Shown here: piece by piece, positions 1 to 64,000 of the stretch | Numbering within the stretch: position 1 is the stretch's first letter | Layout: each line of letters begins with the position of its first letter | Source of the DNA: Escherichia phage VEcB | Sequence record: NC_052663.1 | Reading direction: 5' to 3' (one strand) | DNA: 64,000 nucleotides | Program-made: the position numbers and the translations under genes | The notes under the pieces: model-generated | What the model was told of the DNA's origin: nothing | The model's database searches: none | What the model saw: only the letters and a program-made list of their open reading frames with translations

Positions 1-302
1 TCGCTCGTTTTACAGGAACAGAAAAAGAAACGATTAATACATACGTTGGATTAAATAAAACATTCGACGTATTCTTTTATAATTTGTGTCTACAATCCGA
101 TCAGGCAGTAGCACAGTTACTTAACGTTTTCCCGATCCTAAGTAGTTATCGCTTAGGTGCGAAAGCGGGTGCAGCCTTTGGTTTCACTTCCTATTATGCC
201 ACAACTCCACCTCATGGTATAGGTGGTTTAGGTTCTCTTTACACAGAGGCTGAAGGAGATGATACAGGGCGAATGACTATGCTGATAGCTCAAATAGAAT
301 AA
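1..302 (+). CDS. 3' end of an upstream gene entering the window (open frame from nt 3, no stop until 302); probably a structural/tail protein
   Basis: Frame of ORF 84..302 stays open back to the window edge; lies directly upstream of the tail fibre module. Confidence 0.35.
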   Translation, partial: ARFTGTEKETINTYVGLNKTFDVFFYNLCLQSDQAVAQLLNVFPILSSYRLGAKAGAAFGFTSYYATTPPHGIGGLGSLYTEAEGDDTGRMTMLIAQIE

Positions 303-315
303 GGAGTTACTCTTA

Positions 316-1299
316 ATGGCAAAGCCACAATACTACCCTGACTGGGCGACACAAACAGTAACCCTCCCAGGAACGGGAAACACAAACAAGATTAGACCAA
401 AAGAAACCATCCGTAATGTTGGTATGGACTTTGGTCAGATTATGACTTGTGAAGAAATGAACTGGATCTTAAACAATATTGGGTCTTGGATTCGCTATAT
501 GCAAGATGAATTCTTCCCAACATTGCCTACTACATATCTTCCTATAGTCGGTACTAAAATTACAATGGCAGGTGATGCTACAGGTGAAGTTACATGGAAT
601 GGTAATGCTGCTGTAACATTATCTATTCAAGTCGTAGATAACAGCCATAATCACTTATCAGCTAACATTACAGACGCAACATCAAACCAAGTTGTAGGGA
701 ACGTCCTTGTTAAGCGTGATAATGGTGGTGCTATCTATGCAGGTGATATTTACACTTGTGGTACAGGTGCTACAGATCCTGCAACATTATTCTTTAGAAA
801 CTACAACGGACAAACAGTAGGTAATATGTCCTCTGAACCAGGTGCAGGTGGTCAACTCTATATTTATAGAATGAATCCATCAACTGGGGGAACATCTTGT
901 GCAGTCCGTTTATATGATGCAGGTTATGTTTTAATAGACAATCCTCGTTCTAATTCTGGTCAAGATACTGGTAATGGTAATGCTCTTGTAAGATTAGACT
1001 ATCTTAACTCCAGACTAAACTCATTGCAAAGCACACTGCAAAATAATATTAACAACGTTAATAGTAACTTGCAAGGCCAAATTAATAGCATTAACAATAG
1101 AGTTTCTTCTGTTGTGTCTGCTATCCGTCTTGGAACACGTATCCAAGCTGGTGTGTCTGAGTCTCGTTTCTATGCTGGTCACGTGATCACAGGTTGGGGT
1201 TTTGGTGACAAGAAAGAACTTCGTGGTGCTTGGTATTGGTCAGCCCCGCTACAATATTATATTAATGGTAGCTGGATAACAGTAACCAACGTTTCGTAA
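316..1299 (+). CDS. Putative tail fibre / receptor-binding protein with central coiled coil
   Basis: AAGGAG RBS; heptad-like segment DYLNSRLNSLQSTLQNNINNVNSNLQGQINSINNRV; followed by a tail fibre assembly gene. Confidence 0.5.
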   Translation: MAKPQYYPDWATQTVTLPGTGNTNKIRPKETIRNVGMDFGQIMTCEEMNWILNNIGSWIRYMQDEFFPTLPTTYLPIVGTKITMAGDATGEVTWNGNAAVTLSIQVVDNSHNHLSANITDATSNQVVGNVLVKRDNGGAIYAGDIYTCGTGATDPATLFFRNYNGQTVGNMSSEPGAGGQLYIYRMNPSTGGTSCAVRLYDAGYVLIDNPRSNSGQDTGNGNALVRLDYLNSRLNSLQSTLQNNINNVNSNLQGQINSINNRVSSVVSAIRLGTRIQAGVSESRFYAGHVITGWGFGDKKELRGAWYWSAPLQYYINGSWITVTNVS

Positions 1300-1308
1300 G
1301 GAGAGTCT

Positions 1309-1860
1309 ATGAAAAAAGATGTTATTTTTACAGGTTTTGAATTGTATGAACCAGAATTAACAGAAGAAAATATTCTTTATCTTTCTGTTGGTGGTGGTTT
1401 TTTGCAAGACAAAGATGGTAACGACTGGTATCAGCTTCAAAAAACTTTGATGGTAGAATATCCCGACGCTTATTTTATTACCTTAGATGATAATAATATT
1501 GTACGTGGTGCTACTAAAGATGTTACTACCTATTTCCCTGCCGGACAATCTATTTTAGTTACATATAATGTACCAGATAAAATAGAAGATGAAAGTAACA
1601 TTGGCTCTTGGCAATATGTTGAAGGTAAGTTTGTTCCTCACAATAATCTTGCTATTGAAGATGCTACTCTTAAGTTAGAAAAGGAGCTAACTTGGGCTAC
1701 GAATCAAGTGTCTGCGATTCAAGATTTAGAGGAATTACAAGGTTTATCTGAAGAACAAAAAGATTGGTTAGGAAAAGTTAAACTCTATCGTGCAACATTA
1801 ATTCAAATTAACGTTGAAGATGCACCTAATATAACTTGGCCTACAAGACCTAAGAAATAG
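1309..1860 (+). CDS. Tail fibre assembly protein (Tfa-like chaperone)
   Basis: C-terminal region (KLYRATLIQINVEDAPNITWPTRP) resembles the conserved C-terminus of lambda-type Tfa proteins; sits between fibre genes. Confidence 0.5.
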   Translation: MKKDVIFTGFELYEPELTEENILYLSVGGGFLQDKDGNDWYQLQKTLMVEYPDAYFITLDDNNIVRGATKDVTTYFPAGQSILVTYNVPDKIEDESNIGSWQYVEGKFVPHNNLAIEDATLKLEKELTWATNQVSAIQDLEELQGLSEEQKDWLGKVKLYRATLIQINVEDAPNITWPTRPKK

Positions 1861-1869
1861 GGGCAATGT

Positions 1870-2211
1870 ATGGAGCTAACAGAAGTATGGGATATCGCTA
1901 AAGAGGCGATTATCCCTCTTATTGGCGTAATCTGGGTGGTCTTCAAACAGAAGATAGATGATATGGCAAGTGATTTGGATAAAATGGAAGACAAATACCG
2001 CGAACTAGAAAAGAAGTTGGTGTTTGTTGAATCCACTTATGCTACCAAAGCAGAACTTGCTCAAATGCTTAACCAGATCAACTCTACATTAATGGCAAAT
2101 AATACTGCCTTAGAACAGAAGATTGAAAAAATAATGGATTTAAAAAATGCTCCTGTTCAATTAATGCTAGAGGAGATTACAAAGCGCACACAAAGTAAGG
2201 ACAAAAATTAA
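1870..2211 (+). CDS. Small protein with N-terminal hydrophobic helix and coiled coil, function unknown
   Basis: ORF track; N-terminal IIPLIGVIWVVF segment then charged coiled-coil-like sequence. Confidence 0.3.
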   Translation: MELTEVWDIAKEAIIPLIGVIWVVFKQKIDDMASDLDKMEDKYRELEKKLVFVESTYATKAELAQMLNQINSTLMANNTALEQKIEKIMDLKNAPVQLMLEEITKRTQSKDKN

Positions 2212-4625
2212 TGGCGAATTTTCCAACATATCCTGCTACGACACTAGAACAAGGTGTTGATCTGGTTATATTCTCGTCTAACCAGATGCATGATGTTATT
2301 AATGGAGATGCTACAGCAACTGTAGAAACCGAAACAGGTTTAATACCTACACTGCGTAAAGCACTTGTTGATAACTTCTTCTTTAAGAGTCCTGTTGCTT
2401 GGTCAGCAGGATCAACTGAAACTGTATTTAACCAGTTACGTTATTTTGAAAACGGTATCTTGAGTGGGTACTATTATGCCCCATCTGCCACTACTGCGAA
2501 CCCTGTACCTATGCAGGGCACACCTGTAGGAGACAGTAACTGGACTCTGTACGCTCTTAAAACTGAACAGTTAGCTTCAGATGTGTATCCTTGGTATTTT
2601 AAAGGTGCTACAGGATATGAAACAGAAATCAGTCCTCCTTATATCTTTGATAATGCTATTGTCACCATTAACGGTGTAATTCAGATTCAAGGTGAAGCAT
2701 TTACTATCAGAGATAGTAAAATTATTCTGGCAGAACCATTAGGTTTAGATCCGTCTACTGGTCTACCTAACAAATTGTTTGCTTTTATTGGTAAAACAAC
2801 AGCCTCTACTTCTTACGTAGAGAAAAACCTTTTGTCATCTACCACTGGTGCAGCAATGGTTGGTCTTCCATCTGGAGGCAACCTGTTACAAGCTCAATAC
2901 TTTGTAACGCCTGAGCAGTTTGGTGCAATTGGTGATGGAGTTACCGATGATACTCAAGCAATTTTAAAAACTATTACTTTCGCTAACACGAATAACATTC
3001 AAGTACGTGCAGATAAGAATTATAGATTCACAAGCTCAATTGCTATGTCTGGTATTCGTTGGTATGGTGGTACATTCACTGGTAACGGTGGAACAATGAT
3101 TTCTACTGTGTCCTGTTGGATGGAAAACGTTCGCTTTGAAAAATGTTATGTTAAGATGTTAGGTGGTGATTGCCGATTCTATCGTAATATCTTCTCCAAC
3201 GCAACATCTACAGCAGCATTCTTAATGCAAGCAATGACAAGTGAAGGTACGTTGGACTTCAGTTACAACGAAATGTATGGTTGTAAATATGCGATCCTGC
3301 AACAAGGTACTGGAGAAGTAATGACCTATGGGCGTTACTCTAACAACTATATTCACGATATCAAAGGTGATGCTATTGAACTTAACGTAGTTCAAAAACA
3401 CTACACTGAAGGTTTGATTATCGAGAATAACCACATTGCTAACGTAGATGCTTCTGGACAAGGGGCAAACTGGGGTATTGGTATTGGTGTAGCAGGTAGT
3501 GGCCCATATGGTGTTGATGTTCCTGATTCACAATATGTACGTAATTTCAGTATCGTTGGGAATAGGGTTTACAATTGCCGTCAATGTTTACACGTTGAAA
3601 TGGGTAAAAACTTCACAATACGTGATAATGAAGTTTATCCTAACACAGCAGTTTCAACAGGTACAGGTTTAACTACTTGTGGTGTTGCATTATACGGATG
3701 CCAAGATTTTGAAGTTGATGGTTTAACTGGTTATCTGCTCAATGATCCTTCTGTTTCAACACGTATGGTCTTTATTGACTGGGGTGTTAACAGTGGAAGA
3801 TATGCGGGGCCACCAATTAACTTTACAATTAAGAATTTGGATATTCCAGAATCTTCAATTGAGATTGCAACATCTGGATCAGATGCCTGGGAAAACTCTA
3901 CAATTGTTAGTAATATCAATTGTAATGTTTTTAAATGGCGTGGGCTACCATCTAGCTCTACCTTTAATAATATTCGTTGCCGTAGTATTGACTTTATTGG
4001 TCAACACGGAAGCGGAGAAGGAAGTGGTGGCGGTTTCTATACTCGCAGCCAATTCACGTATATGAAGTGGGTAGGATGTACAGCACTTAGCGGAGATGAA
4101 ACAACAGTTTCTTTTGCTAAAATCTACACTGATCGTTGCGATCAGGTTGGAAATAACTTTGGTGTTCCAACTGCTGTTGATGGTACAGGTCATCGTGGGC
4201 CAGTTTTAACTACTATTTCTGAACAATATTTTACAACTTATGATGAATTCCCAGGTGGGCGTGAATTCCCTACTGGAACAGTTATTCATTGTGCAAGCGG
4301 TAAAAAACATGTTGTTACAGTAGGTGGTGCTTTCTTTAGTGCCAACGAGAAAATAAAAGCAACTGTTACAGGTCAAACCTATCTACAGTCTAATGCTTTA
4401 AACTGGGCTAGTAATGGCTACGCTAAAGCAGCAGGTACTAAAATTGTTATTCCAGGTGCAGGTGCAAATGGCGGCGATCTTGTGACAACTATAGCACGTG
4501 CTACATATGTGACAAATAGTTTGTACACAATAGATATTGCAGATCCAATTGTAACACCTACAGCAGAGAATACACAAATCAAAGCTCTGAACCCTGTTAC
4601 TTTTGTTACTGTCAATAATGCTTAA
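2211..4625 (+). CDS. Tailspike / depolymerase with right-handed beta-helix (pectate-lyase-like) domain
   Basis: 804 aa; motif QFGAIGDGVTDDTQAILK typical of the N-terminus of pectate-lyase-fold beta-helices; repetitive G/N/T-rich beta-strand-like sequence; hairpin terminator downstream. Confidence 0.65.
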   Translation: MANFPTYPATTLEQGVDLVIFSSNQMHDVINGDATATVETETGLIPTLRKALVDNFFFKSPVAWSAGSTETVFNQLRYFENGILSGYYYAPSATTANPVPMQGTPVGDSNWTLYALKTEQLASDVYPWYFKGATGYETEISPPYIFDNAIVTINGVIQIQGEAFTIRDSKIILAEPLGLDPSTGLPNKLFAFIGKTTASTSYVEKNLLSSTTGAAMVGLPSGGNLLQAQYFVTPEQFGAIGDGVTDDTQAILKTITFANTNNIQVRADKNYRFTSSIAMSGIRWYGGTFTGNGGTMISTVSCWMENVRFEKCYVKMLGGDCRFYRNIFSNATSTAAFLMQAMTSEGTLDFSYNEMYGCKYAILQQGTGEVMTYGRYSNNYIHDIKGDAIELNVVQKHYTEGLIIENNHIANVDASGQGANWGIGIGVAGSGPYGVDVPDSQYVRNFSIVGNRVYNCRQCLHVEMGKNFTIRDNEVYPNTAVSTGTGLTTCGVALYGCQDFEVDGLTGYLLNDPSVSTRMVFIDWGVNSGRYAGPPINFTIKNLDIPESSIEIATSGSDAWENSTIVSNINCNVFKWRGLPSSSTFNNIRCRSIDFIGQHGSGEGSGGGFYTRSQFTYMKWVGCTALSGDETTVSFAKIYTDRCDQVGNNFGVPTAVDGTGHRGPVLTTISEQYFTTYDEFPGGREFPTGTVIHCASGKKHVVTVGGAFFSANEKIKATVTGQTYLQSNALNWASNGYAKAAGTKIVIPGAGANGGDLVTTIARATYVTNSLYTIDIADPIVTPTAENTQIKALNPVTFVTVNNA

Positions 4626-4629
4626 TTAA

Positions 4630-4652
4630 AAAGGGGCGAAAGCCCCTTTATA
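4630..4652 (+). terminator. Rho-independent terminator after the tailspike gene
   Basis: GGGGC-GAAA-GCCCC hairpin then TTTA-rich tail. Confidence 0.5.
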
Positions 4653-4666
4653 AAAGGAGTAGTAAA

Positions 4667-6628
4667 GTGATTTTAACACGTCCAAATAGTGCCATTGCAG
4701 ACATGGTAGAGTCTCGCTATAGAAAGCGTAGAAGTTTTGCAAGTGGTTTTACCTTAAGAGATGCTCGTGAAGCATTGCTCTTTGAAACTGACGGTAACTA
4801 CTATCAGTGGAAAGGTTCTCTACCTAAAGTTGTACCTGCTAACTCTACTCCTACATCTACTGGAGGGATTTCAGATACAGCTTGGAAAAATGTGGGTAAT
4901 GCAGATGACATTGCTCAAATAGAATCAGAATTAGATGCTATTGAAGCTGAAATTGAAGATCTTAGAGAATCCATTCCAGAAGCTGGTAAATCAGCTTACC
5001 AGATTGCCGTAGACAATGGTTTCCAAGGTGCTGAGACAGACTGGTTGGCTTCTTTAAAAGGTGATCCAGGTGCTCCATTAAAGCTGCTAGGGACGCTATC
5101 TAATACCAACCAATTACCTACAACCGGAAACAATGCAGGAGATGCATGGATTGTAGGAGAAAATATGTATGCTTGGGATGGTACTGCTTGGAGAAAAGTA
5201 AACTCACAGGGGCCAGAAGGTAAATCAGCTTATCAAGTTTGGCTTGCAGCAGGAAACCAAGGTACAGAACTAGATTATCTTGCTTCAATTAAAGGTGATA
5301 AAGGGGAACCTGGCCCAGAGGGGCCACAAGGTGTACCAGGTAACAATGCTAATGGTTTTGATTACCAAGGTGCAGCTAATTCCGTTTCAGATCTTCCTTC
5401 TGCATCTCCTGGAAACACATCTCAAGCATGGAGTATTGGTACATATCTATACGTGTCAAACGGTGTAGAATGGATCAATATGGGCGCTATAGTGGGGCCA
5501 AAAGGAGATAAAGGCGACAAAGGAGATAAGGGTAACACTGGTGATTCAGCTTATCAAGTCTGGTTAAACGCTGGTAACGTTGGTACTATTGACGAATATA
5601 TTGCCTCTCTGAAAGGAGAAAAAGGTGATAAGGGAGACAAGGGTGATCAAGGTGAGCAGGGTATACAAGGCTTGACGGGGCCAACTGGTGCAGGGTTGAC
5701 CATTATTGATATTCTGACTGACACTTCTGAACTACCACAAACTGGAGAAGATGGTGATGGTTATCTGATCAATAATGAACTTTGGGTTTGGTTGCAAGGA
5801 GCCACACAGTGGACAAATGTTGGTCGTTTAGCTGGTACTCCAATCACTGCAAAAGGACACGTTGCGTCTGCAAGTGCACTTCCTCCTACATCCAATTACG
5901 GTGATGCTTATCTAACGGAAGACACAGGTCATCTTTACATTTACACCTATGATGAACAAACTCAAACTGCTGAATATGTAGATATGGGTAGTTTGAAAGG
6001 TGATAAGGGTGAGAAAGGTGACGCTGGTACTAACGGTACGGATGGTGCAACTTGGATTGTTAAAACAACAGATCCAATCTCTAGTGATGGTAAACAAGGT
6101 GATTATGCCTTTAATATCTCCACTGGCGAGGTGTTCTTAAAAACATCTGCAACTGTCTGGACTTCTCAAGGTACACTACCTAGCATCACAGATGCACCTA
6201 GTGACGGTAAGATCTATGCTCGTAAAGATGGAGCATGGGAAGAACTAACTAGTTCTGTAGATGGTCAAGATATAGTTCCAACAAAAGTAACAGCTAATTT
6301 TATAGAGGTTACAGCATACACCAACAACTCTGTTATAGGTGACTGGACACCTCCAGGAACACATAACATGAATGTGTTGAATCTTACTGGTAACGCTACT
6401 ATAAAAGCATGGCCTGGTGTCGAAGATAGCACAAAACCTAAACCATTCTCTGCAATAGTTTATCTTATCCAAGATGCCACTGGAGGTCGTACTGTTACTT
6501 TAGATCCATCTTACAAAGTAATTGGTTCTAGTGATATTAATACAGATCCTAACGGAGTAACAATACTACAACTAACATATTGTGGTGTTGGCAATTACGT
6601 GGATGCTATTGTTGCTAAACGCACATAA
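4667..6628 (+). CDS. Tail fibre protein with collagen-like Gly-X-Y tracts and three copies of a ~35-aa repeat
   Basis: GTG start with AAAGGAG RBS; GDKGDKGDKGNTGDS, GEKGDKGDKGDQGEQGIQGLTGPTG; repeat SAYQ(I/V)..G..GTE.DYLAS(L/I)KG(D/E) present three times. Confidence 0.6.
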   Translation: MILTRPNSAIADMVESRYRKRRSFASGFTLRDAREALLFETDGNYYQWKGSLPKVVPANSTPTSTGGISDTAWKNVGNADDIAQIESELDAIEAEIEDLRESIPEAGKSAYQIAVDNGFQGAETDWLASLKGDPGAPLKLLGTLSNTNQLPTTGNNAGDAWIVGENMYAWDGTAWRKVNSQGPEGKSAYQVWLAAGNQGTELDYLASIKGDKGEPGPEGPQGVPGNNANGFDYQGAANSVSDLPSASPGNTSQAWSIGTYLYVSNGVEWINMGAIVGPKGDKGDKGDKGNTGDSAYQVWLNAGNVGTIDEYIASLKGEKGDKGDKGDQGEQGIQGLTGPTGAGLTIIDILTDTSELPQTGEDGDGYLINNELWVWLQGATQWTNVGRLAGTPITAKGHVASASALPPTSNYGDAYLTEDTGHLYIYTYDEQTQTAEYVDMGSLKGDKGEKGDAGTNGTDGATWIVKTTDPISSDGKQGDYAFNISTGEVFLKTSATVWTSQGTLPSITDAPSDGKIYARKDGAWEELTSSVDGQDIVPTKVTANFIEVTAYTNNSVIGDWTPPGTHNMNVLNLTGNATIKAWPGVEDSTKPKPFSAIVYLIQDATGGRTVTLDPSYKVIGSSDINTDPNGVTILQLTYCGVGNYVDAIVAKRT

Positions 6629-6631
6629 TCA

Positions 6632-6657
6632 AAGCCCCTTCGGGGGCTTATTATTTA
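6632..6657 (+). terminator. Rho-independent terminator after the collagen-like fibre gene
   Basis: GCCCC-TTCG-GGGGC hairpin followed by TTATTATTT. Confidence 0.55.
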
Positions 6658-6667
6658 AGGAGATTAA

Positions 6668-8554
6668 ATGTATCCTATTCCTTTATTTATGTCAACAACA
6701 TCAGCTTCAGTAGTAACAGCTACATCTATAACCACTTCCTCTATTGGTATTGCAATAGTTGGTAGTAAAAAGCAACTGACATACACAGTTTCACCGGAAG
6801 ATGGTGCGTTATTTGATATAGCTTTTTCATCTTCAGATAATACCAAAATGGTTATAGATAATAGTGGTATGATGGAGTTTGTTGCCGAAGGTGGTTTTGA
6901 TGCAATAATGACAGCTAAAAATAATTTAGGTGCTGTCTTAACTGATCAATCTGGTGGTTATGCTTCAGAATTAAGCGTGTACACTGAAAGTCTATCCGCT
7001 ATGGATGTAGGCACTACTCAACAGTTGGTTGCTACAATCAGTCCAGAAGGTGCTAAAGACCTTCCAGATATGGTAATTACATACACCACAACAGATCCAG
7101 AAGTAGCTACTGTAAGCCCTACAGGATTAATAACTGCTCTTAAAGATGGCAATTGCCGTATAGGTTGTACTGCAACGTATCAAGGAACAGTTGTGGCCTC
7201 TGATAGTTCTTATTTAGGTGTTAATGCTATTCCTGTTATTTCTAATGTAACAGCCGTGGCAAACAGTTATGGAGACGTTCGTGTTGCTTGGGATGTAACT
7301 GATCCACTAGACGGTGATACTTATACTGTAGAAGTATTAGATTTAAGTGATAATAGTGTTCAGTGGACTACAACAACCACGAATACTTACGCTTACTTTG
7401 ATATCTCTGACTCTATTCCTCTTTATGGGTTTGCTCCAACATACCTTAAAATTAGCGTTAAGAGCACCAAAGCAGCAGCCGTTATCTTTAATAACTCAAT
7501 AGCTACAGATGATTCGTTCATTAAAGAAGTTATTGTCTTTGCTGGACAAGATAACGTAAATGCACACTTTACAGAATTATCTGGTGCAAATAAAGCAGTA
7601 ATGAGTAGCACAACAACCCGTAATGCATATGCTACGCAACGTGGTTTAGCAAATGCTGAAGTTCTTCCGTTAAATACAGCTTCTGGATCATCAGCAGCAG
7701 ATAAATATGCTGACGATAAAGCTGGAACAGGTACACCAGACAACTACTGGTATGATCTGGATAACACAGCAGATGGGCCATGCTTAACTAACTTTATCAC
7801 TAAAGTCACACCTTATGCAAGTAAGGTTAAAGCAATTATTTGGGGACAAGGTGAAAATGATGCTGTATCAGCATCTTCGACTGTTGCAGGTAGGTACAGT
7901 AACACTACACGTTACCATGATGCTACGATAGCTATCTTTGATAAGATGCGTACAATAGTTCCTGCTTCTCAAGCAAAAATTGTTTGGCAGATCCTAGGAC
8001 GTTCTTATTTATATGGTGTAGAAGTTAATGGTGTGGATTGGCAGAAGTACAGAAATGTACAAAGAACCATCTCTACAGCACGTGATGATGTTATCATTGG
8101 TTCTTGGGTAGATGGTGCTGAACGTTACAGTGGTTATGTTTATGAAGAAGGTATTGATGGTCGTATCCATTATATTTCTTCTGTATATCAAACAGCAGCT
8201 ACAAAACTTGCTAAATCAGCAGCAGACGGTACAGATTTAACATCAACACCACCTGTTTGGGTTGATATGTCTGTTCCAACAGGAGGAGCCGCTGTAAGAC
8301 AAGCTAACCAAGATGCAATTATTTCTTGGGAACCAGCAGGATATACCAAACATTACTTCCGAAATGTAAACGTCCTCACAGCAGCAATTCTTACAGAACA
8401 AACTCTTGATACTAACACTTACACATTTACTTATGCAGATCAGGTTGAACAATACGGGTTTGCAGCAGGTACAGCAGTGTTTGATGTTGCACACTATGAT
8501 GCTGATAATGACGTGTTATCACCTCTTGTCAGATTTACAGTCAATGTTACATAA
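6668..8554 (+). CDS. Tail fibre/spike protein with Ig-like (Big_2-type) region and C-terminal SASA/SGNH-like carbohydrate esterase-like domain
   Basis: Big_2-like segment (PEVATVSPTGLITALKDGNCRIGCTA); C-terminal IIWGQGENDA resembles the W-x-QGE-(S/N)-D motif of sialate O-acetylesterase-like domains; upstream FAGQDNVN where GQSN would be expected. Confidence 0.45.
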   Translation: MYPIPLFMSTTSASVVTATSITTSSIGIAIVGSKKQLTYTVSPEDGALFDIAFSSSDNTKMVIDNSGMMEFVAEGGFDAIMTAKNNLGAVLTDQSGGYASELSVYTESLSAMDVGTTQQLVATISPEGAKDLPDMVITYTTTDPEVATVSPTGLITALKDGNCRIGCTATYQGTVVASDSSYLGVNAIPVISNVTAVANSYGDVRVAWDVTDPLDGDTYTVEVLDLSDNSVQWTTTTTNTYAYFDISDSIPLYGFAPTYLKISVKSTKAAAVIFNNSIATDDSFIKEVIVFAGQDNVNAHFTELSGANKAVMSSTTTRNAYATQRGLANAEVLPLNTASGSSAADKYADDKAGTGTPDNYWYDLDNTADGPCLTNFITKVTPYASKVKAIIWGQGENDAVSASSTVAGRYSNTTRYHDATIAIFDKMRTIVPASQAKIVWQILGRSYLYGVEVNGVDWQKYRNVQRTISTARDDVIIGSWVDGAERYSGYVYEEGIDGRIHYISSVYQTAATKLAKSAADGTDLTSTPPVWVDMSVPTGGAAVRQANQDAIISWEPAGYTKHYFRNVNVLTAAILTEQTLDTNTYTFTYADQVEQYGFAAGTAVFDVAHYDADNDVLSPLVRFTVNVT

Positions 8555-8559
8555 ACAAA

Positions 8560-8588
8560 AAGGAGCCAATAGGCTCCTTTTCTTTTAT
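8560..8588. terminator. Bidirectional terminator at the convergence of the + strand tail block and the - strand block
   Basis: GGAGCC-AATA-GGCTCC hairpin with T-tracts on both sides. Confidence 0.6.
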
Positions 8589-8589
8589 C

Positions 8590-9021
8590 TTAATCAGTGA
8601 AAATTACGCTCACATCTTCTTTAGAGAAGAGTTTATGATCTTCACCTTTTGTCTCAAGAGTTTCATACAGGTTAAGAAGTTCTGAAACATCTTTCTCTAC
8701 TAGTTTCTTCAATGTTGCAATTTTCTGTTTGCGATTTTTAATACGTTCAGCTACAACCTTACGTTGGTATCCGGCAGTACGATAACCTGAGAAAGTTACA
8801 CCAGTGAGACTTGCAGTTACAGGATCGTAATGACGTTCAATCTGAAATTTATTAAAAGGTACAGCGTCATCACGAATAATCTTACCGCCATTACTTACTT
8901 GACGAAGACCAGTAACTTGTTCTAGTCGTGCCATAGAAATCTTTGGAGACAGACCAGAGTCCAGGTTCATACCGTTGTTAATCAGTGCTTTCAGGGTGAT
9001 TTTGCTGTTCAGTGTACTCAT
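8590..9021 (-). CDS. Hypothetical protein
   Basis: ORF track; GGAGGAA RBS 7 nt upstream of ATG; start overlaps the end of the methyltransferase gene. Confidence 0.35.
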   Translation of the reverse strand: MSTLNSKITLKALINNGMNLDSGLSPKISMARLEQVTGLRQVSNGGKIIRDDAVPFNKFQIERHYDPVTASLTGVTFSGYRTAGYQRKVVAERIKNRKQKIATLKKLVEKDVSELLNLYETLETKGEDHKLFSKEDVSVIFTD

Positions 9022-9709
9022 TTAGTCGTTCCTCCGCTTGCTTAAAAATATTTACATCGGCTTCACAGCCTAAGTATTCTCTACCTGTTAAAAGTGCCGC
9101 AACTTGTGTTGTTGCACTCCCAGAGAAGAAGTCTAAGACTACATCTCCTTCGTTGGTGTGTATATTAATAAGGTCACAAAACAAAGTCAAGTGTTTTTGT
9201 GTTGGATGAAAACGATCTGCTCCTTGATAGATAGGATACTCAAACACACCCTTATGGTAGGAAGCATTGAAGGTTGGCTTCGAACCTTTAACACAAACAA
9301 TAGCCATCTCTTTAGCGTTACTAAGATAGTTAACACCACTGTTGATGGGTACAGGGTTTGTTTTAATCCATTCGATAGTACGGAACATACGAAAACCAAG
9401 CGGTTCAAGGATTTCACGTAGCTCCTGGATCTTCCAGATATCATACCAAACTATGCAAGTACCACCTTTTCTAAGCACCCTGTAGGCTTCTTTGAATACT
9501 TCTTTAAAGTAAGGAATATCTACAACATCCCAATCACCAAAGTTGTAAGATACACGGAATCTATCCGTATCTTTTCCAGTAGGCTCTCCAGATTGAAAAT
9601 TTGTGTCACGAGAAATAGCATATGGTGGGTCAGTAAGAATCAAATCTACACTATTGCTTTCGAGGGTTTGCAGGTAGTTTAATGCGGTGTTGTTTACAAA
9701 TTCGCTCAT
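8978..9709 (-). CDS. DNA methyltransferase, beta-class (N6-adenine or N4-cytosine)
   Basis: N-terminal DPPY motif (LILTDPPYAISRD) and C-terminal AdoMet motif (VLDFFSGSATT): the circularly permuted order typical of beta-class amino-MTases. Confidence 0.7.
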   Translation of the reverse strand: MSEFVNNTALNYLQTLESNSVDLILTDPPYAISRDTNFQSGEPTGKDTDRFRVSYNFGDWDVVDIPYFKEVFKEAYRVLRKGGTCIVWYDIWKIQELREILEPLGFRMFRTIEWIKTNPVPINSGVNYLSNAKEMAIVCVKGSKPTFNASYHKGVFEYPIYQGADRFHPTQKHLTLFCDLINIHTNEGDVVLDFFSGSATTQVAALLTGREYLGCEADVNIFKQAEERLNEYTEQQNHPESTD

Positions 9710-9717
9710 TATATCTC

Positions 9718-9746
9718 CTTCAAAGAAAAGGAGCCGTTAGGCTCCT
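9718..9746 (-). terminator. Terminator downstream of the SSB-like gene
   Basis: GGAGCC-GTTA-GGCTCC hairpin followed on the minus strand by TTTTCTTT. Confidence 0.5.
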
Positions 9747-9769
9747 TATATTCACACAATATTTAACTA

Positions 9770-10717
9770 TTAGAAACAGTGCAGGAAGTTTCGACCATAC
9801 TGCAAACCAATAGGAGCAAATGGGATATCATCATCGAAATCTTGAACAACAGGTTCTGGTTCTTTCGGTGCTGGCTCTTTCTTCTCTACTTTTTTAGTTT
9901 CTTTCTTAACTTCTTGTACTGGGGTAGACATTCCACGGATAGCAGCAGCTACTTTATCAGACAAAGCAAGAACTTCACGAGCAGCTTCAATAATCTCTTC
10001 TGCCGTTACAGTTTTACCTGTATGATCACGACAAGCGTTAAGAATTGCGTGTCCAACTGAAGCACCAAGATCATAGTCAGTCACATCAACGCCACGATCT
10101 TTAGCAATTTCTGCTTTCAGAGTAACAGTTGCAGATTGTACCACACCAGCCAAGTCGAAAGCATCACCTTTCACACCAGCACGTAGAAGCTCCAGAGCGC
10201 CATTTACAGCGTGTCCTGTTTCAATCCCTACAGTATCACGTTTTTTGTAGTTAGGTTTGCTACCTTCGTTATTAGATGGCTTATTTCCACCTTTTGAAGA
10301 AGATTGTGCTTGCTGAACACCTTCTGTTGAAAGAACAGTGATTTTACCTTTAGAGGAGTTGTAGTATGTTTTGCCATTCCATTCGGAAGGTTTAACATCC
10401 ATAGTTACTTCTACACCTTTTTCGATAGTAATCCACTTATCACCATCTTTAACTTGCAGGTTTTCATGTTCTGGGTGCAGTTTAACTTCACCTAGGCTAA
10501 CCCAAACACCTTTATCATCAGCACCAGCACCTTTCTCTTTAATAAGCAGAGATGCTTTGTGAGTTGATTCAATTTTCTTATCTGGCTGACCTGCAACCTT
10601 AATATAAGAGACTTTCATTTCATCAAACTTATCCAGTTTGACATATTCAACGATACCTTCAGCCCAGAATGCTTCTTTTTTAGTACGACGGTCGATTTCA
10701 GAATTAATTACTGGCAT
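9770..10717 (-). CDS. Putative ssDNA-binding / recombination-associated protein carrying an SSB C-terminal-tip-like motif (DFDDDIPF)
   Basis: GAGGAG RBS; C-terminal region PVVQDFDDDIPF matches the E. coli SSB acidic tip but is followed by 14 more residues. Confidence 0.45.
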   Translation of the reverse strand: MPVINSEIDRRTKKEAFWAEGIVEYVKLDKFDEMKVSYIKVAGQPDKKIESTHKASLLIKEKGAGADDKGVWVSLGEVKLHPEHENLQVKDGDKWITIEKGVEVTMDVKPSEWNGKTYYNSSKGKITVLSTEGVQQAQSSSKGGNKPSNNEGSKPNYKKRDTVGIETGHAVNGALELLRAGVKGDAFDLAGVVQSATVTLKAEIAKDRGVDVTDYDLGASVGHAILNACRDHTGKTVTAEEIIEAAREVLALSDKVAAAIRGMSTPVQEVKKETKKVEKKEPAPKEPEPVVQDFDDDIPFAPIGLQYGRNFLHCF

Positions 10718-10733
10718 AAATTCTCCTCTATAA

Positions 10734-11132
10734 TTACATTACTTTAACACAAAACTCTCGTAAAAGAGTAGCGTCAGTTTCTTCCAACAGGTATTTACCA
10801 AGACCAATACCAAATCCTATTTCACCACTTTCGAAATGGAGGATTTGTATCTTTTCTCCACCAAGGTTAATTACTTTTGCTTTTCCAGGATTATCCAAAA
10901 CATCTCGTATTGTATCCTGTAGTAACATAAGTTCACGTTTTGTGATAGTGGTTTCAGATATCTCTTTGTTTTCTACTCTCACTGTTAAACGATTGTATCC
11001 ACCAAAGAGACATAGTATTTGAATAAAAAAGGTATTATCTTGAGGTTCAACATCTTTTTTAGTTAGCTCAAGACGATTAGTTTCTCTACTATAGAACGTC
11101 TCGACTAAGATTTTAGAACGATTATCTGTCAT
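10734..11132 (-). CDS. Hypothetical protein
   Basis: ORF track; GAGGA RBS. Confidence 0.35.
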   Translation of the reverse strand: MTDNRSKILVETFYSRETNRLELTKKDVEPQDNTFFIQILCLFGGYNRLTVRVENKEISETTITKRELMLLQDTIRDVLDNPGKAKVINLGGEKIQILHFESGEIGFGIGLGKYLLEETDATLLREFCVKVM

Positions 11133-11175
11133 TCAAGTCCTCATAATAACACATAATTATAATGTTTGTCAACAC

Positions 11176-11769
11176 TTAAATTTTAAATTCTTCGTTGTTA
11201 AATGAATCCAGTGTACGTACTTCTGGTTCTTTGGGAATGAAAACGTCTTTTACAAAGCGGAACATAGGGAAACGTTCTGCCATTTTACGGACGTGTGCTT
11301 CTTTACCTGTGTATCGGTGATTAATAGTACAAATATTAGTTTTCAGTGCAAATTCAAAATCTGGATGATATACATAATTTTGACCATCCCAGTAACACAA
11401 GCAAATAGCTACATCAAAGTTCCATACGATTTCACTGCGTACACCTTCTTCCATGATCATAAAGTTAAACTTAAGATCTTTATAGTATGCTTCAAATACC
11501 CATTTCAAATGTGGTAGTTCGGCATAAGTGTGTTCTGTTTGCTTAGTAATTTGTTTAACATTACGTGCACCAACACCCAACATCAAAAATTTCTCTACTA
11601 ATACAAGTGTATTGTGGTTAGGCATACGCAAGTAAATGTCAATATCTTGCGCAGGTTTCTCTAATCGCCAGTCACGTACAGCGCCGCCAGCTACAATTGC
11701 AAACGGATCTACCAGTTGGCACATACGTAATACTTCTAAAGCTCGTACTTTTTGATCTTCAATATTCAT
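11176..11769 (-). CDS. Putative nucleotidyltransferase (Pol-beta superfamily, CCA-adding/poly(A) polymerase head-domain-like)
   Basis: Motif VAGGAVRDWRLEKPAQDIDIYL (GGxVRD ... DxD); start moved to internal ATG (11769) with AGGAG RBS instead of the GTG at 11790. Confidence 0.4.
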   Translation of the reverse strand: MNIEDQKVRALEVLRMCQLVDPFAIVAGGAVRDWRLEKPAQDIDIYLRMPNHNTLVLVEKFLMLGVGARNVKQITKQTEHTYAELPHLKWVFEAYYKDLKFNFMIMEEGVRSEIVWNFDVAICLCYWDGQNYVYHPDFEFALKTNICTINHRYTGKEAHVRKMAERFPMFRFVKDVFIPKEPEVRTLDSFNNEEFKI

Positions 11770-11777
11770 ATTTTCTC

Positions 11778-12374
11778 CTATCGTGTCCACTCTTTGTGTT
11801 GTTCTACATGCTCAAGCATTTCATTATATAGTGCTTTAAGATGTGGAACAACTCTTTCATCTTCAGTTTCAAAGAATTTTGTAAGCTGTTCTGCCTTAGC
11901 CTTCAACCAACAAAGATGCGCTTCAATTTCAGTATTAAAACGTCCCAGTGTTATAACACGTCCATCACGTTGAATATGGGCTTTATACTTTTTACGATCT
12001 TTTTCGTAACTACATCCTACCATAGTCCCATGAGATCTTTTACTTACTCTATAAGCTAAGAACTTGTTAAGATCTCCTGTTACTAAAAGACAGGTATCGG
12101 GAGAGTAAACTCTCCCTCCTATAATATCTTTATCAAGTTCTAAGTTTTCCCAGTTATCCCAAGTTTGCAACCAAGAGTAGAAATTGGAGAACAGTTTCCA
12201 TTCTTCACAAACCGTCACCCCATTATAACAAGGATCACGTTCTTGTTGACAAGGGGAGTAACACCTCCCCAACATAGCCATCCATTTCATATAATGCGGC
12301 GTTAGTTTCTTACTACCAGGTAGCGTACTCTCGCCTTCCAAATCATTAATACCTTCACCATATACGGTAAGCAT
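11778..12374 (-). CDS. AP2-domain DNA-binding protein, possibly homing-endonuclease-like
   Basis: AP2-like segment KKYKAHIQRDGRVITLGRFNTEIEAHLCWLKAKA; Cys-rich N-terminal region; sits immediately downstream of the DNA polymerase gene. Confidence 0.35.
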   Translation of the reverse strand: MLTVYGEGINDLEGESTLPGSKKLTPHYMKWMAMLGRCYSPCQQERDPCYNGVTVCEEWKLFSNFYSWLQTWDNWENLELDKDIIGGRVYSPDTCLLVTGDLNKFLAYRVSKRSHGTMVGCSYEKDRKKYKAHIQRDGRVITLGRFNTEIEAHLCWLKAKAEQLTKFFETEDERVVPHLKALYNEMLEHVEQHKEWTR

Positions 12375-12401
12375 AAAAACTCCTTTAAAATCAAAGAGAT
12401 G

Positions 12402-14981
12402 TCAGTGACAAGTTGACCATGAACTACCAACATCGTAACCAGCAGTGAGAGGTACATTAAGATTGTAATACTCACCAGCTTTATTAACAGCGATAGATGC
12501 TAATTCTCCAGCACGACTGTAGGCTGTAAACCAACCACCTTTCGGAGATTCATGTACGTTAGCCCAAATCTTGCCAGTACGTTTCTCTTCCTCTTCTTTC
12601 CAGGCATTAACCTTATCCAAACATTCTTTATCAATTTTCTTTTGTTCTTCTGGATCATCAACTTGAGTCCAACCTAAAGATTCTTTAGAGAACCATTTAA
12701 AATGCACCAGATCACGAGTTACTTCAAGCTGTGCTTCATCGTGATATGCAATCATTTGTTGAACGAATGACTTATTTTTCCAGTCATCAACAAAAAAGTC
12801 AACAGCTAATCCTTCTTCTTCGATAAGATCGTCGTAGATAACCATTGCTCTTTTTGCACAAATAACACCACCACTCTGGAACAGAGAGTTAAGTATTGCG
12901 TGTGCAGATCGTGTAGGTACTTTCCTACCATCAATACCAAGAATGTATTTCTTACCTGTTTTAACCCAAAAATCATGCAGACGTTCTTTAAGAAGCGCAA
13001 GAGGTTTTGCAGCTTCCCAGAAAGCATCGTATACAAGCTGTCCTGTATACATATCACTACCTATAGTTTTTGCTACTTTTGCAGCTTGAGCACCATAAGT
13101 AATACCATACTTAACAGATTTAGCAGGGCTTCGTTCAAACTTACGACCAATAGTGTCAGAAATACGTCGAGCCATCATTGTATGAACATCATTAGGTTTT
13201 TCCAATAATAGAGCATTACAATATTCATGTGGTTCCTGCTCGTACCGCCAACAGTAGTGTGATTCTATTTTTGCCTCAAGAGAATCAAAGTCATAACCAA
13301 TTTGGAAGTATTTTGGAACTTCTACACCAAATAAGTTACGCATTTCATATCCGTACAGAGATGTTACACGTGGGATATTTGCTACTAACCTATGTTTCAT
13401 ACGAGACGTAGCTGCATCACACGTTGCAGCAGGAGTCGGTATACGACCATCAGCCCTTACTGCCGCCAGATAACCTTTATCGTAATCCTCTTCATCCTCT
13501 TCCCAATCAGCACCACCGCCTAGAATAGAGTTTCTACGATGTTTATACGTAAGATACTGCACAATCTGCGTAGCATAAGGAAACTTTTCACCTAGTGCTT
13601 CCAAGTTAGGACAAATATCCTTCTCTTGCCCTTTTGTAAAGGAAGGGTTAGTAAGCACCTTAACACCACGACCTTTAGCTTTAGCAATACGATCTCTTAG
13701 TTTCCATTCCAAAGTTTCTGGTGTGCACTCCAGATGATCACATCTATCCTGGCAGAAGTTAGATGCTAATGTTTGATCAACATAGTCACGAATAGCTTTC
13801 TCCATTTGTGCTTCATCTTTCTTAATCTTAGTGCCAGATTTAAGAGTGATATCTTTATCTTTATATTCAGATGGACTCCAACCTAAACCAACTAACCAAT
13901 TTTTAATATGTGTAGTGTCGTCTAAAGTAGCAGGTACTGTAGGATCACAAATAGGTTCTTCTGCTGGAATAGGCAGTTTAAACTCTTTACCTAATGCAAA
14001 TAACCACCAACCATCTTCTTTTTGTACAAGTTCACCAGAATGTTTCTCTGCAAACTTTATCATGTTACTTGAAGGTTCACCATTCTTTTTAAACTGTAGT
14101 TTAGGTGGAATGAATGATTTCAAATAACCTTTAGTAGCAGGTTTAGGAGGTAGCACAGGTTCTGCCTCTAAACGACATGCTTCCATTCGAGCATCCAGAT
14201 CACGAATATTATCTTCTGCTTGCTTCATATTGAAAGCAAAGCCACGGTGCTCTTGACGTGTAATAATATCAGCTACACGTTGTTCTAAGTTAAATGGTTC
14301 AGACCACTTATTATAATCACCCCACTCTTCCATCAAATAACGGAACACTGCGGTGTTAGCTTTGTTATCGTAAATACAGTAATACAGCATATCTGCTGCA
14401 AATGTTTTAAATCTTTCAGTTTCAGGGATGTTTTTTCTAAAATCAATTTTAACATCCCCTCCAGCTTTCTTAGATAACTCTGCCAGACTATGACCACCGA
14501 AGCGATCAGGGTTTAGTGTCTTACTTAAGATCATAGTATCACAAATTTCAATGTTACTATTACCCCAAGTATTGTACTTAATACTGTAGTTGAGTTTAAA
14601 AAATAATTTAATTGCCAGTAAGTCAAAGTTAATGATGTTATGTCCAACTACTTTGGTAATTTTATAGTTTGAATTACCTTTAAATTTACCTGTTCCATTT
14701 ACAAAATCAGGAAAATCTTTAAGAGGGAAATGGGTATATTCTAAATGCTCATATTCCTCCAGTCGGTATTCATACTTTCCGTCAGTCTCAATATACGGAC
14801 GACCATCGAAAAGATATTTATCACCATCATGGAAAGCAATAATCTCTCCAGTATCATGACTTTCGCACACAATACAGTGCATTGCAAAACTATCTTTTAA
14901 ACGATATGGACTTGCCAAGTAATCTACACTTTCGTCATTAAGCAAGTTGTTACTTTCAATGTCGAAAGTAAAAGCTCCCAT
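12402..14981 (-). CDS. DNA polymerase, family A, with N-terminal 3'-5' exonuclease domain
   Basis: 859 aa; exo motif FDIESNNL; motif B-like RSPAKSVKYGITYGAQ; motif C HDEAQLEV; AAGGAGGGAG RBS. Confidence 0.8.
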   Translation of the reverse strand: MGAFTFDIESNNLLNDESVDYLASPYRLKDSFAMHCIVCESHDTGEIIAFHDGDKYLFDGRPYIETDGKYEYRLEEYEHLEYTHFPLKDFPDFVNGTGKFKGNSNYKITKVVGHNIINFDLLAIKLFFKLNYSIKYNTWGNSNIEICDTMILSKTLNPDRFGGHSLAELSKKAGGDVKIDFRKNIPETERFKTFAADMLYYCIYDNKANTAVFRYLMEEWGDYNKWSEPFNLEQRVADIITRQEHRGFAFNMKQAEDNIRDLDARMEACRLEAEPVLPPKPATKGYLKSFIPPKLQFKKNGEPSSNMIKFAEKHSGELVQKEDGWWLFALGKEFKLPIPAEEPICDPTVPATLDDTTHIKNWLVGLGWSPSEYKDKDITLKSGTKIKKDEAQMEKAIRDYVDQTLASNFCQDRCDHLECTPETLEWKLRDRIAKAKGRGVKVLTNPSFTKGQEKDICPNLEALGEKFPYATQIVQYLTYKHRRNSILGGGADWEEDEEDYDKGYLAAVRADGRIPTPAATCDAATSRMKHRLVANIPRVTSLYGYEMRNLFGVEVPKYFQIGYDFDSLEAKIESHYCWRYEQEPHEYCNALLLEKPNDVHTMMARRISDTIGRKFERSPAKSVKYGITYGAQAAKVAKTIGSDMYTGQLVYDAFWEAAKPLALLKERLHDFWVKTGKKYILGIDGRKVPTRSAHAILNSLFQSGGVICAKRAMVIYDDLIEEEGLAVDFFVDDWKNKSFVQQMIAYHDEAQLEVTRDLVHFKWFSKESLGWTQVDDPEEQKKIDKECLDKVNAWKEEEEKRTGKIWANVHESPKGGWFTAYSRAGELASIAVNKAGEYYNLNVPLTAGYDVGSSWSTCH

Positions 14982-15047
14982 TCTCCCTCCTTAAAATATT
15001 TCTAAAGTCTTAATTTGTTAATACTGTACCACAAATTAATTGTTTTG

Positions 15048-15078
15048 TAAAGGGGCTTTCGCCCCTTCTTGTTATTTA
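15048..15078 (-). terminator. Hairpin terminator between 15072..15467 and the DNA polymerase gene
   Basis: GGGGC-TTTCG-GCCCC hairpin. Confidence 0.4.
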
Positions 15079-15467
15079 TTGTCAGCACTTAGTTGTACTT
15101 TAATAAGGCAATTAGGGACACCATTGGTATTTCTCAAGCCTACACGTTCAATTTTAACAGTGCCTGTCAAACCATTAAAAGTGGAAACAATGTTATTAAT
15201 GTTTTCATCCTTACTAGCGATATCAAGAACAACTTTATCACTAACATTTTTCAGCATACGATCTACAAGCTCTCCCACAAAACCACTGGTAGTTTGAATG
15301 AGAAGGTATAGGCAACCATCCTCAAACCACAAATGTTCACCATAAGCATAACCGTATGGTTCTAACTCCGATCCATCTTGAAATTTAAACTTAGCAACAG
15401 TTTTCGTATAATCATACCCTAACGCAGAAGGGGATACCCCATAAAGGATATTTTCGTTGTCTTTCAT
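15072..15467 (-). CDS. Hypothetical protein (start moved to internal ATG with AAGGAG RBS)
   Basis: Longest ORF would overlap the primase-helicase 3' end by ~120 nt; internal Met MKDNENILYG has a canonical RBS. Confidence 0.4.
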   Translation of the reverse strand: MKDNENILYGVSPSALGYDYTKTVAKFKFQDGSELEPYGYAYGEHLWFEDGCLYLLIQTTSGFVGELVDRMLKNVSDKVVLDIASKDENINNIVSTFNGLTGTVKIERVGLRNTNGVPNCLIKVQLSADNK

Positions 15468-15477
15468 ATTTCTCTCC

Positions 15478-17250
15478 TTAATAAGAACCATCAGGAATAT
15501 TCTCTGGGTTACTTGTGTATTGATCGTAATCGTGAAGTGTAGCTGTTTTAATCTCATAGAAGAAACTACCTGCTGCACCAGTCTCTGAGAACTCACGGTT
15601 CTTTAGAATGTAGCAATATGTGCGGTTACGTTCCATAGGATCTTCAGCTTGTTTATCACGCTCCAGCGCAATTGTGATACCAGCACCTTTAGCAAGGAAG
15701 CTACTACCCATTGCATCATCTTCTACAATATGTTCATTACTATTGTTAGAAGACTTTTTAACGTGTGAAATTACAACAATGGTTATTGCATACTCTTTCA
15801 TAATGCGTTTCAGCCACGTCGCAAGTTCCTCTTGTTGTGACACGTCCATACCAGAAAGCAAGTCAGAATAAGGGTCGATAACAAGAATGGTTACTCCGAA
15901 ATAAATAATCATTTCCAGAACCTTCTCTTTAATCACATCTACGTTAGCTCCACGATCATCACAAACATAGAAACGTGGTGTTCCATCTTCTCGTTCGTAA
16001 AAATCACGAATCTTTTCTTCATTATCTTTTAAAATCTTTTCCTTCTCTTCTTTCGTTTTACGGTGAAGAGGGATATGCAAGAATGAAGACAGTAAGTTAC
16101 GAGAATACTTCTTATACGTTGCCTCCAAAGATAAAATACCAAGAGTATGTTCTGGGTGTGCAAGAATAATGTGTTTCGTAATCTCGTTAACCAACAGTGT
16201 CTTACCGATACTTGTTTTTGCAAGTATAACAGTAATTTCTTCTTCTACCAAGCCTCCACCTAACATATTCGAAGCAACACGCATGAATGGAGGAAGGGTG
16301 ATCATTTTAGCTTCCAGGCATTCCAAGGCTGCTTCATATAGTACGTTAGAAGCGTAAACACCAGCAGGTGTGTACAGTTTAGCTTTGAAAAAGCGATCAA
16401 TAAAATGATCAATTTTTCCTTCTACTAGTGCCTGGTTAGGATCTTTAACATCCGTTAGTTCCATCACGTAAACTTTATTACGTGGTAAGATTTTAACACA
16501 TTTCTCAACTGCTGCACGTCCAGCTTCATCATTATCCATACATAGAACAATCTTTTTAAATTGATCTAAGAATTTATAACGATGTTGAAGCTGCTTATGC
16601 AGAGATGTTTCGCCACAAGTACCAGATACTACAGCAGGAACAGGATATTTACCACCCTTGTTATAATCTTTTAGCATCTGTGTTGCAGCCAGCATATCGT
16701 GTTCACCACCAACGATTAGAATAGTACCGCTGTGGTTACGATATTTAAACTCCCCAAAAAGATCACAATCCTTTCCTGTTTCACCGATAGGATGTGAGAA
16801 ATCTTTTGGATCGATACGTTGTTTATACCCAGCAATATTGTAATCTTTAGTTGTAGGGTATAGTGTTGAAATTACTTCGCCAGTAGCTTCATCGTACATA
16901 TAACGTACACCGAAAGGCTTAGAGATATCTTCACGAATACCGCGATAACCTTTTGGATTAGTTCCAGTGCTGGCTTTTAGTTTATCATGTACTTCTGGAT
17001 TAAACTCACTACCCAAGATATCCTCCTCTTCAATTTCTTCGCCGTGTGCATTTAACCATTTTTGATCAGGGATAGTAAAGCCACAAGAAAAACAATGTGC
17101 GCCTCGATGGTCTTCATCGGCATCTAAGCCATATACCATCAAATTGTTTTGTGATCGATCACGCCCTCCTTTCATACAACGAGGACACCCAGTATGTCCT
17201 TCTTGACTTAGATCAATGTTATACCCATATTTATTTACAACATAAGACAC
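15478..17250 (-). CDS. Bifunctional DNA primase-helicase (T7 gp4-like: zinc ribbon, TOPRIM primase, DnaB-like helicase)
   Basis: GTG start with AGGAG RBS; zinc ribbon CPRC...CFSCGF; TOPRIM-like IVLCMDNDEAGRAA; Walker A AKTSIGKT and Walker B-like VLVIDPYSDL. Confidence 0.75.
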   Translation of the reverse strand: MSYVVNKYGYNIDLSQEGHTGCPRCMKGGRDRSQNNLMVYGLDADEDHRGAHCFSCGFTIPDQKWLNAHGEEIEEEDILGSEFNPEVHDKLKASTGTNPKGYRGIREDISKPFGVRYMYDEATGEVISTLYPTTKDYNIAGYKQRIDPKDFSHPIGETGKDCDLFGEFKYRNHSGTILIVGGEHDMLAATQMLKDYNKGGKYPVPAVVSGTCGETSLHKQLQHRYKFLDQFKKIVLCMDNDEAGRAAVEKCVKILPRNKVYVMELTDVKDPNQALVEGKIDHFIDRFFKAKLYTPAGVYASNVLYEAALECLEAKMITLPPFMRVASNMLGGGLVEEEITVILAKTSIGKTLLVNEITKHIILAHPEHTLGILSLEATYKKYSRNLLSSFLHIPLHRKTKEEKEKILKDNEEKIRDFYEREDGTPRFYVCDDRGANVDVIKEKVLEMIIYFGVTILVIDPYSDLLSGMDVSQQEELATWLKRIMKEYAITIVVISHVKKSSNNSNEHIVEDDAMGSSFLAKGAGITIALERDKQAEDPMERNRTYCYILKNREFSETGAAGSFFYEIKTATLHDYDQYTSNPENIPDGSY

Positions 17251-17262
17251 AGGATTCTCCTA

Positions 17263-17532
17263 CTAAAATGATTCGTTTGTCTCCATAATATATTGCATTT
17301 CCAAATCTTCCATATGTTTCTTAAATTGGTAAACAATTTCCGATGGGGAAATATCTATATCAAAAAGGTCTTTTGTACCAGAATAAAACCTAATACCATC
17401 AACAATAAGACCACCATAATAATCCCAATCACTTTCTCGTGAGAAAGGGTTAGGTTCTTCATAATAGTAATCTACTTCAACAATAATAGGTTCTTTATTA
17501 TCTTGTTTATACTCAAAATCAAAAGTGTGCAT
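17263..17532 (-). CDS. Hypothetical protein
   Basis: ORF track; tightly packed between primase and glycosyltransferase-like gene. Confidence 0.35.
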   Translation of the reverse strand: MHTFDFEYKQDNKEPIIVEVDYYYEEPNPFSRESDWDYYGGLIVDGIRFYSGTKDLFDIDISPSEIVYQFKKHMEDLEMQYIMETNESF

Positions 17533-18476
17533 TATAAATCCTCGATAAGCAGTCTGCGGGTTTCATTTAAATCATCAATATTGTAGTTATCTCTTACATA
17601 CTTAGCAAGAGCCAATCCTTTCTCAATACAAACATCAGGGGATTCGATTAAGTATTCTACAATATCTTTCCACTCTTTAACTGAATCAGCAAAGAAGATT
17701 AGATCTTTAAATTCTTCAGTATAATAGTTCTCTCGTGGCGAACAAACGAGTGGCAAACCTTTAGCACCAGCTTCAAGAATTTTTAAATTACTTTTGGCAT
17801 TATTAAAATGATTATTTACTAATGGAGCTATGGAGATTTGATGACCATCGTATGCTTCCATATAACACTCATAAGGACGAATACCTTCATAAACACAATC
17901 TGGTTGAATATTTTCTTTAATTTGCAACCATTGAGCACTACTTAACTCTTCGTGATCTCTACGAAATCCACATAAAGTTAAATCTTTACCAAAATCAGGA
18001 AGAATTGCTAAATCATGTTTATGTGTTTCACTTCCCGCCCAAACCAGTGGACTTTTAGAATAACGATCTTTAGTAAGAACAAACTGTCCTTCATCAAAAG
18101 GTAGTCCGTTAGGCACAATATGTACATTATCATTGTATTGGCTTAATTCAACCTTTAATGCCGGAGTTGTTGTAGTTACAAGATCACTTCTTTCAAGGAA
18201 CCATTTTAGGTCATCTCGGATTTGATTTTCAAATAATCCTTCAAGCATATGCCCTTCAGGAATAATTAAAGAATCATCCAGATCCATTACCAATTTAAAC
18301 CCAAGTTGTTTAAGAGCCAGGAAACCTGGCTTTCCACGTGTTGGTACTCCATTGAACACAAAAATATTATGCTTAGGATTAATGGTCAGTTTGCGTTTAT
18401 ATGGCAAAATGATTCTATGAAAATCACATACACTATACTTTTCATTTCCGCGTGTGTCAAGAATAATATTAGGCAT
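17532..18476 (-). CDS. Glycosyltransferase-like protein, paralog 1 (GT-B-like)
   Basis: Clear paralogy with 18488..19462 (shared DLDD ... QF(V/T)LTKDRYS ... (I/V)WAG ... SIAPLV(N/D)N.FNN.KSNLKILEAGAKGLP); layout loosely recalls T4 beta-glucosyltransferase. Confidence 0.4.
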   Translation of the reverse strand: MPNIILDTRGNEKYSVCDFHRIILPYKRKLTINPKHNIFVFNGVPTRGKPGFLALKQLGFKLVMDLDDSLIIPEGHMLEGLFENQIRDDLKWFLERSDLVTTTTPALKVELSQYNDNVHIVPNGLPFDEGQFVLTKDRYSKSPLVWAGSETHKHDLAILPDFGKDLTLCGFRRDHEELSSAQWLQIKENIQPDCVYEGIRPYECYMEAYDGHQISIAPLVNNHFNNAKSNLKILEAGAKGLPLVCSPRENYYTEEFKDLIFFADSVKEWKDIVEYLIESPDVCIEKGLALAKYVRDNYNIDDLNETRRLLIEDL

Positions 18477-18487
18477 ATAGCTCCTTA

Positions 18488-19462
18488 TTAAAGACTTTCA
18501 ATAACTTGACGACGCAGTTCATTAGCATCTGCAAGATTATAATTAAGACGAACGTGTTCTGCAAGCATCATACCACGATCTTCTGTGTATCTAGGGTTCC
18601 TCATTAGCTTGACAACTTCATAATGCCAAGATGCTTTAGAGTCTGCATAGATAACAGCCTTTGCATCTACCGGATTGAAGTACGGCAGCACAGGAGAACA
18701 GATAATAGGAAGACCCTTTGCACCTGCTTCCAAAATCTTCAAATTGCTTTTACAGTTGTTGAAGTCATTATCTACCAGAGGAGCAATTGCAATACTGTGA
18801 CCGTCATACACAGACATATACTCACCTAAATTTTTAATAGCTGGTTTATACTGTGCATTTGGAATTTTACGTTTTACTTTAACCCACTCCGCAGTAGTTA
18901 GATACTGACTATTATTTCCAACAGGTGCAGAAGGATACACTTCATACCCTGCAATTGTCAATAGCGTATCATCAAATGTATTAGCTACAAGAGATAAATC
19001 AGGTTCATGGCTTGCTCCTCCCGCCCAAATAATAGGCGTGTCAGAATAACGGTCTTTTGTCAAAGTAAATTGACCTTCGTCGTAAGGTAGTGCGTTTCTA
19101 ATAACGACAACATTACGATTTAAATGACGAATTTTGTAAGCTAGGTATTCTGTTGTTACAGTAACCACATCTGCTAACTTAATCATCTCTACAATAGTCT
19201 TTGAGTGATTAGTAAATACGCCAGCCATATAATGTTCAGGATTAAGCGAATAAAAATCATCTAAATCAACAATAATCTTAACACCTTGTGCCTTCAGGCG
19301 TTTAACTTCGTCTGATCCACGAGAATACACTCTATTAAAAACTAAAACGTCTTTCTTAGGTTTAAACGTATTTCCAGCAAATGGCATTACAATACGATGG
19401 TAATCACAACCACTGCCTAACTTATTATCACACTTAAGTACAGGAGTATTAGGATTTACCAT
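18488..19462 (-). CDS. Glycosyltransferase-like protein, paralog 2
   Basis: Paralog of 17532..18476; start moved to internal ATG (MVNPNTP) with GAGGAGG RBS, matching the paralog N-terminus. Confidence 0.4.
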   Translation of the reverse strand: MVNPNTPVLKCDNKLGSGCDYHRIVMPFAGNTFKPKKDVLVFNRVYSRGSDEVKRLKAQGVKIIVDLDDFYSLNPEHYMAGVFTNHSKTIVEMIKLADVVTVTTEYLAYKIRHLNRNVVVIRNALPYDEGQFTLTKDRYSDTPIIWAGGASHEPDLSLVANTFDDTLLTIAGYEVYPSAPVGNNSQYLTTAEWVKVKRKIPNAQYKPAIKNLGEYMSVYDGHSIAIAPLVDNDFNNCKSNLKILEAGAKGLPIICSPVLPYFNPVDAKAVIYADSKASWHYEVVKLMRNPRYTEDRGMMLAEHVRLNYNLADANELRRQVIESL

Positions 19463-20135
19463 ATTTTTGAGCCTCCTCATAAGAGATAAAAGTTTTACCA
19501 TTGCGAAGATCCTCCAGGGATTGTTTATATTGTTCCCAGTTTACACCAATCCCCTGTTCTTTCTCTTCTTTTGACAGATTCGCAAAAGGTAAAGGATTGT
19601 CTCCAAATACATCATCAGGATGGATAAACGCCATAATTCGAATAGGACATGGTACGCCTTGAATACCTCGGTTCAAACCTGCCAGTGGGACGCGATGAAT
19701 CCACTCTGCATCTTCATACCCATAGCCGTGGGTGTATGAGCGGAAATAGCCAGCTTTCTCAATAACTGCACGGGAATACATACCAAACTGGCACATTCCT
19801 AGCTCCCAAATAACCACTTCCCCTTCAATACCTTTTACTTTATCTTTAAAGTATTCAGGCATACCAAAGAAATCCCAACCATTTTCCTTCGCCTGTTTTA
19901 CAAAATATGTTTCCCAACCTTGAACAACAGGATAGCAATCATCATCAAAAATAAACCAGTAATCATATCCTTCATCATAAAACTTTTTCATCAGTTCATT
20001 ACGAGCATATGCAACACCTTTTCGTTCCCGATCATACTGTACAACAAAAGTAGCACTAGGATCAGTCACAAGATAATCTTTAAGAGGACGCTTACCTACA
20101 GTAATAACACCAACACCAATTTTTGTATTTTCCAA
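19449..20135 (-). CDS. Putative GT-A-fold glycosyltransferase (DxD-type)
   Basis: TTG start with AAGGAG RBS; YWFIFDDDCYP (DxD-like acidic motif) after an N-terminal nucleotide-binding-like region. Confidence 0.4.
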   Translation of the reverse strand: MENTKIGVGVITVGKRPLKDYLVTDPSATFVVQYDRERKGVAYARNELMKKFYDEGYDYWFIFDDDCYPVVQGWETYFVKQAKENGWDFFGMPEYFKDKVKGIEGEVVIWELGMCQFGMYSRAVIEKAGYFRSYTHGYGYEDAEWIHRVPLAGLNRGIQGVPCPIRIMAFIHPDDVFGDNPLPFANLSKEEKEQGIGVNWEQYKQSLEDLRNGKTFISYEEAQKYGKS

Positions 20136-20144
20136 AATAACTCC

Positions 20145-20708
20145 TTAAATAATTTTATTCATGTCTTGACAATGTAAAAGGTGTGAAACAGCTTTTCTAG
20201 GATCATCATTACCTAAACGGTATGTGTGAAATAAATATAACCCACGTAGTAAACCTAGCCTTTTATTGTTAGCGTGCAATGCTTTAGAGAAAATTATATC
20301 AAACTGTATTGATCTTTCCTCAAAAGGAATTTCATTCCACAGACTCTTACGAAAGAGAAGAAAGAATCCTGCTAAGATAGCATCTGTAGGTACTTCCTCT
20401 ATTGAGTTTCCCCATTCTAGATGTGCTCTTTTTGCAATCTCAATGTGGTGTAATATATTCGGATCTTCACTTCTTTCATTATTAAATAATTGATATGTTG
20501 ATCCCAATCTGTTACAAGATGCACCAAGAACATCAAAATCAGGATTTGAACGGACAATTGATTCCAGCCAAGCAGGTTGTTCTGGAAGAAGAAACATTGT
20601 ATCAATGTCTCTTAGGCAAATCCAACTATCTTCTGGTAAGACACTTATTGTGTCATTGATACCTTTTCCAATATCTCCAGAAAGATAGGGAGTTATGTGA
20701 AATATCAT
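20145..20708 (-). CDS. Hypothetical protein, possibly nucleotide-sugar transferase-like
   Basis: GGAGGGAG RBS; ICLRDIDTMF acidic motif; clustered with glycosyltransferase-like genes. Confidence 0.3.
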   Translation of the reverse strand: MIFHITPYLSGDIGKGINDTISVLPEDSWICLRDIDTMFLLPEQPAWLESIVRSNPDFDVLGASCNRLGSTYQLFNNERSEDPNILHHIEIAKRAHLEWGNSIEEVPTDAILAGFFLLFRKSLWNEIPFEERSIQFDIIFSKALHANNKRLGLLRGLYLFHTYRLGNDDPRKAVSHLLHCQDMNKII

Positions 20709-20765
20709 ACTCCCTCCGTATTATTACTTTAGCATTTTTAGACTAAAAAGTCCAAATGGTTTTAC

Positions 20766-20960
20766 CTATTGATTACGTTTTGCGAGTTCCATTTGGATAG
20801 CTAAACTGTGATCTCGTGCTTCCATATACTCTTTATATGTTTCATTAAGATGATCACGACAAACATCACGCAGTTTAATCAGCTTATCTGTAGGGATACC
20901 ACTAAGATCATCCCAAGATTTTACAACTTCACCAGTATCATTGATCCCAATGGTTTTCAT
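20766..20960 (-). CDS. Hypothetical small protein
   Basis: ORF track. Confidence 0.3.
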   Translation of the reverse strand: MKTIGINDTGEVVKSWDDLSGIPTDKLIKLRDVCRDHLNETYKEYMEARDHSLAIQMELAKRNQ

Positions 20961-21216
20961 CTACAACCTCCTTAATTGCTACAGCACAGTTTTTGCAGAT
21001 ACACTGCCCTTTACCTTTAGAAATCTGGATGTAAGGTTCATTTTCATTTTCGCCCTTACGTGAGTCATATATTACAGAATTGAAGCACACAACGCAAATA
21101 TTTTTTAAGATTGTATACTTATCAACTTTCTTTTTTGTTTTAAAGTTAACCTCAATAACATCAGCCATCAGTGTAACACTCCCAGTATGTTGTTTTGTGA
21201 CATAACCATAGAACAT
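20938..21216 (-). CDS. Hypothetical small Zn-ribbon protein (true start probably an internal Met)
   Basis: CVVC ... CICKNC cysteine pairs. Confidence 0.3.
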   Translation of the reverse strand: MFYGYVTKQHTGSVTLMADVIEVNFKTKKKVDKYTILKNICVVCFNSVIYDSRKGENENEPYIQISKGKGQCICKNCAVAIKEVVDENHWDQ

Positions 21217-21446
21217 TCAACATTATCGTGACTACGTGAAAAACGTTCCCAAACATCTTCATCGACTCGTAAAGCTATACAAGGATAGACGTTATCATTG
21301 ATCATTTCAATTGAATAAACATCCATATTGTCTTCGTCTTCGATGAACATCATTGCAAACTGTTCTAAATGTTTCCTAATGTAATGTACATCCTCTTCTG
21401 TAAGACCAATAACAAGATAACTTGCAACGATAACGCCATCTTTCAT
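21168..21446 (-). CDS. Hypothetical small acidic protein
   Basis: ORF track. Confidence 0.3.
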   Translation of the reverse strand: MKDGVIVASYLVIGLTEEDVHYIRKHLEQFAMMFIEDEDNMDVYSIEMINDNVYPCIALRVDEDVWERFSRSHDNVECSMVMSQNNILGVLH

Positions 21447-21456
21447 CTATATCTCC

Positions 21457-21966
21457 TTAGCGATAGAATTGATGTTCTTTGTAGCGGTACACTAGAACCA
21501 TATCTTTTTCCCAGTGTGCTCTTATTGTAGATTTTTTAAAGTATAATGCTCCTTTTGTAATATCTAATGCAATTCGTAATTCTGGAAAATGCGTATCGAG
21601 ATAAAGCAGACGTTCTGCTATAGCCTTAGCTTCCTTCCACTTATCACGTTCCATAACGTTGAATGTCTTTGTGTAAGAGAATTGTCCTTTTTGAAACAAA
21701 ACTTCTTTTATAGTATCAGGGAAATATGAATCTCTAGCCCTATTTAATACTACATTACCAACAGCAGACATACCGCGCTTTCCTTGATTACGACTTTCTG
21801 CATAGATTGCACAAGCTAATAGATTTTCTTTACTATCACGCTTTGTACACTTGTGAACTACTTTAGCAGTTTTTACGTTTGCAGCTTCGGCTTGCGCCAC
21901 GACAGGTGTAAATGTAAAAGCAGTTAAGGATAGTAACGCAATTGCGACAAAGGTTTTTATTGACAA
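21457..21966 (-). CDS. Secreted cell-wall hydrolase, SleB/CwlJ-like (candidate endolysin or lysis accessory)
   Basis: N-terminal signal peptide (AIALLSLTAFTFTPVVAQAEA); motif AIYAESRNQGKRGMSAVGNVVLNRARDSYFPDTIKEVLFQKGQFS resembles the Hydrolase_2 family. Confidence 0.5.
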   Translation of the reverse strand: MSIKTFVAIALLSLTAFTFTPVVAQAEAANVKTAKVVHKCTKRDSKENLLACAIYAESRNQGKRGMSAVGNVVLNRARDSYFPDTIKEVLFQKGQFSYTKTFNVMERDKWKEAKAIAERLLYLDTHFPELRIALDITKGALYFKKSTIRAHWEKDMVLVYRYKEHQFYR

Positions 21967-22058
21967 ACTTGCCTCCTATTTTGTTAAACGAACTTTTATT
22001 GTAACACAGAAGAGGCTGTTTTGCAAGTTGAGGGGGATTATCCCCCTCTTACACCCTG

Positions 22059-22661
22059 TTAGATGTTGTAGACCTTCGTATGAGTTACTACACCATCTTC
22101 TACAAAATCAATACGTTCTTGATCCGTAATTAGTGCAGACAATACTTTAAATTTAATTGTTACACGTTCAAAAGCTGGTTGACCATCTTTAAGATAATTA
22201 TGTTCAGTTGTTACTGTCTTGTTTACAAAATCAACTTTTGCTTTACCGTTTTCGCGCAAGTGGAATGTTTTTCCTGCTTTATACACAATTTCAACATTAC
22301 CTTCGAGAGTAATTCCTTCAAAAAGTTCACCCTCTTCTTCATTTTCTTCATTTTTGAACAGACGACGAAACTCTTCCATATCAAGATAAACAACATCTTC
22401 AGAATAACTATCAGTAAGGTATGTCTTACCATCCATTAACCCGAAATATTGCCAGATTGCCGAATAAACATCACTAGTTGATCCAAGGGTATCTCTGAGT
22501 TTAGTTCCACGGATTACTTCATAAACTTCAAAATTGAAACCAGACTGCAAAGCATTAAACAGTACATCACTAACTTCTAAAGCATAATCTTCATTGTTGT
22601 CAATATCCACAAGAAAATTACCGCTACGAATAAGTTTTTGACCTTCTAAAGTAATACCCAT
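22059..22661 (-). CDS. Hypothetical protein
   Basis: ORF track; RBS present; hairpin downstream. Confidence 0.4.
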   Translation of the reverse strand: MGITLEGQKLIRSGNFLVDIDNNEDYALEVSDVLFNALQSGFNFEVYEVIRGTKLRDTLGSTSDVYSAIWQYFGLMDGKTYLTDSYSEDVVYLDMEEFRRLFKNEENEEEGELFEGITLEGNVEIVYKAGKTFHLRENGKAKVDFVNKTVTTEHNYLKDGQPAFERVTIKFKVLSALITDQERIDFVEDGVVTHTKVYNI

Positions 22662-22679
22662 TGTTTTCTCCTCTTCTAT

Positions 22680-22706
22680 TTAAAATATGCGCCCCGAAGG
22701 GCGCTA
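22680..22706 (-). terminator. Terminator downstream of the TerD gene
   Basis: GCGCCC-GAAG-GGCGC hairpin followed on the minus strand by ATATTTTAAAT. Confidence 0.5.
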
Positions 22707-22713
22707 TGATTTA

Positions 22714-23310
22714 TTACTCGAACCAATCGTCGCCAGCGCCAAACGCTTTAACTACATCATAAATGTCAAGTCCAGCTTTACCTACACCATATGCTTTCAG
22801 TTTCCATTCGCTATCTTCCCGTACCAGGGAGGCAACGTGGCAAATGGTATTACCTGCAAGTTCTGGAGCCAAGAAGTCAAAATCCAGCAGTTCAACGTTA
22901 CGTTCATCATCGAAGATTTTAAGGAAACCTTCGGTAGCGTGACCAAGGCGTTTCTTACCCGTTTCGTCATCAATAGTGATTACGAATGCAATTTCCTGTG
23001 CTTCAGCAGAGATATTACCCAGTGTAACATCAATCTGCTCCATCTGTCCTACACCATCACGAACATCTTCACCTGCAAAAGTAGAACGTTCAGGATCAAA
23101 TTTCTGTGCGTAGCATACCAGGTGGCGAGGAGACAACAGTTCCGGCAGACCAGATGCATTGTGTCGGCAAATCAGAGCACTAACATCCAGATCCAGTTTT
23201 TCGTTAGATTTCCAAGAGAATTCCAGACGAATGCGTTTCAGTGCTGGTGCAATCTTTTTCAGAGAAACTTTTTCGCTAGAACCTTTTTTCAGGGAAATTT
23301 TCTGAGTCAT
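22714..23310 (-). CDS. TerD-family protein
   Basis: Colinear similarity to E. coli TerD: KISLKKGSSEKVSLKK (cf. VSLSKGGNVSLSK), DLDVSALIC (cf. DLDASAFLL), EIAFVITIDD (cf. KIIFVVTIHD), SEWKLKAYGVGKAGL (cf. GEWKFRAVGQGYAGG). Confidence 0.8.
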   Translation of the reverse strand: MTQKISLKKGSSEKVSLKKIAPALKRIRLEFSWKSNEKLDLDVSALICRHNASGLPELLSPRHLVCYAQKFDPERSTFAGEDVRDGVGQMEQIDVTLGNISAEAQEIAFVITIDDETGKKRLGHATEGFLKIFDDERNVELLDFDFLAPELAGNTICHVASLVREDSEWKLKAYGVGKAGLDIYDVVKAFGAGDDWFE

Positions 23311-23382
23311 AATTTATTATCTCCTTTGTTGTTAATTTACGTTATCTATTTTACTAATCTTTTCTACAAAGTCAAGCGTTTT

Positions 23383-24177
23383 TTACGCTTTTGCTCCGAA
23401 TTTTTTAACCCACTCGCCAAACTCTTCGGATAGCAGTTTATCGTAAAGTTCTTCGTCAGACAAGGACAAATCTGCAATACCGATAAAGTCAACGTTATCG
23501 TATTCTTTTGCCAAGTCTTTCAGGAATTTAAAGTTTGCATTACCTACACCAACCATAAACCAGTAAACAGGAGTGTTGCGGTGTTTGTTCAGCAAACTAC
23601 GTACTGCTGAAGTATCCATGTTCTCCCCGTCAGTTTGGAAGAAAATCATTGCAGGAGTACGATCAACTTGTGCATCAGTATCTACAACCTGTTCTACAAC
23701 AGTACGTGTAACTTCTACAAGTTCTTTTTTACCAGTCAGTTTAGCAAGGAAACCCTTAGCCGGAACTTCTTCATACTCAACGACTTCGCGTGTAATATTT
23801 TTCATAGGTACACTACCGAAGTATGTATCATAGATCTCTTGCATTACTGGAGCATAAGCTGTACCACCATTGATGCAAATGTTAGACATGCAAGAGCCGA
23901 CATAATCATCATATACATCAGCCGTTGCAGGAGGCAGTTCAAAAGAAGAACTATTGAAAGCCCACATGTCAATCTGTGCATTATCATCAAACTTCATACC
24001 AAACGGCAGCAGTTTACCTACAAAATCACTAACAGTGCCATCACGATATAGCTCACACATACTACCCGAAATATCTAAGGCGCTACCGACACGAAGAACA
24101 ACATCGTTAATCTTTTTCTTACGCAGAGATACAGTAAGAGTTTCTTGACGTTTTTTAAGACTGATTTTATTGGACAT
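23383..24177 (-). CDS. von Willebrand factor A domain protein (TerY/TerF-like) with short TerD-like N-terminal motif
   Basis: MIDAS motif DISGSM; N-terminus KISLKK...VSLRKK; adjacent to TerD. Confidence 0.6.
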   Translation of the reverse strand: MSNKISLKKRQETLTVSLRKKKINDVVLRVGSALDISGSMCELYRDGTVSDFVGKLLPFGMKFDDNAQIDMWAFNSSSFELPPATADVYDDYVGSCMSNICINGGTAYAPVMQEIYDTYFGSVPMKNITREVVEYEEVPAKGFLAKLTGKKELVEVTRTVVEQVVDTDAQVDRTPAMIFFQTDGENMDTSAVRSLLNKHRNTPVYWFMVGVGNANFKFLKDLAKEYDNVDFIGIADLSLSDEELYDKLLSEEFGEWVKKFGAKA

Positions 24178-24178
24178 A

Positions 24179-24448
24179 TTATTTCTCCTTTCTGACTGTA
24201 ATGTTAGTAACTTCTAAATCCACTTCTACCACTTCTGTATCATATAAAATACAGTTAAGTTGACCTCTTTGTGAACCGTTCAGACACATTGCTTGGTTTG
24301 TATTAACCTTAATAAACACTAAGTTTCTGAACGTATCTAAACCAGCATCTTGATAGGCAACATAATATACAAATGTATCACCTGCGTCAAGTTCTCCAAA
24401 ACATTTAGGTTCATCTGATTCGTCGTCTTTGATATTAAATTTAAGCAC
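24179..24448 (-). CDS. Hypothetical small protein
   Basis: ORF track. Confidence 0.3.
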   Translation of the reverse strand: MLKFNIKDDESDEPKCFGELDAGDTFVYYVAYQDAGLDTFRNLVFIKVNTNQAMCLNGSQRGQLNCILYDTEVVEVDLEVTNITVRKEK

Positions 24449-25004
24449 TATCTTCTCCTTTACCTACTTTCAAGCCTAAATAGAAAGCCTCTCTAGTGAT
24501 TTTTTGCAACTCGTTTAAAGAGATAGTTACAACTAAATCATCTTCAATTTCTAGCTTTGAGTCTTCTTCTGTCTCAATGCAAGTATTATGCACTTTGTGG
24601 TAAGGATTGTCAACACGTTTAAATTTATTATTTTCAGTGCTGAAGAAGCAATCTGGATCTTCCTCCCCATCACCCCAACCCTGGTTAGGATCTTCTTCAG
24701 ATCTTTCTGTTGGGATCTCGCCTGTAAAGTGCTCTTCTAATACCAGAGCAATCCCATCTCCAAGATCGGAAGAGAACATCAAATTACAAACTTCTTCCCA
24801 AGGCATAGACCACTTAAATCTTTTACGATTGCCATGTTTATCTTCTTCGTTAGAGAAAACACTACCATAACTATCATAATTCCCATACATCTCTTCGACA
24901 ACCTTACCACCTTTCAAAAGAAATAGGTAGCAAGGAGAGCCATCGAAAGAGGTAGAAAGAGCAGCATTACCAGACTCTTTGCACAAGAAACTAAAACACC
25001 CCAT
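24441..25004 (-). CDS. Hypothetical acidic protein
   Basis: ORF track. Confidence 0.35.
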   Translation of the reverse strand: MGCFSFLCKESGNAALSTSFDGSPCYLFLLKGGKVVEEMYGNYDSYGSVFSNEEDKHGNRKRFKWSMPWEEVCNLMFSSDLGDGIALVLEEHFTGEIPTERSEEDPNQGWGDGEEDPDCFFSTENNKFKRVDNPYHKVHNTCIETEEDSKLEIEDDLVVTISLNELQKITREAFYLGLKVGKGEDSA

Positions 25005-25204
25005 TATACACCAGCCTTAAGATCAATTAAAGCCAAAGTTGTTTCAGAGTGTGTTTGCTCGTCTACAGGTGCAGTCATATGATAATACAAAAAATCTTCA
25101 GCATCATACCAATCTGATTCTTGACCTTGTTTCCAACCATCAATGAAAGCATCTTCCATAATGGTTTGCAATTCTTCACGAGTTAAGTGAATATCTTTAC
25201 TCAT
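25004..25204 (-). CDS. Hypothetical small protein
   Basis: ORF track. Confidence 0.3.
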   Translation of the reverse strand: MSKDIHLTREELQTIMEDAFIDGWKQGQESDWYDAEDFLYYHMTAPVDEQTHSETTLALIDLKAGV

Positions 25205-25437
25205 TACACATTCTCCTCTTTTACCAATTCCATCGTTGAATTGTCAAAACCATCTTTAGAAGAATAGGTATAGACAGAACGTAGTTCTCGCAGGACAGTG
25301 AATACATTAGGATCATCTAACCAAGCATCCTGGAGGAGAACATAACGATCTTCATTGTCATACTGAACAGCAATCATAGAACCAGACAGTTTGTAAATTT
25401 TAATATTCATAATATATTTCTCCTTAAAGTAGACCAC
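25204..25437 (-). CDS. Hypothetical small protein
   Basis: ORF track. Confidence 0.3.
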   Translation of the reverse strand: MVYFKEKYIMNIKIYKLSGSMIAVQYDNEDRYVLLQDAWLDDPNVFTVLRELRSVYTYSSKDGFDNSTMELVKEENV

Positions 25438-26527
25438 GTTTAACAGTTTGAATCATACCATCTTCAAGAGATTGCACTTCTTGAATGTAATCAATACGAG
25501 CAGCACGGGCTTCAGTGTTGATTCGGTTAGTTTCTTCCAACATTTTAACTAAGTTTTCTTGATCGCGACGTAATGTTTCAATATCCAATACTTGACGATT
25601 AGCAAGTTTTGTAGCTTCAATTTGGTTTTGTGCAGCCAGATCACTACCCATTGCAATAGCAGCATTAAATTCATTCAGTACATTGTTCTGTGTATCGGCT
25701 GCTTTCTTCTGGCGTAAACTTTCAATATACATAGAAAAGTTTGCAGAGTAAGCAGGAATAACATTATTCACAATATTACGGGCTGATCGCATCAAACTTG
25801 CAGATACTTTCTGCATACTTTGTACACGTGGCCCCATCTGAACACACAGTAAACGCAAGGCTTTCAGGTCTGCAATACGAATTTCAAGCAGATCCATAGT
25901 ATCACGAGTACGTTGACGCTCTTCTACTTCATTTTCAGGTAGTGTATTAAGGCGAACTTCTTCTTTTTCATAAGTAGCTGTTAGAAGCTCTATATCCCTG
26001 TTTAAGCTAAGAGCATATTTTGCAATAGCCTCCTCTAAACGTTGCAGATATCGTAAAGAATCTTCTTCTTTTTTCAAATCTGTTTGGAGTGTCTTTACCA
26101 AACCTTCAATACGGTTATTGATGGTGTCAAATTCTCCAAACAAATCTTCTTTCATACCTAAAACTTTCTTAACTAGTTTACCTAAACCTTTAGATTGTTT
26201 AATAGAGTTAGGATCAAGTTGCTTTGCTTGCTTAATAAGTGCAGTTAAACGTTCACTCATTTCATCTCCCTGAGATGAACGCTGGTGTTTAAGCACTTCA
26301 GCATTAAGGTTACGAAGAGTAAGTCCTGCATCAGCACCAACCTGTTCAATCTCTTCACGAGACATTGGAGGCAGCATTTGTACAGGGCGTGCAACAGCAG
26401 GGGCATATACAGGGCTTGCATCCATAGCACTTGGAGCAAACAAAGACTTACTTTTTTCTGTTGTTGCCGTGAATACACTCATTTCAGACGGTTTGCTTTT
26501 TACGGCACTGATAAAAGGACTGGACAT
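25424..26527 (-). CDS. TelA-like (toxic anion resistance family) protein, tentative
   Basis: 367 aa, predominantly alpha-helical/coiled-coil; size and position within a TerC/TerD/vWA cluster fit TelA; not verified by profile. Confidence 0.4.
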   Translation of the reverse strand: MSSPFISAVKSKPSEMSVFTATTEKSKSLFAPSAMDASPVYAPAVARPVQMLPPMSREEIEQVGADAGLTLRNLNAEVLKHQRSSQGDEMSERLTALIKQAKQLDPNSIKQSKGLGKLVKKVLGMKEDLFGEFDTINNRIEGLVKTLQTDLKKEEDSLRYLQRLEEAIAKYALSLNRDIELLTATYEKEEVRLNTLPENEVEERQRTRDTMDLLEIRIADLKALRLLCVQMGPRVQSMQKVSASLMRSARNIVNNVIPAYSANFSMYIESLRQKKAADTQNNVLNEFNAAIAMGSDLAAQNQIEATKLANRQVLDIETLRRDQENLVKMLEETNRINTEARAARIDYIQEVQSLEDGMIQTVKRGLL

Positions 26528-26595
26528 TCAATTTCCTCCATATTCTTTAGTAAATGGTGATACCTCTGTACCACCATAATAACACAAGTTAAGTA

Positions 26596-27447
26596 TTAAA
26601 CAAACATATCTAAATAATTTGTAGTAATAAATGCTCCATCTGCTTCCAGATTAACATAACCCGTGGTATTAGCAGTTAAGAAATCTAGATCGAAGGACTC
26701 TTTAACACCCCGTACCTCAACACGAGAGATATCGAATACAGGTAGTGTAACAGCCTCTTCGTGCAATACCGTACCTTTGTAGGTTGCCTTAATGATAAAC
26801 TTGATATTACCTGTTCCAGCATCATATAAAACACTTTCAAACCCTTTGAGAGTATATTTATCACCAGAAGTGAAGTGCAAAGTTGCTTTGTTTACAGTAC
26901 GTTTCTTACGAGGAGTTCCTTTCACACGTTTATGATCACTACGTTTTTTGTATTTAGGAATGAATACAAACGATACACTCTCAAGAAAGGTATCAACATC
27001 AAGGATTTTAATATCCTCTGTTGCAGCAAATTTTGAAGTCGTTGCATCAAAATGCTTTTCCCTGCGATCATACATAAAGATATCAAACCGATCTTCTAAA
27101 TCAAACAAATTATGTATTTTAATTTCAGAATGCTTGCGCATTGCAGCAACCTTGAACTCTTCAAAACGTGGGTGTTCTACAAGTTCTTCAAGTTTTACAC
27201 CAAAGACAGTATATGGCTTCGAAGTCTTTTCTGGTGTTGGCATTACAGAAGCATAGTCCCCGATTGCGCTCTTAAAGCAAAATTGTTCTTGACCTGTATT
27301 TTTACCAACGAATTTACAGTATTCATCATCGTGCATACTTTCCTTGGTAGTACCAACAAACTCAAAACCATCTTTATTCTTCTCAAGGATTTCTTGATTA
27401 AAGATCCAACCTTCCAGGCGATATACTTTACCAACTTCTAGTTTCAT
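26596..27447 (-). CDS. Hypothetical protein within the Ter-like cluster
   Basis: ORF track; GAAGGAG RBS. Confidence 0.4.
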   Translation of the reverse strand: MKLEVGKVYRLEGWIFNQEILEKNKDGFEFVGTTKESMHDDEYCKFVGKNTGQEQFCFKSAIGDYASVMPTPEKTSKPYTVFGVKLEELVEHPRFEEFKVAAMRKHSEIKIHNLFDLEDRFDIFMYDRREKHFDATTSKFAATEDIKILDVDTFLESVSFVFIPKYKKRSDHKRVKGTPRKKRTVNKATLHFTSGDKYTLKGFESVLYDAGTGNIKFIIKATYKGTVLHEEAVTLPVFDISRVEVRGVKESFDLDFLTANTTGYVNLEADGAFITTNYLDMFV

Positions 27448-27482
27448 CTGTTTCTCCTTCTTATTTAATCTGTATTAAATTA

Positions 27483-28073
27483 TTAACGACGACGTGAGCT
27501 ACTAAAACTACGTTTCGACGAAGAATAACTTTTCGAAGACTTACTATAAGAACTAATAGGGCTTGAGTAAGACTTACGAGCAGAGTAATCACTATTCACT
27601 TTTGTTGTTGACGGGCGTGAATACGTTTGTACACTTTGCTGCTTAATTGTGTTTTGTTTAGTGGTTGTATATGTATTTCCTTGTTTATCATAAAAACTAT
27701 GCTTTTGTGTTGTATATGCTTTACTGTTAGTTGTAGGAGCAGCGTTGTTATTAATAATTGTTGTGCTGCTACCACCATCTCTATAACCGCCACCGCCACT
27801 ATTACCACTCAACATATGACCAAGAAGCATACCTGTAGCAAACTCACCTACACCAGAAGAACCACTGCCGCCTCCTTGCACAACAACTGTTGAAGGTTGT
27901 GCAGGTGCTGCTTGAACAACTTGAGGTGCAGGCTGATTTACATATTGTTCATCTACCATCTGATTTGGTGTTTGTTGGTAACGTTGATTTTGTACATTTT
28001 CAGAATCATCACAACCTACCAGCAATGCACTACCTAATACAACTGCAACAATAAAAGATTTAATGTTTTTCAT
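27483..28073 (-). CDS. Predicted lipoprotein with low-complexity Q/S/Y/G-rich body and basic Ser-rich tail
   Basis: Signal peptide plus lipobox (LLVGC); GGGSGSSG and SYSKSSKSYSSSKRSFSSSRRR tracts; start taken at internal Met MKNIKSF. Confidence 0.45.
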   Translation of the reverse strand: MKNIKSFIVAVVLGSALLVGCDDSENVQNQRYQQTPNQMVDEQYVNQPAPQVVQAAPAQPSTVVVQGGGSGSSGVGEFATGMLLGHMLSGNSGGGGYRDGGSSTTIINNNAAPTTNSKAYTTQKHSFYDKQGNTYTTTKQNTIKQQSVQTYSRPSTTKVNSDYSARKSYSSPISSYSKSSKSYSSSKRSFSSSRRR

Positions 28074-28269
28074 TTGTAACCCTCTCATTTAAAGTCTCAA
28101 CACAATTTTTAAAATCCCTAGAGAAACAATACATCTGTTCTCCGTTCCTGTTGATAGTAATTGTATGGTTATCAATATATGTTGTCAAGATAAAAATCAA
28201 ACAAAACAACCCTAGAGCAAAACAAATATTTTCAAACAGAATCCAAAGAACACGTAAAACCACCATCAG

Positions 28270-28300
28270 ATCACCTCAACAAAGCCCCCGAAGGGGCTTA
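28270..28300 (-). terminator. Terminator downstream of the TerC gene
   Basis: AGCCCC-CGAA-GGGGCT hairpin followed on the minus strand by TTTGTT. Confidence 0.5.
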
Positions 28301-28317
28301 ATGAATTAAGCAACAGT

Positions 28318-29283
28318 CTAGTCTTCTTTTTCAGGGAAGATTAAACTTGCAATAACACCCAGCCCAAGAGTACCTAACACAATATACATACTGATCGTCG
28401 GATCAATGTGTGCTGGCAGGAAACTCACTTTTGCGTGCAGAGTTTCTGCAAACGGGTGATACATCAGTTTTACACCCACAAATACCAGGACTACGATAAC
28501 TGCTTTCTCCAGATGAACCAAATACTTCAGTGCAACACTAAGAACAAAGAACAGAGCACGTAAACCTAAGATTGCACAGAGCATCGAAGAGAACACCAGC
28601 AGAGGTTCTTGTGTCACCGCAATTACCGCTGGAACAGAGTCTACTGCAAAGATTACGTCAACCATTTCCATTACAAACACACAAACCAGAGCCGGAGTTG
28701 CTACACGAACACCATTTTTGATTGTGAAGAACTTCTCACCATCCATCTGATCAGATACAGGGAACAGCTTACGAACAATGCGAGTAGCCCAGTGTTTAGA
28801 GTAATCAACTTCTGCATCATTATCCCCAGCGAATACCATTTTAGCCGCACAGAAAAGGATGACAGCACCGAAGAAGATATTAACATACCAGCCCAAACTC
28901 AACAAGTAAGTGCCTACTGCTACAAACACACCTCGGAAGACAATCGCACCTGCAATACCCCAAAGTAGAATTTTGTGCTGCAAGTGTGTGCTTTTAATAC
29001 CAAAACTTGCGAAGACTGCCACAAATACTACTAAGTTATCTACAGAAAGAGATTTCTCCAACACATACCCACTCAAGAACAAGCTCGCAAAATCAGCACC
29101 GTGTTGGAAGTATACAAAACCATAGTAGGCTAATGATACCCCAATCCAGAAAATTGACCAGCCAATTGCAGATTTAAATGAAATTTCTTTGTTTTCTCTG
29201 TGTCCAAAGAAGTCAATACAAATCGACAAGACTAAAATACCCACTAAAACAACCACATCAATAATTGGGAAACCCAGTTGCAT
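28318..29283 (-). CDS. TerC-family integral membrane protein
   Basis: Multiple TM helices; signature YVLEKSLSVDNLVVFV and second repeat DVIFAVDSVPAVIAV typical of TerC/Alx. Confidence 0.75.
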   Translation of the reverse strand: MQLGFPIIDVVVLVGILVLSICIDFFGHRENKEISFKSAIGWSIFWIGVSLAYYGFVYFQHGADFASLFLSGYVLEKSLSVDNLVVFVAVFASFGIKSTHLQHKILLWGIAGAIVFRGVFVAVGTYLLSLGWYVNIFFGAVILFCAAKMVFAGDNDAEVDYSKHWATRIVRKLFPVSDQMDGEKFFTIKNGVRVATPALVCVFVMEMVDVIFAVDSVPAVIAVTQEPLLVFSSMLCAILGLRALFFVLSVALKYLVHLEKAVIVVLVFVGVKLMYHPFAETLHAKVSFLPAHIDPTISMYIVLGTLGLGVIASLIFPEKED

Positions 29284-29360
29284 TCTTTTCTCCTCTTTAA
29301 TGCGGAGGACAATCCTCCGCTCTATGTCTTATACTATAAACTGTTTTTAAAGAAAGTCAA

Positions 29361-29609
29361 CTAGTTCAGTTCTGTAATTTTAAGTTTATCTTCTTTGTTA
29401 ATGATAGGGAAAGCTACAGCATCACCTACGTCATCAATAAAGCAAATAGCAAGACCACCTTCCACTTTGCTAATCTGACCATTAAAGGCGTGATACGGGG
29501 CAGGAACTTGATCTCCATCTTCAAGGAGAATAGCCTCGTAAACCTTGCCGATAGTACAATCACGAGTGTTTTTAAATTTTTCAAGCACTTCAACATTTAC
29601 TTTACGCAT
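29361..29609 (-). CDS. Hypothetical small protein
   Basis: ORF track. Confidence 0.3.
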   Translation of the reverse strand: MRKVNVEVLEKFKNTRDCTIGKVYEAILLEDGDQVPAPYHAFNGQISKVEGGLAICFIDDVGDAVAFPIINKEDKLKITELN

Positions 29610-29623
29610 ATAAAGATCCTCTC

Positions 29624-29830
29624 TTATTTGTTAGATTGAAAGATACCACGAAGTACCGCAAGAATGAACGTCACACAGACTACACTCCAAAACGTTACAG
29701 GAACATGATGCCAGTCTAAACCGATAATGTCAATCATATAGTTGTATGCTAAAAGCAGTAGCCAACTAGGGATTAACACAATCAAGAACACAACAATAAA
29801 ACAACCTAATACTGCTAAAACACCTGCCAT
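29624..29830 (-). CDS. Small membrane protein (two hydrophobic helices)
   Basis: ORF track; hydrophobic composition. Confidence 0.35.
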   Translation of the reverse strand: MAGVLAVLGCFIVVFLIVLIPSWLLLLAYNYMIDIIGLDWHHVPVTFWSVVCVTFILAVLRGIFQSNK

Positions 29831-29839
29831 ACTTTCTCC

Positions 29840-30556
29840 TTATTTCAGTTTGTAAACAATTACATTTAAACCTTTGTTCACTAGAGTTTCTTCGATCATA
29901 AGTTTTACAATATTCCAAGAACCTCCAGCCAAACCACAACCAAGCATTGGTAAACCTACAATTTTACCGCCTGAAGATACAACATCGTCTCCCATACTAT
30001 CTAACGCATTGTAGATAGCTTCATAATTCAGGTCACGCTTACCTTCCTCACGACGACTATAACCATATTGTCCATATAAATTATAAATTGTCAAATTGTT
30101 TTCTGCATACTTAGTAAACGTACCTAATTTTTTATAATCACCACGTTTAGTGGCACAATCTGCTTTAAACGCACCAGGCCACTTGCTTTTAATTTTTGGT
30201 GCAATACCACTACCCATAGTGCAAAAACAGTTACAGCAGTGTGCTATAGCGTCTATATCGCCTCTCTCGGCTGCTGCTAAAAGATCACCGTACACCTCAA
30301 TGATACCTGCTGGATAACTTGTTACAATTTCATCTTCCCAGTACATTTTCTCTACACCACCGATCAGTGCAAAGTTTTGTGTAATACGATCATCAATGTA
30401 ATTAAGACCTGAGACATACACAGCGTATTCATCACGTGCTGTGATACCTTGTACACGAATTCTTAAGACACCATCTTTATCTGTTGCTACACGCCCAAAA
30501 TCTTTTTCTGTAATATTGGTGATAGGATCTCCGAAAGTCATTACTTTATTAGACAT
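29840..30556 (-). CDS. Macro-domain-like protein (putative ADP-ribose binding/processing)
   Basis: DAIAHCCNCFCTMGSGIA aligns in pattern with the macro motif (AIVNAAN..LLGGGGVDGAI); second glycine-rich motif GLPMLGCGLAGGSW; ATG overlaps the PRTase stop (AGGGGA RBS). Confidence 0.4.
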   Translation of the reverse strand: MSNKVMTFGDPITNITEKDFGRVATDKDGVLRIRVQGITARDEYAVYVSGLNYIDDRITQNFALIGGVEKMYWEDEIVTSYPAGIIEVYGDLLAAAERGDIDAIAHCCNCFCTMGSGIAPKIKSKWPGAFKADCATKRGDYKKLGTFTKYAENNLTIYNLYGQYGYSRREEGKRDLNYEAIYNALDSMGDDVVSSGGKIVGLPMLGCGLAGGSWNIVKLMIEETLVNKGLNVIVYKLK

Positions 30557-31406
30557 AATAATCCCCTTTAACATTAGGTTTGTTGATAATGTTGCTTTCA
30601 AAAAATTGACGTAGGAAATCAAAGTTCTCTTTGTATTTTTCAATGTTATTGTAACCTTCTGCAAGGCAACCAAAGAACAGTTGTTCTACATAATACAAAG
30701 GAAGTTGTGAAAGTGCAATTTTAAAGTCAACTTCGCTTTGACTCATTAGATACTTAATAGGACGAACCAAACATTTAGCATCAGCTTCTTGCTTAATCAT
30801 TTTAATAAAAGCTGCCAGATTATTGATATAGTTGAAGTTAAGTGCAGCTTCGGTGTTGGCTTCTGTACCTTCATACTTTGCAAAGTACAGGAAAAACGTA
30901 TTGTTTTCAACACCTTCTTTGTCTAAAATTTCAATAAGTTTTTCTTCGTGTGTACCTGTAATATTAACATCATCAATGAAAATCAGATTTTTATCGCCCC
31001 AAAAATCACGATTGATAGAGAAAGTATCACCATCGATCAAAGCCTTACGATCTTCTTTGCTAAGAAATCCATAATCATTGATATAGCTTACTTTACGATG
31101 AACGATATCCCACTCTACTGCTTTACCTCCTTTGATAGAGATTAGGTAGTTGAGGTGATCTACAAAATGTTCAGATAACACTGTAGCTGCATTTTTAACA
31201 TAGTTATACGGAGATGGAATAACAACAGAACTTTCATTTACCAGTCGTTCTTCATATTTAGAAAAGAAACTTTCAGCCAGAATGCGTCCCATTCTTTTTG
31301 CTGCCTGGTTACTACCAAACTTTAGTTTGGAATAATCTGCAATGTTAAATTTTGCTTCCTTCAGGTTAGTAAAAGTATTAGCAAAATGTTGAATTTGATT
31401 ACGCAT
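30549..31406 (-). CDS. Phosphoribosyltransferase-like (PRTase) protein
   Basis: PRPP-binding-type motif NLIFIDDVNITGTHEEKL; 8-nt overlaps with both neighbouring genes. Confidence 0.55.
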   Translation of the reverse strand: MRNQIQHFANTFTNLKEAKFNIADYSKLKFGSNQAAKRMGRILAESFFSKYEERLVNESSVVIPSPYNYVKNAATVLSEHFVDHLNYLISIKGGKAVEWDIVHRKVSYINDYGFLSKEDRKALIDGDTFSINRDFWGDKNLIFIDDVNITGTHEEKLIEILDKEGVENNTFFLYFAKYEGTEANTEAALNFNYINNLAAFIKMIKQEADAKCLVRPIKYLMSQSEVDFKIALSQLPLYYVEQLFFGCLAEGYNNIEKYKENFDFLRQFFESNIINKPNVKGDYYV

Positions 31407-32055
31407 TAATAAGTTCCTCTTTTTTAAGTTTAGCCAACAAGTCTTCTGGATTAATAATATGACAGAACTTCATCCCTATGTCAACAGCTTTTCCATCATA
31501 AATCAAACTATCTCCAACGTGTAAAATCTCCTCTGGTGCGAGATCAAACGTCACCATTTCATCAAAAGAGAGTTTAAAAAACCTAGGATCTGGTTTACAC
31601 AAGCAAAACTCGTCAGAAAAATGCATAAAGTCGAATGGTAATTTTGTTAAGCCAGAATATACAGCTAAGAAACTACCTGGTACAAAATTAGTATTGCTCT
31701 TAATACTCAAAGAGTAGGTTGAACTTAACTCTTCCAACTTCTTGCAAAGTTCAGGATTCAATGTTGGAGGATGTTTTATAAACATTGCTAAACAGTCTCT
31801 TTTTAACCCATCCACTTTATCAAGATCAATGTTCAAACGAGTAGAAAGTGTTACCCAAGCATCCTTAGACGTTCCACAAATGCCTTTTTCTGCTTTTAAA
31901 TCCAAGAGAGTTTTTACCTCTTTATATACGGTAGCTGCTTCTACCTCAGAACAAGAGGCATACTCGGCAATAACCTTGTTGCGCTCTTCTGCATACAAAG
32001 GGTTAGCAGTAATAAGAGTATTCCATACATCAAAAGAAATATGCTTAACAGTCAT
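31399..32055 (-). CDS. HAD-superfamily hydrolase (phosphatase/dehalogenase-like)
   Basis: Motif I ISFDVWNTL, KPDPR, motif IV HVGDSLIYDG; start set at Met with GGAGG RBS. Confidence 0.6.
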   Translation of the reverse strand: MTVKHISFDVWNTLITANPLYAEERNKVIAEYASCSEVEAATVYKEVKTLLDLKAEKGICGTSKDAWVTLSTRLNIDLDKVDGLKRDCLAMFIKHPPTLNPELCKKLEELSSTYSLSIKSNTNFVPGSFLAVYSGLTKLPFDFMHFSDEFCLCKPDPRFFKLSFDEMVTFDLAPEEILHVGDSLIYDGKAVDIGMKFCHIINPEDLLAKLKKEELINA

Positions 32056-32225
32056 TTTTAATCCTCCGTCCAAAAGAATATCATCTGCTTAATTTTATTG
32101 ATCTCTTGATGTAGTAACTTTCCAGCATGTGATTGATCTTTAATATTGACAGCAAGAATTTCAAGCTCCGTTAGTTTTTCCTGGATAGCTTTATATTCAT
32201 CATCTGTAAGCATTTTCTTCCCCCT

Positions 32226-32429
32226 TTAGAATGGTAATCTTTGTATGTCACTTATCCCCACACCAAGAAGTCTAGCAATATCCTTATCTAAAAGCAACTC
32301 TTTTTGTTCTAAAATGTTAATCAGATCTCCTAATACTTCTTTAATGTCACGATCATTTTTAGCAACGTGACCACCTGCCGTATCAACTTTATCTTTAAAA
32401 ACAAAGTAATGATCCATAATACCCTCCAT
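32226..32429 (-). CDS. Hypothetical small protein
   Basis: ORF track. Confidence 0.3.
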   Translation of the reverse strand: MEGIMDHYFVFKDKVDTAGGHVAKNDRDIKEVLGDLINILEQKELLLDKDIARLLGVGISDIQRLPF

Positions 32430-32435
32430 ATAAAT

Positions 32436-32458
32436 AAAGGAGGCTTTCGCCTCCTTTT
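32436..32458. terminator. Hairpin terminator between the ATPase paralog A gene and 32226..32429
   Basis: GGAGGC-TTTC-GCCTCC hairpin with T-rich flanks. Confidence 0.45.
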
Positions 32459-32463
32459 ATCAC

Positions 32464-33624
32464 TTAGTAAGAACGACCACCAAACACATACTCTGTGTAG
32501 TTTTTACGTTCTTTGTTTTTAATAACAACTTCAATGTTGTTACCTTTATCATCGGTGAACACAAAGTGATAACCGTCACCACCCATTGTACGGATGTGTT
32601 TTTCATCATACGTCAGCAAGATACGGTCTACACCCCAGTAGTAGTCACCTTCTTCATCTTTGTCTTCTACTGTAACGACCCCTTCCATTTCAGGAAGATG
32701 TTCTTCTCCTAGCTTATGGTCTACAGCTACAACATAACGATTACCGCTAAACAAACCCTGTGCTGTCATACCGTCAATATCGGTATCTGCCGAAACATCT
32801 CCTGTACGATCTACACCGTTGACTTTCAGAAGTTTAACTTCTTTTGCAGCATAGCGGTGTTCAGTAATACTGATACCCATTAATGCAAGTGCATCAGAGA
32901 ATTTGTCATTAGGGTAACGGTTAAGTTCTTCTACTAATGACTGAACAATATCAAAGTTCAAGTCCACGGACAGATTATAAAGCGTTTCAAAATCTGGTAA
33001 AAAGGCTTTGTTCTCCAGATTTTTAGCCAGATAATCATCCATAGTAGCTTTAGGTAGTTTCTTATAGCTAAAACTGTAGAAAATACGGCTAGGACGATTA
33101 CGCAAAAATTCTGATACATAACCATCATTTTTAGTCAATACAAACAGCTTGTCATAACCACCAACACCATCCAGCAGGGTAAGCAAACCATCTTGTGCAT
33201 CTTTTTCAGCATACAGTTTATCAAATTCATCGATCATAATCATCACAGGTTGTGTGATTTTAGACATAAAGTTGATAAAGCCTTCACCATTAAAAGCACT
33301 ACCGATAGAAATAGTAGGAATACCCATTTCACGAAGAGCAGAAGACAGCATTTTAGCTTGCAAAGTTTTACCGCTACCTTTCGTACCCTCAAGGAGAACA
33401 CCTGTGTTTTTACCTTTGCGGCTAAGGAACGTCTTGATAATACGTTCTGATTTATCATCAGTATCACCGTATGTTACTGAAGGGACTTCCATATCGTTTT
33501 TAGGATACAGGAAGAACTCGCCACTTTGAGTAACACCTACACCAAAAGTTCCTGCTGGAATTTCTTCAATATCTGTACCAGACTTCTGACGCAGGAAGAT
33601 TTGATTGCCGAATACTGTAAACAT
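32464..33624 (-). CDS. P-loop NTPase (AAA-like), paralog A
   Basis: Walker A GTKGSGKT, Walker B MIMIDEFDK; colinear paralog of 49159..50286 on the + strand. Confidence 0.55.
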   Translation of the reverse strand: MFTVFGNQIFLRQKSGTDIEEIPAGTFGVGVTQSGEFFLYPKNDMEVPSVTYGDTDDKSERIIKTFLSRKGKNTGVLLEGTKGSGKTLQAKMLSSALREMGIPTISIGSAFNGEGFINFMSKITQPVMIMIDEFDKLYAEKDAQDGLLTLLDGVGGYDKLFVLTKNDGYVSEFLRNRPSRIFYSFSYKKLPKATMDDYLAKNLENKAFLPDFETLYNLSVDLNFDIVQSLVEELNRYPNDKFSDALALMGISITEHRYAAKEVKLLKVNGVDRTGDVSADTDIDGMTAQGLFSGNRYVVAVDHKLGEEHLPEMEGVVTVEDKDEEGDYYWGVDRILLTYDEKHIRTMGGDGYHFVFTDDKGNNIEVVIKNKERKNYTEYVFGGRSY

Positions 33625-33644
33625 AGTTTTCTCCTCTATTTAAT

Positions 33645-34115
33645 TTAGTCAGATTCCCAAATGTTGTCTTTCTTAACCCACATTCGTTGATTATCTGAAC
33701 CTCTATAACGTTTCGTTGTTGGTTGAGTCATATCATACTTACCATCTATTACTATGTCAACCAGTTTTTTAATTTTCTCTGGAATTTCTTCAAAAAGATA
33801 TCCTGTATATAAGACAATATCTTTTTTGTTTCCAAAACAATCTCTTACCTTCTCAAGAACATACTCTACAGTGTCAATGTTCTCTTTGTCAAGAGGTTCA
33901 CCACCTAAAACTGTTAATCCTTTAATGAAAGGTCGAGATAAATCTTCCAAGATAAGATCTAATGTTTCAGTAGTGAACTCTTGTCCGTAGTTATACGACC
34001 AGGCTTTCTGGTTGAAGCAGCCACGGCAACCGTGGCTACAACCGCTCACCCACAAAGAGCATCTTACACCGTCACCGTTGAGCATGTCAACAGGTTCATA
34101 TCCGGCGTAATTCAA
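33645..34115 (-). CDS. nrdG: Anaerobic ribonucleotide reductase activating protein (radical SAM)
   Basis: Cys cluster CSHGCRGC near N-terminus; 156 aa; directly downstream of nrdD; TTG start with RBS. Confidence 0.65.
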   Translation of the reverse strand: MNYAGYEPVDMLNGDGVRCSLWVSGCSHGCRGCFNQKAWSYNYGQEFTTETLDLILEDLSRPFIKGLTVLGGEPLDKENIDTVEYVLEKVRDCFGNKKDIVLYTGYLFEEIPEKIKKLVDIVIDGKYDMTQPTTKRYRGSDNQRMWVKKDNIWESD

Positions 34116-35050
34116 AAATGTTTCTCCCTTTCTAATACTTCTTGCATTTTACCTTTATTATAAGGGCGAGAGTTAGGGGCAGAAAGGTATCCTGACACTC
34201 TTCTGATCACAGATATGGATTCTTCTTCATGATTACCGCAACTTGGACACTCGAAGCCTTTAGCCGTTGCTTTAAATTCACCATGAAAACCACATTTGAA
34301 ACACTGATCTACAGGTTGGTTCACGCCAAAATAAGGAATTTTGTTGTAGGCATAATCTACAAGAGTTTCCAGTGCTTGCAAGTTATTTTTAAGGTTTGGT
34401 GTTTCTACATAACCTATGTTCCCACCATTACTAATTTGTGCAAAACCTTCCTCATAATCCCACTTTTGGAACGGGGTAGTGTGCATCCACACAGGTTGAT
34501 GGAAAGAGTTTGTCAAGTAGTCACGATCAATAGAACCAGGATAGCGATCATTTAATGCTTTGGCAAATTTATAGCACAAGGATTCTGCTGGTGTTCCATA
34601 CAAACTAAAAGCTAAACCAGAACGTTCTTTAAATGTGCCACAGATATCCTTCATATATTGAAGGATGTTTTTACCCATTGCTTTTGGATTGGTGTTACCT
34701 GGGTATAAAATCTCCATAGCTTCTGCTAAACCTACATAACCGATACTAATAGAGGCATAACCACCTTCGAATAGTTTACCAATCTCTTCATTAGCTTCTA
34801 GTCGAGCTAAAGCCCCTTCCATAAACAATGTAGGGTTTTGAGATGCTTTGGTATGTCTAATACGGTTAACACGTAGCATATGTGCCTTATACGCCATCTC
34901 CATATGTTGTTCCAACAGTTCAGTAAATAAGATGCCCTTTTCACGGGACTCTGCTGCAATGATAGGTAAGTTTAAAGAAACTACGCCTAAGTTGAAACGA
35001 CCATCATATTTTTCACCTTGCTCTGTTGCATAGTATGACAAGAAACTTCT
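34112..35050 (-). CDS. nrdD: Anaerobic ribonucleoside-triphosphate reductase, 3' exon (C-terminal half); upstream boundary is the intron 3' splice site, not mapped
   Basis: C-terminal Zn ribbon CFKCG...CPSCG and glycyl-radical motif RRVSGYL; the first residues of the track ORF are intron sequence. Confidence 0.7.
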   Translation of the reverse strand, partial: RSFLSYYATEQGEKYDGRFNLGVVSLNLPIIAAESREKGILFTELLEQHMEMAYKAHMLRVNRIRHTKASQNPTLFMEGALARLEANEEIGKLFEGGYASISIGYVGLAEAMEILYPGNTNPKAMGKNILQYMKDICGTFKERSGLAFSLYGTPAESLCYKFAKALNDRYPGSIDRDYLTNSFHQPVWMHTTPFQKWDYEEGFAQISNGGNIGYVETPNLKNNLQALETLVDYAYNKIPYFGVNQPVDQCFKCGFHGEFKATAKGFECPSCGNHEEESISVIRRVSGYLSAPNSRPYNKGKMQEVLEREKHF

Positions 35051-35083
35051 ACACATTATGTTCAAAGTGGCTCGCAAGGCCAC

Positions 35084-35814
35084 TCCCGCACCATTACGTG
35101 CTGCTGCATGTCACCATGCAGATCAGACTATATCTTCATGCTTAAAGCATGTCTACCATTTGGGGTGTCATAGGCTTACACCCTACGCTGCTACATTCAT
35201 CACAGCTAGTCGTTAGGCATTTCGTAACAGAACTCATAATCATAATTATTTGGTGCTCCGCGCTTTAAGATTGCAGATATTCTTTTTCTGTCCAACCCTA
35301 AAGCGTCAGCACAACATCTCAGACTTTTAAAGTAAAAAACTTCACCAGTAGCCTTATGAGTAGCTTTTACACTGTGACACCTTGTGTAGAAAGCATAACA
35401 GTTATTATCGTAACCCTCTTGCGTGTTGTCTGGACAAGATCCCCACTCAAGATTGTATACACTGTTGTCTTTCCTATTGTCACCTTTATGCTTCACATAA
35501 GGTAAATTGTCTGGATTGGGTAAAAACGCTTCAGCTACAAGTCTGTGCACCCGAAAGCAAACAGTTTTCTTGTTTTTACGTATTCTGACAAGTTGGTATC
35601 CTGTGTTTATTTCTTCCCACGAGCGAAGGATTCTTTCATCCTTATACCTGGTACAATAAACATTTCCAAGCTCGTCAATTTCATACCCTTCAAAATCACG
35701 AATTTGTTTTCTCATATCAGTACCCCCCTTCTTCTGTGTTGGGAGTTCTGTTACGTTTAGCACGGGATTGTCTCGTTGAGAGTTCCCCCGTTTAGGCAGA
35801 TTTTACATGAGCAG
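35084..35814 (-). mobile_element. Group I self-splicing intron interrupting nrdD, carrying an HNH endonuclease ORF
   Basis: nrdD is split into two same-strand ORFs; intervening RNA (minus strand) begins ...CUGCCUAAACGGGGGAACUCUCAACGAGACAAUCCCGUGCUAAACG, closely resembling the conserved core of T4-type group I introns; boundaries approximate. Confidence 0.6.
35206..35715 (-). CDS. Intron-encoded HNH homing endonuclease
   Basis: HNH-type motif HRLVAEAFLPNP...HKGDNRKDNSVYNLEWGS; start at internal ATG with AAGGGGGG RBS; lies within the nrdD intron. Confidence 0.6.
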   Translation of the reverse strand: MRKQIRDFEGYEIDELGNVYCTRYKDERILRSWEEINTGYQLVRIRKNKKTVCFRVHRLVAEAFLPNPDNLPYVKHKGDNRKDNSVYNLEWGSCPDNTQEGYDNNCYAFYTRCHSVKATHKATGEVFYFKSLRCCADALGLDRKRISAILKRGAPNNYDYEFCYEMPND

Positions 35815-36681
35815 TTATAGTTTACCCATGCTTGTGACGCGACCATCTGAAGATCCTGTAACTTCTTTGTTTAAAGGTACAGAGATAAAATCAGGATAAA
35901 TGCGTTCAGCACAACACTCCATTGCCAGTTGCTTCAAATCATAATTTGGATCGCCAGCTTTCATGTTAACACCATCTTCCAAGAAGAAGATAACTTTAGG
36001 AAACACAGGAGTTACCCTATCTTTTCCTAATCCTTGTTTGTGCACCATTAGGTAGTTTTTAGTGATCATTCTACCAAAAGCAGAGGTATCCAAACCTAAA
36101 CTAATTGTTATAAAAGGTGACTGACCATTTACACTCATTAGGGTGTTCACCTGGTAGATTAAAGTTTGCATTGCATCATAGACCTGTTTATCTACCATAC
36201 GCATAGCAATATCATAATCGCCAACATCGGCATATATTTTATTAAAACTTGCTTTAACGTATTGACTAAGCCCAGTATCAACATGTGCACAAGTTTGTCC
36301 ACCATATTGGCTAGAAGCTACTGCTTGAATAATTTGAGTTAGGACAGTAGTTGCTACACCAATAGATTTTGGTTTTTCAATATGTGCATTACCAATACGG
36401 AAACCGTTCTCAAGCATATCTTGGTAATTTACCAGGCAACAATTAGTTAAAGGTGAGAGTAAATAATCTAAATCGTGGATGTGACCATACCCACTTTTAT
36501 GCCATTCTGCTAAATCTTCAGGCAAAATATGGGTCATTGCCATGTGCTTGCTTAGGATACCTGCTAGTAAATCTCGGTGAGTATTAACAATCATTGCAGG
36601 TTTGTTTGCATTTTCACGAGTAAATTCTTCGGATGTTTGTTCGAGGAATCCGATTACATCCTCATATAGTTTTTGGGTCAT
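35815..36681 (-). CDS. nrdD: Anaerobic ribonucleoside-triphosphate reductase, 5' exon (N-terminal half); true exon end is the 5' splice site a little upstream of the in-frame stop
   Basis: Start at ATG with GGAGG RBS (MTQKLYEDV...); exon 1 plus exon 2 total about 600 aa. Confidence 0.65.
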   Translation of the reverse strand: MTQKLYEDVIGFLEQTSEEFTRENANKPAMIVNTHRDLLAGILSKHMAMTHILPEDLAEWHKSGYGHIHDLDYLLSPLTNCCLVNYQDMLENGFRIGNAHIEKPKSIGVATTVLTQIIQAVASSQYGGQTCAHVDTGLSQYVKASFNKIYADVGDYDIAMRMVDKQVYDAMQTLIYQVNTLMSVNGQSPFITISLGLDTSAFGRMITKNYLMVHKQGLGKDRVTPVFPKVIFFLEDGVNMKAGDPNYDLKQLAMECCAERIYPDFISVPLNKEVTGSSDGRVTSMGKL

Positions 36682-36699
36682 TAATCCTCCGTGGAAAAT

Positions 36700-36724
36700 A
36701 AAAGCCAGCATTAAGCTGGCTTTA
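36700..36724 (-). terminator. Terminator upstream of nrdD
   Basis: GCCAGC-ATTAA-GCTGGC hairpin followed on the minus strand by TTTTATTTT. Confidence 0.5.
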
Positions 36725-36770
36725 GGGTGGATCTTTATTTTAAATCTTTTTCGTAAGATTGTCCTTGATC

Positions 36771-37721
36771 TTAGTCAAGGTTTTTGGTAATACGTGTACA
36801 ACCGTCAGAAGTCAAACCGTCAACTTGAGTTTCCCAAGTGCCATGAATATTTCGGAACAATGTTGTTACACCTTTTGGTTCATTAATAATGATTGCCATA
36901 ACAAGTTTAGGATCGATAACAGACATAATCTTTTCCTCAATACCCTCTGTAATAACATTATTACGCACAATATTAATTACATCTTCTTGTACAGTAAGAG
37001 TGCTTACGTTCTTAAGAGTATATACCTGCTGCGTAGTGTAAATGATACGAACATAGCTTACAGAACGAGTAGGCACAGGTTTACGCGGTCGGCGAAAACG
37101 TGGTTTTGGTGAAGATTCAGTCTTACTTTCATTTTTTGAATAATACTCCTCAAACAGTTTAGTAAATGTTTTTACATCAACTACAAACCGATCTTTCCTA
37201 TATGGAGAATACTTATGTGCACCATTAATTCCACTGTTTTCATCAAAGAAAGTAATATTTTCTTCAGTTGAATATGTTAGATAATGGTCTGCATCTTTCC
37301 AATGTGGTTGTGGACAATGCGGATTACAAACGGAAAGCAGATAACTAATATCTTCTTCCGTTGCACTAGTATCCAGGAAACATGTATTATGCACAGACAG
37401 TTCTACTTTTTCAACCATATCCTTTTCTTTATCCTCTTTGGCAAGATACTCAGTACGAATAATATCCAGAAAATCTTTAGGTGTTACTTCCATAAATGTA
37501 TATTCAGGGTGAAGTTCCATATATTCAAATCCACAACCATCTAATTGCTGTAGGAAGTTAGGATAGAAGAACAAGTCATTAACACTATGAATCAGATCAT
37601 TGATTTCTGCTTCAGATGTGTAACCAAAACTCTTGTGAATTGCTTCATTAAGAATATGCAGGATACCCATCTCTTCTGCTGCTTTTTTAACTTCCAGTTT
37701 ATTAGCGTAAAATGCAATCAT
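36771..37721 (-). CDS. Hypothetical protein
   Basis: ORF track; AAGGAG RBS. Confidence 0.4.
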   Translation of the reverse strand: MIAFYANKLEVKKAAEEMGILHILNEAIHKSFGYTSEAEINDLIHSVNDLFFYPNFLQQLDGCGFEYMELHPEYTFMEVTPKDFLDIIRTEYLAKEDKEKDMVEKVELSVHNTCFLDTSATEEDISYLLSVCNPHCPQPHWKDADHYLTYSTEENITFFDENSGINGAHKYSPYRKDRFVVDVKTFTKLFEEYYSKNESKTESSPKPRFRRPRKPVPTRSVSYVRIIYTTQQVYTLKNVSTLTVQEDVINIVRNNVITEGIEEKIMSVIDPKLVMAIIINEPKGVTTLFRNIHGTWETQVDGLTSDGCTRITKNLD

Positions 37722-37738
37722 TATGTTCTCCTTCTAAA

Positions 37739-38173
37739 TTAGTTTAAAATTTCTTTGGCAATGGTAGAAGCAAGTTTTCCATCATATTGATTAGGATACT
37801 CTGCTTTAAGGTGTTTCATCATATCTGGCATTTTCTTGCCTGTCAAGGCAAATTCTTCAGCAATCGCTCGAAGGTCATCTTCAGATAGCATTTCTGGTAA
37901 ATATTTTTCCAGAGTGGTGATATCACGCATAGCTCGCTCACATTTGCTAATGGAAGCATTAACTTTCTTAAGTGAGTCTAGCTCCTCTTTAGCGTGTGCA
38001 ATACCAATCTTAACAATGTTAATCATAATATCATCTTCTGATTTATTTAGATTTGCCTTTTGAGTACGAGCAAGGTCAAACTCACCAATAATATTAGTTA
38101 ACAAAGCAAAAGCACCTTTATCGGTTGTACGTGCTAAGATACGATCTGCTTTCATTTGTGTCACAATAGACAT
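37739..38173 (-). CDS. GatB/YqeY-domain protein
   Basis: C-terminal MMKHLKAEYPNQYDGKLASTIAKEIL resembles the YqeY/GatB C-terminal domain; 144 aa. Confidence 0.5.
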   Translation of the reverse strand: MSIVTQMKADRILARTTDKGAFALLTNIIGEFDLARTQKANLNKSEDDIMINIVKIGIAHAKEELDSLKKVNASISKCERAMRDITTLEKYLPEMLSEDDLRAIAEEFALTGKKMPDMMKHLKAEYPNQYDGKLASTIAKEILN

Positions 38174-38185
38174 TCTATTCTCCTC

Positions 38186-38758
38186 TTATTTGCTAATGCT
38201 TTGAATCTTATTTACAACACGGTTTATTGCCAGTGAAGCCCTAGGCTCCGCAATACCTGTTGCATAGATATAAGGATGACCTTTTGGAGACTCCCTCATA
38301 CCGAATGAACCTAATTCTAAACCATATTCATCCTCTACGTCAACCCCAATATTAGTGGGTACTAAATATGTTTTAACTCCATAGTAAGTAGAGAAGAAAC
38401 AGCGCATAGAGTTAGCATACTCTTCAATTGTAGCATCAGGGTAGAACTCAATCAACTCCAATTTCAAGAAAATATTGAAATGAGTGTCATCTAAATTTTC
38501 TTCTGTACGGTAACATGGTGTTAGTGCCATATAAGGATTACCTGCTGCAAATTCAAAACCATCCTTCTCCATTTGCAGGAAAGATTGTTCTGCACTGGCT
38601 ACATAGTATTTACCGTTAGGATGCCCTAATGGGCGATCCTCTTTATTTTCTGGTAGTGTGTACGCCAGTATATCAGCATCCACGAGATATGGAACTTCCA
38701 ACATTTGTGCAAACCGACCATAGTAATCAATAGCTTGAGCTATTACTTCAACATTCAT
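38186..38758 (-). CDS. Hypothetical protein
   Basis: ORF track. Confidence 0.35.
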   Translation of the reverse strand: MNVEVIAQAIDYYGRFAQMLEVPYLVDADILAYTLPENKEDRPLGHPNGKYYVASAEQSFLQMEKDGFEFAAGNPYMALTPCYRTEENLDDTHFNIFLKLELIEFYPDATIEEYANSMRCFFSTYYGVKTYLVPTNIGVDVEDEYGLELGSFGMRESPKGHPYIYATGIAEPRASLAINRVVNKIQSISK

Positions 38759-39006
38759 GAGCGACCTCCATTGCGGAATGCACGTTTAGTAATGTTCGAC
38801 ATAGTGATCAAATCTTGAAGCGTCATATCAGGAAAATGCTGTTCAAGAACACCTTCAACAGCGCCTACAATATCTGATAACTCAATAAGTTGCATCAGCT
38901 TGCAATCTTGATCAATAGCATCCTGAAGTTCATAAAGCTCTTCCTGAATTTTAGCAATAGAACCATATTCCTCTTTGCTAATCTCCTTCAAATGATACCC
39001 TGCCAC
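38755..39006 (-). CDS. Hypothetical small protein
   Basis: ORF track; overlapping stop/start with neighbour. Confidence 0.3.
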   Translation of the reverse strand: MAGYHLKEISKEEYGSIAKIQEELYELQDAIDQDCKLMQLIELSDIVGAVEGVLEQHFPDMTLQDLITMSNITKRAFRNGGRS

Positions 39007-39016
39007 TTTAACCCCC

Positions 39017-41791
39017 TTAGTTTACCAGTTTATTTATATCTGGTAAAAGATTTATTTCACCTAAAAAATCACCTTCACCTTCCTCTAACCAACTCTCATA
39101 TGCTTGTGCATGATTATAGTTACCATCAAAAGAATCTGCAACAAATTTTTCTACAGCTTTTCGAGATGTGCCAGCGCCAAATACACCAAGTTTAATACCA
39201 TTGATCGGTAAAGTGGTGCTTGTTGGTACTTTCTCTGTTGCAACACGGTTGATATCTATAATCTCCTGTACGGTTGTGTTCCATTGTAAGCATTTAACAC
39301 AACGGGTATGCGCTACATACAGTAGGTTTCGCTCTGCCTCTTCCAGTCCTACCCATTCACCAGTCTTTTTATCATAGTTGGAAGGAAAATCATTAGCAAC
39401 AATAACCTGATCCCACTCCAAACCTTTAGACTTGTGTGCTGTAGTAAGTGTGACTTTTGCTGTAGGAGAATTTCTGTGCGTTCTAAGTGTATGTGCTATG
39501 GTGTTCGCCTTACCAGAAACTACGATGTTTAACAAGCGTTTAGCATCTGGATCAGCCTCTGCACACTCAACAAATTCATCCCAGTCTGCGTAAGGTAATA
39601 CAGTTTCATGTTTTACTTTCTCAATATCTCCTCTCCGAAGAGCATTAACACTATCTACCATAGAGATAAAATCCCTGGTATCTACGTTAATAATAATTTC
39701 TTCCCCATCTGCAATACGATCCATTGCCTCCATAAGCAAGGTTAAATTCTTGCGAAAGATGATAGTGTAAGGTTTTGTATAGTCTACAACATCTGATTTG
39801 TAGCTACCTACTACAGTATCAAAGCCTTTACCAACCAAAGGATGACGCAAAGGTTCTTTATCGCTTAAAATCATATTGGCAATGTTTGCCACTTTGGGGC
39901 CAAAACGGAAGCAAGCAGTTAATGGAAGCTCTGCCCCATACTTAGCTGTTTCAATCATCATATTAGAGCTACCTCTAAATTGATAAATGCAGTTGTGGCT
40001 AAGAATTTCATTGCCAAAGAAGTTAGCAGTATCCTCTACTTCAATATCATAATAGATACCCTCACTATCTACAATGTCCACAATCTCTTCTGCCGTTACA
40101 GTATCACCATCTTTTACCAACACAGACATGCCTTTAAACAAACCCGCTGCCGGAATTAAGTTATATTTGGCACTGTTCACAGAGGACATGCATTCTTTTA
40201 AAGATGCAAACGGAACTATTTCAAGGATCTTTTGTGCAAAACTCAATGCTTCACGATAAGAATTGAAATATTTACGTACACGGTAACGACCTTCCAATTT
40301 AGCAGCACTTACGCTTACACCTGCTTTAATCAGTGAAGAATAGATCGGCATTTCACTTTCTGTCCACTCAAAACTAACTTGTGTTCCTTTACAACCTTGT
40401 GCTCGCAAAGTCACTGTTAGCATTTTTCTTTCATCTACTGCACAATTGATGCTGTGCCAGTGTGGATAAGCAAAATGATAATCTTTATCCTCTAAAAGTT
40501 TAAAACCATTTTGTCCGAATTGTTCAAAGATGTTATTGATCCTTTCTTGATTAATGCCGCGTGAACTTGCTTCAAATACACAAGTAGGAATGCCATATTG
40601 TAAACTGTATGCCATTTCTTTTTCCATAGCAGCTTCACGGTTTTCAACAATATCCAACACCCATAATTTCTGTGCTTTTTCAGAACGTGTACGTTGCCCC
40701 AGTTTAGAAAAACCTTCTTTATCATCGAATTTGTTAGTGATCCCTACTCGGAAACCTAAATCTTTCCTCCACATTAGGTATACCACCATCTGATCATCTT
40801 TCAGAACATAGGATGAAGCCCAAATACGATGGTTATGTGTCATATCTAAAGTTTTACCTGTGGCAGTAATAATATTCCTACCTTTTGTACGTGTAGATAA
40901 AGTCTTATTTGTTACTTTTCTAAATGTAATTTTACCATTAGAATAAGACTCTACCTTATCACCGATTTGTAGGTCTTTCATTGTAACCTGACCATTCTCG
41001 GTATTAAGTACCGTGTTTTCCGACACACATTGGAATTCATCGCCCACTACCACAATTTGTTTTGCAGATTTAGCATTTCGCAGAATAGACAAGAATGCAG
41101 GGTTAACATCCTGGAATTCATCACCAAAAATAATGTCATAACCAAGGTCAGCACCTGATAATTCAAACAATTTTACATAGGTGTCATGCGTCATCAAAGT
41201 ATCTGTGTTAGGATCGATGCGCTCTCGCCACAATTGTTTTGCATACTTAACCACTTCTGTAATTAGTTTGTGTTCGTTAATACCTTTTCTTTTAATATCT
41301 GCAAGATGTACACTAGGAAAATGTTTACGGCTGATAAAAGGATCATCCGAAAATTCAAACTTACCTACGGTTTGCTTGATCATTAAACCGATCATAGCAC
41401 GAGTTAAAAGTGTTTTACCTCGTTTATCAATAAGATTATTAATCTTAAATTTCTTTGCTATCTCGCTACCTGTACCTGCAACGTTAACATACTGTCCTTC
41501 TGGTCGTGACAGTTTTGCGCGTAAACGATGATCCAGGAATTGATAGCAAATAGAATGCAATGTACGGCATTCTACATTTAGTGGCATCTTACGTCGTGCT
41601 TCTTCTGCCATGCTTTTATTGAAAGCTAAGTAAAGAATGCGATCTTCTGTACTGTTAGCCAGCAAATAAAGTGTTGACGTTTTGCCTGATCCAGATTTAG
41701 CTTGGATAGTTAAAAAGCGATGGTCTGGAAAAGCCTCCTTAATAGCTGTTTGCTCTTCTGTTGGAGTGAAGCTCAACTCTTTCTTAGCCAT
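39017..41791 (-). CDS. SF1 (UvrD/PcrA-like) DNA helicase interrupted by an intein
   Basis: Motif I AKSGSGKT, motif II GDEFQD, motif III split as VVVGDEFQ / [intein] / CIYQFRGSS; start at MAKKELS with AGAGG RBS. Confidence 0.7.
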   Translation of the reverse strand: MAKKELSFTPTEEQTAIKEAFPDHRFLTIQAKSGSGKTSTLYLLANSTEDRILYLAFNKSMAEEARRKMPLNVECRTLHSICYQFLDHRLRAKLSRPEGQYVNVAGTGSEIAKKFKINNLIDKRGKTLLTRAMIGLMIKQTVGKFEFSDDPFISRKHFPSVHLADIKRKGINEHKLITEVVKYAKQLWRERIDPNTDTLMTHDTYVKLFELSGADLGYDIIFGDEFQDVNPAFLSILRNAKSAKQIVVVGDEFQCVSENTVLNTENGQVTMKDLQIGDKVESYSNGKITFRKVTNKTLSTRTKGRNIITATGKTLDMTHNHRIWASSYVLKDDQMVVYLMWRKDLGFRVGITNKFDDKEGFSKLGQRTRSEKAQKLWVLDIVENREAAMEKEMAYSLQYGIPTCVFEASSRGINQERINNIFEQFGQNGFKLLEDKDYHFAYPHWHSINCAVDERKMLTVTLRAQGCKGTQVSFEWTESEMPIYSSLIKAGVSVSAAKLEGRYRVRKYFNSYREALSFAQKILEIVPFASLKECMSSVNSAKYNLIPAAGLFKGMSVLVKDGDTVTAEEIVDIVDSEGIYYDIEVEDTANFFGNEILSHNCIYQFRGSSNMMIETAKYGAELPLTACFRFGPKVANIANMILSDKEPLRHPLVGKGFDTVVGSYKSDVVDYTKPYTIIFRKNLTLLMEAMDRIADGEEIIINVDTRDFISMVDSVNALRRGDIEKVKHETVLPYADWDEFVECAEADPDAKRLLNIVVSGKANTIAHTLRTHRNSPTAKVTLTTAHKSKGLEWDQVIVANDFPSNYDKKTGEWVGLEEAERNLLYVAHTRCVKCLQWNTTVQEIIDINRVATEKVPTSTTLPINGIKLGVFGAGTSRKAVEKFVADSFDGNYNHAQAYESWLEEGEGDFLGEINLLPDINKLVN
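39992..41029 (-). mobile_element. Intein (about 346 aa) in helicase motif III
   Basis: Begins with Cys (CVSENTVLNTENGQ), block B TLDMTHNHRIW, block F/G DIEVEDTANFFGNEILSHN followed by extein Cys; extein junction reconstitutes GDEFQ-CIYQFRG. Confidence 0.6.
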
Positions 41792-41792
41792 T

Positions 41793-42269
41793 TCAACCTC
41801 TCTTAATTTGTTTAACAAGCATAGGAACAAAATCTCGTTTTAAAATTTGTTCAATAATATGATCAGGTAGCTGTTGGAAATTATAATTAAAAGCTACTGT
41901 CTCACCTTTAGGTGTTTCTACCCGCACATATAACATGTTACGAAGTTTATCCACTTGTGCTGTATATTCTAAACCATGTAATTGATGCATTGCAAACATC
42001 AAATCATCAGTTTCAGTTTGGAATCTATCATTTGCTTGCATTAAGGATAAGGTAAAAGGTAGATTTTCCCTAAGAGCCACCTTCTTAGGAACTAGTGAAG
42101 GAAAATACTCACCAATAACTTCCTGTGTAAGCTGGATACACTCTTTTTCAAGTTGGTTTTGTTCCTTAAGTTCACAAACACTTTTTTGTAAAGTGTTAAC
42201 CTCTTTTTGCAAAGCTGCTAGTTGAGCACTTAACTTTCTTTTTTGATTACGACCAAAACGTTTAGACAT
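41793..42269 (-). CDS. Hypothetical coiled-coil protein
   Basis: ORF track. Confidence 0.35.
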   Translation of the reverse strand: MSKRFGRNQKRKLSAQLAALQKEVNTLQKSVCELKEQNQLEKECIQLTQEVIGEYFPSLVPKKVALRENLPFTLSLMQANDRFQTETDDLMFAMHQLHGLEYTAQVDKLRNMLYVRVETPKGETVAFNYNFQQLPDHIIEQILKRDFVPMLVKQIKRG

Positions 42270-42277
42270 ATTTCCCC

Positions 42278-42793
42278 CTAGTAAAACCCTTTAACAATCT
42301 GTATTAACTCGGCACAACGGTTGACCAACTTTTCCTCATACAATACACGTTGTGGCATATGTTGTATAATATACTCCATTTGCTCATGCCATGTCCACTT
42401 TTCTTTTTTGTCTGGGATAACATCACTAGCACGAGAATTATCTTTTAATGTTTGTATAATCCAATTGCTTGGAAAGTGCTCTCCACCTTTCTTAAATGGT
42501 TTATAGTGGCCTAGAGTAAATTGAGAATCTCCTGTTAGAGCACCCAATTTATTTAGATGAATAATCAAACTACGAAACACGTAGTATTCATAGATGTTAT
42601 CCACCGTATAGCAAGCATAATATTTCAAGATGCCCTTATCTCGCGGATACTTACCAACATCCAGATTGCACCAGTTGACATTTTCTGGATCATAGTGGTG
42701 TTCCTTAAGCCATATTTCTCTTTCATCAAAGTCTGGATATATTACCGCCCTGCTTACAGAGTCAACAAGTGGAGATTGAGCATCAAAAAACAT
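42278..42793 (-). CDS. Hypothetical protein
   Basis: ORF track. Confidence 0.35.
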   Translation of the reverse strand: MFFDAQSPLVDSVSRAVIYPDFDEREIWLKEHHYDPENVNWCNLDVGKYPRDKGILKYYACYTVDNIYEYYVFRSLIIHLNKLGALTGDSQFTLGHYKPFKKGGEHFPSNWIIQTLKDNSRASDVIPDKKEKWTWHEQMEYIIQHMPQRVLYEEKLVNRCAELIQIVKGFY

Positions 42794-42814
42794 TATATTT
42801 TCCTTATTGGTTTG

Positions 42815-43180
42815 TTAAACGTTTTCTAAATCTTTTAAGGCATTACCCAACGTTAGAACAATAACATCGTTTGCTGCCTCTTCCCCATTGATATTGGTGA
42901 AATTTGGTGTGACAAAAGTAACCATATAAAACTCGTCTACCTGGAAGACAGCAATAACACCATCCATCTTAACATCTTGACGAAAGGAAAAACCAATCAT
43001 CTTCTCTTGCAAAGGCATATCCCCTTCCTTCATTACCGCTAGGGAGTTTTCAGGAATGTTATATTTATCTGCTCCGATGTAGATGTACGTAATGTTATCT
43101 TTATCGTGATGATACAGGGTTGCTTTTTCCATATCTAAACCTGACAGATCAAATACGTTAATTTCTTGTGTAGTCTTCAT
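42815..43180 (-). CDS. Hypothetical protein (start at internal Met with GGAGG RBS)
   Basis: ORF track; the longer form would overlap the upstream gene by ~100 nt. Confidence 0.35.
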   Translation of the reverse strand: MKTTQEINVFDLSGLDMEKATLYHHDKDNITYIYIGADKYNIPENSLAVMKEGDMPLQEKMIGFSFRQDVKMDGVIAVFQVDEFYMVTFVTPNFTNINGEEAANDVIVLTLGNALKDLENV

Positions 43181-43544
43181 AAATATCCTCCCAAATCCAA
43201 TAATCATCTGTGTAAGTAGGATGCCTTTTATCCCACTCTGTTCTAGCCCAAGCAACCGCTGCTACCAACACATCACCATGACAAGGTTGAGGTGCGCAGA
43301 AGCAAACTAAGTCTTTCCCTTCTAATTCTAACAAATCCTCAAGAGTGATTTTACCACAACGAATTTGTTCCCACAACCACTCTTTATATCTTTGTATAGT
43401 TGATCCTCGTGGTTCATCATCCTTTAACTTAAAAGGATTTGCAAACTTTGAGGCTTTTAACCCCATATGAGGCATAGCTCTGCCAATGTACACTGCACCT
43501 TCAGGTATTACTTTACCTAAGTGGTAAAAATTTAATACTTTCAT
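43158..43544 (-). CDS. Hypothetical protein with Cys/His motif (VCFCAPQPCHGDVL)
   Basis: ORF track; start at internal Met MKVLNF. Confidence 0.35.
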   Translation of the reverse strand: MKVLNFYHLGKVIPEGAVYIGRAMPHMGLKASKFANPFKLKDDEPRGSTIQRYKEWLWEQIRCGKITLEDLLELEGKDLVCFCAPQPCHGDVLVAAVAWARTEWDKRHPTYTDDYWIWEDIYEDYTRN

Positions 43545-43545
43545 A

Positions 43546-43896
43546 TTAACCCAAACACATCTGTGCAATCAAGCCCTGTATAAATTTATTAGCTTCTTTA
43601 CTGTCGTAATCAGTCTCTTCTGGATATCCATCTTCATCGTACACAACTGTACCTTCAATATACCCTGCCTCAATTAAGGCGCGGATCATATCAAATTGCC
43701 GGCATGAGTTACCAAATGGACGTTTACCATTAAAACACTCTTCTTCTCTCCATAACGTAGAGAGTAGTTGTCGGAAATATTCCCGTACAGTGACAGTACC
43801 AAGATCTGAATCCTCAAACATAACATCCAAGGCATCAGGATTGCTTTTCTCTACATAAGGAATATATTTAACACCATTAATAGTTACATCAAGCAT
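43546..43896 (-). CDS. Hypothetical protein
   Basis: ORF track. Confidence 0.35.
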   Translation of the reverse strand: MLDVTINGVKYIPYVEKSNPDALDVMFEDSDLGTVTVREYFRQLLSTLWREEECFNGKRPFGNSCRQFDMIRALIEAGYIEGTVVYDEDGYPEETDYDSKEANKFIQGLIAQMCLG

Positions 43897-44259
43897 TTAT
43901 TTCTCCTTATCATCATATTCTAGGAACATATCTGCACGATATGCTTTACGCTCTTCAAACTTAGCAGGATCTACAACAATAAGCAATACAAGGTTAACAT
44001 CTAAATACTTTTTAACAAATAGAAATAAATCTTTTCCACAGTTAAAACCTACACCAGTATAGGCATCCCCATATTGATCTACTGATTTAATCTTCTTACT
44101 AACCGTACATTCTATGCTATTCTTTTCTTCTTGGTATAAGGCTTTTCCACCCCAATATGTAAAGAATTTAGTACCGTCAGCACCAAGTTTAAAACCTTCT
44201 GTTGCATGTCCAGCAAATGAAAGTAAACATAACCAAGTAATCATCAGGTACTTTAGCAT
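43897..44259 (-). CDS. Predicted secreted protein
   Basis: Signal peptide MLKYLMITWLCLLSFAGHA at the internal Met. Confidence 0.35.
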   Translation of the reverse strand: MLKYLMITWLCLLSFAGHATEGFKLGADGTKFFTYWGGKALYQEEKNSIECTVSKKIKSVDQYGDAYTGVGFNCGKDLFLFVKKYLDVNLVLLIVVDPAKFEERKAYRADMFLEYDDKEK

Positions 44260-44260
44260 T

Positions 44261-44743
44261 TTAACCACCCAATTGCAAATGTTTAGAAAGAACAATATCC
44301 CATTGATCACCACAACCGTTATCTATGCGGAACATAATGTACGTATCATCTTCTTCTACAACATACCGTACCTCATAGGAGTTACAACAGCCTTCCCAAT
44401 TTTTAACAGCTTCTGGTGTATCATGTGTAAAAATTTCATTACCATCATATGACCAAAACAAAGGGGTAAGGTTTTCGAAGGTCAGTGAAGTAGGGTTTAC
44501 TTCATCTTTAACTGCTTCCTCATATTCTTTATGCGTTTGTACTGCTTTAGTTAGTGTACTCATGTCTATCTCCTTTTCTCCTTCTTGACTATGGAGGATA
44601 GCAAACTCTCTAAACTCCACTTCACGCCATGTTTTCAGGTAGTGCTTTATAATTTTATCAACATCTGCCTGTTCAACATTACTTTTCAAGCAATAGTAAT
44701 CATGGTCTTCGCCCATTCTACCCCATATGCTATACATTGTCAT
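44261..44743 (-). CDS. Hypothetical protein
   Basis: ORF track. Confidence 0.35.
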   Translation of the reverse strand: MTMYSIWGRMGEDHDYYCLKSNVEQADVDKIIKHYLKTWREVEFREFAILHSQEGEKEIDMSTLTKAVQTHKEYEEAVKDEVNPTSLTFENLTPLFWSYDGNEIFTHDTPEAVKNWEGCCNSYEVRYVVEEDDTYIMFRIDNGCGDQWDIVLSKHLQLGG

Positions 44744-45011
44744 CTGATTGATCCTTTACATTGTTCTTGGCATACACAGGAATAACATCGTCGTGATCTT
44801 TATTACTTTCATCTGTTAAAGCCCAAAACAATTTACCTGCTGGATGTTTAAAGATGTAAGCAATAGGTTCCTCTTCCTGGGCTTCTTTGCTACGGATACC
44901 ATCCCGCCAGGCAAGCCAAGTGTAGATCATCACTTCTTGACGTTCTTCTTCGTTAGGCCACATATGTGGTGGAAAGTTTTTATCAAACCATTGCTTAAAT
45001 TCTTCAGTCAT
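44730..45011 (-). CDS. Hypothetical small protein
   Basis: ORF track. Confidence 0.3.
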   Translation of the reverse strand: MTEEFKQWFDKNFPPHMWPNEEERQEVMIYTWLAWRDGIRSKEAQEEEPIAYIFKHPAGKLFWALTDESNKDHDDVIPVYAKNNVKDQSDDNV

Positions 45012-45021
45012 AGTCTACTCC

Positions 45022-45186
45022 TTAACGTACAAAGTTAATCTCTGCTTCTTTCAGCTTTGACACTTCTACATAACCACCATGATCATCTTTAATCCATTCT
45101 TTTCCTTTACGGATGATAACAGGATATGTAGAGTGAGTAAGTTTAGGTACAGATCTTTTTGTTTTAGTGATAGAAATGTTTTGCAT
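45022..45186 (-). CDS. Small ORF (54 aa), not in the ORF track
   Basis: ATG preceded by AAGGAG at ideal spacing; fills an otherwise empty gap. Confidence 0.3.
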   Translation of the reverse strand: MQNISITKTKRSVPKLTHSTYPVIIRKGKEWIKDDHGGYVEVSKLKEAEINFVR

Positions 45187-45246
45187 AGTAGTCTCCTTAG
45201 TAAATTTTACATAGAGTCTAGATTATTTAGTAGATAGAGTCAATAA

Positions 45247-45513
45247 CTAATTACTGTTAGATCTGTATTCTGTCTTCCATTCACAATGGTAAACTTCAAC
45301 AGGTTCTAACTTCCAATGTTCAGGAACTAATTCAGGACAATATCTACAAAAGAGAAATAGATAGATAACTAAGACAGGTATTAAATAGTAAAATGGTATA
45401 CGATCATAACCATACTTACGAGATAACATGTAGACATATAGATAGGGTATAACAATTAATCCTATAACTATAAGTAAGAAGAGAAGTATAAACCTTAGTG
45501 TAGTAACATCCAT
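45247..45513 (-). CDS. Small membrane protein
   Basis: Two hydrophobic helices; nested inverted repeat directly upstream. Confidence 0.35.
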   Translation of the reverse strand: MDVTTLRFILLFLLIVIGLIVIPYLYVYMLSRKYGYDRIPFYYLIPVLVIYLFLFCRYCPELVPEHWKLEPVEVYHCEWKTEYRSNSN

Positions 45514-45600
45514 AGTATTCTCTTATACAGTAATATACTCTGTTCCTGCCCCTCCATGAGTGACAGGAACAATATCTATAGAGAATACTAACTCGCTTCG
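45513..45600. repeat. Nested inverted repeats upstream of the membrane-protein gene 45247..45513
   Basis: Outer perfect 11-bp arms TAGTATTCTCT / AGAGAATACTA enclosing inner perfect 7-bp arms GTTCCTG / CAGGAAC. Confidence 0.5.
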
Positions 45601-45677
45601 CTCGTCACCTTTCAGGTTTAGGGTAGCATGTTTTTCTGAAAAAGTCAATACTCTCCACAAAACTTTACAAAATACTT

Positions 45678-45950
45678 TTACATAGGTACAACAGAGTCTG
45701 TTTTGAAGTCGTACATATGATTTACACCTGTGATTTTTGACATAGAGATTGCACGTTTAGCACCTGCAATTACCTGGTCTGTCTTCTTAATCTCTTCACG
45801 GAACTTACGTACAGTTAAAGAGAAGAAACGATGATCCATCCATTGACGATTCACACGATCACGCTTGAAGTGACGGAAATCTTCAATCTGTTTATTGCGC
45901 AATCGGCGCAGTACATGTAACAGTTTATAGTAAGGGTGTTTATTTTTCAT
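45678..45950 (-). CDS. Hypothetical small basic protein
   Basis: ORF track. Confidence 0.3.
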   Translation of the reverse strand: MKNKHPYYKLLHVLRRLRNKQIEDFRHFKRDRVNRQWMDHRFFSLTVRKFREEIKKTDQVIAGAKRAISMSKITGVNHMYDFKTDSVVPM

Positions 45951-45953
45951 AAT

Positions 45954-46382
45954 TTATTCTCCAAATCGAAAATCGTCAATATCATCAAACCATACACAAT
46001 GGCGAGTCCTTTCTTTTTCTGTTGCAGACATTGTTTCAACAGCTTTAGGACTAAGCACAACAGGAATGTAACGAACAGGTCGTTCATAATAGTAGCCATA
46101 CTTTTCTGTATTAGCTGCCTCAAAGACTTTACGGCGTTCTTCAAGATCTTCTATGGTGAATCCTACCATATAACCATCATGTTTGCTACCCCATCCTTCC
46201 TCACTTTCAACAATCGGGATATAAAAGCCGTTACGCGTCCCTGACGCTGGTTCTTCTTGAGCCTGACGGCAAGCCTCCCATCCTGCTTTAAAGACGTTAT
46301 AGAGCGATTTACGCACGTTATGAGTGCCGCTTTCGCTTGCTGGATAGAGTTCATTAAATTTATCTTGGATTTGTTGTGTCAT
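45954..46382 (-). CDS. Hypothetical protein
   Basis: ORF track. Confidence 0.35.
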   Translation of the reverse strand: MTQQIQDKFNELYPASESGTHNVRKSLYNVFKAGWEACRQAQEEPASGTRNGFYIPIVESEEGWGSKHDGYMVGFTIEDLEERRKVFEAANTEKYGYYYERPVRYIPVVLSPKAVETMSATEKERTRHCVWFDDIDDFRFGE

Positions 46383-46525
46383 ACTCGCCCCTTAGTGATT
46401 ATTTGACCAGCTAAACAAATAGCTTGTAGTACAATAAAGAAGTAGCCTAATTTTACACTACCCAATACCCAGAATGCAATGTTTGCAAACAAACAAAAAG
46501 CAATATTAAGTTTAAAGAATAACAT

Positions 46526-46726
46526 TTAATCCCCTTCATATTTAGGTAAAGGCATATATGCCACAATAGGAGGGTAATCAAAGTGAAAATGATGGTTCAC
46601 CACAATAATCTTACCAGACATACTTTTATGCACTTCACAATACCCTTTTTCACCATCTTCCATTACCACCACATACTCACCTAGTGGAATATCGTATGGA
46701 TCTTCTACTTTTACCCATTCTGTCAT
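46526..46726 (-). CDS. Hypothetical small protein
   Basis: ORF track. Confidence 0.3.
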   Translation of the reverse strand: MTEWVKVEDPYDIPLGEYVVVMEDGEKGYCEVHKSMSGKIIVVNHHFHFDYPPIVAYMPLPKYEGD

Positions 46727-46858
46727 TTTGTAAACTCCTCATAGTAAGGTAAAGCCTTGATCAGTTGTTCTGAAGTGCCATTTTGCACCCACGTAACACC
46801 ATTGTCAACAGAAACATACCCCTTTTTGTTAATAAATTTACGCAGACAACCAGTGAAC

Positions 46859-47038
46859 TTATTTTTGTAGATCATTTCTTCTTTCCTTTTTGATTACAGC
46901 CCCGTCACTTCCTTGCCAAACTTCCGCTCTGAATTCCATCTCAAACCACTCACCACCGCAAAAACGGCTGTGTTCAACACGTCTATCTTCCTTCATTGCT
47001 TCTTTAGCTTCGATAGAAGTTAGTTCGATGTTTTGCAT
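46859..47038 (-). CDS. Hypothetical small protein, first gene of the minus-strand block (start at internal ATG with AAGGAG RBS)
   Basis: The longer track ORF would run into the divergent promoter region. Confidence 0.3.
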   Translation of the reverse strand: MQNIELTSIEAKEAMKEDRRVEHSRFCGGEWFEMEFRAEVWQGSDGAVIKKERRNDLQK

Positions 47039-47156
47039 TTGCTTTTCTCCTTTCATTTGGTATGCGCTAATCTTAACAAAATAAAAATGTATGTCAATAC
47101 TTGATTTGAAATTAGTTTCTGGTACTCTGTGTGTATCGTAACAAAAGAGGTTAGAT

Positions 47157-47447
47157 ATGAACATCACACTAGCAACTAAGAATATTACAGAAACTTTCGA
47201 TGGTTTTGGCATTATTATTGCTGTTCATGGGCATAACGAAAAATGGTTAGCCTCTTTTGAAGAGGACAAAGAACGCAATGTACGTTTGAATGCACCAATC
47301 AAAGTTTTACACCAGGTAGGTGAGAATAAGAAACAATGGAGATCATACAAAGAGTGGAACATTACAAACGAATTAATACACAAACTTGACAAAGTGATAA
47401 ACATGTTCGACAATGCACCAAGCAGTGCAAAACGTGTTTTACTATAA
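47157..47447 (+). CDS. Hypothetical small protein
   Basis: ORF track; first + strand gene after the strand switch. Confidence 0.35.
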   Translation: MNITLATKNITETFDGFGIIIAVHGHNEKWLASFEEDKERNVRLNAPIKVLHQVGENKKQWRSYKEWNITNELIHKLDKVINMFDNAPSSAKRVLL

Positions 47448-47458
47448 AGGAGAGTGAT

Positions 47459-47812
47459 ATGAAAATTGTACACGATGAAATTCAATTTGAAGAGAGTGAT
47501 CTTCTTGATCTGGATGTGACACTAAGTAAACTGATCTACAACGCACTTTCTGCATATCGTGCAAAAGTGATAGCCACAAACAATGTTAAAATTCCTAGCG
47601 GGTTACTTCGTCGGATGTACCCACACGCTAAAGGTGACTATCTACCTTATATGGAAGAACGAGCAGCAGAACACTGGTTAGAAATTCTTGAAAAAATGGA
47701 GTCCTCTTTTAAGGATTCAACCCCACCTGAAGAAGTTAATGAAAAACAACGGCAAGAGCGTTTAGAAGGTCGTATTTTGTTTGCTAAGTATTTCCATAAT
47801 TTGTGGAGCTAA
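47459..47812 (+). CDS. Hypothetical protein
   Basis: ORF track; RBS AAGGAGAG. Confidence 0.4.
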   Translation: MKIVHDEIQFEESDLLDLDVTLSKLIYNALSAYRAKVIATNNVKIPSGLLRRMYPHAKGDYLPYMEERAAEHWLEILEKMESSFKDSTPPEEVNEKQRQERLEGRILFAKYFHNLWS

Positions 47813-47910
47813 ACATAGCTGGTAAAATCACTTATATGTTCTTAGTATACTTGTGTAAAGAAGTTATCTAACAGGTGTTGAGTGGACTATTAAATTAGGA
47901 GGGCTTTAAT

Positions 47911-48249
47911 ATGTTTAGTAAAGAAATGAGAGAAGTAATTGCCACTTTGGTAGTTGATCATGGTGTTGAAGTTGAGCGTCACGTTTGGAACGATGAACCT
48001 CCTTTCTTCGATTTGGCATCACGAGCTAAAAGTCATATGCACCTGCTGGAAGACGGTAATGAGTTTGTTCTCCGTATGCGTTATGATCGAGAGTTTCGAA
48101 TTCCGCTTGACACTGAACCAGATGGTGTAGTAATGTGGTTGGCAGAACATTTCGCATACGATGCACTACATGGAAGAAGTTTTGGTAATGAGCGTTGGGA
48201 TGCCATTTGTCGTAAGCATAATATTGAACCAGAGTACGGAGTTTTATAA
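47911..48249 (+). CDS. Hypothetical protein
   Basis: ORF track; RBS AGGAGGG. Confidence 0.4.
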   Translation: MFSKEMREVIATLVVDHGVEVERHVWNDEPPFFDLASRAKSHMHLLEDGNEFVLRMRYDREFRIPLDTEPDGVVMWLAEHFAYDALHGRSFGNERWDAICRKHNIEPEYGVL

Positions 48250-48500
48250 TGTTAAGTATCAAACCTAAAATGATAACAGCAGATGAAGCAGACTTTATTT
48301 TCAAATGTGGACGTGTATGGAGAGAGTTCACAAAAGGGAATGAAGTGGTTGTTGTTGTCGAACACAAGATATCTATTCAGGATCTGTTTGGACAATATGT
48401 TGATGTTATTAAATTAGGTATTGACAAGGGTTTAGTTGAGGTGTTAACATTAGATCAAGTTGAAGCAGAGCACCTCGACAAAGTAGTGGTTGAATTTTAA
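48249..48500 (+). CDS. Hypothetical small protein
   Basis: ORF track; overlapping stop/start. Confidence 0.35.
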   Translation: MLSIKPKMITADEADFIFKCGRVWREFTKGNEVVVVVEHKISIQDLFGQYVDVIKLGIDKGLVEVLTLDQVEAEHLDKVVVEF

Positions 48501-48520
48501 AATACAGACGGGAGAAAGGT

Positions 48521-48694
48521 ATGAGTTTCTTTGTTACAGTATTTATGGCTATCTGGATTGTAGTCTCACTCGTTCTTTTCCTGGTGGGTTGTCTGGAAGA
48601 GATTAAGAAAGCGGTTATTTGCGGTTTCTTTGGCTTTATTATCTCTCCTGCCTGGATGTGGTTCTTCATTATGATTGGTTTCCTTAAAAGGTAA
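48521..48694 (+). CDS. Small membrane protein (57 aa, two hydrophobic helices), not in the ORF track
   Basis: ATG with GGGAGAAAGG RBS; strongly hydrophobic. Confidence 0.35.
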   Translation: MSFFVTVFMAIWIVVSLVLFLVGCLEEIKKAVICGFFGFIISPAWMWFFIMIGFLKR

Positions 48695-48708
48695 GTGAGG
48701 AATAAAGA

Positions 48709-49146
48709 ATGAGTAAAACAAACGCAATCGCAGATAAAGCAACGGATGTACTTCTGAACATGGTTAACGTCACTATTCAAACAATGAGTGATGTTGTGGA
48801 GTTTGGAAAACAACAAATTCCAGAAGTAATCCATCAATTGTTAGTGTGGAAAGCAGTATCCGCAGGTTTATGGCAACTTTTTAGTATTTGCTTTATGTTT
48901 ATTACTTTTATTGCTGTACGGAACCTCGTAAAAGCAATTAAAGATAAAGAATGCCTGTGGTCACGAGATCGCTATGGTGAAGTATCTGCTTTACCTATTG
49001 TTGGCCTTGTTGTCTGTGCTTTCTTTTTCTTTTTAGGATTTGTTATTTTCTTTTCGAATTTTGATTGGCTAAAAATCATTATTGCACCAAAAGTGTATCT
49101 GATTGAATTTGCTGCTGATTTAATTCGTTCATCTCAACAAAGATAA
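48709..49146 (+). CDS. Membrane protein
   Basis: Several hydrophobic segments; RBS GTGAGGAA. Confidence 0.4.
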   Translation: MSKTNAIADKATDVLLNMVNVTIQTMSDVVEFGKQQIPEVIHQLLVWKAVSAGLWQLFSICFMFITFIAVRNLVKAIKDKECLWSRDRYGEVSALPIVGLVVCAFFFFLGFVIFFSNFDWLKIIIAPKVYLIEFAADLIRSSQQR

Positions 49147-49158
49147 AAGGGGTTTAAA

Positions 49159-50286
49159 ATGAAATACACGATTTATGGTGATATTGTAAGTGTAAATAAA
49201 GATATGGGCGTGGAATCTAACTATCTTCCACCTGGATTCTATACTGTTAGTCGTGATCCCCTTGGCAATTATTTTTTAAGCCGTGGTAATCTGACAGGTG
49301 TACCGGATGTTCTGTATGGTGAAACAGAAAAACGAGCAAATCACGTTATTCGTACATTCCATCGCCGGAGTGCACAAGGTAAAAATACAGGCTTGCTTCT
49401 GACAGGAACTAAGGGCAGTGGTAAAACTATGTTAGCCAAACTCATTAGTCGTGACCTTGTAGAAGAAGGTATTCCAACTATTATGGTTACTCAAGCCTAC
49501 AGCGATGCTAATTTCATTGAACTTATTAGCAAGATCACCGACAAAGCAGTGATTATTTTTGACGAGTTTGATAAAGTATATGAGAAGAAACAAGATCAAG
49601 AAGCACTTCTCACTTTGTTAGATGGTACTGGCAGTGGTAATAAACTGTTTATTCTGACTAAAAACAGTGGTTTTATCTCTGAATTCTTTTTAAATCGTCC
49701 TAGTCGTGTGTTTTATAATTTTAATTATGATAAAATCTCACTAGAAACTATGATTGACTATTTAGATAAAAACCTGGATAACAAAGCACACTTTGATAAT
49801 TTCCAAAGACTTTGGGATGTAAGTTTAGAGTTGTCCTTTGATGTGATCCAAGGTATAGTAGAAGAACTTAATTTCTACCCTGATTTGTCCTTTAAAGAAT
49901 GCATCTCTATGATGGGCGTTTCTTTGGGTGGTGGTAATAAATGGGATATCAGCAGCGTTGTTATTAATGGGAAACTTCAGAAAGTTAGCTGGGTATCTAG
50001 TTGGCATAACTTTACACCTGCAATCTTTTTAGGTGGTTCGTGCACACTAGACGTGTATTTGTCATCTCCAAGTGATGCAGACTCTAAAGAAGCCCTTGCT
50101 AATAGCTCTTACGTGGTTTTTGATGATGAAGGCGATGCTCGAATTCCATTGAATGCGACAAAAATGAAAGCAGATCTTATCACAGGCGGTAAAATCGTTG
50201 TGTTTAGTGATGATCCAGAAGATTCTTTCCGTATTGTTCTGGAACCAACTATCACCAATGGTGCAACTTTGGCAAGTGTGTTTTAA
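49159..50286 (+). CDS. P-loop NTPase (AAA-like), paralog B
   Basis: Walker A GTKGSGKT, Walker B IIFDEFDK; colinear with 32464..33624; hairpin terminator downstream. Confidence 0.55.
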   Translation: MKYTIYGDIVSVNKDMGVESNYLPPGFYTVSRDPLGNYFLSRGNLTGVPDVLYGETEKRANHVIRTFHRRSAQGKNTGLLLTGTKGSGKTMLAKLISRDLVEEGIPTIMVTQAYSDANFIELISKITDKAVIIFDEFDKVYEKKQDQEALLTLLDGTGSGNKLFILTKNSGFISEFFLNRPSRVFYNFNYDKISLETMIDYLDKNLDNKAHFDNFQRLWDVSLELSFDVIQGIVEELNFYPDLSFKECISMMGVSLGGGNKWDISSVVINGKLQKVSWVSSWHNFTPAIFLGGSCTLDVYLSSPSDADSKEALANSSYVVFDDEGDARIPLNATKMKADLITGGKIVVFSDDPEDSFRIVLEPTITNGATLASVF

Positions 50287-50299
50287 GTAAGCCAGCAAA

Positions 50300-50326
50300 T
50301 AAAAACCCGCTTCGGCGGGTTTTCTT
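50300..50326 (+). terminator. Rho-independent terminator after ATPase paralog B
   Basis: AAAACCCGC-TTCG-GCGGGTTTTCTT. Confidence 0.6.
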
Positions 50327-50360
50327 GCATTAATGCCAGATTTAATAAGAGGAGTAGTAG

Positions 50361-51350
50361 ATGGCAGCACCAAAATCATGGGAACAATATAAAGAAGAGT
50401 GTATACCAATAGCAGAGAGTAAGCAAATCCAAATCTTAGGATGGACGGGACAATGGAAAGGGGTCCACACAAAACTTGATTTGTTGTGCCATTGTGGTTA
50501 TAAATGGGATACTACAAGTATTAACAGTTTTAAATGTGGTAGCGGTTGTCCACAATGTAGGAGGAAGAATATAAGGAAGTCACAAACAATGTCCGACGAT
50601 CAACATATTGCAGATTTCTTTTCTACAGGGGAATTTAAGGAAGGCACTATCTTCACTAACACAGGAACACGGGGTAAAGGATGTAGGAATATTATCTGGA
50701 TGGTTGAATGTCCTGTTTGCTCTCATGATGAATATGTTCAAGCAGGTGTTTGTGATGGTAAATTTTACTCTGAAGGAGATAACCTTAAACGAGGGTATAT
50801 TCCGTGTCGTTGTGGGAACTATCGGTATACAGAAGACCAGATCACCTATAGGGTAAAAAAGGAAGTAGAAGGGAAAGGGTATGTCTGGGTAGATTGGATT
50901 ACCAAACCCTCTTCTATAGGTAAGTTTAAATATCTTTGTCTTGTGCATGGTGAGCAGATAGGGAGTGCTCATAATTTATTAAGCCTCGGTCGAGGTTGTC
51001 CTATGTGTGCTGGTCATAGTCAGCAGCAGTTATATATTAATATTGTTAAGGATGATAATATTATAGTTGCTCTTAAGTTTGGTATAGCTAAAGATAGTGA
51101 TAGACGATTAAAAATTCAAAATAGCCGTAATATGTTTCCTATGGAGCGTATTTGTTTATATGATTTTAGCACAGTAAAACAATGTAAGGCTGCTGAAAGA
51201 GCTATAAAGAAAAAATTAAAAACTGGTATTTTAACGGAAAGAGAGTTGAAAGACGGTTATACAGAAACAGTAAGTGTTTCTGATTTGGAAAATCTTCAAA
51301 AAATTATTACACAATATGGTGGCAAATTAGTATACAGTAAGGAGATGTAA
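50361..51350 (+). CDS. Zinc-ribbon-rich protein, possibly nuclease/homing-endonuclease-like
   Basis: Several CxxC pairs (CGSGCPQC, CPVCSHDE, CPMC); RBS AAGAGGAG. Confidence 0.3.
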   Translation: MAAPKSWEQYKEECIPIAESKQIQILGWTGQWKGVHTKLDLLCHCGYKWDTTSINSFKCGSGCPQCRRKNIRKSQTMSDDQHIADFFSTGEFKEGTIFTNTGTRGKGCRNIIWMVECPVCSHDEYVQAGVCDGKFYSEGDNLKRGYIPCRCGNYRYTEDQITYRVKKEVEGKGYVWVDWITKPSSIGKFKYLCLVHGEQIGSAHNLLSLGRGCPMCAGHSQQQLYINIVKDDNIIVALKFGIAKDSDRRLKIQNSRNMFPMERICLYDFSTVKQCKAAERAIKKKLKTGILTERELKDGYTETVSVSDLENLQKIITQYGGKLVYSKEM

Positions 51351-51902
51351 ATGCGGATTACTGATAAGTATGTGTTCTTCTTTTCAGCAAAAGATGAATT
51401 TAGCAACTGGTATCTATCATCTTTTATTGAACCTTTAGCACCCAAGTATAATAATTCTATTACAAGTTCTGTTGAATTTACTTGTGTGGAACAATATATG
51501 ATGTGGAGAAAAGCATGTTTGTTTTATGATTACAGTATTGCATCTTCTATTTTAACCGGAGATCTAAGATATACAGGAGAAAAAGAACAAGCATATTATA
51601 AGCGACTAGGCAGATTAGTTAAAGATTATGATGAAGATACCTGGACTTCTTTACGGGAGAAGATTGTCAAACGTGGTTTGTATCTTAAATACACACAAAA
51701 TGAAGATCTCAAAAATAAACTTATAACCTACGCAGATAAGGAGTTCGTAGAGGCAAGCCCTTATGATTCTATTTATGGTATCAAAATGGGGATGTGGGAT
51801 CGTGACGTGGAAAATAAGGACTGTTGGAAAGGACAAAATCTTTTAGGAAAATGGCATACAGACCTTGCTGTTTATCTAAAAGCACAATCTGATATTTCCT
51901 GA
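51351..51902 (+). CDS. NADAR-domain (YbiA-like) protein
   Basis: Motifs FFFSAKDEFSNWYLSSF and W..G.NLLGKWHTDL match the NADAR/DUF1768 family pattern; ATG overlaps the upstream stop. Confidence 0.55.
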   Translation: MRITDKYVFFFSAKDEFSNWYLSSFIEPLAPKYNNSITSSVEFTCVEQYMMWRKACLFYDYSIASSILTGDLRYTGEKEQAYYKRLGRLVKDYDEDTWTSLREKIVKRGLYLKYTQNEDLKNKLITYADKEFVEASPYDSIYGIKMGMWDRDVENKDCWKGQNLLGKWHTDLAVYLKAQSDIS

Positions 51903-52099
51903 TATTTTGAAAATTTTTATTTTTATAAAAAGGGGTGTGGGTTTCATGTACGGAAATTCACCCTCTGAATAATATATTCAGAGTAAATATTATTTTGTAC
52001 TCTGTTAATAAATTATTTAATTTGTTTGTTGGATTATGATATCTGGTTTTTAAAAGGCATACTATCTCTTAACTACTATTTATAACAGAACAGTAAAAT

Positions 52100-52330
52100 C
52101 ATTTTTATAAAAAGGACAAAATTATTTAAAGTTTTTACAGATTTTTGGATACAAATTTTGAAAATGAAAAGTTCAAGTTTGGTCAAAATTATTTAAAGTT
52201 TTTGTATGTATTTCTATCCATATTTTGAAAATGAAAACTTCAATTTTTTAAAAATTCCCCAGTTTATTTAAAGTTTTTTTGCCTTTTTCCGTAGAAAAAT
52301 GAAAAATGAAAAGTTCAATTTCGTGTTTTT
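52100..52330. repeat. Three tandem ~65-70-bp direct repeats in an AT-rich non-coding region
   Basis: Each unit carries AAATTATTTAAAGTTTTT and TTTTGAAAATGAAAAGTTCAA; TTTTTATAAAAAGG also occurs twice upstream. Confidence 0.6.
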
Positions 52331-52339
52331 ATAGGTGTG

Positions 52340-52455
52340 CTAATGAGAATCATTTTCGTTTGTAAATGAGAATCATTATCATTTAACTATGTAAGTGATA
52401 ATCATTCTCAGTAAGAGAATGAGAATCATTAGCAAATGAGAATTTTATCATTTAG
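52340..52455. promoter_or_regulatory. Cluster of five 13-bp palindromes AATGAGAATCATT (and variants) resembling the Fur-box core
   Basis: Copies at ~52342, 52365, 52397 (inverted), 52430, 52434; the 52362-52380 copy matches 16/19 positions of GATAATGATAATCATTATC. Confidence 0.5.
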
Positions 52456-52714
52456 AGAATAACGCGCAGGGGTGGTGTTTGTCTCGCGCTCCCGTGTCCC
52501 CTCGCCATACAATAAGAATAGCATAACCAACAACAAAAGCAAGCGATTATTTTTATCTTTACATTTCTTTACAAATTTATTTTAGACGAGCTACCGGCGA
52601 TCAACCTTCCAACCAGTGCCCCCTGGTATGTTAGCCCCGCCTTTACGCCGTGGGGGTGGCGCTTCCTCTTCTGTATGTAAAACAGTATAAGCCCGATCCC
52701 TGGGCTTGTCAAGA

Positions 52715-53062
52715 TTATTTTTTGTTTTCTTGCCAGGATAGGACACCTAACCAAAAATACATGTCGCCCCGCGCCCCTGGTGGGATCTTGCTTTCCCCGC
52801 CGCCACTGCAAGCCCATAGATAACCATTTGCGAACGTATCAAAATGATCTATTTCTTCCACCTTATGATCGCCCAGGTTGAGAACGGTTTCAACCTTTAA
52901 GCCCGTTGCGCTTGCTACCTGGTGCACCGTGCCGCCTTGCCAGCCCAATGAGTGCATGAGGTGTAAAGTAGTATTTGTCATGGTATCGCCCTTTCTTTGA
53001 TGTGCGCCCTGGTTGGCGCGGTAGAAAGATAATAGCCCCTTTCCTTTATAGATAGCAAGCAA
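52715..53062 (-). CDS. Hypothetical protein inside a GC-rich island (true start possibly the internal Met MTNTT)
   Basis: ORF track; local GC clearly above the window average. Confidence 0.3.
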   Translation of the reverse strand: MLAIYKGKGLLSFYRANQGAHQRKGDTMTNTTLHLMHSLGWQGGTVHQVASATGLKVETVLNLGDHKVEEIDHFDTFANGYLWACSGGGESKIPPGARGDMYFWLGVLSWQENKK

Positions 53063-53248
53063 AAAAGAAATGAAAAAAGATTAAAAAAGGGGTTGACGTT
53101 CCTCACCTGGTAGCGTATTATTCATCTTGTCGAGGGGGGCGAGGCACAACGACAATAAACAAAAGGAGGGCGCAATGTAGGACGGGCAAAGGTGAGGATC
53201 TCCACAATCCACCGTCACAATAACATTACTTATAAAAGGTTGATAACG

Positions 53249-53344
53249 ATGGTCAAGAAAGAAAACAGCTTGACGGTTGGAACGATTAACGCTATCATTC
53301 TCGCCGTTCCATTTTGGATTGTAGTTGCGGTTATTATTTTCTAA
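53249..53344 (+). CDS. Small hydrophobic peptide (31 aa), not in the ORF track
   Basis: ATG downstream of TTGACG-N17-TATTAT promoter-like sequence; single TM-like helix. Confidence 0.25.
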   Translation: MVKKENSLTVGTINAIILAVPFWIVVAVIIF

Positions 53345-53353
53345 AAAATATTC

Positions 53354-53413
53354 TTGACAACGTTTTTTAATCTGATAAGATGTATCACATAGGGCGGGAA
53401 ATGGTTTCCCGCC
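53354..53413 (+). promoter_or_regulatory. Sigma70-type promoter (TTGACA ... TAAGAT) plus conserved leader hairpin GGCGGGAAA-TGG-TTTCCCGCC
   Basis: -35 TTGACA, 16-nt spacer, -10 TAAGAT; perfect 9-bp stem with 3-nt loop starting near the predicted +1. Confidence 0.6.
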
Positions 53414-53435
53414 AAATCAAAGAAAGGGTAATGCA

Positions 53436-53798
53436 ATGAGCAAGCAAATCAATACTATCATGTTAAACCTGGTATCTTTCCGCGACGACGTGAAAAATCT
53501 TCCACGTGATGCAGTGGATGCACGGATCGAAAGCTATCGCTCACAGATCGCAACGCTACCGCTAAAACGTGATCAACATGCCGCTAATATGATGCTTAAT
53601 GCTATGCTTAAAAAGATGATTCAATGTGATCTTACCCTGGCTTATGAATATGCTGGCGATCTCTTTGTAACATATAGCAAGCCCGTACCAGGTATGAGCA
53701 CAACCGAAGAATTGCATGCCTTAAATCTGCGACAAGATGCATGGGATAACATGCGCCGTGTTATGGTATGGGTAGAAAGCGGTAAAATTTACGAATAA
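53436..53798 (+). CDS. Hypothetical early protein
   Basis: ORF track; preceded by sigma70 promoter plus conserved leader hairpin. Confidence 0.5.
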   Translation: MSKQINTIMLNLVSFRDDVKNLPRDAVDARIESYRSQIATLPLKRDQHAANMMLNAMLKKMIQCDLTLAYEYAGDLFVTYSKPVPGMSTTEELHALNLRQDAWDNMRRVMVWVESGKIYE

Positions 53799-53804
53799 AA
53801 ACGG

Positions 53805-53856
53805 TTGACATTGCACTAAAACCTGATAAACTATCTTAAAGCGGGAATAGTTCCCG
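53805..53856 (+). promoter_or_regulatory. Sigma70-type promoter (TTGACA ... TAAACT) plus hairpin variant AGCGGGAA-TA-GTTCCCGCT
   Basis: Same architecture as 53354-53413. Confidence 0.5.
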
Positions 53857-53875
53857 CTTACATAGGATAAAACTT

Positions 53876-54023
53876 TATGAAACAATATGTAATGAGTATT
53901 CACACCAAAAACGGCGCTACTGTTACGACTCCGGCACGGTTTGCACTTGTAAACCGTTGCAAGAGACTAAAACGAGAGCTAAAAAACAACCGTGCAACGG
54001 GCTTTAAACGCTGGGGAGGATAA
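53876..54023 (+). CDS. Candidate mini-ORF region (two overlapping ~43-aa frames, one Cys-rich, one basic); which is translated is unresolved
   Basis: Follows promoter plus hairpin at 53805-53856; weak RBS. Confidence 0.2.
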
Positions 54024-54025
54024 TC

Positions 54026-54286
54026 TTGTTTTTTCTAAAAGTTTTTGATAATGTGATCGCTTTTGAACATGCTACAACGTTCGACCTGGCGAGATACGCT
54101 ATCAGGTTTAAAGATAATGTTTATCCCCGTGCTGGCGGCGGTTACACTATTTTTAATCATCGTAATTCCCAACTAACGGATATAACTAATCCAGATCCGG
54201 GCGTGTATCGCATAGGCTGGCTACCGTCAAAAGACGCGGCAAGCATGTTTAAGGTATGTAAACTACTAACAGAAGAGGCGAACTAA
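54026..54286 (+). CDS. Hypothetical early protein (TTG start)
   Basis: GGGGAGGA RBS 5 nt upstream of TTG. Confidence 0.4.
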   Translation: MFFLKVFDNVIAFEHATTFDLARYAIRFKDNVYPRAGGGYTIFNHRNSQLTDITNPDPGVYRIGWLPSKDAASMFKVCKLLTEEAN

Positions 54287-54287
54287 C

Positions 54288-54842
54288 ATGGGGCGTGAGT
54301 ATGTGATCCAGTCCTGGGTAAAGCATGACGCTAATGATCCGCGCATAATACCAGATGACATGATCGATCACATGGTAGGGTATAGCGGGGAGCAGATAGG
54401 AAATCGAGCGGCAAAGAGCAACGGCAACACAAAGGCGCGATCCGTTCGCCCTGGTTGGCTGGCAAATGGTAACGCTGACATTGCAAGCGCCGCAGATCCA
54501 AGCGATGACGCTAAAAATAATCCCTTATACAGTATTGATCCGGCTTTTAAGGTGTTGGAAGAGTATCCCGCTAAATTAGCCGCACTAGATAAAGCATACG
54601 AAGAAAAACGGGTGGCATGGACGGTATACAACACCGCTAAAATGGTGCTAGATGCAAAATTGATTAAAGCCCAGGAGAAGATCAATAAACTTGTTGCAGT
54701 AGCGCAAGAGGAAGACCAGGACGACCAGGAGGAAGAGGAAGAAATCATGCCTACCCTGGAAGAGGAAGAGATCCAGCCATACATGCCGACGGAAGAGGAA
54801 AAAAGACAAGCCCTAAAAAATTATGAAAATTGTATTGTGTAA
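54288..54842 (+). CDS. Hypothetical early protein with strongly acidic C-terminal tail
   Basis: C-terminal EEDQDDQEEEEEIMPTLEEEEIQ. Confidence 0.45.
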   Translation: MGREYVIQSWVKHDANDPRIIPDDMIDHMVGYSGEQIGNRAAKSNGNTKARSVRPGWLANGNADIASAADPSDDAKNNPLYSIDPAFKVLEEYPAKLAALDKAYEEKRVAWTVYNTAKMVLDAKLIKAQEKINKLVAVAQEEDQDDQEEEEEIMPTLEEEEIQPYMPTEEEKRQALKNYENCIV

Positions 54843-54845
54843 GGC

Positions 54846-54951
54846 TTGACATATGCAAACAAGCCCCGTAATATGTACCACATAAAGCGGGGCAACGCCC
54901 CATAAGGTGAAATAAAAAATCACTTGACACCTGAAATCAGTAAGCTATAAT
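54846..54951 (+). promoter_or_regulatory. Tandem promoters: TTGACA-N17-TAATAT with hairpin variant (GCGGGGC-AAC-GCCCC), then consensus TTGACA-N16-TATAAT
   Basis: Two consensus -35 hexamers 78 bp apart, both upstream of the 59-aa ORF at 54989. Confidence 0.55.
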
Positions 54952-54988
54952 GCTTATATAGATTGAAACATTACTAAGGAATAAAAGC

Positions 54989-55168
54989 ATGGCTATTATT
55001 GCAAAGACTGAGATCGTAGGTTTAGATTCTATCATCCTGGCATATGAGGAAGCTATAGAAATGTATGTGGTTTCCTATGGTGATTATATCCGTGAATATA
55101 AATCTATTGATCTAGCTTTTGAATGCTATATTCGCCAGGTCAATAAAGCCTATGATGATTATCGTTAA
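54989..55168 (+). CDS. Small early protein (59 aa), not in the ORF track
   Basis: ATG with AAGGA RBS; tandem promoters upstream. Confidence 0.4.
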   Translation: MAIIAKTEIVGLDSIILAYEEAIEMYVVSYGDYIREYKSIDLAFECYIRQVNKAYDDYR

Positions 55169-55187
55169 AAGTTTTAGTCTTGTGCTA

Positions 55188-55216
55188 TTGACAACGAACG
55201 ATAGTACAAGCATAAT
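55188..55216 (+). promoter_or_regulatory. Sigma70-type promoter (TTGACA-N17-CATAAT)
   Basis: Consensus -35; upstream of 55264..55629. Confidence 0.5.
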
Positions 55217-55263
55217 AACTTTTATCGGGAATACTCCTAACTAATCAAAAGAGATTAAAGACT

Positions 55264-55629
55264 ATGGCTAAAAATATCAATGTTTCTGCTTATGCTACCC
55301 TGGCTAACACTGCTAAAATTGAACTATCCAGCATTGAAGCGGTACATATTAGCGCCCGTCGCTGGTTTCAAAAGTCTTATGGTAACACTTATTTCTCTTT
55401 GATGGTTGACGTTGAGATCGGCGGTAAACTGATTGAAGTCGTTAACGTTCCGTTTCAATATGGCTACGGGGATCATTTTGATACCGTTGCCCTAGAAGAG
55501 TTTAGCAAGGTTATCAACCTGGAAGGTAAAGAATTTTCAAATTATGCCTACCTTTCCCGTTTTTGCCGTGACAATGGGATCACTGTATACAGTCATGCAA
55601 GCGATGTTAAACGTAAAAAAGATTTATAA
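55264..55629 (+). CDS. Hypothetical early protein
   Basis: ORF track; own promoter (TTGACA ... CATAAT). Confidence 0.45.
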   Translation: MAKNINVSAYATLANTAKIELSSIEAVHISARRWFQKSYGNTYFSLMVDVEIGGKLIEVVNVPFQYGYGDHFDTVALEEFSKVINLEGKEFSNYAYLSRFCRDNGITVYSHASDVKRKKDL

Positions 55630-55635
55630 AAAGCA

Positions 55636-55696
55636 TTGACAGCACGAATAAAAAGCATATAATACTTATATCGAGAGCGGGAATAGTTCCCGCCTC
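55636..55696 (+). promoter_or_regulatory. Consensus sigma70 promoter (TTGACA-N16-TATAAT) plus hairpin GAGCGGGAA-TA-GTTCCCGCCTC
   Basis: Perfect -35 and -10 hexamers; hairpin near +1. Confidence 0.6.
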
Positions 55697-55717
55697 ACTG
55701 AAAAAGAGATTAACATC

Positions 55718-55957
55718 ATGGCTAAATCTAAAATGTTCTTAGGTCACAAAAACAAAACTCATTGGAATGTAAGCCTTTGGATCAACAACGATGAAGGTTT
55801 TTATAATCTTGCGCGTGAATTTATCGCAGCTAACACCAATAAGAATGACGCAGCGCGTGATATGATGTTATTTCTTGAAAGTATGGATCAAGATAAAACG
55901 CCAGACGGTTACAAGTTCAGTAAAACCGCGATCCGTGCCGCTATGGTTGGAATGTAA
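55718..55957 (+). CDS. Hypothetical early protein
   Basis: ORF track; promoter TTGACA-N16-TATAAT plus hairpin upstream. Confidence 0.45.
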   Translation: MAKSKMFLGHKNKTHWNVSLWINNDEGFYNLAREFIAANTNKNDAARDMMLFLESMDQDKTPDGYKFSKTAIRAAMVGM

Positions 55958-56052
55958 AGGAGACATAAAAATGAAACATCGTTCGACCTATCTCACAAAA
56001 CGTTTTAGCTTAGATCATAAATTGGGCTATTACGGAAGAAATAGAAAATAAT

Positions 56053-56112
56053 TTGACAACGTTTTAAATTAGTGTAAGATATATCACATAGGGCGGGAAA
56101 TGGTTTCCCGCC
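56053..56112 (+). promoter_or_regulatory. Sigma70-type promoter plus canonical leader hairpin; near-identical copy of the 53354-53430 element
   Basis: About 45 bp (ATCACATAGGGCGGGAAATGGTTTCCCGCCAAATCAAAGAAAGG) identical to the leader of 53436..53798. Confidence 0.6.
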
Positions 56113-56134
56113 AAATCAAAGAAAGGTTATCATT

Positions 56135-56362
56135 ATGGCTATCGTTATTGTTCGCGTATCCGGTACGGTTGGAATCTCTCAGGTAGTAGCAGTTATCACA
56201 GAGAAGAAAGGGGATGATCTTCACTCCTCCTTGAATAGCTGGGCGGTCGCTAACTTTGGGCAATGGTCGAGCGTTGAGTACATCGAAGCCTACCAGGTGC
56301 CGACGATTAGCCTAACCGATCTAAATGTTGATCGCTTGTTGTGCCTGGATGGATTAAACTAA
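56135..56362 (+). CDS. Hypothetical early protein
   Basis: ORF track; promoter/leader nearly identical to that of 53436..53798. Confidence 0.45.
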   Translation: MAIVIVRVSGTVGISQVVAVITEKKGDDLHSSLNSWAVANFGQWSSVEYIEAYQVPTISLTDLNVDRLLCLDGLN

Positions 56363-56370
56363 AAATAATC

Positions 56371-56427
56371 TTGACAAGATAACTAAAATCAGTAAAATGT
56401 AATGCATAGGGCGGCAATAGTGCCGCT
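56371..56427 (+). promoter_or_regulatory. Sigma70-type promoter (TTGACA-N16-TAAAAT) plus hairpin GGGCGGCA-ATA-GTGCCGCTC
   Basis: Same architecture; hairpin variant shared with 60181-60237. Confidence 0.55.
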
Positions 56428-56449
56428 CATAGTAAGAGAGATTATCAAA

Positions 56450-56665
56450 ATGGCTAATATCCGCACACTGTTAAAAAATGCAAGTCAAGTTTTATTTTCA
56501 GATGACGAGTATTTCAACAAAGACATTACAGGCGTGAAAAATTTAAAAGACGTGAAGGATGTTATCGGTATCCGTGGATCTTTACGTAAAGGTGACATAT
56601 ACGGTAACAAGGTGCAATATAAACTGTCAAAAGATTATGATTTTACTTTGACATTTATTTCATAA
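56450..56665 (+). CDS. Hypothetical early protein (start at internal ATG after the leader hairpin)
   Basis: Track ORF N-terminus is the translated hairpin; ATG with AGAGAG RBS. Confidence 0.45.
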   Translation: MANIRTLLKNASQVLFSDDEYFNKDITGVKNLKDVKDVIGIRGSLRKGDIYGNKVQYKLSKDYDFTLTFIS

Positions 56666-56671
56666 AACCGC

Positions 56672-56732
56672 TTGCAATACTGCAAAAATAAAGTAAACTG
56701 TATTCATCAAGGCGGTGGAATAGCTCACCGCC
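56672..56732 (+). promoter_or_regulatory. Sigma70-type promoter (TTGCAA-N16-TAAACT) plus hairpin GGCGGTG-GAATAGCT-CACCGCC
   Basis: Same architecture with a divergent loop. Confidence 0.5.
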
Positions 56733-56756
56733 TAACAAAGAGAAGAGGAAAACATC

Positions 56757-56927
56757 ATGATCACTTTCGCCACCCGTGAAGCCGCTCGCAACGTTGCACG
56801 TAAAGTTAATGCCGCCAACCTGGGCGCTACGCTTAAAGCCCCGGTAAAAGATGAATCAGGAAAATGGATCTTCCCTGGTCTGCGTCACGCTGATAAGCTG
56901 GGAACATTAACGTTAAAAAATAAATAA
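56757..56927 (+). CDS. Small early protein (56 aa), not in the ORF track
   Basis: ATG with AAGAGGAAAA RBS; promoter plus hairpin upstream. Confidence 0.4.
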   Translation: MITFATREAARNVARKVNAANLGATLKAPVKDESGKWIFPGLRHADKLGTLTLKNK

Positions 56928-56934
56928 TATCCGC

Positions 56935-56993
56935 TTGACAGTAGCATGATTTATAAGTAAAGTAACAACAACGGCGGGAAATGGTTTCCCGCC
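56935..56993 (+). promoter_or_regulatory. Sigma70-type promoter (TTGACA-N17-TAAAGT) plus canonical hairpin GGCGGGAAA-TGG-TTTCCCGCC
   Basis: Canonical hairpin identical to the 53392 and 61294 copies. Confidence 0.55.
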
Positions 56994-57013
56994 ATCAATA
57001 AAGAGATAAGATT

Positions 57014-57373
57014 ATGAAATCAGCAAAAGCAATTAAAACTTACATTGTGTCGGCTATTTCTTTTGAAGGTACTACAACAGAAAAAGAAAAGATCACCGAA
57101 CTGATGCGCCGTTTTAACTCTGAATACTGGTATCCCGATAATCAAAAACGTTACAATTATAACGTGATCAAGGCGATAGCCTCATGGTTACAAGGTTTAC
57201 CGTCAGACATTAACATCGCCTTTGATTATAACGAGATTGATCATTTATTAATTGAATGGAAGTACATAAAAGAAACAAGCAAAGAAACAACCGTTACCCG
57301 TGAGCGGGAAAATTATTGGTTATATATTGCAAGCATGATCGTAATCCTGGCAAAACAGCATAACGTGGCGTAA
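57014..57373 (+). CDS. Hypothetical early protein
   Basis: ORF track; promoter plus canonical hairpin upstream. Confidence 0.45.
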   Translation: MKSAKAIKTYIVSAISFEGTTTEKEKITELMRRFNSEYWYPDNQKRYNYNVIKAIASWLQGLPSDINIAFDYNEIDHLLIEWKYIKETSKETTVTRERENYWLYIASMIVILAKQHNVA

Positions 57374-57388
57374 TTAAGAGGAAGAAAC

Positions 57389-57526
57389 ATGAACGCATCA
57401 CAGCAGATCGAAAAATTCAACCGCAGCAAGGCGCGTAAAGATTGGAACGAAGAGATCACCAAAAAAGGCGACAAGCGGAACAAAACAAAAAGAGATCGCA
57501 GCACAAAAAGATACTGGAACGAATAA
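57389..57526 (+). CDS. Small highly basic protein (45 aa), not in the ORF track
   Basis: ATG with AAGAGGAAG RBS; K/R-rich; immediately followed by a rho-independent terminator. Confidence 0.4.
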   Translation: MNASQQIEKFNRSKARKDWNEEITKKGDKRNKTKRDRSTKRYWNE

Positions 57527-57530
57527 CAAA

Positions 57531-57556
57531 AAAGGGCGCAATAAGCGCCCTTTTAG
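57531..57556 (+). terminator. Rho-independent terminator
   Basis: GGGCGC-AATAA-GCGCCC followed by TTTT. Confidence 0.6.
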
Positions 57557-57644
57557 CTTATATAGAGGCTTGTTACCCATAGGCAATGGTAACGCCAGGA
57601 TAAGCCTATAAACCACGTTAGACAGCTTTACAGGAGCTTTAAAA

Positions 57645-57827
57645 ATGAAATTAGACGAAATAAGCAAGGCACTAGCCCAGGGGCAAAGGTTATGCGCCCG
57701 ATATCGTGATCAATATGGCTTCATAACCAGCGGCGTGATCCTGGGGATTGAAGGCAATAAGATTTTTATTGACACGTTGAAAAACGTTGTATATAGTGAC
57801 AATATAATCTCAATAAAACATATATGA
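57645..57827 (+). CDS. Hypothetical small protein
   Basis: ORF track. Confidence 0.4.
   Translation: MKLDEISKALAQGQRLCARYRDQYGFITSGVILGIEGNKIFIDTLKNVVYSDNIISIKHI
57769..57797 (+). promoter_or_regulatory. Sigma70-type promoter (TTGACA-N17-TATAGT) embedded in the 3' end of ORF 57645..57827
   Basis: Consensus hexamers; drives the signal-peptide gene at 57836. Confidence 0.45.
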
Positions 57828-57835
57828 GGCAAGAA

Positions 57836-58237
57836 ATGAAAAAATTATTGATCGCTGGTTTAATCTCTTTTGGCATGGTTGGAACATCTAGCGCGGCGAT
57901 ATCCTCCACAGTAGCAGAATTAAGCGCCGTTGATGCAATGGAAAACGTCATGCTTATTAATAATGCGATCCCCGATGAAATCATGGAGGATTCACACATG
58001 ATCGCTTATGGTGCTGTTACACAACTAACGGCAAAAATAGATAAATCTATTGTTAACGGCTTAAATGAAGATGTGCCATGTGAAATTATTACCAGTGTGC
58101 TGACTACTCAAAATTTTACGCCGTGGTTAAAAAGTATTCAAAAAGTACACAGTACAGCCGCAGATCGTAGTAATGAAAAACTAGTGTCAGCACTTGCAAC
58201 GTATACCCTAGCAAAATGCACCGAGATAAAAGATTGA
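57836..58237 (+). CDS. Predicted secreted/periplasmic protein
   Basis: Signal peptide MKKLLIAGLISFGMVGTSSA; promoter TTGACA-N17-TATAGT inside the 3' end of the upstream ORF. Confidence 0.45.
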   Translation: MKKLLIAGLISFGMVGTSSAAISSTVAELSAVDAMENVMLINNAIPDEIMEDSHMIAYGAVTQLTAKIDKSIVNGLNEDVPCEIITSVLTTQNFTPWLKSIQKVHSTAADRSNEKLVSALATYTLAKCTEIKD

Positions 58238-58262
58238 CAACATAGAAAGCACGTTATAAGAT
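58234..58262 (+). promoter_or_regulatory. Sigma70-type promoter (TTGACA-N17-TAAGAT), no hairpin
   Basis: Consensus -35; upstream of 58285..58587. Confidence 0.5.
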
Positions 58263-58284
58263 ACACACAACAAAGGAGAACTAC

Positions 58285-58587
58285 ATGAACGGCATAGCTA
58301 AAACGTTTTTTCTTTTTTCTGGTGTAAATGATCCATCAATAAAAGTCGATAGTGTAAAAGAAAACAATACTATCACCGCTAAATTGTTTCAAGATGAAAC
58401 AAATAACGTGCTAATCATTAATCTTAAAGAAATAACGAAAGGTTATTATACTATTGCTTACCATGCAATCTATCATGCTGGTACTAGTGAGGAAGTGCAA
58501 ACAAGCAACAACGAAAGCGCGGCGCTACCTGGTGATCTGGTGCTGGGCGTTATCAGTTTAATTGTCAATGATTTTTTTAAGGAGTAA
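58285..58587 (+). CDS. Hypothetical protein
   Basis: ORF track; promoter TTGACA ... TAAGAT upstream; RBS AAAGGAG. Confidence 0.45.
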   Translation: MNGIAKTFFLFSGVNDPSIKVDSVKENNTITAKLFQDETNNVLIINLKEITKGYYTIAYHAIYHAGTSEEVQTSNNESAALPGDLVLGVISLIVNDFFKE

Positions 58588-58591
58588 AACC

Positions 58592-58687
58592 ATGCCCTAT
58601 TTACATTTATTTTTCGGGATCTTATTGTCAGGATCTTTTTTCTTCTGTATACTTGTTTCTATTGTAAACCACGTTTTAAGACATTAA
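58592..58687 (+). CDS. Small hydrophobic peptide (31 aa), not in the ORF track
   Basis: ATG 4 nt after the upstream stop; RBS AAGGAG embedded in the upstream gene end. Confidence 0.3.
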   Translation: MPYLHLFFGILLSGSFFFCILVSIVNHVLRH

Positions 58688-58696
58688 GGAAACAAC

Positions 58697-58816
58697 ATGA
58701 AAATTATTCCCGTACAGTATAGCGTAATAAATCCAGCATATGAGGAAGGAAGGAAAACAAGCATGGTTTTATGTTATATTGCTACTATAGCCATGTTGTT
58801 ATATATTGTGTTTTAA
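58697..58816 (+). CDS. Small peptide with C-terminal hydrophobic helix (39 aa), not in the ORF track
   Basis: ATG with AAGGAAAC RBS. Confidence 0.3.
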   Translation: MKIIPVQYSVINPAYEEGRKTSMVLCYIATIAMLLYIVF

Positions 58817-58845
58817 TAGGTTTTATAGTTGTACGCTTTAAAGGC

Positions 58846-58880
58846 TTGACAATTTTTTGTTATGCTTTAAACTATATCTT
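58846..58880 (+). promoter_or_regulatory. Sigma70-type promoter (TTGACA ... TAAACT)
   Basis: Consensus -35; upstream of 58917..59240. Confidence 0.45.
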
Positions 58881-58916
58881 GAAAACGGCAAAGGCCGCAA
58901 ACAAAAGGGTAAAATT

Positions 58917-59240
58917 ATGAAATCTGTGATCGGTGTTTATTTGGATAACTCTGATTTTTTCTATCATCGCGCTCGTTTCCTTGATGCGATTGAAATGATA
59001 GAATCAGGCTTTAAAGAGTATCGCCTTGCACATGATGACCTGGAAGCATTACAGGGCAATAGTGTTTTTACATTGCAAGCTAAAGCACTATGCAAAAGCC
59101 GAATCGACATTGCGAGCAAAAAGATAGAACGCGGCATGTCCTGGTTGCGCACCGCAGAAATCAACATGGGGCAATGGTACGGCGAAAACTTAGAAAATAA
59201 ACATGCTTTTGTCAATGTAGAAAATATTGAAGATTATTGA
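58917..59240 (+). CDS. Hypothetical early protein (start at internal ATG)
   Basis: Promoter TTGACA at ~58846; RBS AAAGGGTAAAA. Confidence 0.45.
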   Translation: MKSVIGVYLDNSDFFYHRARFLDAIEMIESGFKEYRLAHDDLEALQGNSVFTLQAKALCKSRIDIASKKIERGMSWLRTAEINMGQWYGENLENKHAFVNVENIEDY

Positions 59241-59302
59241 TTGACAGCACACTGAACGGGTAGTATATTGTATCTCATAGAGCGGGGAAATGGTTTCCCC
59301 GC
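59241..59302 (+). promoter_or_regulatory. Sigma70-type promoter (TTGACA-N17-TATATT) plus hairpin GCGGGGAAA-TGG-TTTCCCCGC
   Basis: Same architecture. Confidence 0.55.
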
Positions 59303-59322
59303 CTTAAAAGAAGAGATAAGCT

Positions 59323-59607
59323 ATGAAGATCACAAAAGCACTTTCCAACTATGCAGCACGTCGCGGCTTATGTTTAACCGTTGAAAACCTGGGGAAAGAA
59401 GATTTTTTGTGCTTTTGGGAGCTTGAGAATGATAATGAGTGGATCTTCTCTTATTCTATCTGCGAAGATCAAAACGGTTGTTTATTAACCTGGCGCGGTA
59501 ATATCTATCTACCGGAAGAAATCAAAGAAGAATTGCCAGGCACGATCATGACTGAGAAACAGCTTAAGGAAGTGATTAATTTTGTAGGGCAAAACATTAA
59601 AAAATAA
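59323..59607 (+). CDS. Hypothetical early protein
   Basis: ORF track; promoter plus hairpin upstream. Confidence 0.45.
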   Translation: MKITKALSNYAARRGLCLTVENLGKEDFLCFWELENDNEWIFSYSICEDQNGCLLTWRGNIYLPEEIKEELPGTIMTEKQLKEVINFVGQNIKK

Positions 59608-59608
59608 T

Positions 59609-59668
59609 TTGACACTAGGCAAACAACGTAGTAAAGTTTATCACATAGGGCGGGAAATGGTTTCCCGC
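59609..59668 (+). promoter_or_regulatory. Sigma70-type promoter (TTGACA-N17-TAAAGT) plus hairpin GGGCGGGAAA-TGG-TTTCCCGC
   Basis: Same architecture. Confidence 0.55.
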
Positions 59669-59691
59669 TCACAACAGAAGAGAAACACATC

Positions 59692-59862
59692 ATGATCCCG
59701 ACTATGTTTTACGTATCGCGCAAAGGTCACAATATTTTTTGGTCTGAAGATTTAAATGAAGCCATGACGTTTGCCCGTGATCGTGTTGCTATCGGTGGCG
59801 TTAACATTACTGTAACCGATGAAAACGGCATTGAATACTATAACGGCGACGATGAAGAGTAA
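59692..59862 (+). CDS. Small early protein (56 aa), not in the ORF track
   Basis: ATG with AGAAGAGAAA RBS after promoter plus hairpin. Confidence 0.4.
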   Translation: MIPTMFYVSRKGHNIFWSEDLNEAMTFARDRVAIGGVNITVTDENGIEYYNGDDEE

Positions 59863-59869
59863 TTAATAA

Positions 59870-59890
59870 GGCGGGGGAGTATTCCCCGCC
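59870..59890 (+). promoter_or_regulatory. Leader-type hairpin (GGCGGGGGA-GTA-TTCCCCGCC) without an adjacent consensus promoter
   Basis: Occurs between a stop codon and the RBS of 59910..60179. Confidence 0.4.
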
Positions 59891-59909
59891 GTCAATAAAG
59901 AGGTAAATC

Positions 59910-60179
59910 ATGAAAATATCTTTGGACGTTGCAATCAAGGCCATCGAATCCGGTTACACCCTGGTTAAAGATGATAAGGCTAAAACCGTGCACCACGTTA
60001 ACAAGGAAACAGGCGAAAGCATGATCACATATAAAGCCGCCTACTTTCTCCAATCAGTAGCAGATCCGCGCGTACAACGCCAGGTTACGGCGGCTATTGC
60101 TAAAAAATTATGTGCTTTACAGGGTATAAGTTTTAACGAGATCGCCCCGTGTTTTGACTGGTCGAGCTTGAAAAAATAG
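59910..60179 (+). CDS. Hypothetical early protein
   Basis: ORF track; preceded by a leader-type hairpin without an obvious promoter. Confidence 0.45.
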   Translation: MKISLDVAIKAIESGYTLVKDDKAKTVHHVNKETGESMITYKAAYFLQSVADPRVQRQVTAAIAKKLCALQGISFNEIAPCFDWSSLKK

Positions 60180-60180
60180 T

Positions 60181-60237
60181 TTGACAACAATTATAAATCG
60201 GGTAGAATGTATTTCGTAGGGCGGCAATAGTGCCGCT
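60181..60237 (+). promoter_or_regulatory. Sigma70-type promoter (TTGACA-N16-TAGAAT) plus hairpin GGGCGGCA-ATA-GTGCCGCTC
   Basis: Hairpin identical to the 56408-56427 copy. Confidence 0.55.
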
Positions 60238-60259
60238 CATAACTAAAAGAGAAATCAGC

Positions 60260-60454
60260 ATGGCGCTTAAAAAACTAACAAGCAATACTCGTTGGGATGA
60301 AATCGACGGAGAAGTTTACATTTTCGCCCGTAAACCAGGTGATCAAAAATGGTCAAAGGCTTTTACTTGCCACCCTGCAACAATAGATCTAATAAAAAGT
60401 AAAGGTTTACGTGAAGCGGTAGCAAGAAGTTTACTGATCCCTTATAAAAAATAG
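60260..60454 (+). CDS. Hypothetical small protein (start at internal ATG)
   Basis: Promoter TTGACA-N16-TAGAAT plus hairpin upstream. Confidence 0.4.
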   Translation: MALKKLTSNTRWDEIDGEVYIFARKPGDQKWSKAFTCHPATIDLIKSKGLREAVARSLLIPYKK

Positions 60455-60455
60455 T

Positions 60456-60517
60456 TTGACAATACGCGGTTATCTGGTAAAGTGTACGACATAGGGCGGG
60501 GCAATAAGGCAACGCCC
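60456..60517 (+). promoter_or_regulatory. Sigma70-type promoter (TTGACA-N16-TAAAGT) plus degenerate GC-rich hairpin
   Basis: Same architecture. Confidence 0.45.
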
Positions 60518-60535
60518 ATTAATGAGGGTAGAATC

Positions 60536-60640
60536 ATGTTAGAGAAAATTTTCACGGTTGTAGTAGTTGGCCTGGCGTTATCGGTTGGATTGGTTGCAAC
60601 TATGGCTAACATGATCCTATCTTCCCACGGTATTGGATAA
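60536..60640 (+). CDS. Small hydrophobic peptide (34 aa), not in the ORF track
   Basis: ATG with GAGGG RBS; single TM-like helix. Confidence 0.3.
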   Translation: MLEKIFTVVVVGLALSVGLVATMANMILSSHGIG

Positions 60641-60650
60641 GGTGAATCAA

Positions 60651-60866
60651 ATGATCACGAATAAGACAGGTAAAACAGAATTTTTACGCGGCTTGCAAAT
60701 AGGTAAGCCTGAGATCTGGCATTGCACTAAATCCGCGCATAATGAAATGAAAGATTTTACCGCTACTTTACAACGTGTTAAAATATCTATCACACAGAAA
60801 AAAGCCTTGTTAGTAGTAGAAAACGAGATACCGCAAACCATTATTATTGTCGAGCGTACAGCATGA
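60651..60866 (+). CDS. Hypothetical small protein (start at internal ATG)
   Basis: RBS AAGGTGA. Confidence 0.4.
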   Translation: MITNKTGKTEFLRGLQIGKPEIWHCTKSAHNEMKDFTATLQRVKISITQKKALLVVENEIPQTIIIVERTA

Positions 60867-61249
60867 AAACAGAAATCATTATTGAAATCATCAACGGTTA
60901 TAAAGAAGCCTTTATTTTTGCTGAATCAGCCAGGGATCATGAAGGTAATTTTATTGATAACTTAGACGATTATGATTTTTCAGATCAAGCCCACCAGCGG
61001 ATCATTCATGACGTAGCGGCTTATTGTGATGCCAATGATGCTGCTATCTCTGAGGCAATGAGCGACGGCGCAACAGCAAACCAGATCGGGAATGATTTAC
61101 ATTTTACCCGTAACGGTCACGGCGTAGGCTTTTGGGATCGCCCTGAAATATACACTACTAACACCGCCAACCGCCTAACAAATGCAGCTAAATTAATGCC
61201 ATCGGTGCATGCTTACATTGGTGAAGATAATTTGATTTATATCGAATAA
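60863..61249 (+). CDS. Hypothetical acidic protein
   Basis: ORF track; overlapping stop/start; D/E-rich. Confidence 0.4.
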   Translation: MKTEIIIEIINGYKEAFIFAESARDHEGNFIDNLDDYDFSDQAHQRIIHDVAAYCDANDAAISEAMSDGATANQIGNDLHFTRNGHGVGFWDRPEIYTTNTANRLTNAAKLMPSVHAYIGEDNLIYIE

Positions 61250-61255
61250 AAAGTA

Positions 61256-61314
61256 TTGACACCGATCCCCAATATGGTATTATTTACCACGTAGGCGGGA
61301 AATGGTTTCCCGCC
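61256..61314 (+). promoter_or_regulatory. Sigma70-type promoter (TTGACA-N16-TATTAT) plus canonical hairpin
   Basis: Canonical GGCGGGAAA-TGG-TTTCCCGCC. Confidence 0.6.
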
Positions 61315-61337
61315 AGGTAATCAAAAAGGTAAATACT

Positions 61338-61727
61338 ATGCGCAACCTGGTTTCTGTTTCTAACGTTGAAAAATTTCAATCTTTACAGGGTATCGTTAAC
61401 AACGTAGCGCCTTTTTTAGTCAACGGCTTGATTGCAAAGATGAAAAATAAACATCATGCGGCATGGTCTGCTTACTGCTTTGATAATGATGAAAAAGCGG
61501 CTGAAATGATGTTAAATATGCTGTTAGACAGTGTAGAATCATCTTTACCGGAAAACATCGCAGAAGAGATCACCTATCGTTATAATATGGCGATCACTTA
61601 CCAGGAGGTTGCGCAATTTAATATGATGGACGATGACGAACAACAGGATCAGGAAATGTTTTGGGAGTATGCAGATCGTCAATCGGCTTTTGATGAAAAG
61701 TTAGCAATGTATTATAACGAATATTAA
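61338..61727 (+). CDS. Hypothetical acidic protein (start at internal ATG after the leader hairpin)
   Basis: Promoter TTGACA-N16-TATTAT plus canonical hairpin; acidic tract MMDDDEQQDQEMFWEY; terminator downstream. Confidence 0.45.
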   Translation: MRNLVSVSNVEKFQSLQGIVNNVAPFLVNGLIAKMKNKHHAAWSAYCFDNDEKAAEMMLNMLLDSVESSLPENIAEEITYRYNMAITYQEVAQFNMMDDDEQQDQEMFWEYADRQSAFDEKLAMYYNEY

Positions 61728-61740
61728 TACACGGTAAAAG

Positions 61741-61770
61741 AAAGGGGCGCACTAAGCGCCCTTTTTTTTT
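61741..61770 (+). terminator. Rho-independent terminator
   Basis: GGGGCGC-ACTAA-GCGCCC followed by a T9 run. Confidence 0.7.
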
Positions 61771-62115
61771 GTATTCTTTTTTCACGATGGAAGTAACACG
61801 TAAAGAATAGGCGTAAAGGTGGCGTAAAACAGCCTAAAACCGATTATAACCGCTTAAACAAGGTAGGAATGATTAATCACCTTACCAGGATGAAAAAGCT
61901 GTTATAAAGCTATCTAGGGCGTTTAAAGAACATAGGAAATAATTTGCTTTTTATCTTGCCTTTTATCCTGCTTTTGATTATTATTATGGAACGGGCGGCA
62001 CCTGGGGACAGGGGAAGATAATCACCGGAAGATCCCGCTATATATTGATAGCTAACATCTATCAAACAACAAAACATCAAAGGAATAAACTATCAAATCT
62101 TTACAATCTTATCTA

Positions 62116-62144
62116 TTGACCGATAAATCATAACCGTTTAATAT
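62116..62144 (+). promoter_or_regulatory. Sigma70-type promoter (TTGACC-N17-TAATAT)
   Basis: Near-consensus hexamers upstream of 62193..62429. Confidence 0.45.
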
Positions 62145-62192
62145 TGTTTTTAGAGGGTAGAACATACCCAAAACGAAAACAGGAAAAAGAAA

Positions 62193-62429
62193 ATGAAAGA
62201 AGTCATGATCCTCAAAAAATCACCTATTTTACGTGGTGGCTTTATCGCTTACTCTGATGATCTGTTAATTGCAACGGTTGCAAAAATACTAAAATCAGAA
62301 GAGGATAGTAAAAACGGCGTTTATCGTATCTGTTTCACCCGTGGGAAATTGCAAGGCAAGATCGCCTATGCTTTTGATTTACAAGATGTAAATGATAAAA
62401 TCTGCGCTGTTATTGATTATGCAAAATAA
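62193..62429 (+). CDS. Hypothetical small protein
   Basis: Promoter TTGACC-N17-TAATAT upstream. Confidence 0.4.
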   Translation: MKEVMILKKSPILRGGFIAYSDDLLIATVAKILKSEEDSKNGVYRICFTRGKLQGKIAYAFDLQDVNDKICAVIDYAK

Positions 62430-62441
62430 TTAACTTTCTTA

Positions 62442-62470
62442 TTGACACCGGATCACGCTTACATTATTAT
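62442..62470 (+). promoter_or_regulatory. Sigma70-type promoter (TTGACA-N17-TATTAT) with degenerate leader (CACGTAGGGCAAATCATTTT)
   Basis: Consensus -35; leader keeps the CAC-TAGGGC start but lost the stem. Confidence 0.5.
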
Positions 62471-62516
62471 TTATCACGTAGGGCAAATCATTTTAAACGG
62501 TAAACGAGGAATCACC

Positions 62517-62900
62517 ATGAGCAATATCATCAACCTGGCGGCTACTGTAAACGGTAAAGACTTTAACGGCGCTGTAGATCGTGATCCTATGTGGTGCTTG
62601 TCAGTATTTAAAGGTGATTTAGTTGAAGTTAGAACAACCGAAGGGTATAGCGATGATTATAAATGCGAGATCCATTTACATAACTGGTACACGGGTAAAA
62701 CTTATGCGCTGAATCACGCGTTTATCGGGAAAATTGAATATCGTGAGATGATCGACGAAGAAACGGGGCAAGATTTTAGCCAGCATGTTTATATTCGTTC
62801 CGAAACATTAGCCGAACGTTTGATCGAGAAAATGAAAGCAAAAAATAAAATTAATTTATCTCATTGGATTGATATAACAAACGATCCTGCTTATCAGTAA
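62517..62900 (+). CDS. Hypothetical protein (start at internal ATG)
   Basis: Promoter TTGACA-N17-TATTAT upstream; terminator downstream. Confidence 0.45.
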   Translation: MSNIINLAATVNGKDFNGAVDRDPMWCLSVFKGDLVEVRTTEGYSDDYKCEIHLHNWYTGKTYALNHAFIGKIEYREMIDEETGQDFSQHVYIRSETLAERLIEKMKAKNKINLSHWIDITNDPAYQ

Positions 62901-62912
62901 ATAACATTTCAT

Positions 62913-62945
62913 ACCAGGGCGCACAAAGCGCCCTTTCTTTTTACC
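62913..62945 (+). terminator. Rho-independent terminator closing the small-gene array
   Basis: AGGGCGC-ACAAA-GCGCCCT followed by TTCTTTTT. Confidence 0.6.
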
Positions 62946-63149
62946 TAAATAAAGATGATAGCTTTTACCTATCAAAAACGTTCACCGAAAAAAGTGAATA
63001 GATCGCGGTATCGAGCTAATCAAGGAGCAGATGAATAACCATACCATGAAGATCATAAGGCGTTTACAACGTGTTTTAGACCGCTTGTTTTTAATTTCTT
63101 CATGCAACTATCTGGCAAAAACAGCCTTTTTCTTGTCTTTCCTCTTAAA

Positions 63150-63222
63150 TAATAATCATTCTCATTTATAGCTGATTATTTATGCAATAAACTGAATAAT
63201 GTAATAATGATAATCATTCTTA
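63150..63222. promoter_or_regulatory. Two further Fur-box-like palindromes
   Basis: AATAATCATTCTCATT at ~63151 and TAATAATGATAATCATTCT at ~63202 (16/19 to the Fur-box consensus, core AATGATAATCATT exact). Confidence 0.45.
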
Positions 63223-64000
63223 ACTTAAGGCCATCTAACCTATAAAATAATAAGCTATCTAACTAAATTAAAGCTAATTATCTCACCTTTATTTATAACT
63301 TACTGTTACTATCTCATTGATAACCTTATATTAAACAACAATAACTAATATAAATCATTACCAAGCTAAATATAATCTATCTAACCTTTAAAACTATAAC
63401 TATAATCTATTGAATTATTGCACAAAGTAACTATTAAATCGTTAGTAACATTACTAAATAATTCATATCCTATCTATTTATGATCTAACCTTTACCTTCT
63501 TATCTATTACCTAAGTAATCATTTCATACAATAACTATAACAAGAAATATAATTCGCAAGCGTATCATTAGCAGCCTATGCCGGACACATAGGCGGCTAA
63601 TAATAACGCAACTACACACCCCACATAATAACCATCACCGATAGTTATTATTTGTGCTTATGTAGCTTGCAACAATTGCAAGCGCAACAATATACATGGT
63701 ATATTGTATTCCCTTACATTGTTGCGGTGCGTTATTATTAGCTAATGTTTAGAACATTGGCTATAATATAAGCTATCCAATAATAAACATAATGAATAAT
63801 GATACTGAAATGAATAATGACACTGATGATCATAATGCGCCACCTTCCAGGGGGCGCTATGTGAACACAAAGAAATCTTTCTTGTCAAGAAAAATATTAC
63901 CACTATTGCGCAAAATTATTTTTATCTGAATAGATGATTTTTCATACTATTGCCCCCTTGATTATTACTATTTGTTGAGTATAGTTATCCCTATTTGTTG

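What the first reader, a model, noticed from the sequence alone, without database searches (positions are those of the whole stretch)
22714..32055. Phage-borne Ter-like cluster (TerD, vWA, TelA-like, TerC) linked to a HAD-PRTase-macro operon
A ~9-kb co-directional block on the minus strand encodes a clear TerD homolog, a vWA protein with a TerD-like N-terminus, a TelA-like helical protein, a TerC membrane protein, a lipoprotein and several unknowns. Immediately upstream is a translationally coupled trio (8-nt overlaps): HAD hydrolase, phosphoribosyltransferase, macro-like protein. Ter-domain systems are bacterial stress and phage-defence-associated modules, and comparative genomics has linked them to PRTase/HAD enzymes predicted to make a nucleoside-like metabolite. 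Finding the whole ensemble inside a virulent phage replication region is unusual; it suggests the phage makes or intercepts such a metabolite, or manipulates host membrane/ion homeostasis during infection.
Basis: partly seen in the sequence, partly recalled or inferred. Interest (0 to 1): 0.88.

Follow-up and report, generated by a model that had tools for sequence, protein, structure and literature searches.

The report
Phage Ter module in phi92-like coliphage
The genes are real: this is the conserved Ter-type membrane and metal gene block of phi92-like E. coli phages, next to a paired HAD/phosphoribosyltransferase unit. The block is already annotated, the idea is already published for other phages, and the "macro" gene is most likely a separate anti-DarT counter-defence enzyme.

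Summary
The window is a phi92-like myophage (Justusliebigvirus), 98% identical to more than 50 sequenced phages. On the minus strand, two hairpin terminators (32457-32436 and 22704-22689) bound about 19 genes. These include TerD, a TerF-C-type vWA protein, TelA, an Alx/TerC membrane protein, an inner-membrane lipoprotein and small membrane proteins. They also include HAD, PRTase_3 and macro genes joined by 8-nt overlaps.

- HAD-PRTase_3 is an obligate gene pair, adjacent in 24 of 24 loci. It recurs beside Ter genes in divergent phages and in one bacterial Ter locus, so the Ter link holds.
- The macro domain belongs to the T4 Tk.4/AdfM and SCO6735 class, which reverses DarT2 ADP-ribosylation of DNA. 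It occurs in about 3,000 phage genomes, against about 155 with the PRTase. Its coupling to the PRTase is specific to the phi92 lineage.
- The ensemble is not unusual. About 130 Stephanstirmvirinae genomes carry it. Ter systems with PRTase and HAD were reported in phages in 2021, with superinfection exclusion proposed as their role.

TerC has a conserved early-type host promoter, which suggests early expression. The function remains untested.

Verdict: a new member of a known kind, of moderate interest, and experimentally tractable in E. coli K-12 phages.

The parts
32436..32457 (-). Hairpin terminator (AAAGGAGGC-GAAA-GCCTCCTTT followed by a T-run). It closes the upstream AAA-ATPase gene and marks the upstream boundary of the block.
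   Evidence: Paula annotates a terminator at the same place.
32226..32417 (-). 63-aa ORF, equivalent to phi92 gp189. phi92 annotates it as a putative helix-turn-helix regulator. It is the first gene of the unit.
   Evidence: No Pfam match.
32058..32213 (-). 51-aa ORF of unknown function (phi92 gp188).
31399..32055 (-). HAD-superfamily hydrolase. Motif I is FD9-V-W11-N-T, so the Asp+2 general acid is missing. Motif II is SNT, motif III is K154-P and motif IV is GD182SLIYD187. It always lies immediately upstream of the PRTase_3 gene.
30549..31406 (-). Type I phosphoribosyltransferase of the PRTase_3 family. The PRPP loop IFIDD145D146VNITGT is intact. An 8-nt overlap joins it to the HAD gene.
   Evidence: AF2 model pLDDT 89. 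Foldseek matches to HGXPRT, ComF and PyrR.
29840..30556 (-). Two-domain protein. Residues 1-87 are an N-domain shared with a MazG-like ORF in relatives. Residues 88-238 are a macrodomain of the Tk.4/AdfM, SCO6735, TARG1 and DarG class. H106, N109, Q163 and the GCGLAGG loop are retained. An 8-nt overlap joins it to the PRTase gene.
29624..29830 (-). 68-aa protein with two hydrophobic segments. It is conserved in relatives.
29361..29609 (-). 82-aa ORF of unknown function.
29302..29360 (-). Sigma-70-type promoter (TTGACT, 16 nt, TATAGT) followed by a 5' hairpin (GCGGAGGA-TTG-TCCTCCGC), directly upstream of TerC. It has the same architecture as 10 promoter-hairpin modules in the small-ORF region of the window.
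   Evidence: (conserved, with compensatory stem changes, in 4 relatives). phAPEC8 annotates a host-dependent promoter here.
28318..29283 (-). TerC/Alx-subfamily integral membrane protein with at least 8 hydrophobic segments.
28060..28266 (-). 68-aa protein with a single hydrophobic segment. It has a weak DUF6693 match.
27483..28073 (-). Predicted lipoprotein. The lipobox is LLVGC21, followed by Asp-Asp, which signals inner-membrane retention in E. coli. The body is rich in Gly, Ser, Thr and Gln.
   Evidence: (SignalP note in phi92)
26596..27447 (-). 283-aa protein of unknown function. It evolves fast: 34-39% identity in relatives, dN/dS about 0.5.
25424..26527 (-). TelA-family protein. It is all-helical with very long helices and a disordered N-terminus.
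   Evidence: (low-confidence model)
24179..25410 (-). Four small or medium ORFs of unknown function (68, 66, 187 and 89 aa; phi92 gp177-gp174). The 187-aa ORF is missing from some relatives.
23383..24177 (-). vWA protein equivalent to the C-terminal half of TerF. The MIDAS residues D35-x-S37-x-S39, T106 and D183 are intact. It has no TerD domain.
23348..23375 (-). Sigma-70-like promoter match (TTGACT, 16 nt, TAAAAT) in the gap between the vWA and TerD genes.
   Evidence: consensus match only
22714..23310 (-). Single-domain TerD protein. The DLDVSA motif is kept, but the Ca2+-binding motif is degenerate (GED-VRDGVGQME in place of GDNRTGEGDGDDE).
22689..22704 (-). GC-rich hairpin (GCGCCC-TTCG-GGGCGC), the terminator at the downstream boundary of the block.
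22059..22661 (-). 200-aa protein (phi92 gp171) just beyond the terminator. It is a possible associate, because a homologue lies between TerC and vWA in the divergent phage contig L015.
   Evidence: found only after one HMM iteration, so tentative

Best explanation
The block is the accessory 'Ter module' shared by the phage subfamily Stephanstirmvirinae (phi92-like and phAPEC8-like phages). It has three parts.

1. A membrane-proximal Ter core. It consists of an Alx/TerC-type divalent-metal export protein, a TelA coiled-coil protein, a TerF-C-type vWA protein with an intact metal-binding MIDAS site, and one TerD domain. Phage-specific small membrane proteins and an inner-membrane lipoprotein accompany them. 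The core is transcribed from a conserved promoter of host sigma-70 type, of the same class as the promoters in front of the small, presumably early genes. Early expression is therefore inferred.

2. An obligately paired HAD-PRTase_3 unit. Inferred: it uses PRPP and an unknown base or nucleophile to make a ribonucleotide-like small molecule, which the atypical HAD enzyme processes further. The product would be the ligand or regulator of the Ter core.

3. A passenger gene, functionally separate from the other two parts. It encodes a Tk.4/AdfM-type macrodomain, which most likely removes DarT2-type ADP-ribose from thymidines in phage DNA.

Most likely role of parts 1 and 2 (inferred by analogy, not shown): they condition the inner membrane and periplasmic metal balance of the infected cell. 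This would keep out superinfecting phages and pore-forming toxins and keep the envelope intact until lysis. Plasmid ter operons confer the corresponding phenotypes of phage inhibition and colicin resistance.
For: Identity of the parts: all family matches are above or at curated cut-offs. Catalytic and binding motifs are present. The PRTase model is confident and has a type I PRTase fold.

One transcription unit: terminators lie at both ends and every gene has a Shine-Dalgarno sequence.

Expression timing: the promoter and hairpin upstream of TerC are conserved in 4 relatives, with compensatory stem changes. They match the 10 promoter-hairpin modules in the small-ORF region. phAPEC8 annotates a host-dependent promoter at the same place.

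Purifying selection: dN/dS is about 0.05-0.14 for TerD, vWA, TelA, TerC and the PRTase (dS is saturated).

Link between Ter and HAD-PRTase:
- The HAD gene is adjacent to the PRTase_3 gene in 24 of 24 loci.
- Ter genes lie within 10 kb in 6 of 11 non-Stephanstirmvirinae phage lineages, in different gene orders. Each Ter family occurs in 0.5% or fewer of 50,697 phage records.
- One bacterial locus carries the pair directly after TerD: DUF475/TerC, TerD, vWA/TerY-C, PP2C, TerD, HAD, PRTase_3.
- The E. coli plasmid ter locus also carries a PRTase and a HAD, though of other families.

Macro as a separate unit:
- It is 30% identical to Tk.4, E 8e-18.
- T4 tk.4 is adfM, required against DarTG2 (bioRxiv 10.1101/2025.11.20.689424).
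- The best PDB homologue, SCO6735, cleaves thymidine-linked ADP-ribose on DNA through Gln85, Asn27 and Gly128 (PMC9411070). These residues are conserved here.

Functional analogy: the R478 ter cluster encodes phage inhibition and colicin resistance (Whelan 1995, as cited in PMC8386662). Superinfection exclusion was proposed for phage Ter systems in PMC7824862.
Against: - No experiment exists on any phage Ter gene. The searches found no paper on this block in Stephanstirmvirinae or on the PRTase_3 family.
- HAD-PRTase_3 occurs without Ter genes within 10 kb in 5 phage lineages, on a Rhizobium plasmid and in an Akkermansiaceae genome. The link is therefore not obligatory.
- TelA and vWA occur in many phages that lack the PRTase.
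- The Ca2+ motif of TerD is degenerate.
- The HAD lacks the Asp+2 general acid of phosphatases. The textbook scheme 'PRTase makes an NMP, HAD dephosphorylates it' may be wrong.
- TerB and the TerA/Z/E paralogues, which belong to the plasmid system that gives the phage-inhibition phenotype, are absent.
- The TelA model is of low confidence, pLDDT 57.6.
- Early expression is inferred from promoter architecture only.
Confidence: 0.5

Rival explanations
1. The block is an accessory-gene island of functionally independent units that merely sit together. The Ter core would be one unit and the macro gene an anti-DarT2 unit. HAD-PRTase_3 would be a free-standing nucleotide-salvage or counter-defence unit, for example one that consumes PRPP or destroys or mimics a nucleotide immune signal, with no ligand relationship to TerD, TelA or TerC.
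For: - HAD-PRTase_3 is found without nearby Ter genes in L004/5, L006, L014, L016 and L020/21, on Rhizobium plasmid pRL10 and in the Akkermansiaceae locus L029.
- The genes around the pair vary and are conflict-type enzymes: macro, a MazG-like pyrophosphatase in L008, and a weak dual-specificity phosphatase match in L004.
- A separate promoter sits between the trio and TerC.
Against: - Ter genes recur beside the pair in 6 of 11 divergent phage lineages and in a bacterial Ter locus. Each Ter family is present in 0.5% or fewer of phage genomes.
- About 130 Stephanstirmvirinae records carry each of the five genes, judging by the identity bands.
- Caulobacter and Brevundimonas giant phages carry both sets, though tens of kb apart.
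Confidence: 0.3
2. The block is an auxiliary metabolic or homeostasis module serving the phage's own replication. TerC/Alx would adjust cytoplasmic Mn2+ or other divalent metals, and TelA, TerD and vWA would buffer envelope or oxidative stress. This would keep metal-dependent phage enzymes and the cell working through a long infection. Competitors would not be the target.
For: - TerC falls in the 'TerC/Alx metal homeostasis' subfamily, above the curated cut-off.
- The block sits next to the ribonucleotide reductase genes nrdD and nrdG.
- PHROGs files TelA and TerC under 'moron, auxiliary metabolic gene and host takeover'.
- Bacterial ter and terC contribute to stress tolerance and to zinc and tellurite resistance (paper titles PMC9933665 and PMC12054061).
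Against: - This does not explain the PRTase-HAD link.
- There is no yybP-ykoY Mn riboswitch or any other Rfam element upstream.
- Most large virulent phages do without these genes.
Confidence: 0.15
3. The segment is host DNA or an assembly artefact, or a recent capture of a host ter operon.
For: None beyond the bacterial ancestry of the families.
Against: - The same 11 kb is present at 98% identity, in the same context, in more than 50 independently sequenced phages.
- G+C is uniform.
- The only E. coli DNA similarity is 195 nt at 68% identity.
- Phage TelA has no bacterial relative above 27% identity.
- The phage HAD and PRTase are unrelated in sequence to those of the E. coli ter locus.
Confidence: 0.01

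Closest known systems
Phage-borne Ter systems described by Iyer, Anantharaman, Krishnan, Burroughs and Aravind 2021 (PMC7824862): Acinetobacter phage vB_AbaM_ME3 with PRTase and HAD, and Caulobacter giant phages. Also the Klebsiella phage phiKp34 cluster (PMC8386662).
   Same: The component list is the same: TerC, TerD, TerF-type vWA and TelA, with a PRTase and a HAD in the fuller versions. All are virulent tailed phages. The proposed role, competition with superinfecting phages, applies equally.
   Different: This genome is about 147 kb, so it is not a jumbo phage. The cluster is compact, bounded by terminators and fixed across a whole subfamily. That paper's main text does not mention phi92 (0 occurrences). 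An AdfM-type macro gene is spliced in between the HAD-PRTase pair and the Ter core.
Bacterial Ter stress-response loci (terZABCDEF plus terWXY and biosynthetic genes of IncHI2 plasmids and O157 islands)
   Same: TerC, TerD and the vWA domain of TerF are homologous. The phage vWA protein aligns to residues 177-404 of the 413-aa TerF, E 6e-27. The bacterial locus also carries a PRTase and a HAD hydrolase.
   Different: The phage has no TerB, no TerA/Z/E paralogues and no TerW. It also lacks TerX/Y, TerY-C, PP2C, ATP-grasp, HpcH and StiP. Its PRTase and HAD belong to other sequence families. It adds TelA, which that locus lacks.
T4 Tk.4 (AdfM, anti-DarT factor macrodomain), and S. coelicolor SCO6735 and the DarG macrodomains
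   Same: The macrodomain is homologous: E 8e-18 to RB14 Tk.4, E 3e-15 to SCO6735, and 1.5e-13 to the DarG model. It has the SCO6735-type active site, with Gln in place of the catalytic Lys and with the Asn, His and Gly loop conserved.
   Different: It carries an extra 87-residue N-terminal domain. That domain is found elsewhere fused to a MazG-like pyrophosphatase. SCO6735 Lys34 and Lys89 are Ser here. Activity against DarT2 has not been tested for this protein.
Bacillus subtilis yceCDEFGH-type hub (three TerD genes, TerC and TelA); recalled from the literature, not checked here
   Same: It has the same minimal combination of TerD, TerC and TelA, without TerB.
   Different: It is a bacterial envelope-stress regulon member and has no vWA protein or PRTase-HAD pair. 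The comparison rests on memory and was not tested.

Membership tests
TerD domain family (PF02342) | Profile match above the curated cut-off over the whole beta-sandwich domain | tested here: met
   E 1.3e-27, 96.9 bits against 25.3, residues 5-180. Klebsiella TerD 2kxt matches at E 7.9e-14.
TerD domain family (PF02342) | Acidic Ca2+-binding motif GDN(R/L)TG(E/A)GDGDDE. Its role in Ca2+ binding is recalled from the literature. | tested here: not met
   The aligned stretch is GED-VRDGVGQME; three Asp positions are V, Q and M. Other phage TerDs (L003, L019) keep the canonical motif.
TerC/Alx family (PF03741, TIGR03718) | Profile match above the curated cut-off, and a polytopic membrane protein | tested here: met
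   TIGR03718 at 322.8 bits against 246.4; PF03741 at 133 bits. At least 8 hydrophobic segments.
TerC/Alx family (PF03741, TIGR03718) | Upstream yybP-ykoY (Mn2+) riboswitch, as in the 'R_switched' bacterial members | tested here: not met
   No Rfam family reaches gathering score anywhere in the window. The leader is about 43 nt with a simple hairpin.
TelA (PF05816) | Profile match above the curated cut-off, and an all-helical protein | tested here: met
   E 2.6e-34, 119 bits against 30. The model is all-helical but of low confidence, pLDDT 57.6.
TerF (TerD domain plus vWA) | C-terminal vWA-TerF-like domain with MIDAS residues | tested here: met
   PF10138, E 1.2e-38. D35-x-S37-x-S39, T106 and D183 are present. 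It aligns to TerF residues 177-404.
TerF (TerD domain plus vWA) | N-terminal TerD domain | tested here: not met
   No TerD profile match in the vWA protein. Only a 20-residue shared motif, E 0.086.
Complete plasmid-type ter system (terZABCDE) | Presence of TerB and of several TerD paralogues (TerZ, TerA, TerE) | tested here: not met
   Pfam scans of all ORFs in the block found one TerD and no TerB. Compare the E. coli plasmid locus.
TerY-P defence system (PADLOC) | TerY vWA plus PP2C phosphatase plus Ser/Thr kinase | tested here: not met
   No PADLOC match for the vWA, TerD, TelA or TerC proteins. There is no PP2C or kinase in the block.
Type I phosphoribosyltransferase, PRTase_3 (PF15610) | Profile match, PRPP-binding loop (hydrophobic residues, then DD, then x-x-TG-x-T) and PRTase fold | tested here: met
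   E 9.6e-41, 140 bits against 28.7. D145, D146, T150, G151 and T152 are invariant in 14 homologues. The AF2 model has pLDDT 89, and Foldseek matches HGXPRT, ComF and PyrR at E down to 3.5e-6, with TM only 0.3-0.4.
Type I phosphoribosyltransferase, PRTase_3 (PF15610) | Known substrate or product | not testable with these tools
   No experimental literature on the family was found. The fold search gives no close functional relative.
HAD-superfamily phosphatase | Motif I nucleophile Asp, motif II Ser/Thr, motif III Lys, motif IV acidic pair | tested here: met
   D9, S120/T122, K154 and D182...D187 are present. The Pfam score of 26.1 is just under the 26.4 cut-off. PDB 2om6 matches at E 4.8e-8.
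HAD-superfamily phosphatase | Asp+2 general acid/base (DxDxT) needed for phosphomonoester hydrolysis; established HAD enzymology | tested here: not met
   Motif I is D-x-[W/Y]-x-T in all 21 PRTase-linked HAD sequences. This resembles the DxYGT of 2-haloacid dehalogenases. NCBIfam gives weak matches to both dehalogenase type II and HAD-IA phosphatase models.
AdfM / DarG-type DNA ADP-ribosylglycohydrolase macrodomain | Homology to Tk.4, SCO6735 and DarG, with active-site His, Asn, Gln (or Lys) and the Gly loop | tested here: met
   Residues H106, N109, Q163 and G206-G212, set against the SCO6735 mutagenesis.
AdfM / DarG-type DNA ADP-ribosylglycohydrolase macrodomain | Protection of the phage against DarTG2 | not testable with these tools
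   Shown only for T4 tk.4.

The most novel reading that the evidence does not exclude
The obligate HAD-PRTase_3 pair would make a still unidentified ribosylated small molecule in the infected cell. Its HAD enzyme lacks the general acid of phosphatases, so the product is probably not a plain nucleoside. This molecule would switch on a minimal phage-encoded Ter membrane complex (TerC/Alx, TelA, TerF-vWA and TerD). The whole would be a small-molecule-gated device that seals the inner membrane against superinfecting phages, pore-forming colicins or membrane-targeting abortive-infection effectors. If true, it would identify the long-predicted 'nucleoside-like metabolite' of Ter systems in a system of only six genes that infects E. 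coli K-12.
Probability: 0.2. Interest if true: 0.75.

Novelty: new member of a known kind. Interest (0 to 1): 0.4.

Why it matters
Ter operons are widespread in pathogens. They have been linked to phage inhibition, colicin resistance and stress tolerance for 30 years, yet no mechanism is known and the predicted nucleoside-like metabolite has never been identified.

The phage version described here is a stripped-down set: one TerC, one TerD, one vWA protein and one TelA, plus a two-gene HAD-PRTase unit. It is conserved under purifying selection. It is carried by phages that plate on E. coli K-12, including BASEL collection members, so deletion, transposon-sequencing and metabolomics experiments are straightforward.

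The work also corrects an attractive but probably wrong three-enzyme pathway. The macro gene is better explained as an anti-DarT2 counter-defence gene.

Tried and rejected
- Unknown ORFs. Pfam at E up to 10, NCBIfam, PADLOC and PHROGs were run on gp171, gp174-177, gp179-181 and gp183-184. They matched only lineage-specific PHROGs of unknown function.
- TelA structure. The AF2 model from a 17-sequence alignment had pLDDT 57.6 and pTM 0.38. It was too poor for a fold search, so none was run.
- PRTase substrate. The fold search gave only generic type I PRTases at TM 0.3-0.4.
- Riboswitch upstream of TerC. No Rfam family reaches gathering score anywhere in the window.
- Anantharaman et al. 2012. 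The paper is not held in the library. Its content is used only as cited by others or from memory.
- Bacterial survey. The genome-contig scan gave only 4 loci, because it depends on two exact peptide patterns. It is not a census.
- A 200-aa ORF upstream of the HAD gene in phAPEC8 and L008 carries two HxT motifs and looks 2H-phosphoesterase-like. Pfam and PHROGs give no support, so this is only a lead.
- TerY-P defence system membership was rejected.
- Recent capture from the host was rejected.
- One broad literature search returned mostly irrelevant papers.

Full report
WHAT THE WINDOW IS

Megablast of 22000-33000 finds 120 phage records. Fifty-two of them cover at least 80% of the query, and the best are 98% identical: Escherichia phages ALITA, Paula, phi92 and others. 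The taxonomy is Caudoviricetes; Stephanstirmvirinae; Justusliebigvirus.

The block corresponds to phi92 gp172-gp189. It lies among replication and nucleotide-metabolism genes. NrdD, NrdG, an AAA ATPase and a UvrD-like helicase are on one side. An endolysin, three glycosyltransferases, a primase/helicase and the DNA polymerase are on the other.

G+C is flat at 0.35-0.39. The only similarity to 5,426 E. coli genomes is a 195-nt stretch of terC at 68% identity. The segment is therefore genuine phage DNA.

CHECK OF THE OBSERVATION

- TerD: E 1.3e-27.
- vWA-TerF-like: E 1.2e-38.
- TelA: E 2.6e-34.
- TerC: E 1.1e-38.
- Macro: E 4e-7, above the cut-off.
- PRTase_3: E 9.6e-41.
- HAD: E 1.3e-5, which is 0.3 bits under the Pfam cut-off. 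PDB 2om6 supports it at E 4.8e-8.

TerC also passes the curated cut-off of TIGR03718, 'TerC/Alx family metal homeostasis membrane protein'.

Both 8-nt overlaps are present, ATGCGTAA and ATGTCTAA, and every gene has a Shine-Dalgarno sequence.

gp180 has a lipobox, LLVGC. The residues after the Cys are Asp-Asp, which in E. coli signals retention in the inner membrane (sequence; the sorting rule is established knowledge).

The 'TerD-like N-terminus' of the vWA protein is a 20-residue motif, KISLKK...VSLRK. All phage vWA-TerF-like proteins start with it. In E. coli TerF it lies at the start of the C-terminal vWA half; the phage protein aligns to TerF residues 177-404, E 6e-27. The phage protein is therefore TerF without its TerD domain.

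ANATOMY BEYOND THE FINDING

Two hairpin terminators on the coding strand bound the block. One lies at 32457-32436, after the AAA-ATPase gene. The other lies at 22704-22689, after TerD.

Inside the unit, the gap upstream of TerC holds a near-consensus sigma-70 promoter (TTGACT, 16 nt, TATAGT). A hairpin and the ribosome-binding site follow it.

This promoter and hairpin are conserved in phAPEC8 and in three metagenomic relatives. The -35 TTGAC is invariant, and the stems differ in sequence but keep their pairing. phAPEC8 annotates a host-dependent promoter at this spot.

The same architecture occurs ten times on the plus strand between 53.3 and 61.3 kb, in front of the many small ORFs there. 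On the minus strand of the block it occurs only once, upstream of TerC. I infer, without direct evidence, that TerC to TerD is transcribed early by host RNA polymerase.

IS THE TER LINK TO HAD-PRTASE REAL?

Homologues of the PRTase were collected from the protein database, viral contigs, bacterial genomes, GenBank phages and plasmids. Their flanks were then searched with phmmer and with iterated HMMs.

The HAD gene lies immediately upstream of the PRTase_3 gene in 24 of 24 loci. It is an obligate pair.

Outside Stephanstirmvirinae there are 11 phage lineages.
- Six have Ter genes within 10 kb, in different orders: L003, L015, L017, L018, L019 and L022. L015 has the full set: TerC, vWA, two TerD genes, TelA, HAD and PRTase.
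- Five do not. The Caulobacter and Brevundimonas giant phages among them carry TelA and vWA elsewhere in the genome.

In GenBank phages each Ter family is rare among 50,697 records: TerD 144, TerC 175, vWA 214, TelA 244 and PRTase_3 155. The identity bands show that about 130 Stephanstirmvirinae records carry each of the five genes.

One bacterial contig (a Haliea MAG, L031) is a classical Ter locus: DUF475/TerC, TerD, vWA, vWA+TerY-C, PP2C and TerD, followed directly by HAD-PRTase_3.

The pair also occurs alone, on Rhizobium plasmid pRL10 and next to a Na/Ca exchanger gene in an Akkermansiaceae genome.

The E. coli IncHI2-type ter locus carries its own PRTase and HAD. These are unrelated in sequence to the phage ones.

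Conclusion: the association is real and recurrent, but the modules can be separated.

THE ENZYMES

PRTase_3 keeps the PRPP loop; D145, D146, T150, G151 and T152 are invariant in 14 homologues. The model is confident (pLDDT 89). It has a type I PRTase core resembling 6-oxopurine PRTases, ComF and PyrR, but only at TM 0.3-0.4. The fold and the likely use of PRPP are supported. The second substrate is unknown.

The HAD partner has the nucleophile Asp, the motif II Ser/Thr, the motif III Lys and the motif IV GDxxxD. The residue two positions after the nucleophile is Trp or Tyr in all 21 sequences. Canonical HAD phosphatases need an Asp there as the general acid. This enzyme may therefore not be a simple nucleotide phosphatase. 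That weakens the textbook reading that the PRTase makes an NMP and the HAD removes the phosphate.

THE MACRO GENE IS A DIFFERENT STORY

Residues 88-238 match several related proteins:
- the DarG models of PADLOC and NCBIfam, below the equivalog cut-off;
- PDB entries SCO6735, BT1257 and human TARG1;
- Tk.4 of T4-like phages, at 30% identity, E 8e-18. phi92's own annotation calls the protein 'Tk.4-like'.

A 2025 preprint shows that T4 tk.4 is the single gene needed to resist DarTG2. It renames the gene adfM. SCO6735 cleaves thymidine-linked ADP-ribose on DNA and depends on Gln85, Asn27 and Gly128. The equivalent residues Q163, N109 and the GCGLAGG loop are present here.

Homologues of this macrodomain occur in 2,977 phage records, about 20 times more than the PRTase. 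Only 61 records cover the full-length protein.

In phAPEC8 the macro gene starts 13 nt after the PRTase stop codon. In L008 two ORFs separate the two genes. One is a 188-aa protein with two parts. Its N-terminal 80 residues are homologous to the N-terminus of the window's macro protein (E 1e-5). Its C-terminus is a MazG-like pyrophosphatase (phrog_1247, E 1.9e-21).

The phi92-type arrangement therefore looks like a deletion that fused that N-domain to the macrodomain. The tidy 8-nt coupling is a lineage-specific accident of that event. The macro gene is best read as a counter-defence passenger.

THE TER CORE

TerD keeps the DLDVSA motif. It has lost three Asp residues of the acidic Ca2+-binding motif, while TerDs in other phage lineages keep the motif. 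The vWA MIDAS residues are intact.

TelA has no bacterial relative above 27% identity. It is predicted to be all-helical with very long helices, but the model is poor.

There is no TerB and no TerA/Z/E. TerW/X/Y, PP2C, a kinase and ATP-grasp are also absent.

Comparisons between genera give dN/dS of about 0.05-0.14 for TerD, vWA, TelA, TerC and the PRTase. The HAD and macro genes give about 0.15-0.28, and the 283-aa unknown about 0.5. dS is saturated, so these values are rough.

HOW IT MOST LIKELY WORKS

Shown: the domain identities, the motifs, the gene coupling, the unit boundaries, the conservation and the recurrent linkage.

Inferred:
(a) Early expression from the host-type promoter.
(b) TerC moves a divalent metal across the inner membrane, as its subfamily does.
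(c) TelA, vWA and TerD assemble at the membrane.
(d) HAD-PRTase_3 makes a PRPP-derived small molecule that acts on this complex.
(e) The net effect is exclusion of competing phages or pore-forming toxins, or protection of the envelope.

Step (e) rests on the phage-inhibition and colicin-resistance phenotypes of the R478 ter cluster (cited). It also rests on the hypothesis of Iyer et al. 2021.

I put about 0.5 on this package. I put 0.3 on the units being independent neighbours, and 0.15 on a metal or stress homeostasis role serving replication.

NOVELTY

phi92 annotated these genes piecemeal as 'stress protein', 'tellurite resistance', 'membrane bound tellurium resistance protein', 'phosphatase', 'orotate PRTase?' and 'hydrolase'. 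PHROGs files TelA as 'tellurite resistance'.

[quoted passage not shown] A similar cluster was described in phiKp34.

The searches found no paper that treats the Stephanstirmvirinae block as a unit or tests it.

It is thus a new, well-delimited member of a known kind. The points added here are:
- the terminator-bounded unit;
- the early-type promoter;
- the obligate HAD-PRTase pairing;
- the atypical HAD motif;
- the reassignment of the macro gene.

Noticed in passing
window 53354-61256 (+ strand), and 29302-29360 (- strand): A promoter-hairpin module recurs: TTGACA, 16-17 nt, TAnnnT, about 10 nt, then a GC-rich hairpin (consensus GGCGGGAAATGGTTTCCCGCC). There are ten copies in front of the small ORFs and one upstream of TerC. 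It matches no Rfam family. It could be an early-promoter and 5'-stabiliser element, or a regulator-binding element.
   Followed up: partly
window 34112-36711 (- strand): The anaerobic ribonucleotide reductase gene nrdD is split into two ORFs (35815-36711 and 34112-35083) by a 185-aa endonuclease-like ORF (35206-35763). phi92 annotates a spliced variant, and Paula has an uninterrupted nrdD. No group I intron family reached the Rfam gathering score.
   Followed up: no
L011:11628-12602 compared with L024:12632-13606, and window 28318-29283: Some phAPEC8-like genomes carry a TerC allele that is about 95% identical to the phi92 type, although their neighbouring genes are only 64-79% identical. The TerC identity bands are 50, 14, 7 and 60 records, against 52 and 78 for the PRTase and TelA. 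This points to exchange of terC between the two genera.
   Followed up: partly
L024:9745-10350 (phAPEC8 gp047), L011:8748-9350 and L008:6981-7625; absent from the window: Relatives have a ~200-aa ORF directly upstream of the HAD gene. It carries two H-x-T motifs (HFHLTL and VHIKT), which suggests a 2H phosphoesterase. Pfam and PHROGs give no support.
   Followed up: partly
window 21457-21966 (- strand): The 'cell wall hydrolase/endolysin' (phi92 gp170) begins with a signal-peptide-like sequence, MSIKTFVAIALLSLTAFTFTPVVAQA. This suggests a secreted or signal-anchored endolysin.
   Followed up: no
window 19449-20708 (- strand), continuing upstream: Three consecutive glycosyltransferase genes (phi92 gp164-166) lie between the replication genes and the endolysin. 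Their target is unknown.
   Followed up: no
GenBank records MG065639, MG065645, MG065656 and MG065689: Five records labelled 'Campylobacter phage', with host C. jejuni, are 97.6% identical to this E. coli phage over the whole 11 kb. They are probably mislabelled or come from a co-isolated coliphage.
   Followed up: no
L029:7851-9155: In an Akkermansiaceae genome a Na+/Ca2+ exchanger-family membrane protein and a trypsin-like protease directly precede the HAD-PRTase_3 pair, in place of Ter genes.
   Followed up: no

Follow-up and report, generated by a model that had tools for sequence, protein, structure and literature searches.

The minus-strand open reading frame at 29840-30556 of the window (the whole stretch analyzed here, 64,000 nucleotides of Escherichia phage VEcB, NC_052663.1) encodes a protein that is predicted to consist of two domains, the C-terminal 155 residues of which would form a macrodomain of the ALC1/TARG1/Poa1p-like class that is competent for catalysis. 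Such a macrodomain would bind the ADP-ribose moiety of its substrate and split off by hydrolysis whatever is attached to C1'' of the distal ribose; the enzyme would serve the phage as a counter-defence. Our preferred reading, which is a tentative one, is that the protein is an Adpp-like counter-defence macrodomain that may act in trans with a NARP1-like operon. Its likeliest physiological substrate would then be ADP-ribose-1''-phosphate, the product of the RES-domain NAD+ phosphorylase defences (aRES). The features of the gene and its product are as follows.

29840..30556, minus strand: macro open reading frame, 238 amino acids plus stop, corresponding to Phi92_gp185
30562..30569, minus strand: Shine-Dalgarno-like AAAGGGGA, read directly from the sequence; a ribosome binding site is marked here in the phi92 annotation
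30308..30556, minus strand: N-terminal domain, residues 1-83; rare, small and beta-rich
29843..30307, minus strand: macrodomain, residues 84-238, of the ALC1/TARG1-like class, as judged by Pfam, AlphaFold2 (AF2), Foldseek and residue equivalences
30230-30232 and 30068-30070, minus strand: codons of Asn109 and Gln163 of the macrodomain, whose other key residues are His106, Gly206 and Gly208

The window phage is a phi92-like Escherichia phage of the genus Justusliebigvirus, the window having 98-99% identity to Escherichia phage phi92 and to about 50 other genomes of this genus. The product of the macro ORF is 98% identical to bas60_0070 of Bas60. The identity of the gene as a macrodomain is not new; the GenBank records already label Phi92_gp185 as 'phosphatase; Tk.4-like' and bas60_0070 as 'putative macrodomain protein'. 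A homology far above chance, with 151 homologues at E<=1e-3 and E values from 1e-25 to 1e-156 among those listed, indicates that the open reading frame is real. The frame runs on the minus strand from the ATG at 30556-30554 to the TAA at 29842-29840, and AAAGGGGA lies 6 nt 5' of this ATG, within the 3' end of the PRTase gene. Because of this Shine-Dalgarno spacing, the ATG at 30556 was chosen over the alternative ATG at 30574, which is used in some annotations and yields a 244-aa product. No RNA element was found in an Rfam search of 28000-37000, and scans for promoters and terminators gave no excess over the shuffled expectation. The hairpins at 32436-32457 and 29302-29320 are the sole ones that match terminators annotated in phage Paula.

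The two glycine-rich motifs on which the first-pass annotation had based its suggestion of a macro-like protein were both found, AIAHCCNCFCTMGSGIA at residues 103-119 and GLPMLGCGLAGGSW at residues 201-214, and the macro-like reading itself is borne out by the agreement of an above-threshold Pfam match, the predicted fold and the conserved residues of the ADP-ribose site. Pfam Macro (PF01661) scored 30.9 bits against a cut-off of 22 over residues 106-217. Phmmer searches of PDB sequences returned SCO6735 and BT1257 first (E about 3e-15 to 4e-15; 31-32% identity), followed by TARG1 (3e-10) and then DarG and Poa1p. The macro portion at the N-terminus of the NCBIfam DarG model was also matched, at 48.8 bits, which is far under the equivalog cut-off, as would be expected of a match that appears to cover the domain only. 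An AlphaFold2 model built from an alignment of 58 homologues had pLDDT values of 84-99 over residues 84-238, with values above 90 in the macro core. When residues 84-238 were compared with known structures by Foldseek, macro domains were matched with a probability of 1.00 and TMt values of 0.78-0.90 to TARG1, BT1257, DarG and SCO6735, the best target being TARG1 at 0.90; Poa1p was also matched. We are therefore confident that, as modelled, residues 84-238 adopt the three-layer alpha/beta/alpha fold of a macrodomain, and the structure comparison that had been proposed as a check on this fold did not lead to an unrelated one.

The residues expected to line the ADP-ribose site are strongly conserved. 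Twelve positions are invariant among the 58 homologues (N109, G117, A119, K143, G145, N159, Y161, Q163, P203, G206, L209 and G212), and H106, G208 and G211 are nearly invariant (>=90%). His106, Asn109, Gln163, Gly206, Gly208, Gly212 and Trp214 are identical in the macro protein, SCO6735 and the T4-type Tk.4, and HCCNCFCTMGSGIA and GCGLAGG align to the Gly-rich loops of SCO6735, BT1257 and Tk.4. By alignment, the catalytic lysine of TARG1 (Lys84) and DarG (Lys80) is absent from the macro protein, which carries Gln163 at this position. Gln163, Asn109 and Gly208 align to Gln85, Asn27 and Gly128 of SCO6735. Mutation of Gln85 abolishes the activity of SCO6735, mutation of the residues that match Asn109 and Gly208 lowers it, and mutation of His24, which matches His106, destabilised the fold; Gly206 occupies the position of the glycine that contacts the diphosphate in SCO6735. 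Taken from these equivalences, the predicted active site is SCO6735-like and comprises His106, Asn109, Gln163 and Gly206/208.

The macro protein is assigned by its sequence to the phage Tk.4 / phrog_335 family (PHROG 335, 'phosphatase', E 3e-64), which was found by tblastn in 2,977 of 50,697 phage records, and it is an ordinary member of this family apart from a small extra domain at its N-terminus. The N-terminal part was covered in only 61 of the 2,977 tblastn-positive records, and the fused gene is carried by 53 phage records. In the full-length prediction residues 1-83 were modelled poorly (pLDDT 31-53), and the invariant residues of this domain are D19, G21, R22, A24, G29, R32, F62, G67, M71, W73 and E74. 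When the first 88 residues were used in a word-indexed search, two fragments of the same gene were all that came back. An exhaustive phmmer comparison with 1.8 billion representatives gave six matches, three of them informative. Relatives carry, between the PRTase_3 gene and a gene for a 152-aa macro protein, a gene for a 184-aa protein whose N-terminus is 28% identical (E 2e-7) to residues 1-83. The C-terminal half of the 184-aa protein gave sub-threshold matches to Pfam MazG in three orthologues (E 0.016-0.09) and contains an ExxE...ExxD motif, and it is on these matches and this motif that the putative label MazG-like rests. A fourth and more distant example of the N-terminal domain joined to a MazG-like part has the same gene order. 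A profile of this combination returned nothing meaningful from PDB sequences. The fusion of the N-terminal domain to the macrodomain is lineage-specific, and the domain is probably a small beta-barrel adaptor that was left over from the deletion of the MazG-like module.

Members of this phage family and their relatives have been characterised in two kinds of counter-defence. The T4 gene tk.4 was named adfM after its deletion was found to make T4 sensitive to DarTG2 (bioRxiv 10.1101/2025.11.20.689424), and the chimallivirus AdfM (PhiKZ gp104), which has a DarG-like lysine, removes DarT2 marks from DNA (PMC13309987). KNV71_gp137 of the Vibrio phage Gary is Adpp, an ADPR-1''-phosphate phosphatase that is encoded between Adps and Namat and that lets NARP1 overcome aRES, a RES-type NAD+ phosphorylase defence (bioRxiv 10.64898/2026.01.28.702374). 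The macro protein of the window appears, on sequence grounds, to be nearer to Adpp than to Tk.4. Its macrodomain is 41% identical (114 bits) to that of the Vibrio phage Athena, which is 98.1% identical to Gary Adpp and sits in an Adps-macro-Namat operon, and 45.5% identical to that of JG004, which is encoded two genes after Namat and Adps; the corresponding values for the T4-type Tk.4 are 30% identity, 64 bits and a pairwise E of 2.5e-17. In a neighbor-joining (NJ) tree of 19 taxa with 100 bootstraps, a clade without the T4 type was recovered in 64/100 replicates and contained the window protein and its Ter-linked relatives, GAP31, three metagenomic macro proteins and Athena/JG004. The window protein grouped with the T4 type in 0/100. 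The three metagenomic homologues (45-48% identical), which were picked blind to gene context, all lie within phage NAD+ islands (NAMPT/Nudix/NADAR/Prs), with gene orders such as NUDIX-NAMPT-...-Macro-Macro-HAD_SAK_2 and NUDIX-YAcAr-NAMPT-NADAR-Macro-HAD_SAK_2-...-SIR2-Prs.

Two other discriminators were tried and rejected. The net charge and pI of the macrodomain did not separate the Adpp-like from the AdfM-like group, and the ranking of PDB matches does not track substrate: the best PDB matches of the Adpp orthologue are TARG1 and SCO6735, with Poa1p at only E about 1, and it is Tk.4 that matches Poa1p at E 2e-6. Within this phage family, the nearest solved homologue is thus no guide to the substrate.

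A NARP1-like operon is present in the genus, where it was observed in a close relative at a position outside the window. The complete Justusliebigvirus genome OZ035770 (alia), which is 98% identical, has at 140.5-143.2 kb two neighbouring genes, for an Adps-like protein of 297 aa and a Namat-like protein of 577 aa, the former 35% identical (E 4e-38) to the validated Bas63 gp79 and the latter 39% identical (E 8e-125) to gp80. Bas63, the source phage of the NARP1 discovery, is a Felixounavirus and not phi92-like, and NARP1 in the genus of the window is for that reason supported by homology only. The single macro ORF of OZ035770 is located at 57.5-58.2 kb, about 83 kb from the Adps-like/Namat-like pair, so that in this genome no macro gene lies within two genes of Adps and Namat. 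The Namat-like gene occurs at >=95% identity in 54 phage records, a number close to the 53 that carry the fused macro gene. If the enzyme is Adpp-like, it would convert ADP-ribose-1''-phosphate to ADP-ribose, from which the NARP1-like Adps-Namat operon about 83 kb away would then rebuild NAD+; the whole scheme would amount to the 'NARP1-AP' pathway with its components in trans.

The genes on either side of the macro gene belong to a Ter-associated region, in which the following features were assigned.

30549..31406, minus strand: PRTase_3, a ComF-like phosphoribosyltransferase (PF15610, E 1e-40), probably not a functional partner of the macro protein
31399..32055, minus strand: HAD-family phosphatase, the conserved partner of PRTase_3, identified by a profile match
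22714-23310, minus strand: TerD, downstream context
23383-24177, minus strand: vWA-TerF, downstream context
25424-26527, minus strand: TelA, downstream context
28318-29283, minus strand: TerC, downstream context

The first-pass annotation described the macro gene as translationally coupled to the PRTase and HAD genes and suggested that its product might process a ribosylated metabolite made by this pair. The physical part of this proposal stands: the macro start codon and the PRTase stop codon overlap by 8 nt (ATGTCTAA), and the PRTase start and HAD stop overlap likewise. The evidence for functional coupling is weak. Overlaps of this kind are common here: of 60 pairs of neighbouring genes on the same strand in this region of a relative with 98% identity, 17 overlap, including 10 by 1-8 nt, and 39 are <=15 nt apart. 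The macro/PRTase overlap probably reflects dense gene packing and not a shared pathway.

The suggestion that the macro protein processes a metabolite of this pair is not supported. HMM and phmmer scans were made of 39 PRTase_3 loci from bacterial genomes (Rhizobium, Ensifer, Bacteroidales and Pedococcus) and viral contigs. All 39 contained the HAD-PRTase_3 pair, with HAD immediately 5' of PRTase_3 in all but one, and TerD, TelA, TerF or TerC was often nearby. A macro gene adjoins the pair only at loci whose PRTase shares >=64% identity with that of the window, which are those of the phi92-related clade; the same HAD-PRTase_3-macro order was seen in the separately fetched genome of the Phapecoctavirus EP57. 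At the 27 more distant PRTase_3 loci no macro gene was found within 10 kb of the pair, with one exception, a macro of another subtype 6 kb away. Close macro homologues are found elsewhere in NAMPT/Nudix/NADAR islands, NARP1 operons and the T4 tk region. Since the whole region from the AAA ATPase through TerD is syntenic in the phi92-related clade, the adjacency of macro and PRTase appears to be inherited gene order and not specific.

It is accordingly unlikely that the macro protein belongs to a metabolic module, HAD-PRTase_3-(MazG)-macro, within the Ter system of the phage and there binds or trims a nucleoside metabolite (phosphoribosyl or ADP-ribose-like) that the adjacent enzymes produce. 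Such a module would account for the retention of the HAD-PRTase_3-(N-dom-MazG-like)-macro order and the 8-nt overlaps in relatives (phi92-like, Phapecoctavirus and metagenomic) whose macro and PRTase proteins are as little as about 49% and 64% identical, respectively, and the Ter literature predicts that PRTase and HAD make a nucleoside-like signal (PMC7824862). The conserved PRTase_3 synteny in Stephanstirmvirinae is in turn a point against the Adpp reading, which leaves it unexplained if there is no functional tie. Against the module stand the 27 distant loci, the routine overlaps, the occurrence of macro homologues of 40-48% identity in unrelated contexts, and the equal synteny of the AAA ATPase, TerC, TelA, TerF and TerD, which indicates that the linkage is not macro-specific. 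Slightly more improbable still is that the HAD-PRTase_3-(N-dom-MazG-like)-macro genes of Stephanstirmvirinae represent an undescribed, Ter-attached nucleotide pathway in which the macro protein handles an ADP-ribose-like or phosphoribosyl intermediate. With the same low probability, this pathway could for example be a salvage of ADPR-1''P/ADPR linked to the ComF-like PRTase, and the N-terminal domain could tether one enzyme after another (MazG-like or macro) to a shared partner.

A NADAR gene had been noted elsewhere in the phage, and it was found at the following position.

51351..51902, plus strand: NADAR gene (PF08719, E 6e-36)

The NADAR protein of the window is 99% identical to bas60_0111 of Bas60, and Bas60-62 are Justusliebigvirus phages. 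The published AdfN^Bas60 neutralises DarT1 and rescues DarTG1-sensitive phages, and it is without action against DarTG2. We infer from its YbiA-like/NADAR annotation, rather than from the locus tag of the paper, that bas60_0111 is AdfN^Bas60; taken as such, one of the two ADP-ribose enzymes, the NADAR, would already be validated. Together with the AdfM and Adpp roles in the family of the macro protein, this lends good support to the earlier suggestion that the phage may encode two distinct ADP-ribose-removing activities.

The main rival of the Adpp reading is that the macrodomain is of the AdfM type and strips the ADP-ribose that DarT2 places on thymidine of the phage single-stranded DNA, which would complement the removal of DarT1-placed, guanine-linked ADP-ribose by the NADAR (AdfN). 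We regard this as possible and as less probable than the Adpp-like role in trans, which ranks above it only slightly, by a small margin; to hydrolyse ADP-ribose off the thymidines of phage DNA modified by DarT2 is nearly as plausible a function and may be an extra activity of the same enzyme. Several observations count in its favor, against the Adpp reading, or both. SCO6735, the closest solved homologue by sequence and the top PDB match, shares the Gln site, is a thymidine-ADPr (dT-ADPr) DNA hydrolase, and rescues cells from DarT. T4 tk.4, of the same family and 30% identical, is needed for DarTG2 resistance, and the clearing of DarT2 marks by the chimallivirus AdfM points the same way. DarG macrodomains are among the best Foldseek matches, the genome also encodes a NADAR with 99% identity to the validated AdfN^Bas60, and in some phage islands a NADAR gene adjoins a macro gene. 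Adpp is defined by a gene position no more than two genes from NARP1, which the macro gene does not share, and the bootstrap support that places the window protein on the Adpp side is only 64% on a 19-taxon NJ tree. On the other side, both sequence and tree put it nearer to Adpp and the macro proteins of NAMPT islands than to the T4 Tk.4. The DNA-positioning residues Lys34 and Lys89 of SCO6735 are replaced by Ser116 and Ser167, though Arg168 and Arg169 come next, and the full-length protein is acidic (pI 5.6).

It is also conceivable, although we consider it improbable, that the protein is a broad or other ADP-ribosyl eraser, or a non-catalytic binder or sponge of ADP-ribose. As an eraser it could, with equally low likelihood, act on protein Glu/Asp-ADPr, RNA- or phosphate-linked ADPr, or O-acetyl-ADP-ribose. 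TARG1 and SCO6735 both accept protein and DNA substrates, O-acetyl-ADP-ribose deacetylase is a common annotation in the family of the macro protein, and the substrate is not revealed by the nearest solved homologue. However, the strict conservation of Gln, Asn and His in the predicted catalytic site favors catalysis over sequestration, and both of the studied phage members, AdfM and Adpp, have specific roles.

The Adpp-like role would have consequences beyond this gene. Justusliebigvirus phages encode a NARP1-like NAD+ operon, an anti-DarT1 NADAR and, about 83 kb from that operon, one macrodomain that is nearest to Adpp. The published estimate that 15% of NARP1 phages have such a macro counted only those within two genes of the operon; should the macro protein act for NARP1 in trans, more phages than this would resist RES-type NAD+ phosphorylase defences. 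If it is AdfM, these phages would erase guanine- and thymine-linked DNA ADP-ribosylation alike, and Bas60 is a tractable model under either reading. More generally, where phage genes are tightly packed, their overlap says little about a shared function.

In comparison with known systems, the protein resembles Adpp in belonging to its family of stand-alone phage macrodomains, in its 41% identity to the Athena orthologue, in its position on the same side of the tree, and in the presence of a NARP1-like operon in its genus. It differs in that its gene lies outside the NARP1 operon (about 83 kb away in the relative) and beside PRTase_3 and HAD, and in its extra 83-residue N-terminal domain. With AdfM it shares the form of a phage macrodomain of about 150 aa used for counter-defence; the T4-type Tk.4 has the same His, Asn, Gln and Gly-rich residues, and Phi92_gp185 was first annotated as 'Tk.4-like'. 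The T4-type Tk.4 is nevertheless only 30% identical, belongs to a sister clade, and has the motifs TQF and IGAG in place of GQYG and LGCG, while PhiKZ AdfM has the DarG-like catalytic Lys in place of Gln.

Among the bacterial and human macrodomains, SCO6735 (5E3B) and BT1257 (2FG1/2AFC) likewise have Gln in place of the TARG1/DarG Lys and an identical GCGLAGG phosphate-binding loop. Unlike the window protein, they are basic proteins with pI 8.7-9.7 and have no such N-terminal domain, and SCO6735 has Lys34 and Lys89 for positioning DNA where the window protein has Ser. TARG1/OARD1 (4J5S) and the DarG macrodomain (5M3E, 5M3I) are similar in predicted fold and ADP-ribose pocket (TMt 0.90 and 0.80, respectively). 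They differ in that TARG1 K84 and DarG K80 correspond to Gln163, TARG1 Asp125 is without a counterpart in an alignment made via SCO6735, and the window protein is without the DarT-binding C-terminal domain of DarG. Finally, the co-oriented TerD, vWA-TerF, TelA, TerC and HAD-PRTase_3 genes of the window resemble the Ter HAD and PRTase module of Anantharaman, Iyer and Aravind (2012), as it is outlined in PMC7824862, with the difference that the macrodomain is no conserved part of this module beyond the phi92-related phage clade.

Besides the macro gene, the window encodes a NADAR protein with 99% identity to bas60_0111 of phage Bas60. The Bas60 protein is taken to be AdfN^Bas60, for which neutralisation of DarT1 has been demonstrated by experiment. 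Each of the two ADP-ribose hydrolase genes, macro and NADAR, has one AAA ATPase gene a few genes upstream, and the two ATPases are paralogues (47% identity over 254 aa). The genes concerned are:

32464-33624, - strand, AAA ATPase, first paralogue, preceding HTH-gp188-HAD-PRTase-macro
49159-50286, + strand, AAA ATPase, second paralogue, preceding CapR/T5orf172-NADAR
50361-51350, + strand, CapR-homology/T5orf172 protein, its stop codon directly 5' of the NADAR start
51351-51902, + strand, NADAR

This paired placement may be a coincidence, or it may reflect a common regulatory or functional theme.

A nearly complete phage-borne Ter-type gene set occupies 22714-32055 (- strand) as a single co-oriented block, with the following members:

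22714-23310, - strand, TerD
23383-24177, - strand, vWA-TerF-like protein
25424-26527, - strand, TelA
28318-29283, - strand, TerC
30549-31406, - strand, PRTase_3, paired with HAD
31399-32055, - strand, HAD, paired with PRTase_3

The HAD-PRTase_3 pair was found in 39 of the 39 loci examined, a set that spans rhizobia, Bacteroidales and jumbo-phage contigs. For the macro gene, an alternative ATG at 30574 (- strand) lies six codons upstream of the ATG at 30556 (30557-30574) and is the start used by some GenBank annotations and by a 244-aa metagenomic cluster representative. Shine-Dalgarno spacing favours ATG 30556, which is therefore the preferred start.

In related phages, a protein of 184-214 aa has its gene between those for PRTase_3 and the macro protein, at these positions in four comparison loci:

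L005:7457-8011
L033:9424-10068
L035:4009-4587
L071:603-1211

It consists of the small N-terminal domain of the window macro protein and an all-alpha MazG-like half containing an ExxE...ExxD motif, and this half appears to have been lost by deletion in the window lineage. The same N-terminal domain is present in the metagenomic protein P0245 (264 aa), which also aligns locally, over a short stretch, with one window ORF (14/31 identical, E 6e-5):

26596-27447, - strand, ORF, phi92 gp179

The nrdD gene, for the anaerobic ribonucleotide reductase, is in two parts (34112-36711, - strand), and a spliced product is annotated in phi92. No Rfam intron family attained the gathering score.

35815-36711, - strand, nrdD N-terminal part
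35206-35715, - strand, HNH/I-HmuI-like homing-endonuclease ORF between the parts
34112-35056, - strand, nrdD C-terminal part

Beyond the window itself, a NARP1-like operon with Adps-like (297 aa) and Namat-like (577 aa) genes is present in a Justusliebigvirus genome of 98% identity (OZ035770.1, 140514-143212; L060). The Namat-like gene was found at ≥95% identity in 54 phage records, and the fused macro gene in 53, a similar count. Macro homologues with 45-48% identity lie inside NAD+/ADP-ribose islands of metagenomic jumbo-phage-like contigs (L061, L063-L067), accompanied by NAMPT, NUDIX, YAcAr, NADAR, HAD_SAK_2, NT5C, SIR2 and Prs-like genes; in one island, two macro genes of differing subtypes stand in tandem.

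Substrate does not follow resemblance to solved structures. The orthologue of the phosphatase Adpp (L054:3989-4465) best matches TARG1 and SCO6735, and matches the ADPR-1''-phosphatase Poa1p only at E about 1. The T4-type anti-DarT2 protein Tk.4 (L050:2486-2953) matches Poa1p at E 2e-6, more strongly than it matches DarG.

Follow-up and report, generated by a model that had tools for sequence, protein, structure and literature searches.

Large phages carry ATPases that are grouped in the family PHROG 2376, and the members annotated as 'ATPase' include phi92 gp190 and gp221, Cronobacter phage GAP32 gp367, Salmonella phage SE131 gp139 and Brochothrix phage A9 gp41. The best profile matches of these proteins are Cdc48/p97/VAT, NVL/Rix7, Afg2/Drg1 and Pex1, with E values of 4e-12 to 1e-7 over the alpha/beta core, while the strongest structural matches are represented by Bcs1, Cdc48/p97-like proteins and YjoB. 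The identity of the phage proteins to Bcs1 and to Bacillus subtilis YjoB amounts to 15-18% and involves the AAA module alone. FtsH shares a generic AAA module with the phage proteins, and its name has entered their annotation: phi92 gp190 and gp221 are already labelled 'ATPase; putative ATPase or Zn metalloprotease', which becomes 'FtsH-like protease' in some records. Two diverged AAA+ copies per genome are kept in the case of Pex1/Pex6 and Rvb1/Rvb2, which are obligate hetero-hexamers. Likewise, phages of the Justusliebigvirus lineage carry two members of PHROG 2376, whereas the other phages of the family are mostly single-copy.

The window analysed here, a stretch of 64,000 nucleotides from Escherichia phage VEcB (NC_052663.1), is 98-99% identical to phi92-like coliphages (Justusliebigvirus, Stephanstirmvirinae) and contains both copies. 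Paralog A (32464..33624, - strand; 386 aa plus stop) corresponds to phi92 gp190 and paralog B (49159..50286, + strand; 375 aa plus stop) to phi92 gp221. The two open reading frames lie at the coordinates and on the opposite strands given in the original prediction, and the separation into different blocks that it described is also confirmed, as A belongs to a long - strand block and B to a short + strand cassette, with a spacing of 15.5 kb. The two are not new as genes, since they have been annotated in many genomes already, and A in particular is 98-100% identical to annotated 'ATPase' genes of Justusliebigvirus genomes. The pair is real and lineage-specific and consists of two diverged intact copies, but it is an ordinary paralog pair within a widespread phage AAA+ family.

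The two proteins had been described as homologous over their full length. In a BLASTP comparison, residues 2-253 of A align with residues 3-256 of B at 47% identity and 70% positives (E = 1e-81), so that the similarity extends over ~254 residues and is not limited to the generic Walker motifs. The claim of full-length homology thus holds in pairwise alignment for the first ~254 residues, whereas the last ~125-130 residues are unalignable pairwise and require profiles. When profiles are compared with hhalign, the C-terminal domains of the A clade and the B clade match with 60% probability (E 8e-5), and the C-terminal domain of a bridging group of 368-aa proteins (P0041-46) matches those of the A clade and the B clade with 92-96% probability each. 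In parallel, the order of the predicted secondary-structure elements is equal in the AlphaFold models of A and B (pLDDT 86.5 and 87.4, respectively). On the basis of profiles and models, the C-terminal domains of A and B are diverged homologs. As to the motifs on which the pairing had been based, GTKGSGKT (Walker A) and LLTLLDG.G are found exactly in both proteins. Walker B reads MIMIDE in A and VIIFDE in B, so that the quoted string IDEFDK is complete in one copy only and DEFDK is the part in common (MIMIDEFDK in A, IIFDEFDK in B); similarly, FLNRPSR(I/V)FY is exact in one copy only and reduces to a common NRPSR (FLRNRPSRIFY in A, FFLNRPSRVFY in B).

HMM classification, one of the checks originally proposed, places both proteins in PHROG 2376 over their full length. 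In particular, residues 1-376 of A cover positions 2-359 of the 363 positions of the phrog_2376 profile (E 3.6e-104), and residues 1-367 of B cover positions 1-357 (E 6.6e-108). Both also score above the Pfam PF00004 gathering cutoff of 21.2 bits, A with 29.4 bits and B with 38.9 bits. Ten residues (G80, G83, G85, K86, D132, E133, N166, R177, P178 and R180, in A numbering) are invariant in all 52 family members compared, which include both clades. The arginines of the second region of homology (SRH) are placed at +11 and +14 from sensor 1 with the 'N...RPGR' spacing, as in the 'RPGRFD' of FtsH and p97, where arginines occupy the same two positions, and in the Lactobacillus homologs the SRH reads RPGRF exactly. 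The 50 best Foldseek matches of the B model all belong to the classical clade (Bcs1, YjoB, proteasomal Rpt subunits, FtsH, Drg1, Rix7 and Mpa), and the 60 matches of the family profile among PDB sequences are, without exception, Cdc48/p97/VAT/NVL/Rix7/Afg2/Pex1 proteins (best E 3.8e-12, over the alpha/beta core only). By sequence, A and B are classical-clade AAA+ ATPases with a complete set of active-site residues. In BFVD, models with an equal full-length, four-domain predicted fold are found for uncharacterised proteins of Erwinia jumbo phages, Salmonella SE131 and Proteus P59, as well as of Agrobacterium Atu_ph07, Lactobacillus Lpa804 and crAss-like phages. PHROG 2376 is best explained as a phage-restricted subfamily of classical-clade AAA+ ATPases in large phages.

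Along the chain of A, all of it on the - strand, four domains can be delineated. The N-terminal domain (aa 1-52; 33469..33624) is predicted to contain five beta strands (residues 2-5, 8-11, 17-19, 26-31 and 37-41) and is 27% identical to that of B. It is followed by the AAA+ alpha/beta core (aa 53-190; 33055..33468), 55% identical to that of B, with the Walker A motif GTKGSGKT at G80-T87 (33364-33387; 49405-49428 on the + strand for the same motif in B), the Walker B residues D132-E133, the sensor-1 residue N166 and F111 at the position of pore loop 1, all within the core, and the SRH arginines R177/R180 (33085-33129). A helical lid subdomain (aa 191-252; 32869..33054), modelled as helices 192-202, 206-218, 224-236 and 242-248 and 47% identical to that of B, precedes the C-terminal beta-rich domain (aa 253-386; 32467..32868), which is the fastest-evolving part and a sequence orphan, with an identity to B of 22% in the global alignment from which the domain values are taken. 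A search of 1.84 billion representatives with this last domain returned just six matches, four of which are A-clade proteins or fragments. The other two, to PAS-repeat and FN3-repeat proteins, were rejected as repeat-protein artefacts, being repeat-summed chance similarities at odds with the predicted strand order. In A orthologs that are 67-76% identical (around 75% over the whole protein) the C-terminal domain is 41-53% identical, a value that drops to ~30% in the most remote orthologs, and across B orthologs it is 34-70% identical compared to 56-76% for the whole protein. In both clades, therefore, the C-terminal domain evolves faster than the rest of the protein. The accessory domains of both proteins are net acidic.

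Compared with the named systems, A and B share with the Cdc48/p97-type proteins the Walker A and B motifs, the sensor-1 asparagine and the SRH arginines at +11/+14, but they have a single AAA module in place of the tandem D1-D2 arrangement, different accessory domains and a non-canonical pore loop. Indeed, a tyrosine or phenylalanine occupies the pore-loop-1 position in 49 of the 52 family members, and the motif reads F-N-G in A and Y-S-D in B instead of the canonical aromatic-hydrophobic-glycine, within a shorter loop. The likeness to Bcs1 is limited to the AAA module, which aligns over ~200 to 250 residues, and neither the transmembrane anchor nor the Bcs1-specific N-domain is present in A or B, thus leaving them outside the Bcs1 family; conversely, the N- and C-terminal beta domains of the phage proteins have no counterpart in Bcs1 or YjoB. 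With regard to FtsH, no match to Peptidase_M41, no HExxH motif and no transmembrane segment was found in A or B, the maximum 19-residue hydropathy being ~1.0 in each. The 'Zn metalloprotease/FtsH-like' label is therefore unsupported and was discarded. This corrects a misleading annotation, 'Zn metalloprotease/FtsH-like protease', which has spread through therapeutic-phage genomes.

The same comparisons bear on the possibility that A and B are accessory ATPases of replication, of the helicase loader, clamp-loader-like or initiator-like type, with A drawn into the block of replication and nucleotide-metabolism genes in which it lies. Matches of this kind reach 10-100 bits, compared to 350 bits for phrog_2376, and stay far below the NCBIfam cutoffs. 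In the DnaA/DnaC/IstB/Hda clade of initiators and loaders, the best match is to Hda, whose 29.8 bits compare with a cutoff of 194.8, and IstB reaches 19.9 bits where 200 are required. For the clamp loaders, the PHROG match is 24-36 bits, the SRH is of the classical RPSR/RPGR type with classical spacing and not SRC (A and B read RPSR), and the predicted C-terminal domain is beta-rich where a helical collar would be expected. In addition, the accessory domains carry a net acidic charge, the top of the profile and Foldseek lists holds classical-clade remodelers only, and the adjacency to nrdG is absent in Klebsiella phage KP13-26, the ancestral context being represented by arrays of small hypothetical genes. 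Taken together, a role in replication is very unlikely.

The explanation that we prefer builds on the domain organization. Each protein, with its N-terminal beta domain, AAA+ core, helical lid and C-terminal beta-rich domain, would form a ring powered by ATP, which takes hold of a protein or protein complex and remodels or unfolds it, in the way of Bcs1, Cdc48/p97 and YjoB. The fast-evolving N- and C-terminal domains would select the substrate or an adaptor, and both copies would have been kept since they act on different targets, possibly at different times. We infer such a ring, with specificity set by the terminal domains and two copies kept for different targets, from sequences and models, and consider it the likelier course of events, with a confidence that is a little above even. 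The point at which A and B differ is consistent with it: the differences cluster in the accessory domains at both ends of the chain and the C-terminal domain of A is a sequence orphan, which makes a functional divergence plausible. Of the two ways to read the divergence of the accessory domains, a different substrate specificity seems to fit better than redundancy.

The origin of the two copies can be approached from their distribution, which was surveyed by tblastn against 50,697 phage records. Two copies are present in Justusliebigvirus and in its Klebsiella relatives KP13-26, phi1_175008 and FKP3, while one copy is found in Phapecoctavirus, phiWec-type phages, Citrobacter Tr1, jumbo phages, Moazamivirus, Aeromonas phages, several Herelleviridae and others; A was found in at least 58 phage records. 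The single copy of Phapecoctavirus shares 64.5% identity with B along its full length, compared to 43% with A over 75% of the length, and the same CapR/T5orf172 'endonuclease' gene lies downstream of it and of B, thus pointing to B as the ancestral, syntenic copy. The reverse side of the comparison is seen at the A locus. In Phapecoctavirus tuntematon, nrdD and nrdG are followed by a 13-bp gap and gp189, without A; in Justusliebigvirus the order is nrdG, A, a hairpin and gp189; and in KP13-26 it is A, hairpin and gp189, with nrdDG absent from this place. The comparison indicates that A and its hairpin form a discrete indel of ~1.2 kb exactly at the nrdG/gp189 junction. B is therefore the ancestral copy and A an extra inserted one, a point that the original prediction did not contain and that clarifies the status of A as an accessory, lineage-specific insertion.

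A bootstrapped neighbour-joining tree of 256 shared columns gave support values of 100 for the A clade, 98 for the B clade (with the P0048 group) and 100 for a jumbo phage clade. The grouping of A, the bridging group and B received 73 and that of A with the jumbo phages 0. This topology suggests that A arose within the ~150-kb Stephanstirmvirinae-like lineage, before the split between Justusliebigvirus and its Klebsiella relatives. That A and B share one origin inside the lineage is supported by a bootstrap of just 73, which counts against the preferred explanation. A may have arisen by duplication in situ, followed by loss in Phapecoctavirus, or it may have been transferred from a related phage. 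Outside this lineage, Lactobacillus phage LpeD carries a tandem pair, orf98/orf99, whose products are 38% identical to each other and have kept the catalytic motifs in both copies. This independent duplication shows that two-copy states recur.

Both copies are under strong purifying selection, and neither is decaying. Between the window and phi92, A shows 14 synonymous and 2 nonsynonymous differences (dN/dS ~0.04) and B 22 and 0 (dN/dS ~0); for A compared with KP13-26, dN/dS is ~0.06, a value obtained at saturated dS. Both copies have intact orthologs, at 56-76% identity. These results bear on the possibility that one copy is redundant and decaying, a transient duplication without a function of its own, to which Phapecoctavirus, managing with one copy, and a genome record without A lend some weight. 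This record, deposited as the 'complete genome' of phage 92CQ and 129.8 kb long, passes directly from window position 20136 to 36772. The 16.6 kb between these positions, with A, nrdD and nrdG, are lacking, whereas B is present and 100% identical. Judging from its location, the homolog of the phi92 endolysin is lost with this block as well, so that a misassembly is possible. The low dN/dS values largely refute decay, A orthologs as distant as 56% identity are still intact and have lost none of the catalytic residues, and A persists in the at least 58 records mentioned above, making decay extremely unlikely. The 92CQ record nonetheless suggests that A may be dispensable, which counts against the explanation by two target-specific rings. 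All in all, the original proposal of retention with sub-functionalisation stands in its first part, as two intact copies with invariant catalytic residues and low dN/dS have been kept, while the functional divergence contained in its second part is plausible in view of the differences in the terminal domains.

The existence of described systems with two AAA+ subunits raises a further alternative, namely that A and B are subunits of a single hetero-oligomeric ring, as in Pex1/Pex6, Rvb1/Rvb2 or Yta10/Yta12. In agreement with it, all observed phage records with A also carry B, the parts that would form the ring interface are the best kept (55% identity in the AAA core and 47% in the lid), and the LpeD tandem pair, being independent, shows a recurrence of two-copy states. 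Unlike the genes of Pex1/Pex6 and Rvb1/Rvb2, however, A and B are unlinked, and relatives typically carry a single copy. Most phages of the family, including the sister genus Phapecoctavirus, have one copy, which argues that the ancestral protein works alone. Moreover, the active sites are complete in both copies, with no pattern of a degenerate partner, the two genes lie 15.5 kb apart on opposite strands in separate terminated units, and the 92CQ record keeps B apparently without A. A shared ring is thus quite unlikely, and two rings of different specificity remain the preferred explanation.

The two transcription units to which A and B belong diverge from an intergenic region (46876..47156) that, according to the map of open reading frames, marks the start of both the - strand block, with A ~13.5 kb downstream, and the + strand cassette, with B ~2 kb downstream. 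A site scan of this region identified a promoter-like site on the - strand (47097..47070; TTGACA-16-TG-TAAGAT) and one on the + strand (47073..47101). On the - strand, the stop codon of A is followed, ahead of the ribosome-binding site of gp189, by a terminator-like hairpin (32436..32457) with a 9-bp stem and a GAAA loop, a folding energy of -18.8 kcal/mol and z = -5.3. This hairpin is kept in Klebsiella phage KP13-26 with a compensatory change from A:U to G:C, and it is absent from Phapecoctavirus, which has no A. B is followed by a predicted intrinsic terminator (50302..50327, + strand; AAAACCCGC-UUCG-GCGGGUUUU, then CUU) whose fold is canonical, a GC stem capped by a UUCG loop ahead of a U-tract, and the same hairpin is found 3' of the B ortholog in Phapecoctavirus tuntematon. 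Sites with at least 11 of 12 matches to the sigma-70 consensus number 16 in the window, compared to 2.9 +/- 1.5 expected, and match the orientation of the genes. One of them (33732..33760, - strand; TTGACA-17-TATGAT; 11/12 matches) lies inside nrdG, ~108 nt upstream of the ATG of A, and could work as an internal promoter.

These features are relevant for the idea that the copies differ mainly in the time of expression, early versus middle as the original prediction gave by way of example, and are equivalent in biochemical function. Separate units on opposite strands with a terminator after each would suit such a difference, as would the near-consensus site 108 nt upstream of A, given that none with 11 or more of the 12 matches occurs in the B cassette. 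That site, though, is intragenic and mostly explained by conserved NrdG codons. Indeed, its -35 hexamer falls on codons for conserved NrdG residues and is unchanged in the nrdG of tuntematon, where no A follows and the -10 reads TATGAA, and the two intragenic sigma-70-like matches on its strand are about the number expected by chance. A promoter of A at 33760..33732 was thus not counted as demonstrated and is retained only as a possible one. In addition, the N- and C-terminal domains have diverged down to 22-27% identity under purifying selection, which is more than timing alone requires. A difference limited to timing is unlikely on these grounds, and the sequence evidence on the transcription of A and B remains ambiguous. 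A literature search returned no transcriptome of the phi92-like phage group or of remote homologs, and nothing usable on expression or function in the phi92-like group and for the Herelleviridae homologs.

With regard to the neighbourhood of the genes, the B cassette contains small genes, candidate host-interaction genes and a gene with a NADAR domain, and the single copies of GAP32, SE131, Brochothrix A9, Lactococcus AM1 and the metagenomic phage carrying P0041 are similarly placed among arrays of small hypothetical genes. Such arrays resemble the B locus and would be typical of early or host-takeover regions. It can be speculated that the family is a phage unfoldase or disassembly machine directed against host proteins, such as defence or proteostasis complexes, with the C-terminal domain as the targeting module and A and B as two specificities. 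The small, early-type gene surroundings, the NADAR neighbour, the orphan and fast-evolving C-terminal domain and the possible dispensability of A would all fit, and the proposal is nevertheless a long shot. If it were true, the independent duplications in the Justusliebigvirus/Klebsiella-relative lineage and in the Lactobacillus Herelleviridae would represent an arms-race diversification of the target range. The matter concerns a wide set of phages, as PHROG 2376 is conserved in many large lytic phages, among them phi92-like phages, Phapecoctavirus, Rak2/GAP32-like jumbo phages, Moazamivirus, several Herelleviridae and some crAss-like phages. The two-copy state may provide a natural handle on it, as the cores are near-identical in design and the N- and C-terminal domains differ, making the targets of the family approachable.

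A few further candidates were considered around the two genes. Membership in a defence system was dismissed, as PADLOC gave trivial matches only. The 'hypothetical tRNA' that the phi92 RefSeq record places inside gene 190 was likewise discarded, since ARAGORN predicts no tRNA anywhere in the window. Two neighbours were evaluated as specific partners and rejected. The small HTH-like gene gp189, downstream of A, has homologs in Phapecoctavirus, which is without A, while gp220, a protein with a transmembrane helix encoded upstream of B, does not occur in Phapecoctavirus and is common among unrelated phages without the ATPase.

The ATPase family (PHROG 2376) to which gene A (32464-33624, − strand) and its paralog B (49159-50286, + strand) belong is also duplicated in a Lactobacillus phage: orf98 and orf99 of LpeD, a member of the Herelleviridae, form a tandem pair of this family (2275-4562 of L010, a sequence stretch of that phage) whose members are 38% identical to one another and both retain the Walker A and B motifs and RPGRF. 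This duplication is separate in origin from that of the A/B pair. Two places each for the A/B-type family are likewise found in SAC12B and Lpa804.

At the start of the + strand cassette that carries B, a segment of about 0.87 kb (46937-47807), which contains the homologs of phi92 genes 214 and 216 together with the divergent promoter region, lies the opposite way round in the window with respect to phi92, Eryne and 92CQ, and agrees in orientation with its counterpart in Phapecoctavirus tuntematon. Because of this inversion, the cassette begins two genes earlier in the window; a search for inverted repeats flanking the segment returned none of substantial size. Directly 3' of B, on the + strand, is an 'endonuclease' gene (50361-51350) that encodes two CapR-homology domains and a T5orf172 (GIY-YIG-like) domain, and that is also kept 3' of the B ortholog in Phapecoctavirus; its product, 329 aa long in the window, falls short of the 396 aa encoded in phi92. 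The following + strand gene (51351-51902) encodes a NADAR-domain protein of 183 aa (PF08719, E 5.8e-36), the phi92 counterpart of which, gp223, is annotated as 'conserved hypothetical'; the 'DNA methyltransferase' label that the protein bears in phage Eryne appears to be a mis-annotation. The NADAR protein is a candidate for a role in reversing ADP-ribosylation or in anti-defence.

Further along, 54900-62500 holds 9 near-consensus sigma-70 promoters (11-12/12 matches), all of them on the + strand and most with A-rich elements upstream and GC-rich hairpins after them, and in the window as a whole 16 near-consensus sites are present against 2.9 expected. The + strand cluster looks like a classical early-promoter array.

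On the side of A, the deposited 92CQ genome (L012) lacks a block of 16.6 kb corresponding to window 20137-36771, which comprises a glycosyltransferase, an endolysin homolog, Ter-like genes, a hydrolase, gp189, A, nrdG and nrdD. The junction is exact and yields a fused ORF annotated as 'ribonucleotide reductase'; the block has either truly been deleted or been lost through misassembly. Within this block, phi92 nrdD, which encodes the anaerobic RNR large subunit (genes 192/193), carries two annotations, one as a pair of ORFs and the other as a 'spliced variant', which implies an intervening sequence of about 250 bp; from the phi92 annotation, the matching position is window ~35077-35324. The phi92 RefSeq record also annotates a 'hypothetical tRNA' antisense to gene 190, equivalent to ~32896-32983 (+) within A, and this candidate was ruled out as ARAGORN predicted zero tRNAs across the window.

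92CQ also lacks an internal stretch of about 1.07 kb (39965-41034) of the UvrD-like helicase gene. When 32 bases of 92CQ that remain unaligned are taken into account, the net shortfall relative to the window is about 1038 bp, or 346 codons, and the gene measures 1737 bp in 92CQ versus 2775 bp in phi92; the phi92 annotation describes it as having '2 discontinuous domains'. An inserted domain, an intein and a mobile element are all possible identities for the additional stretch.
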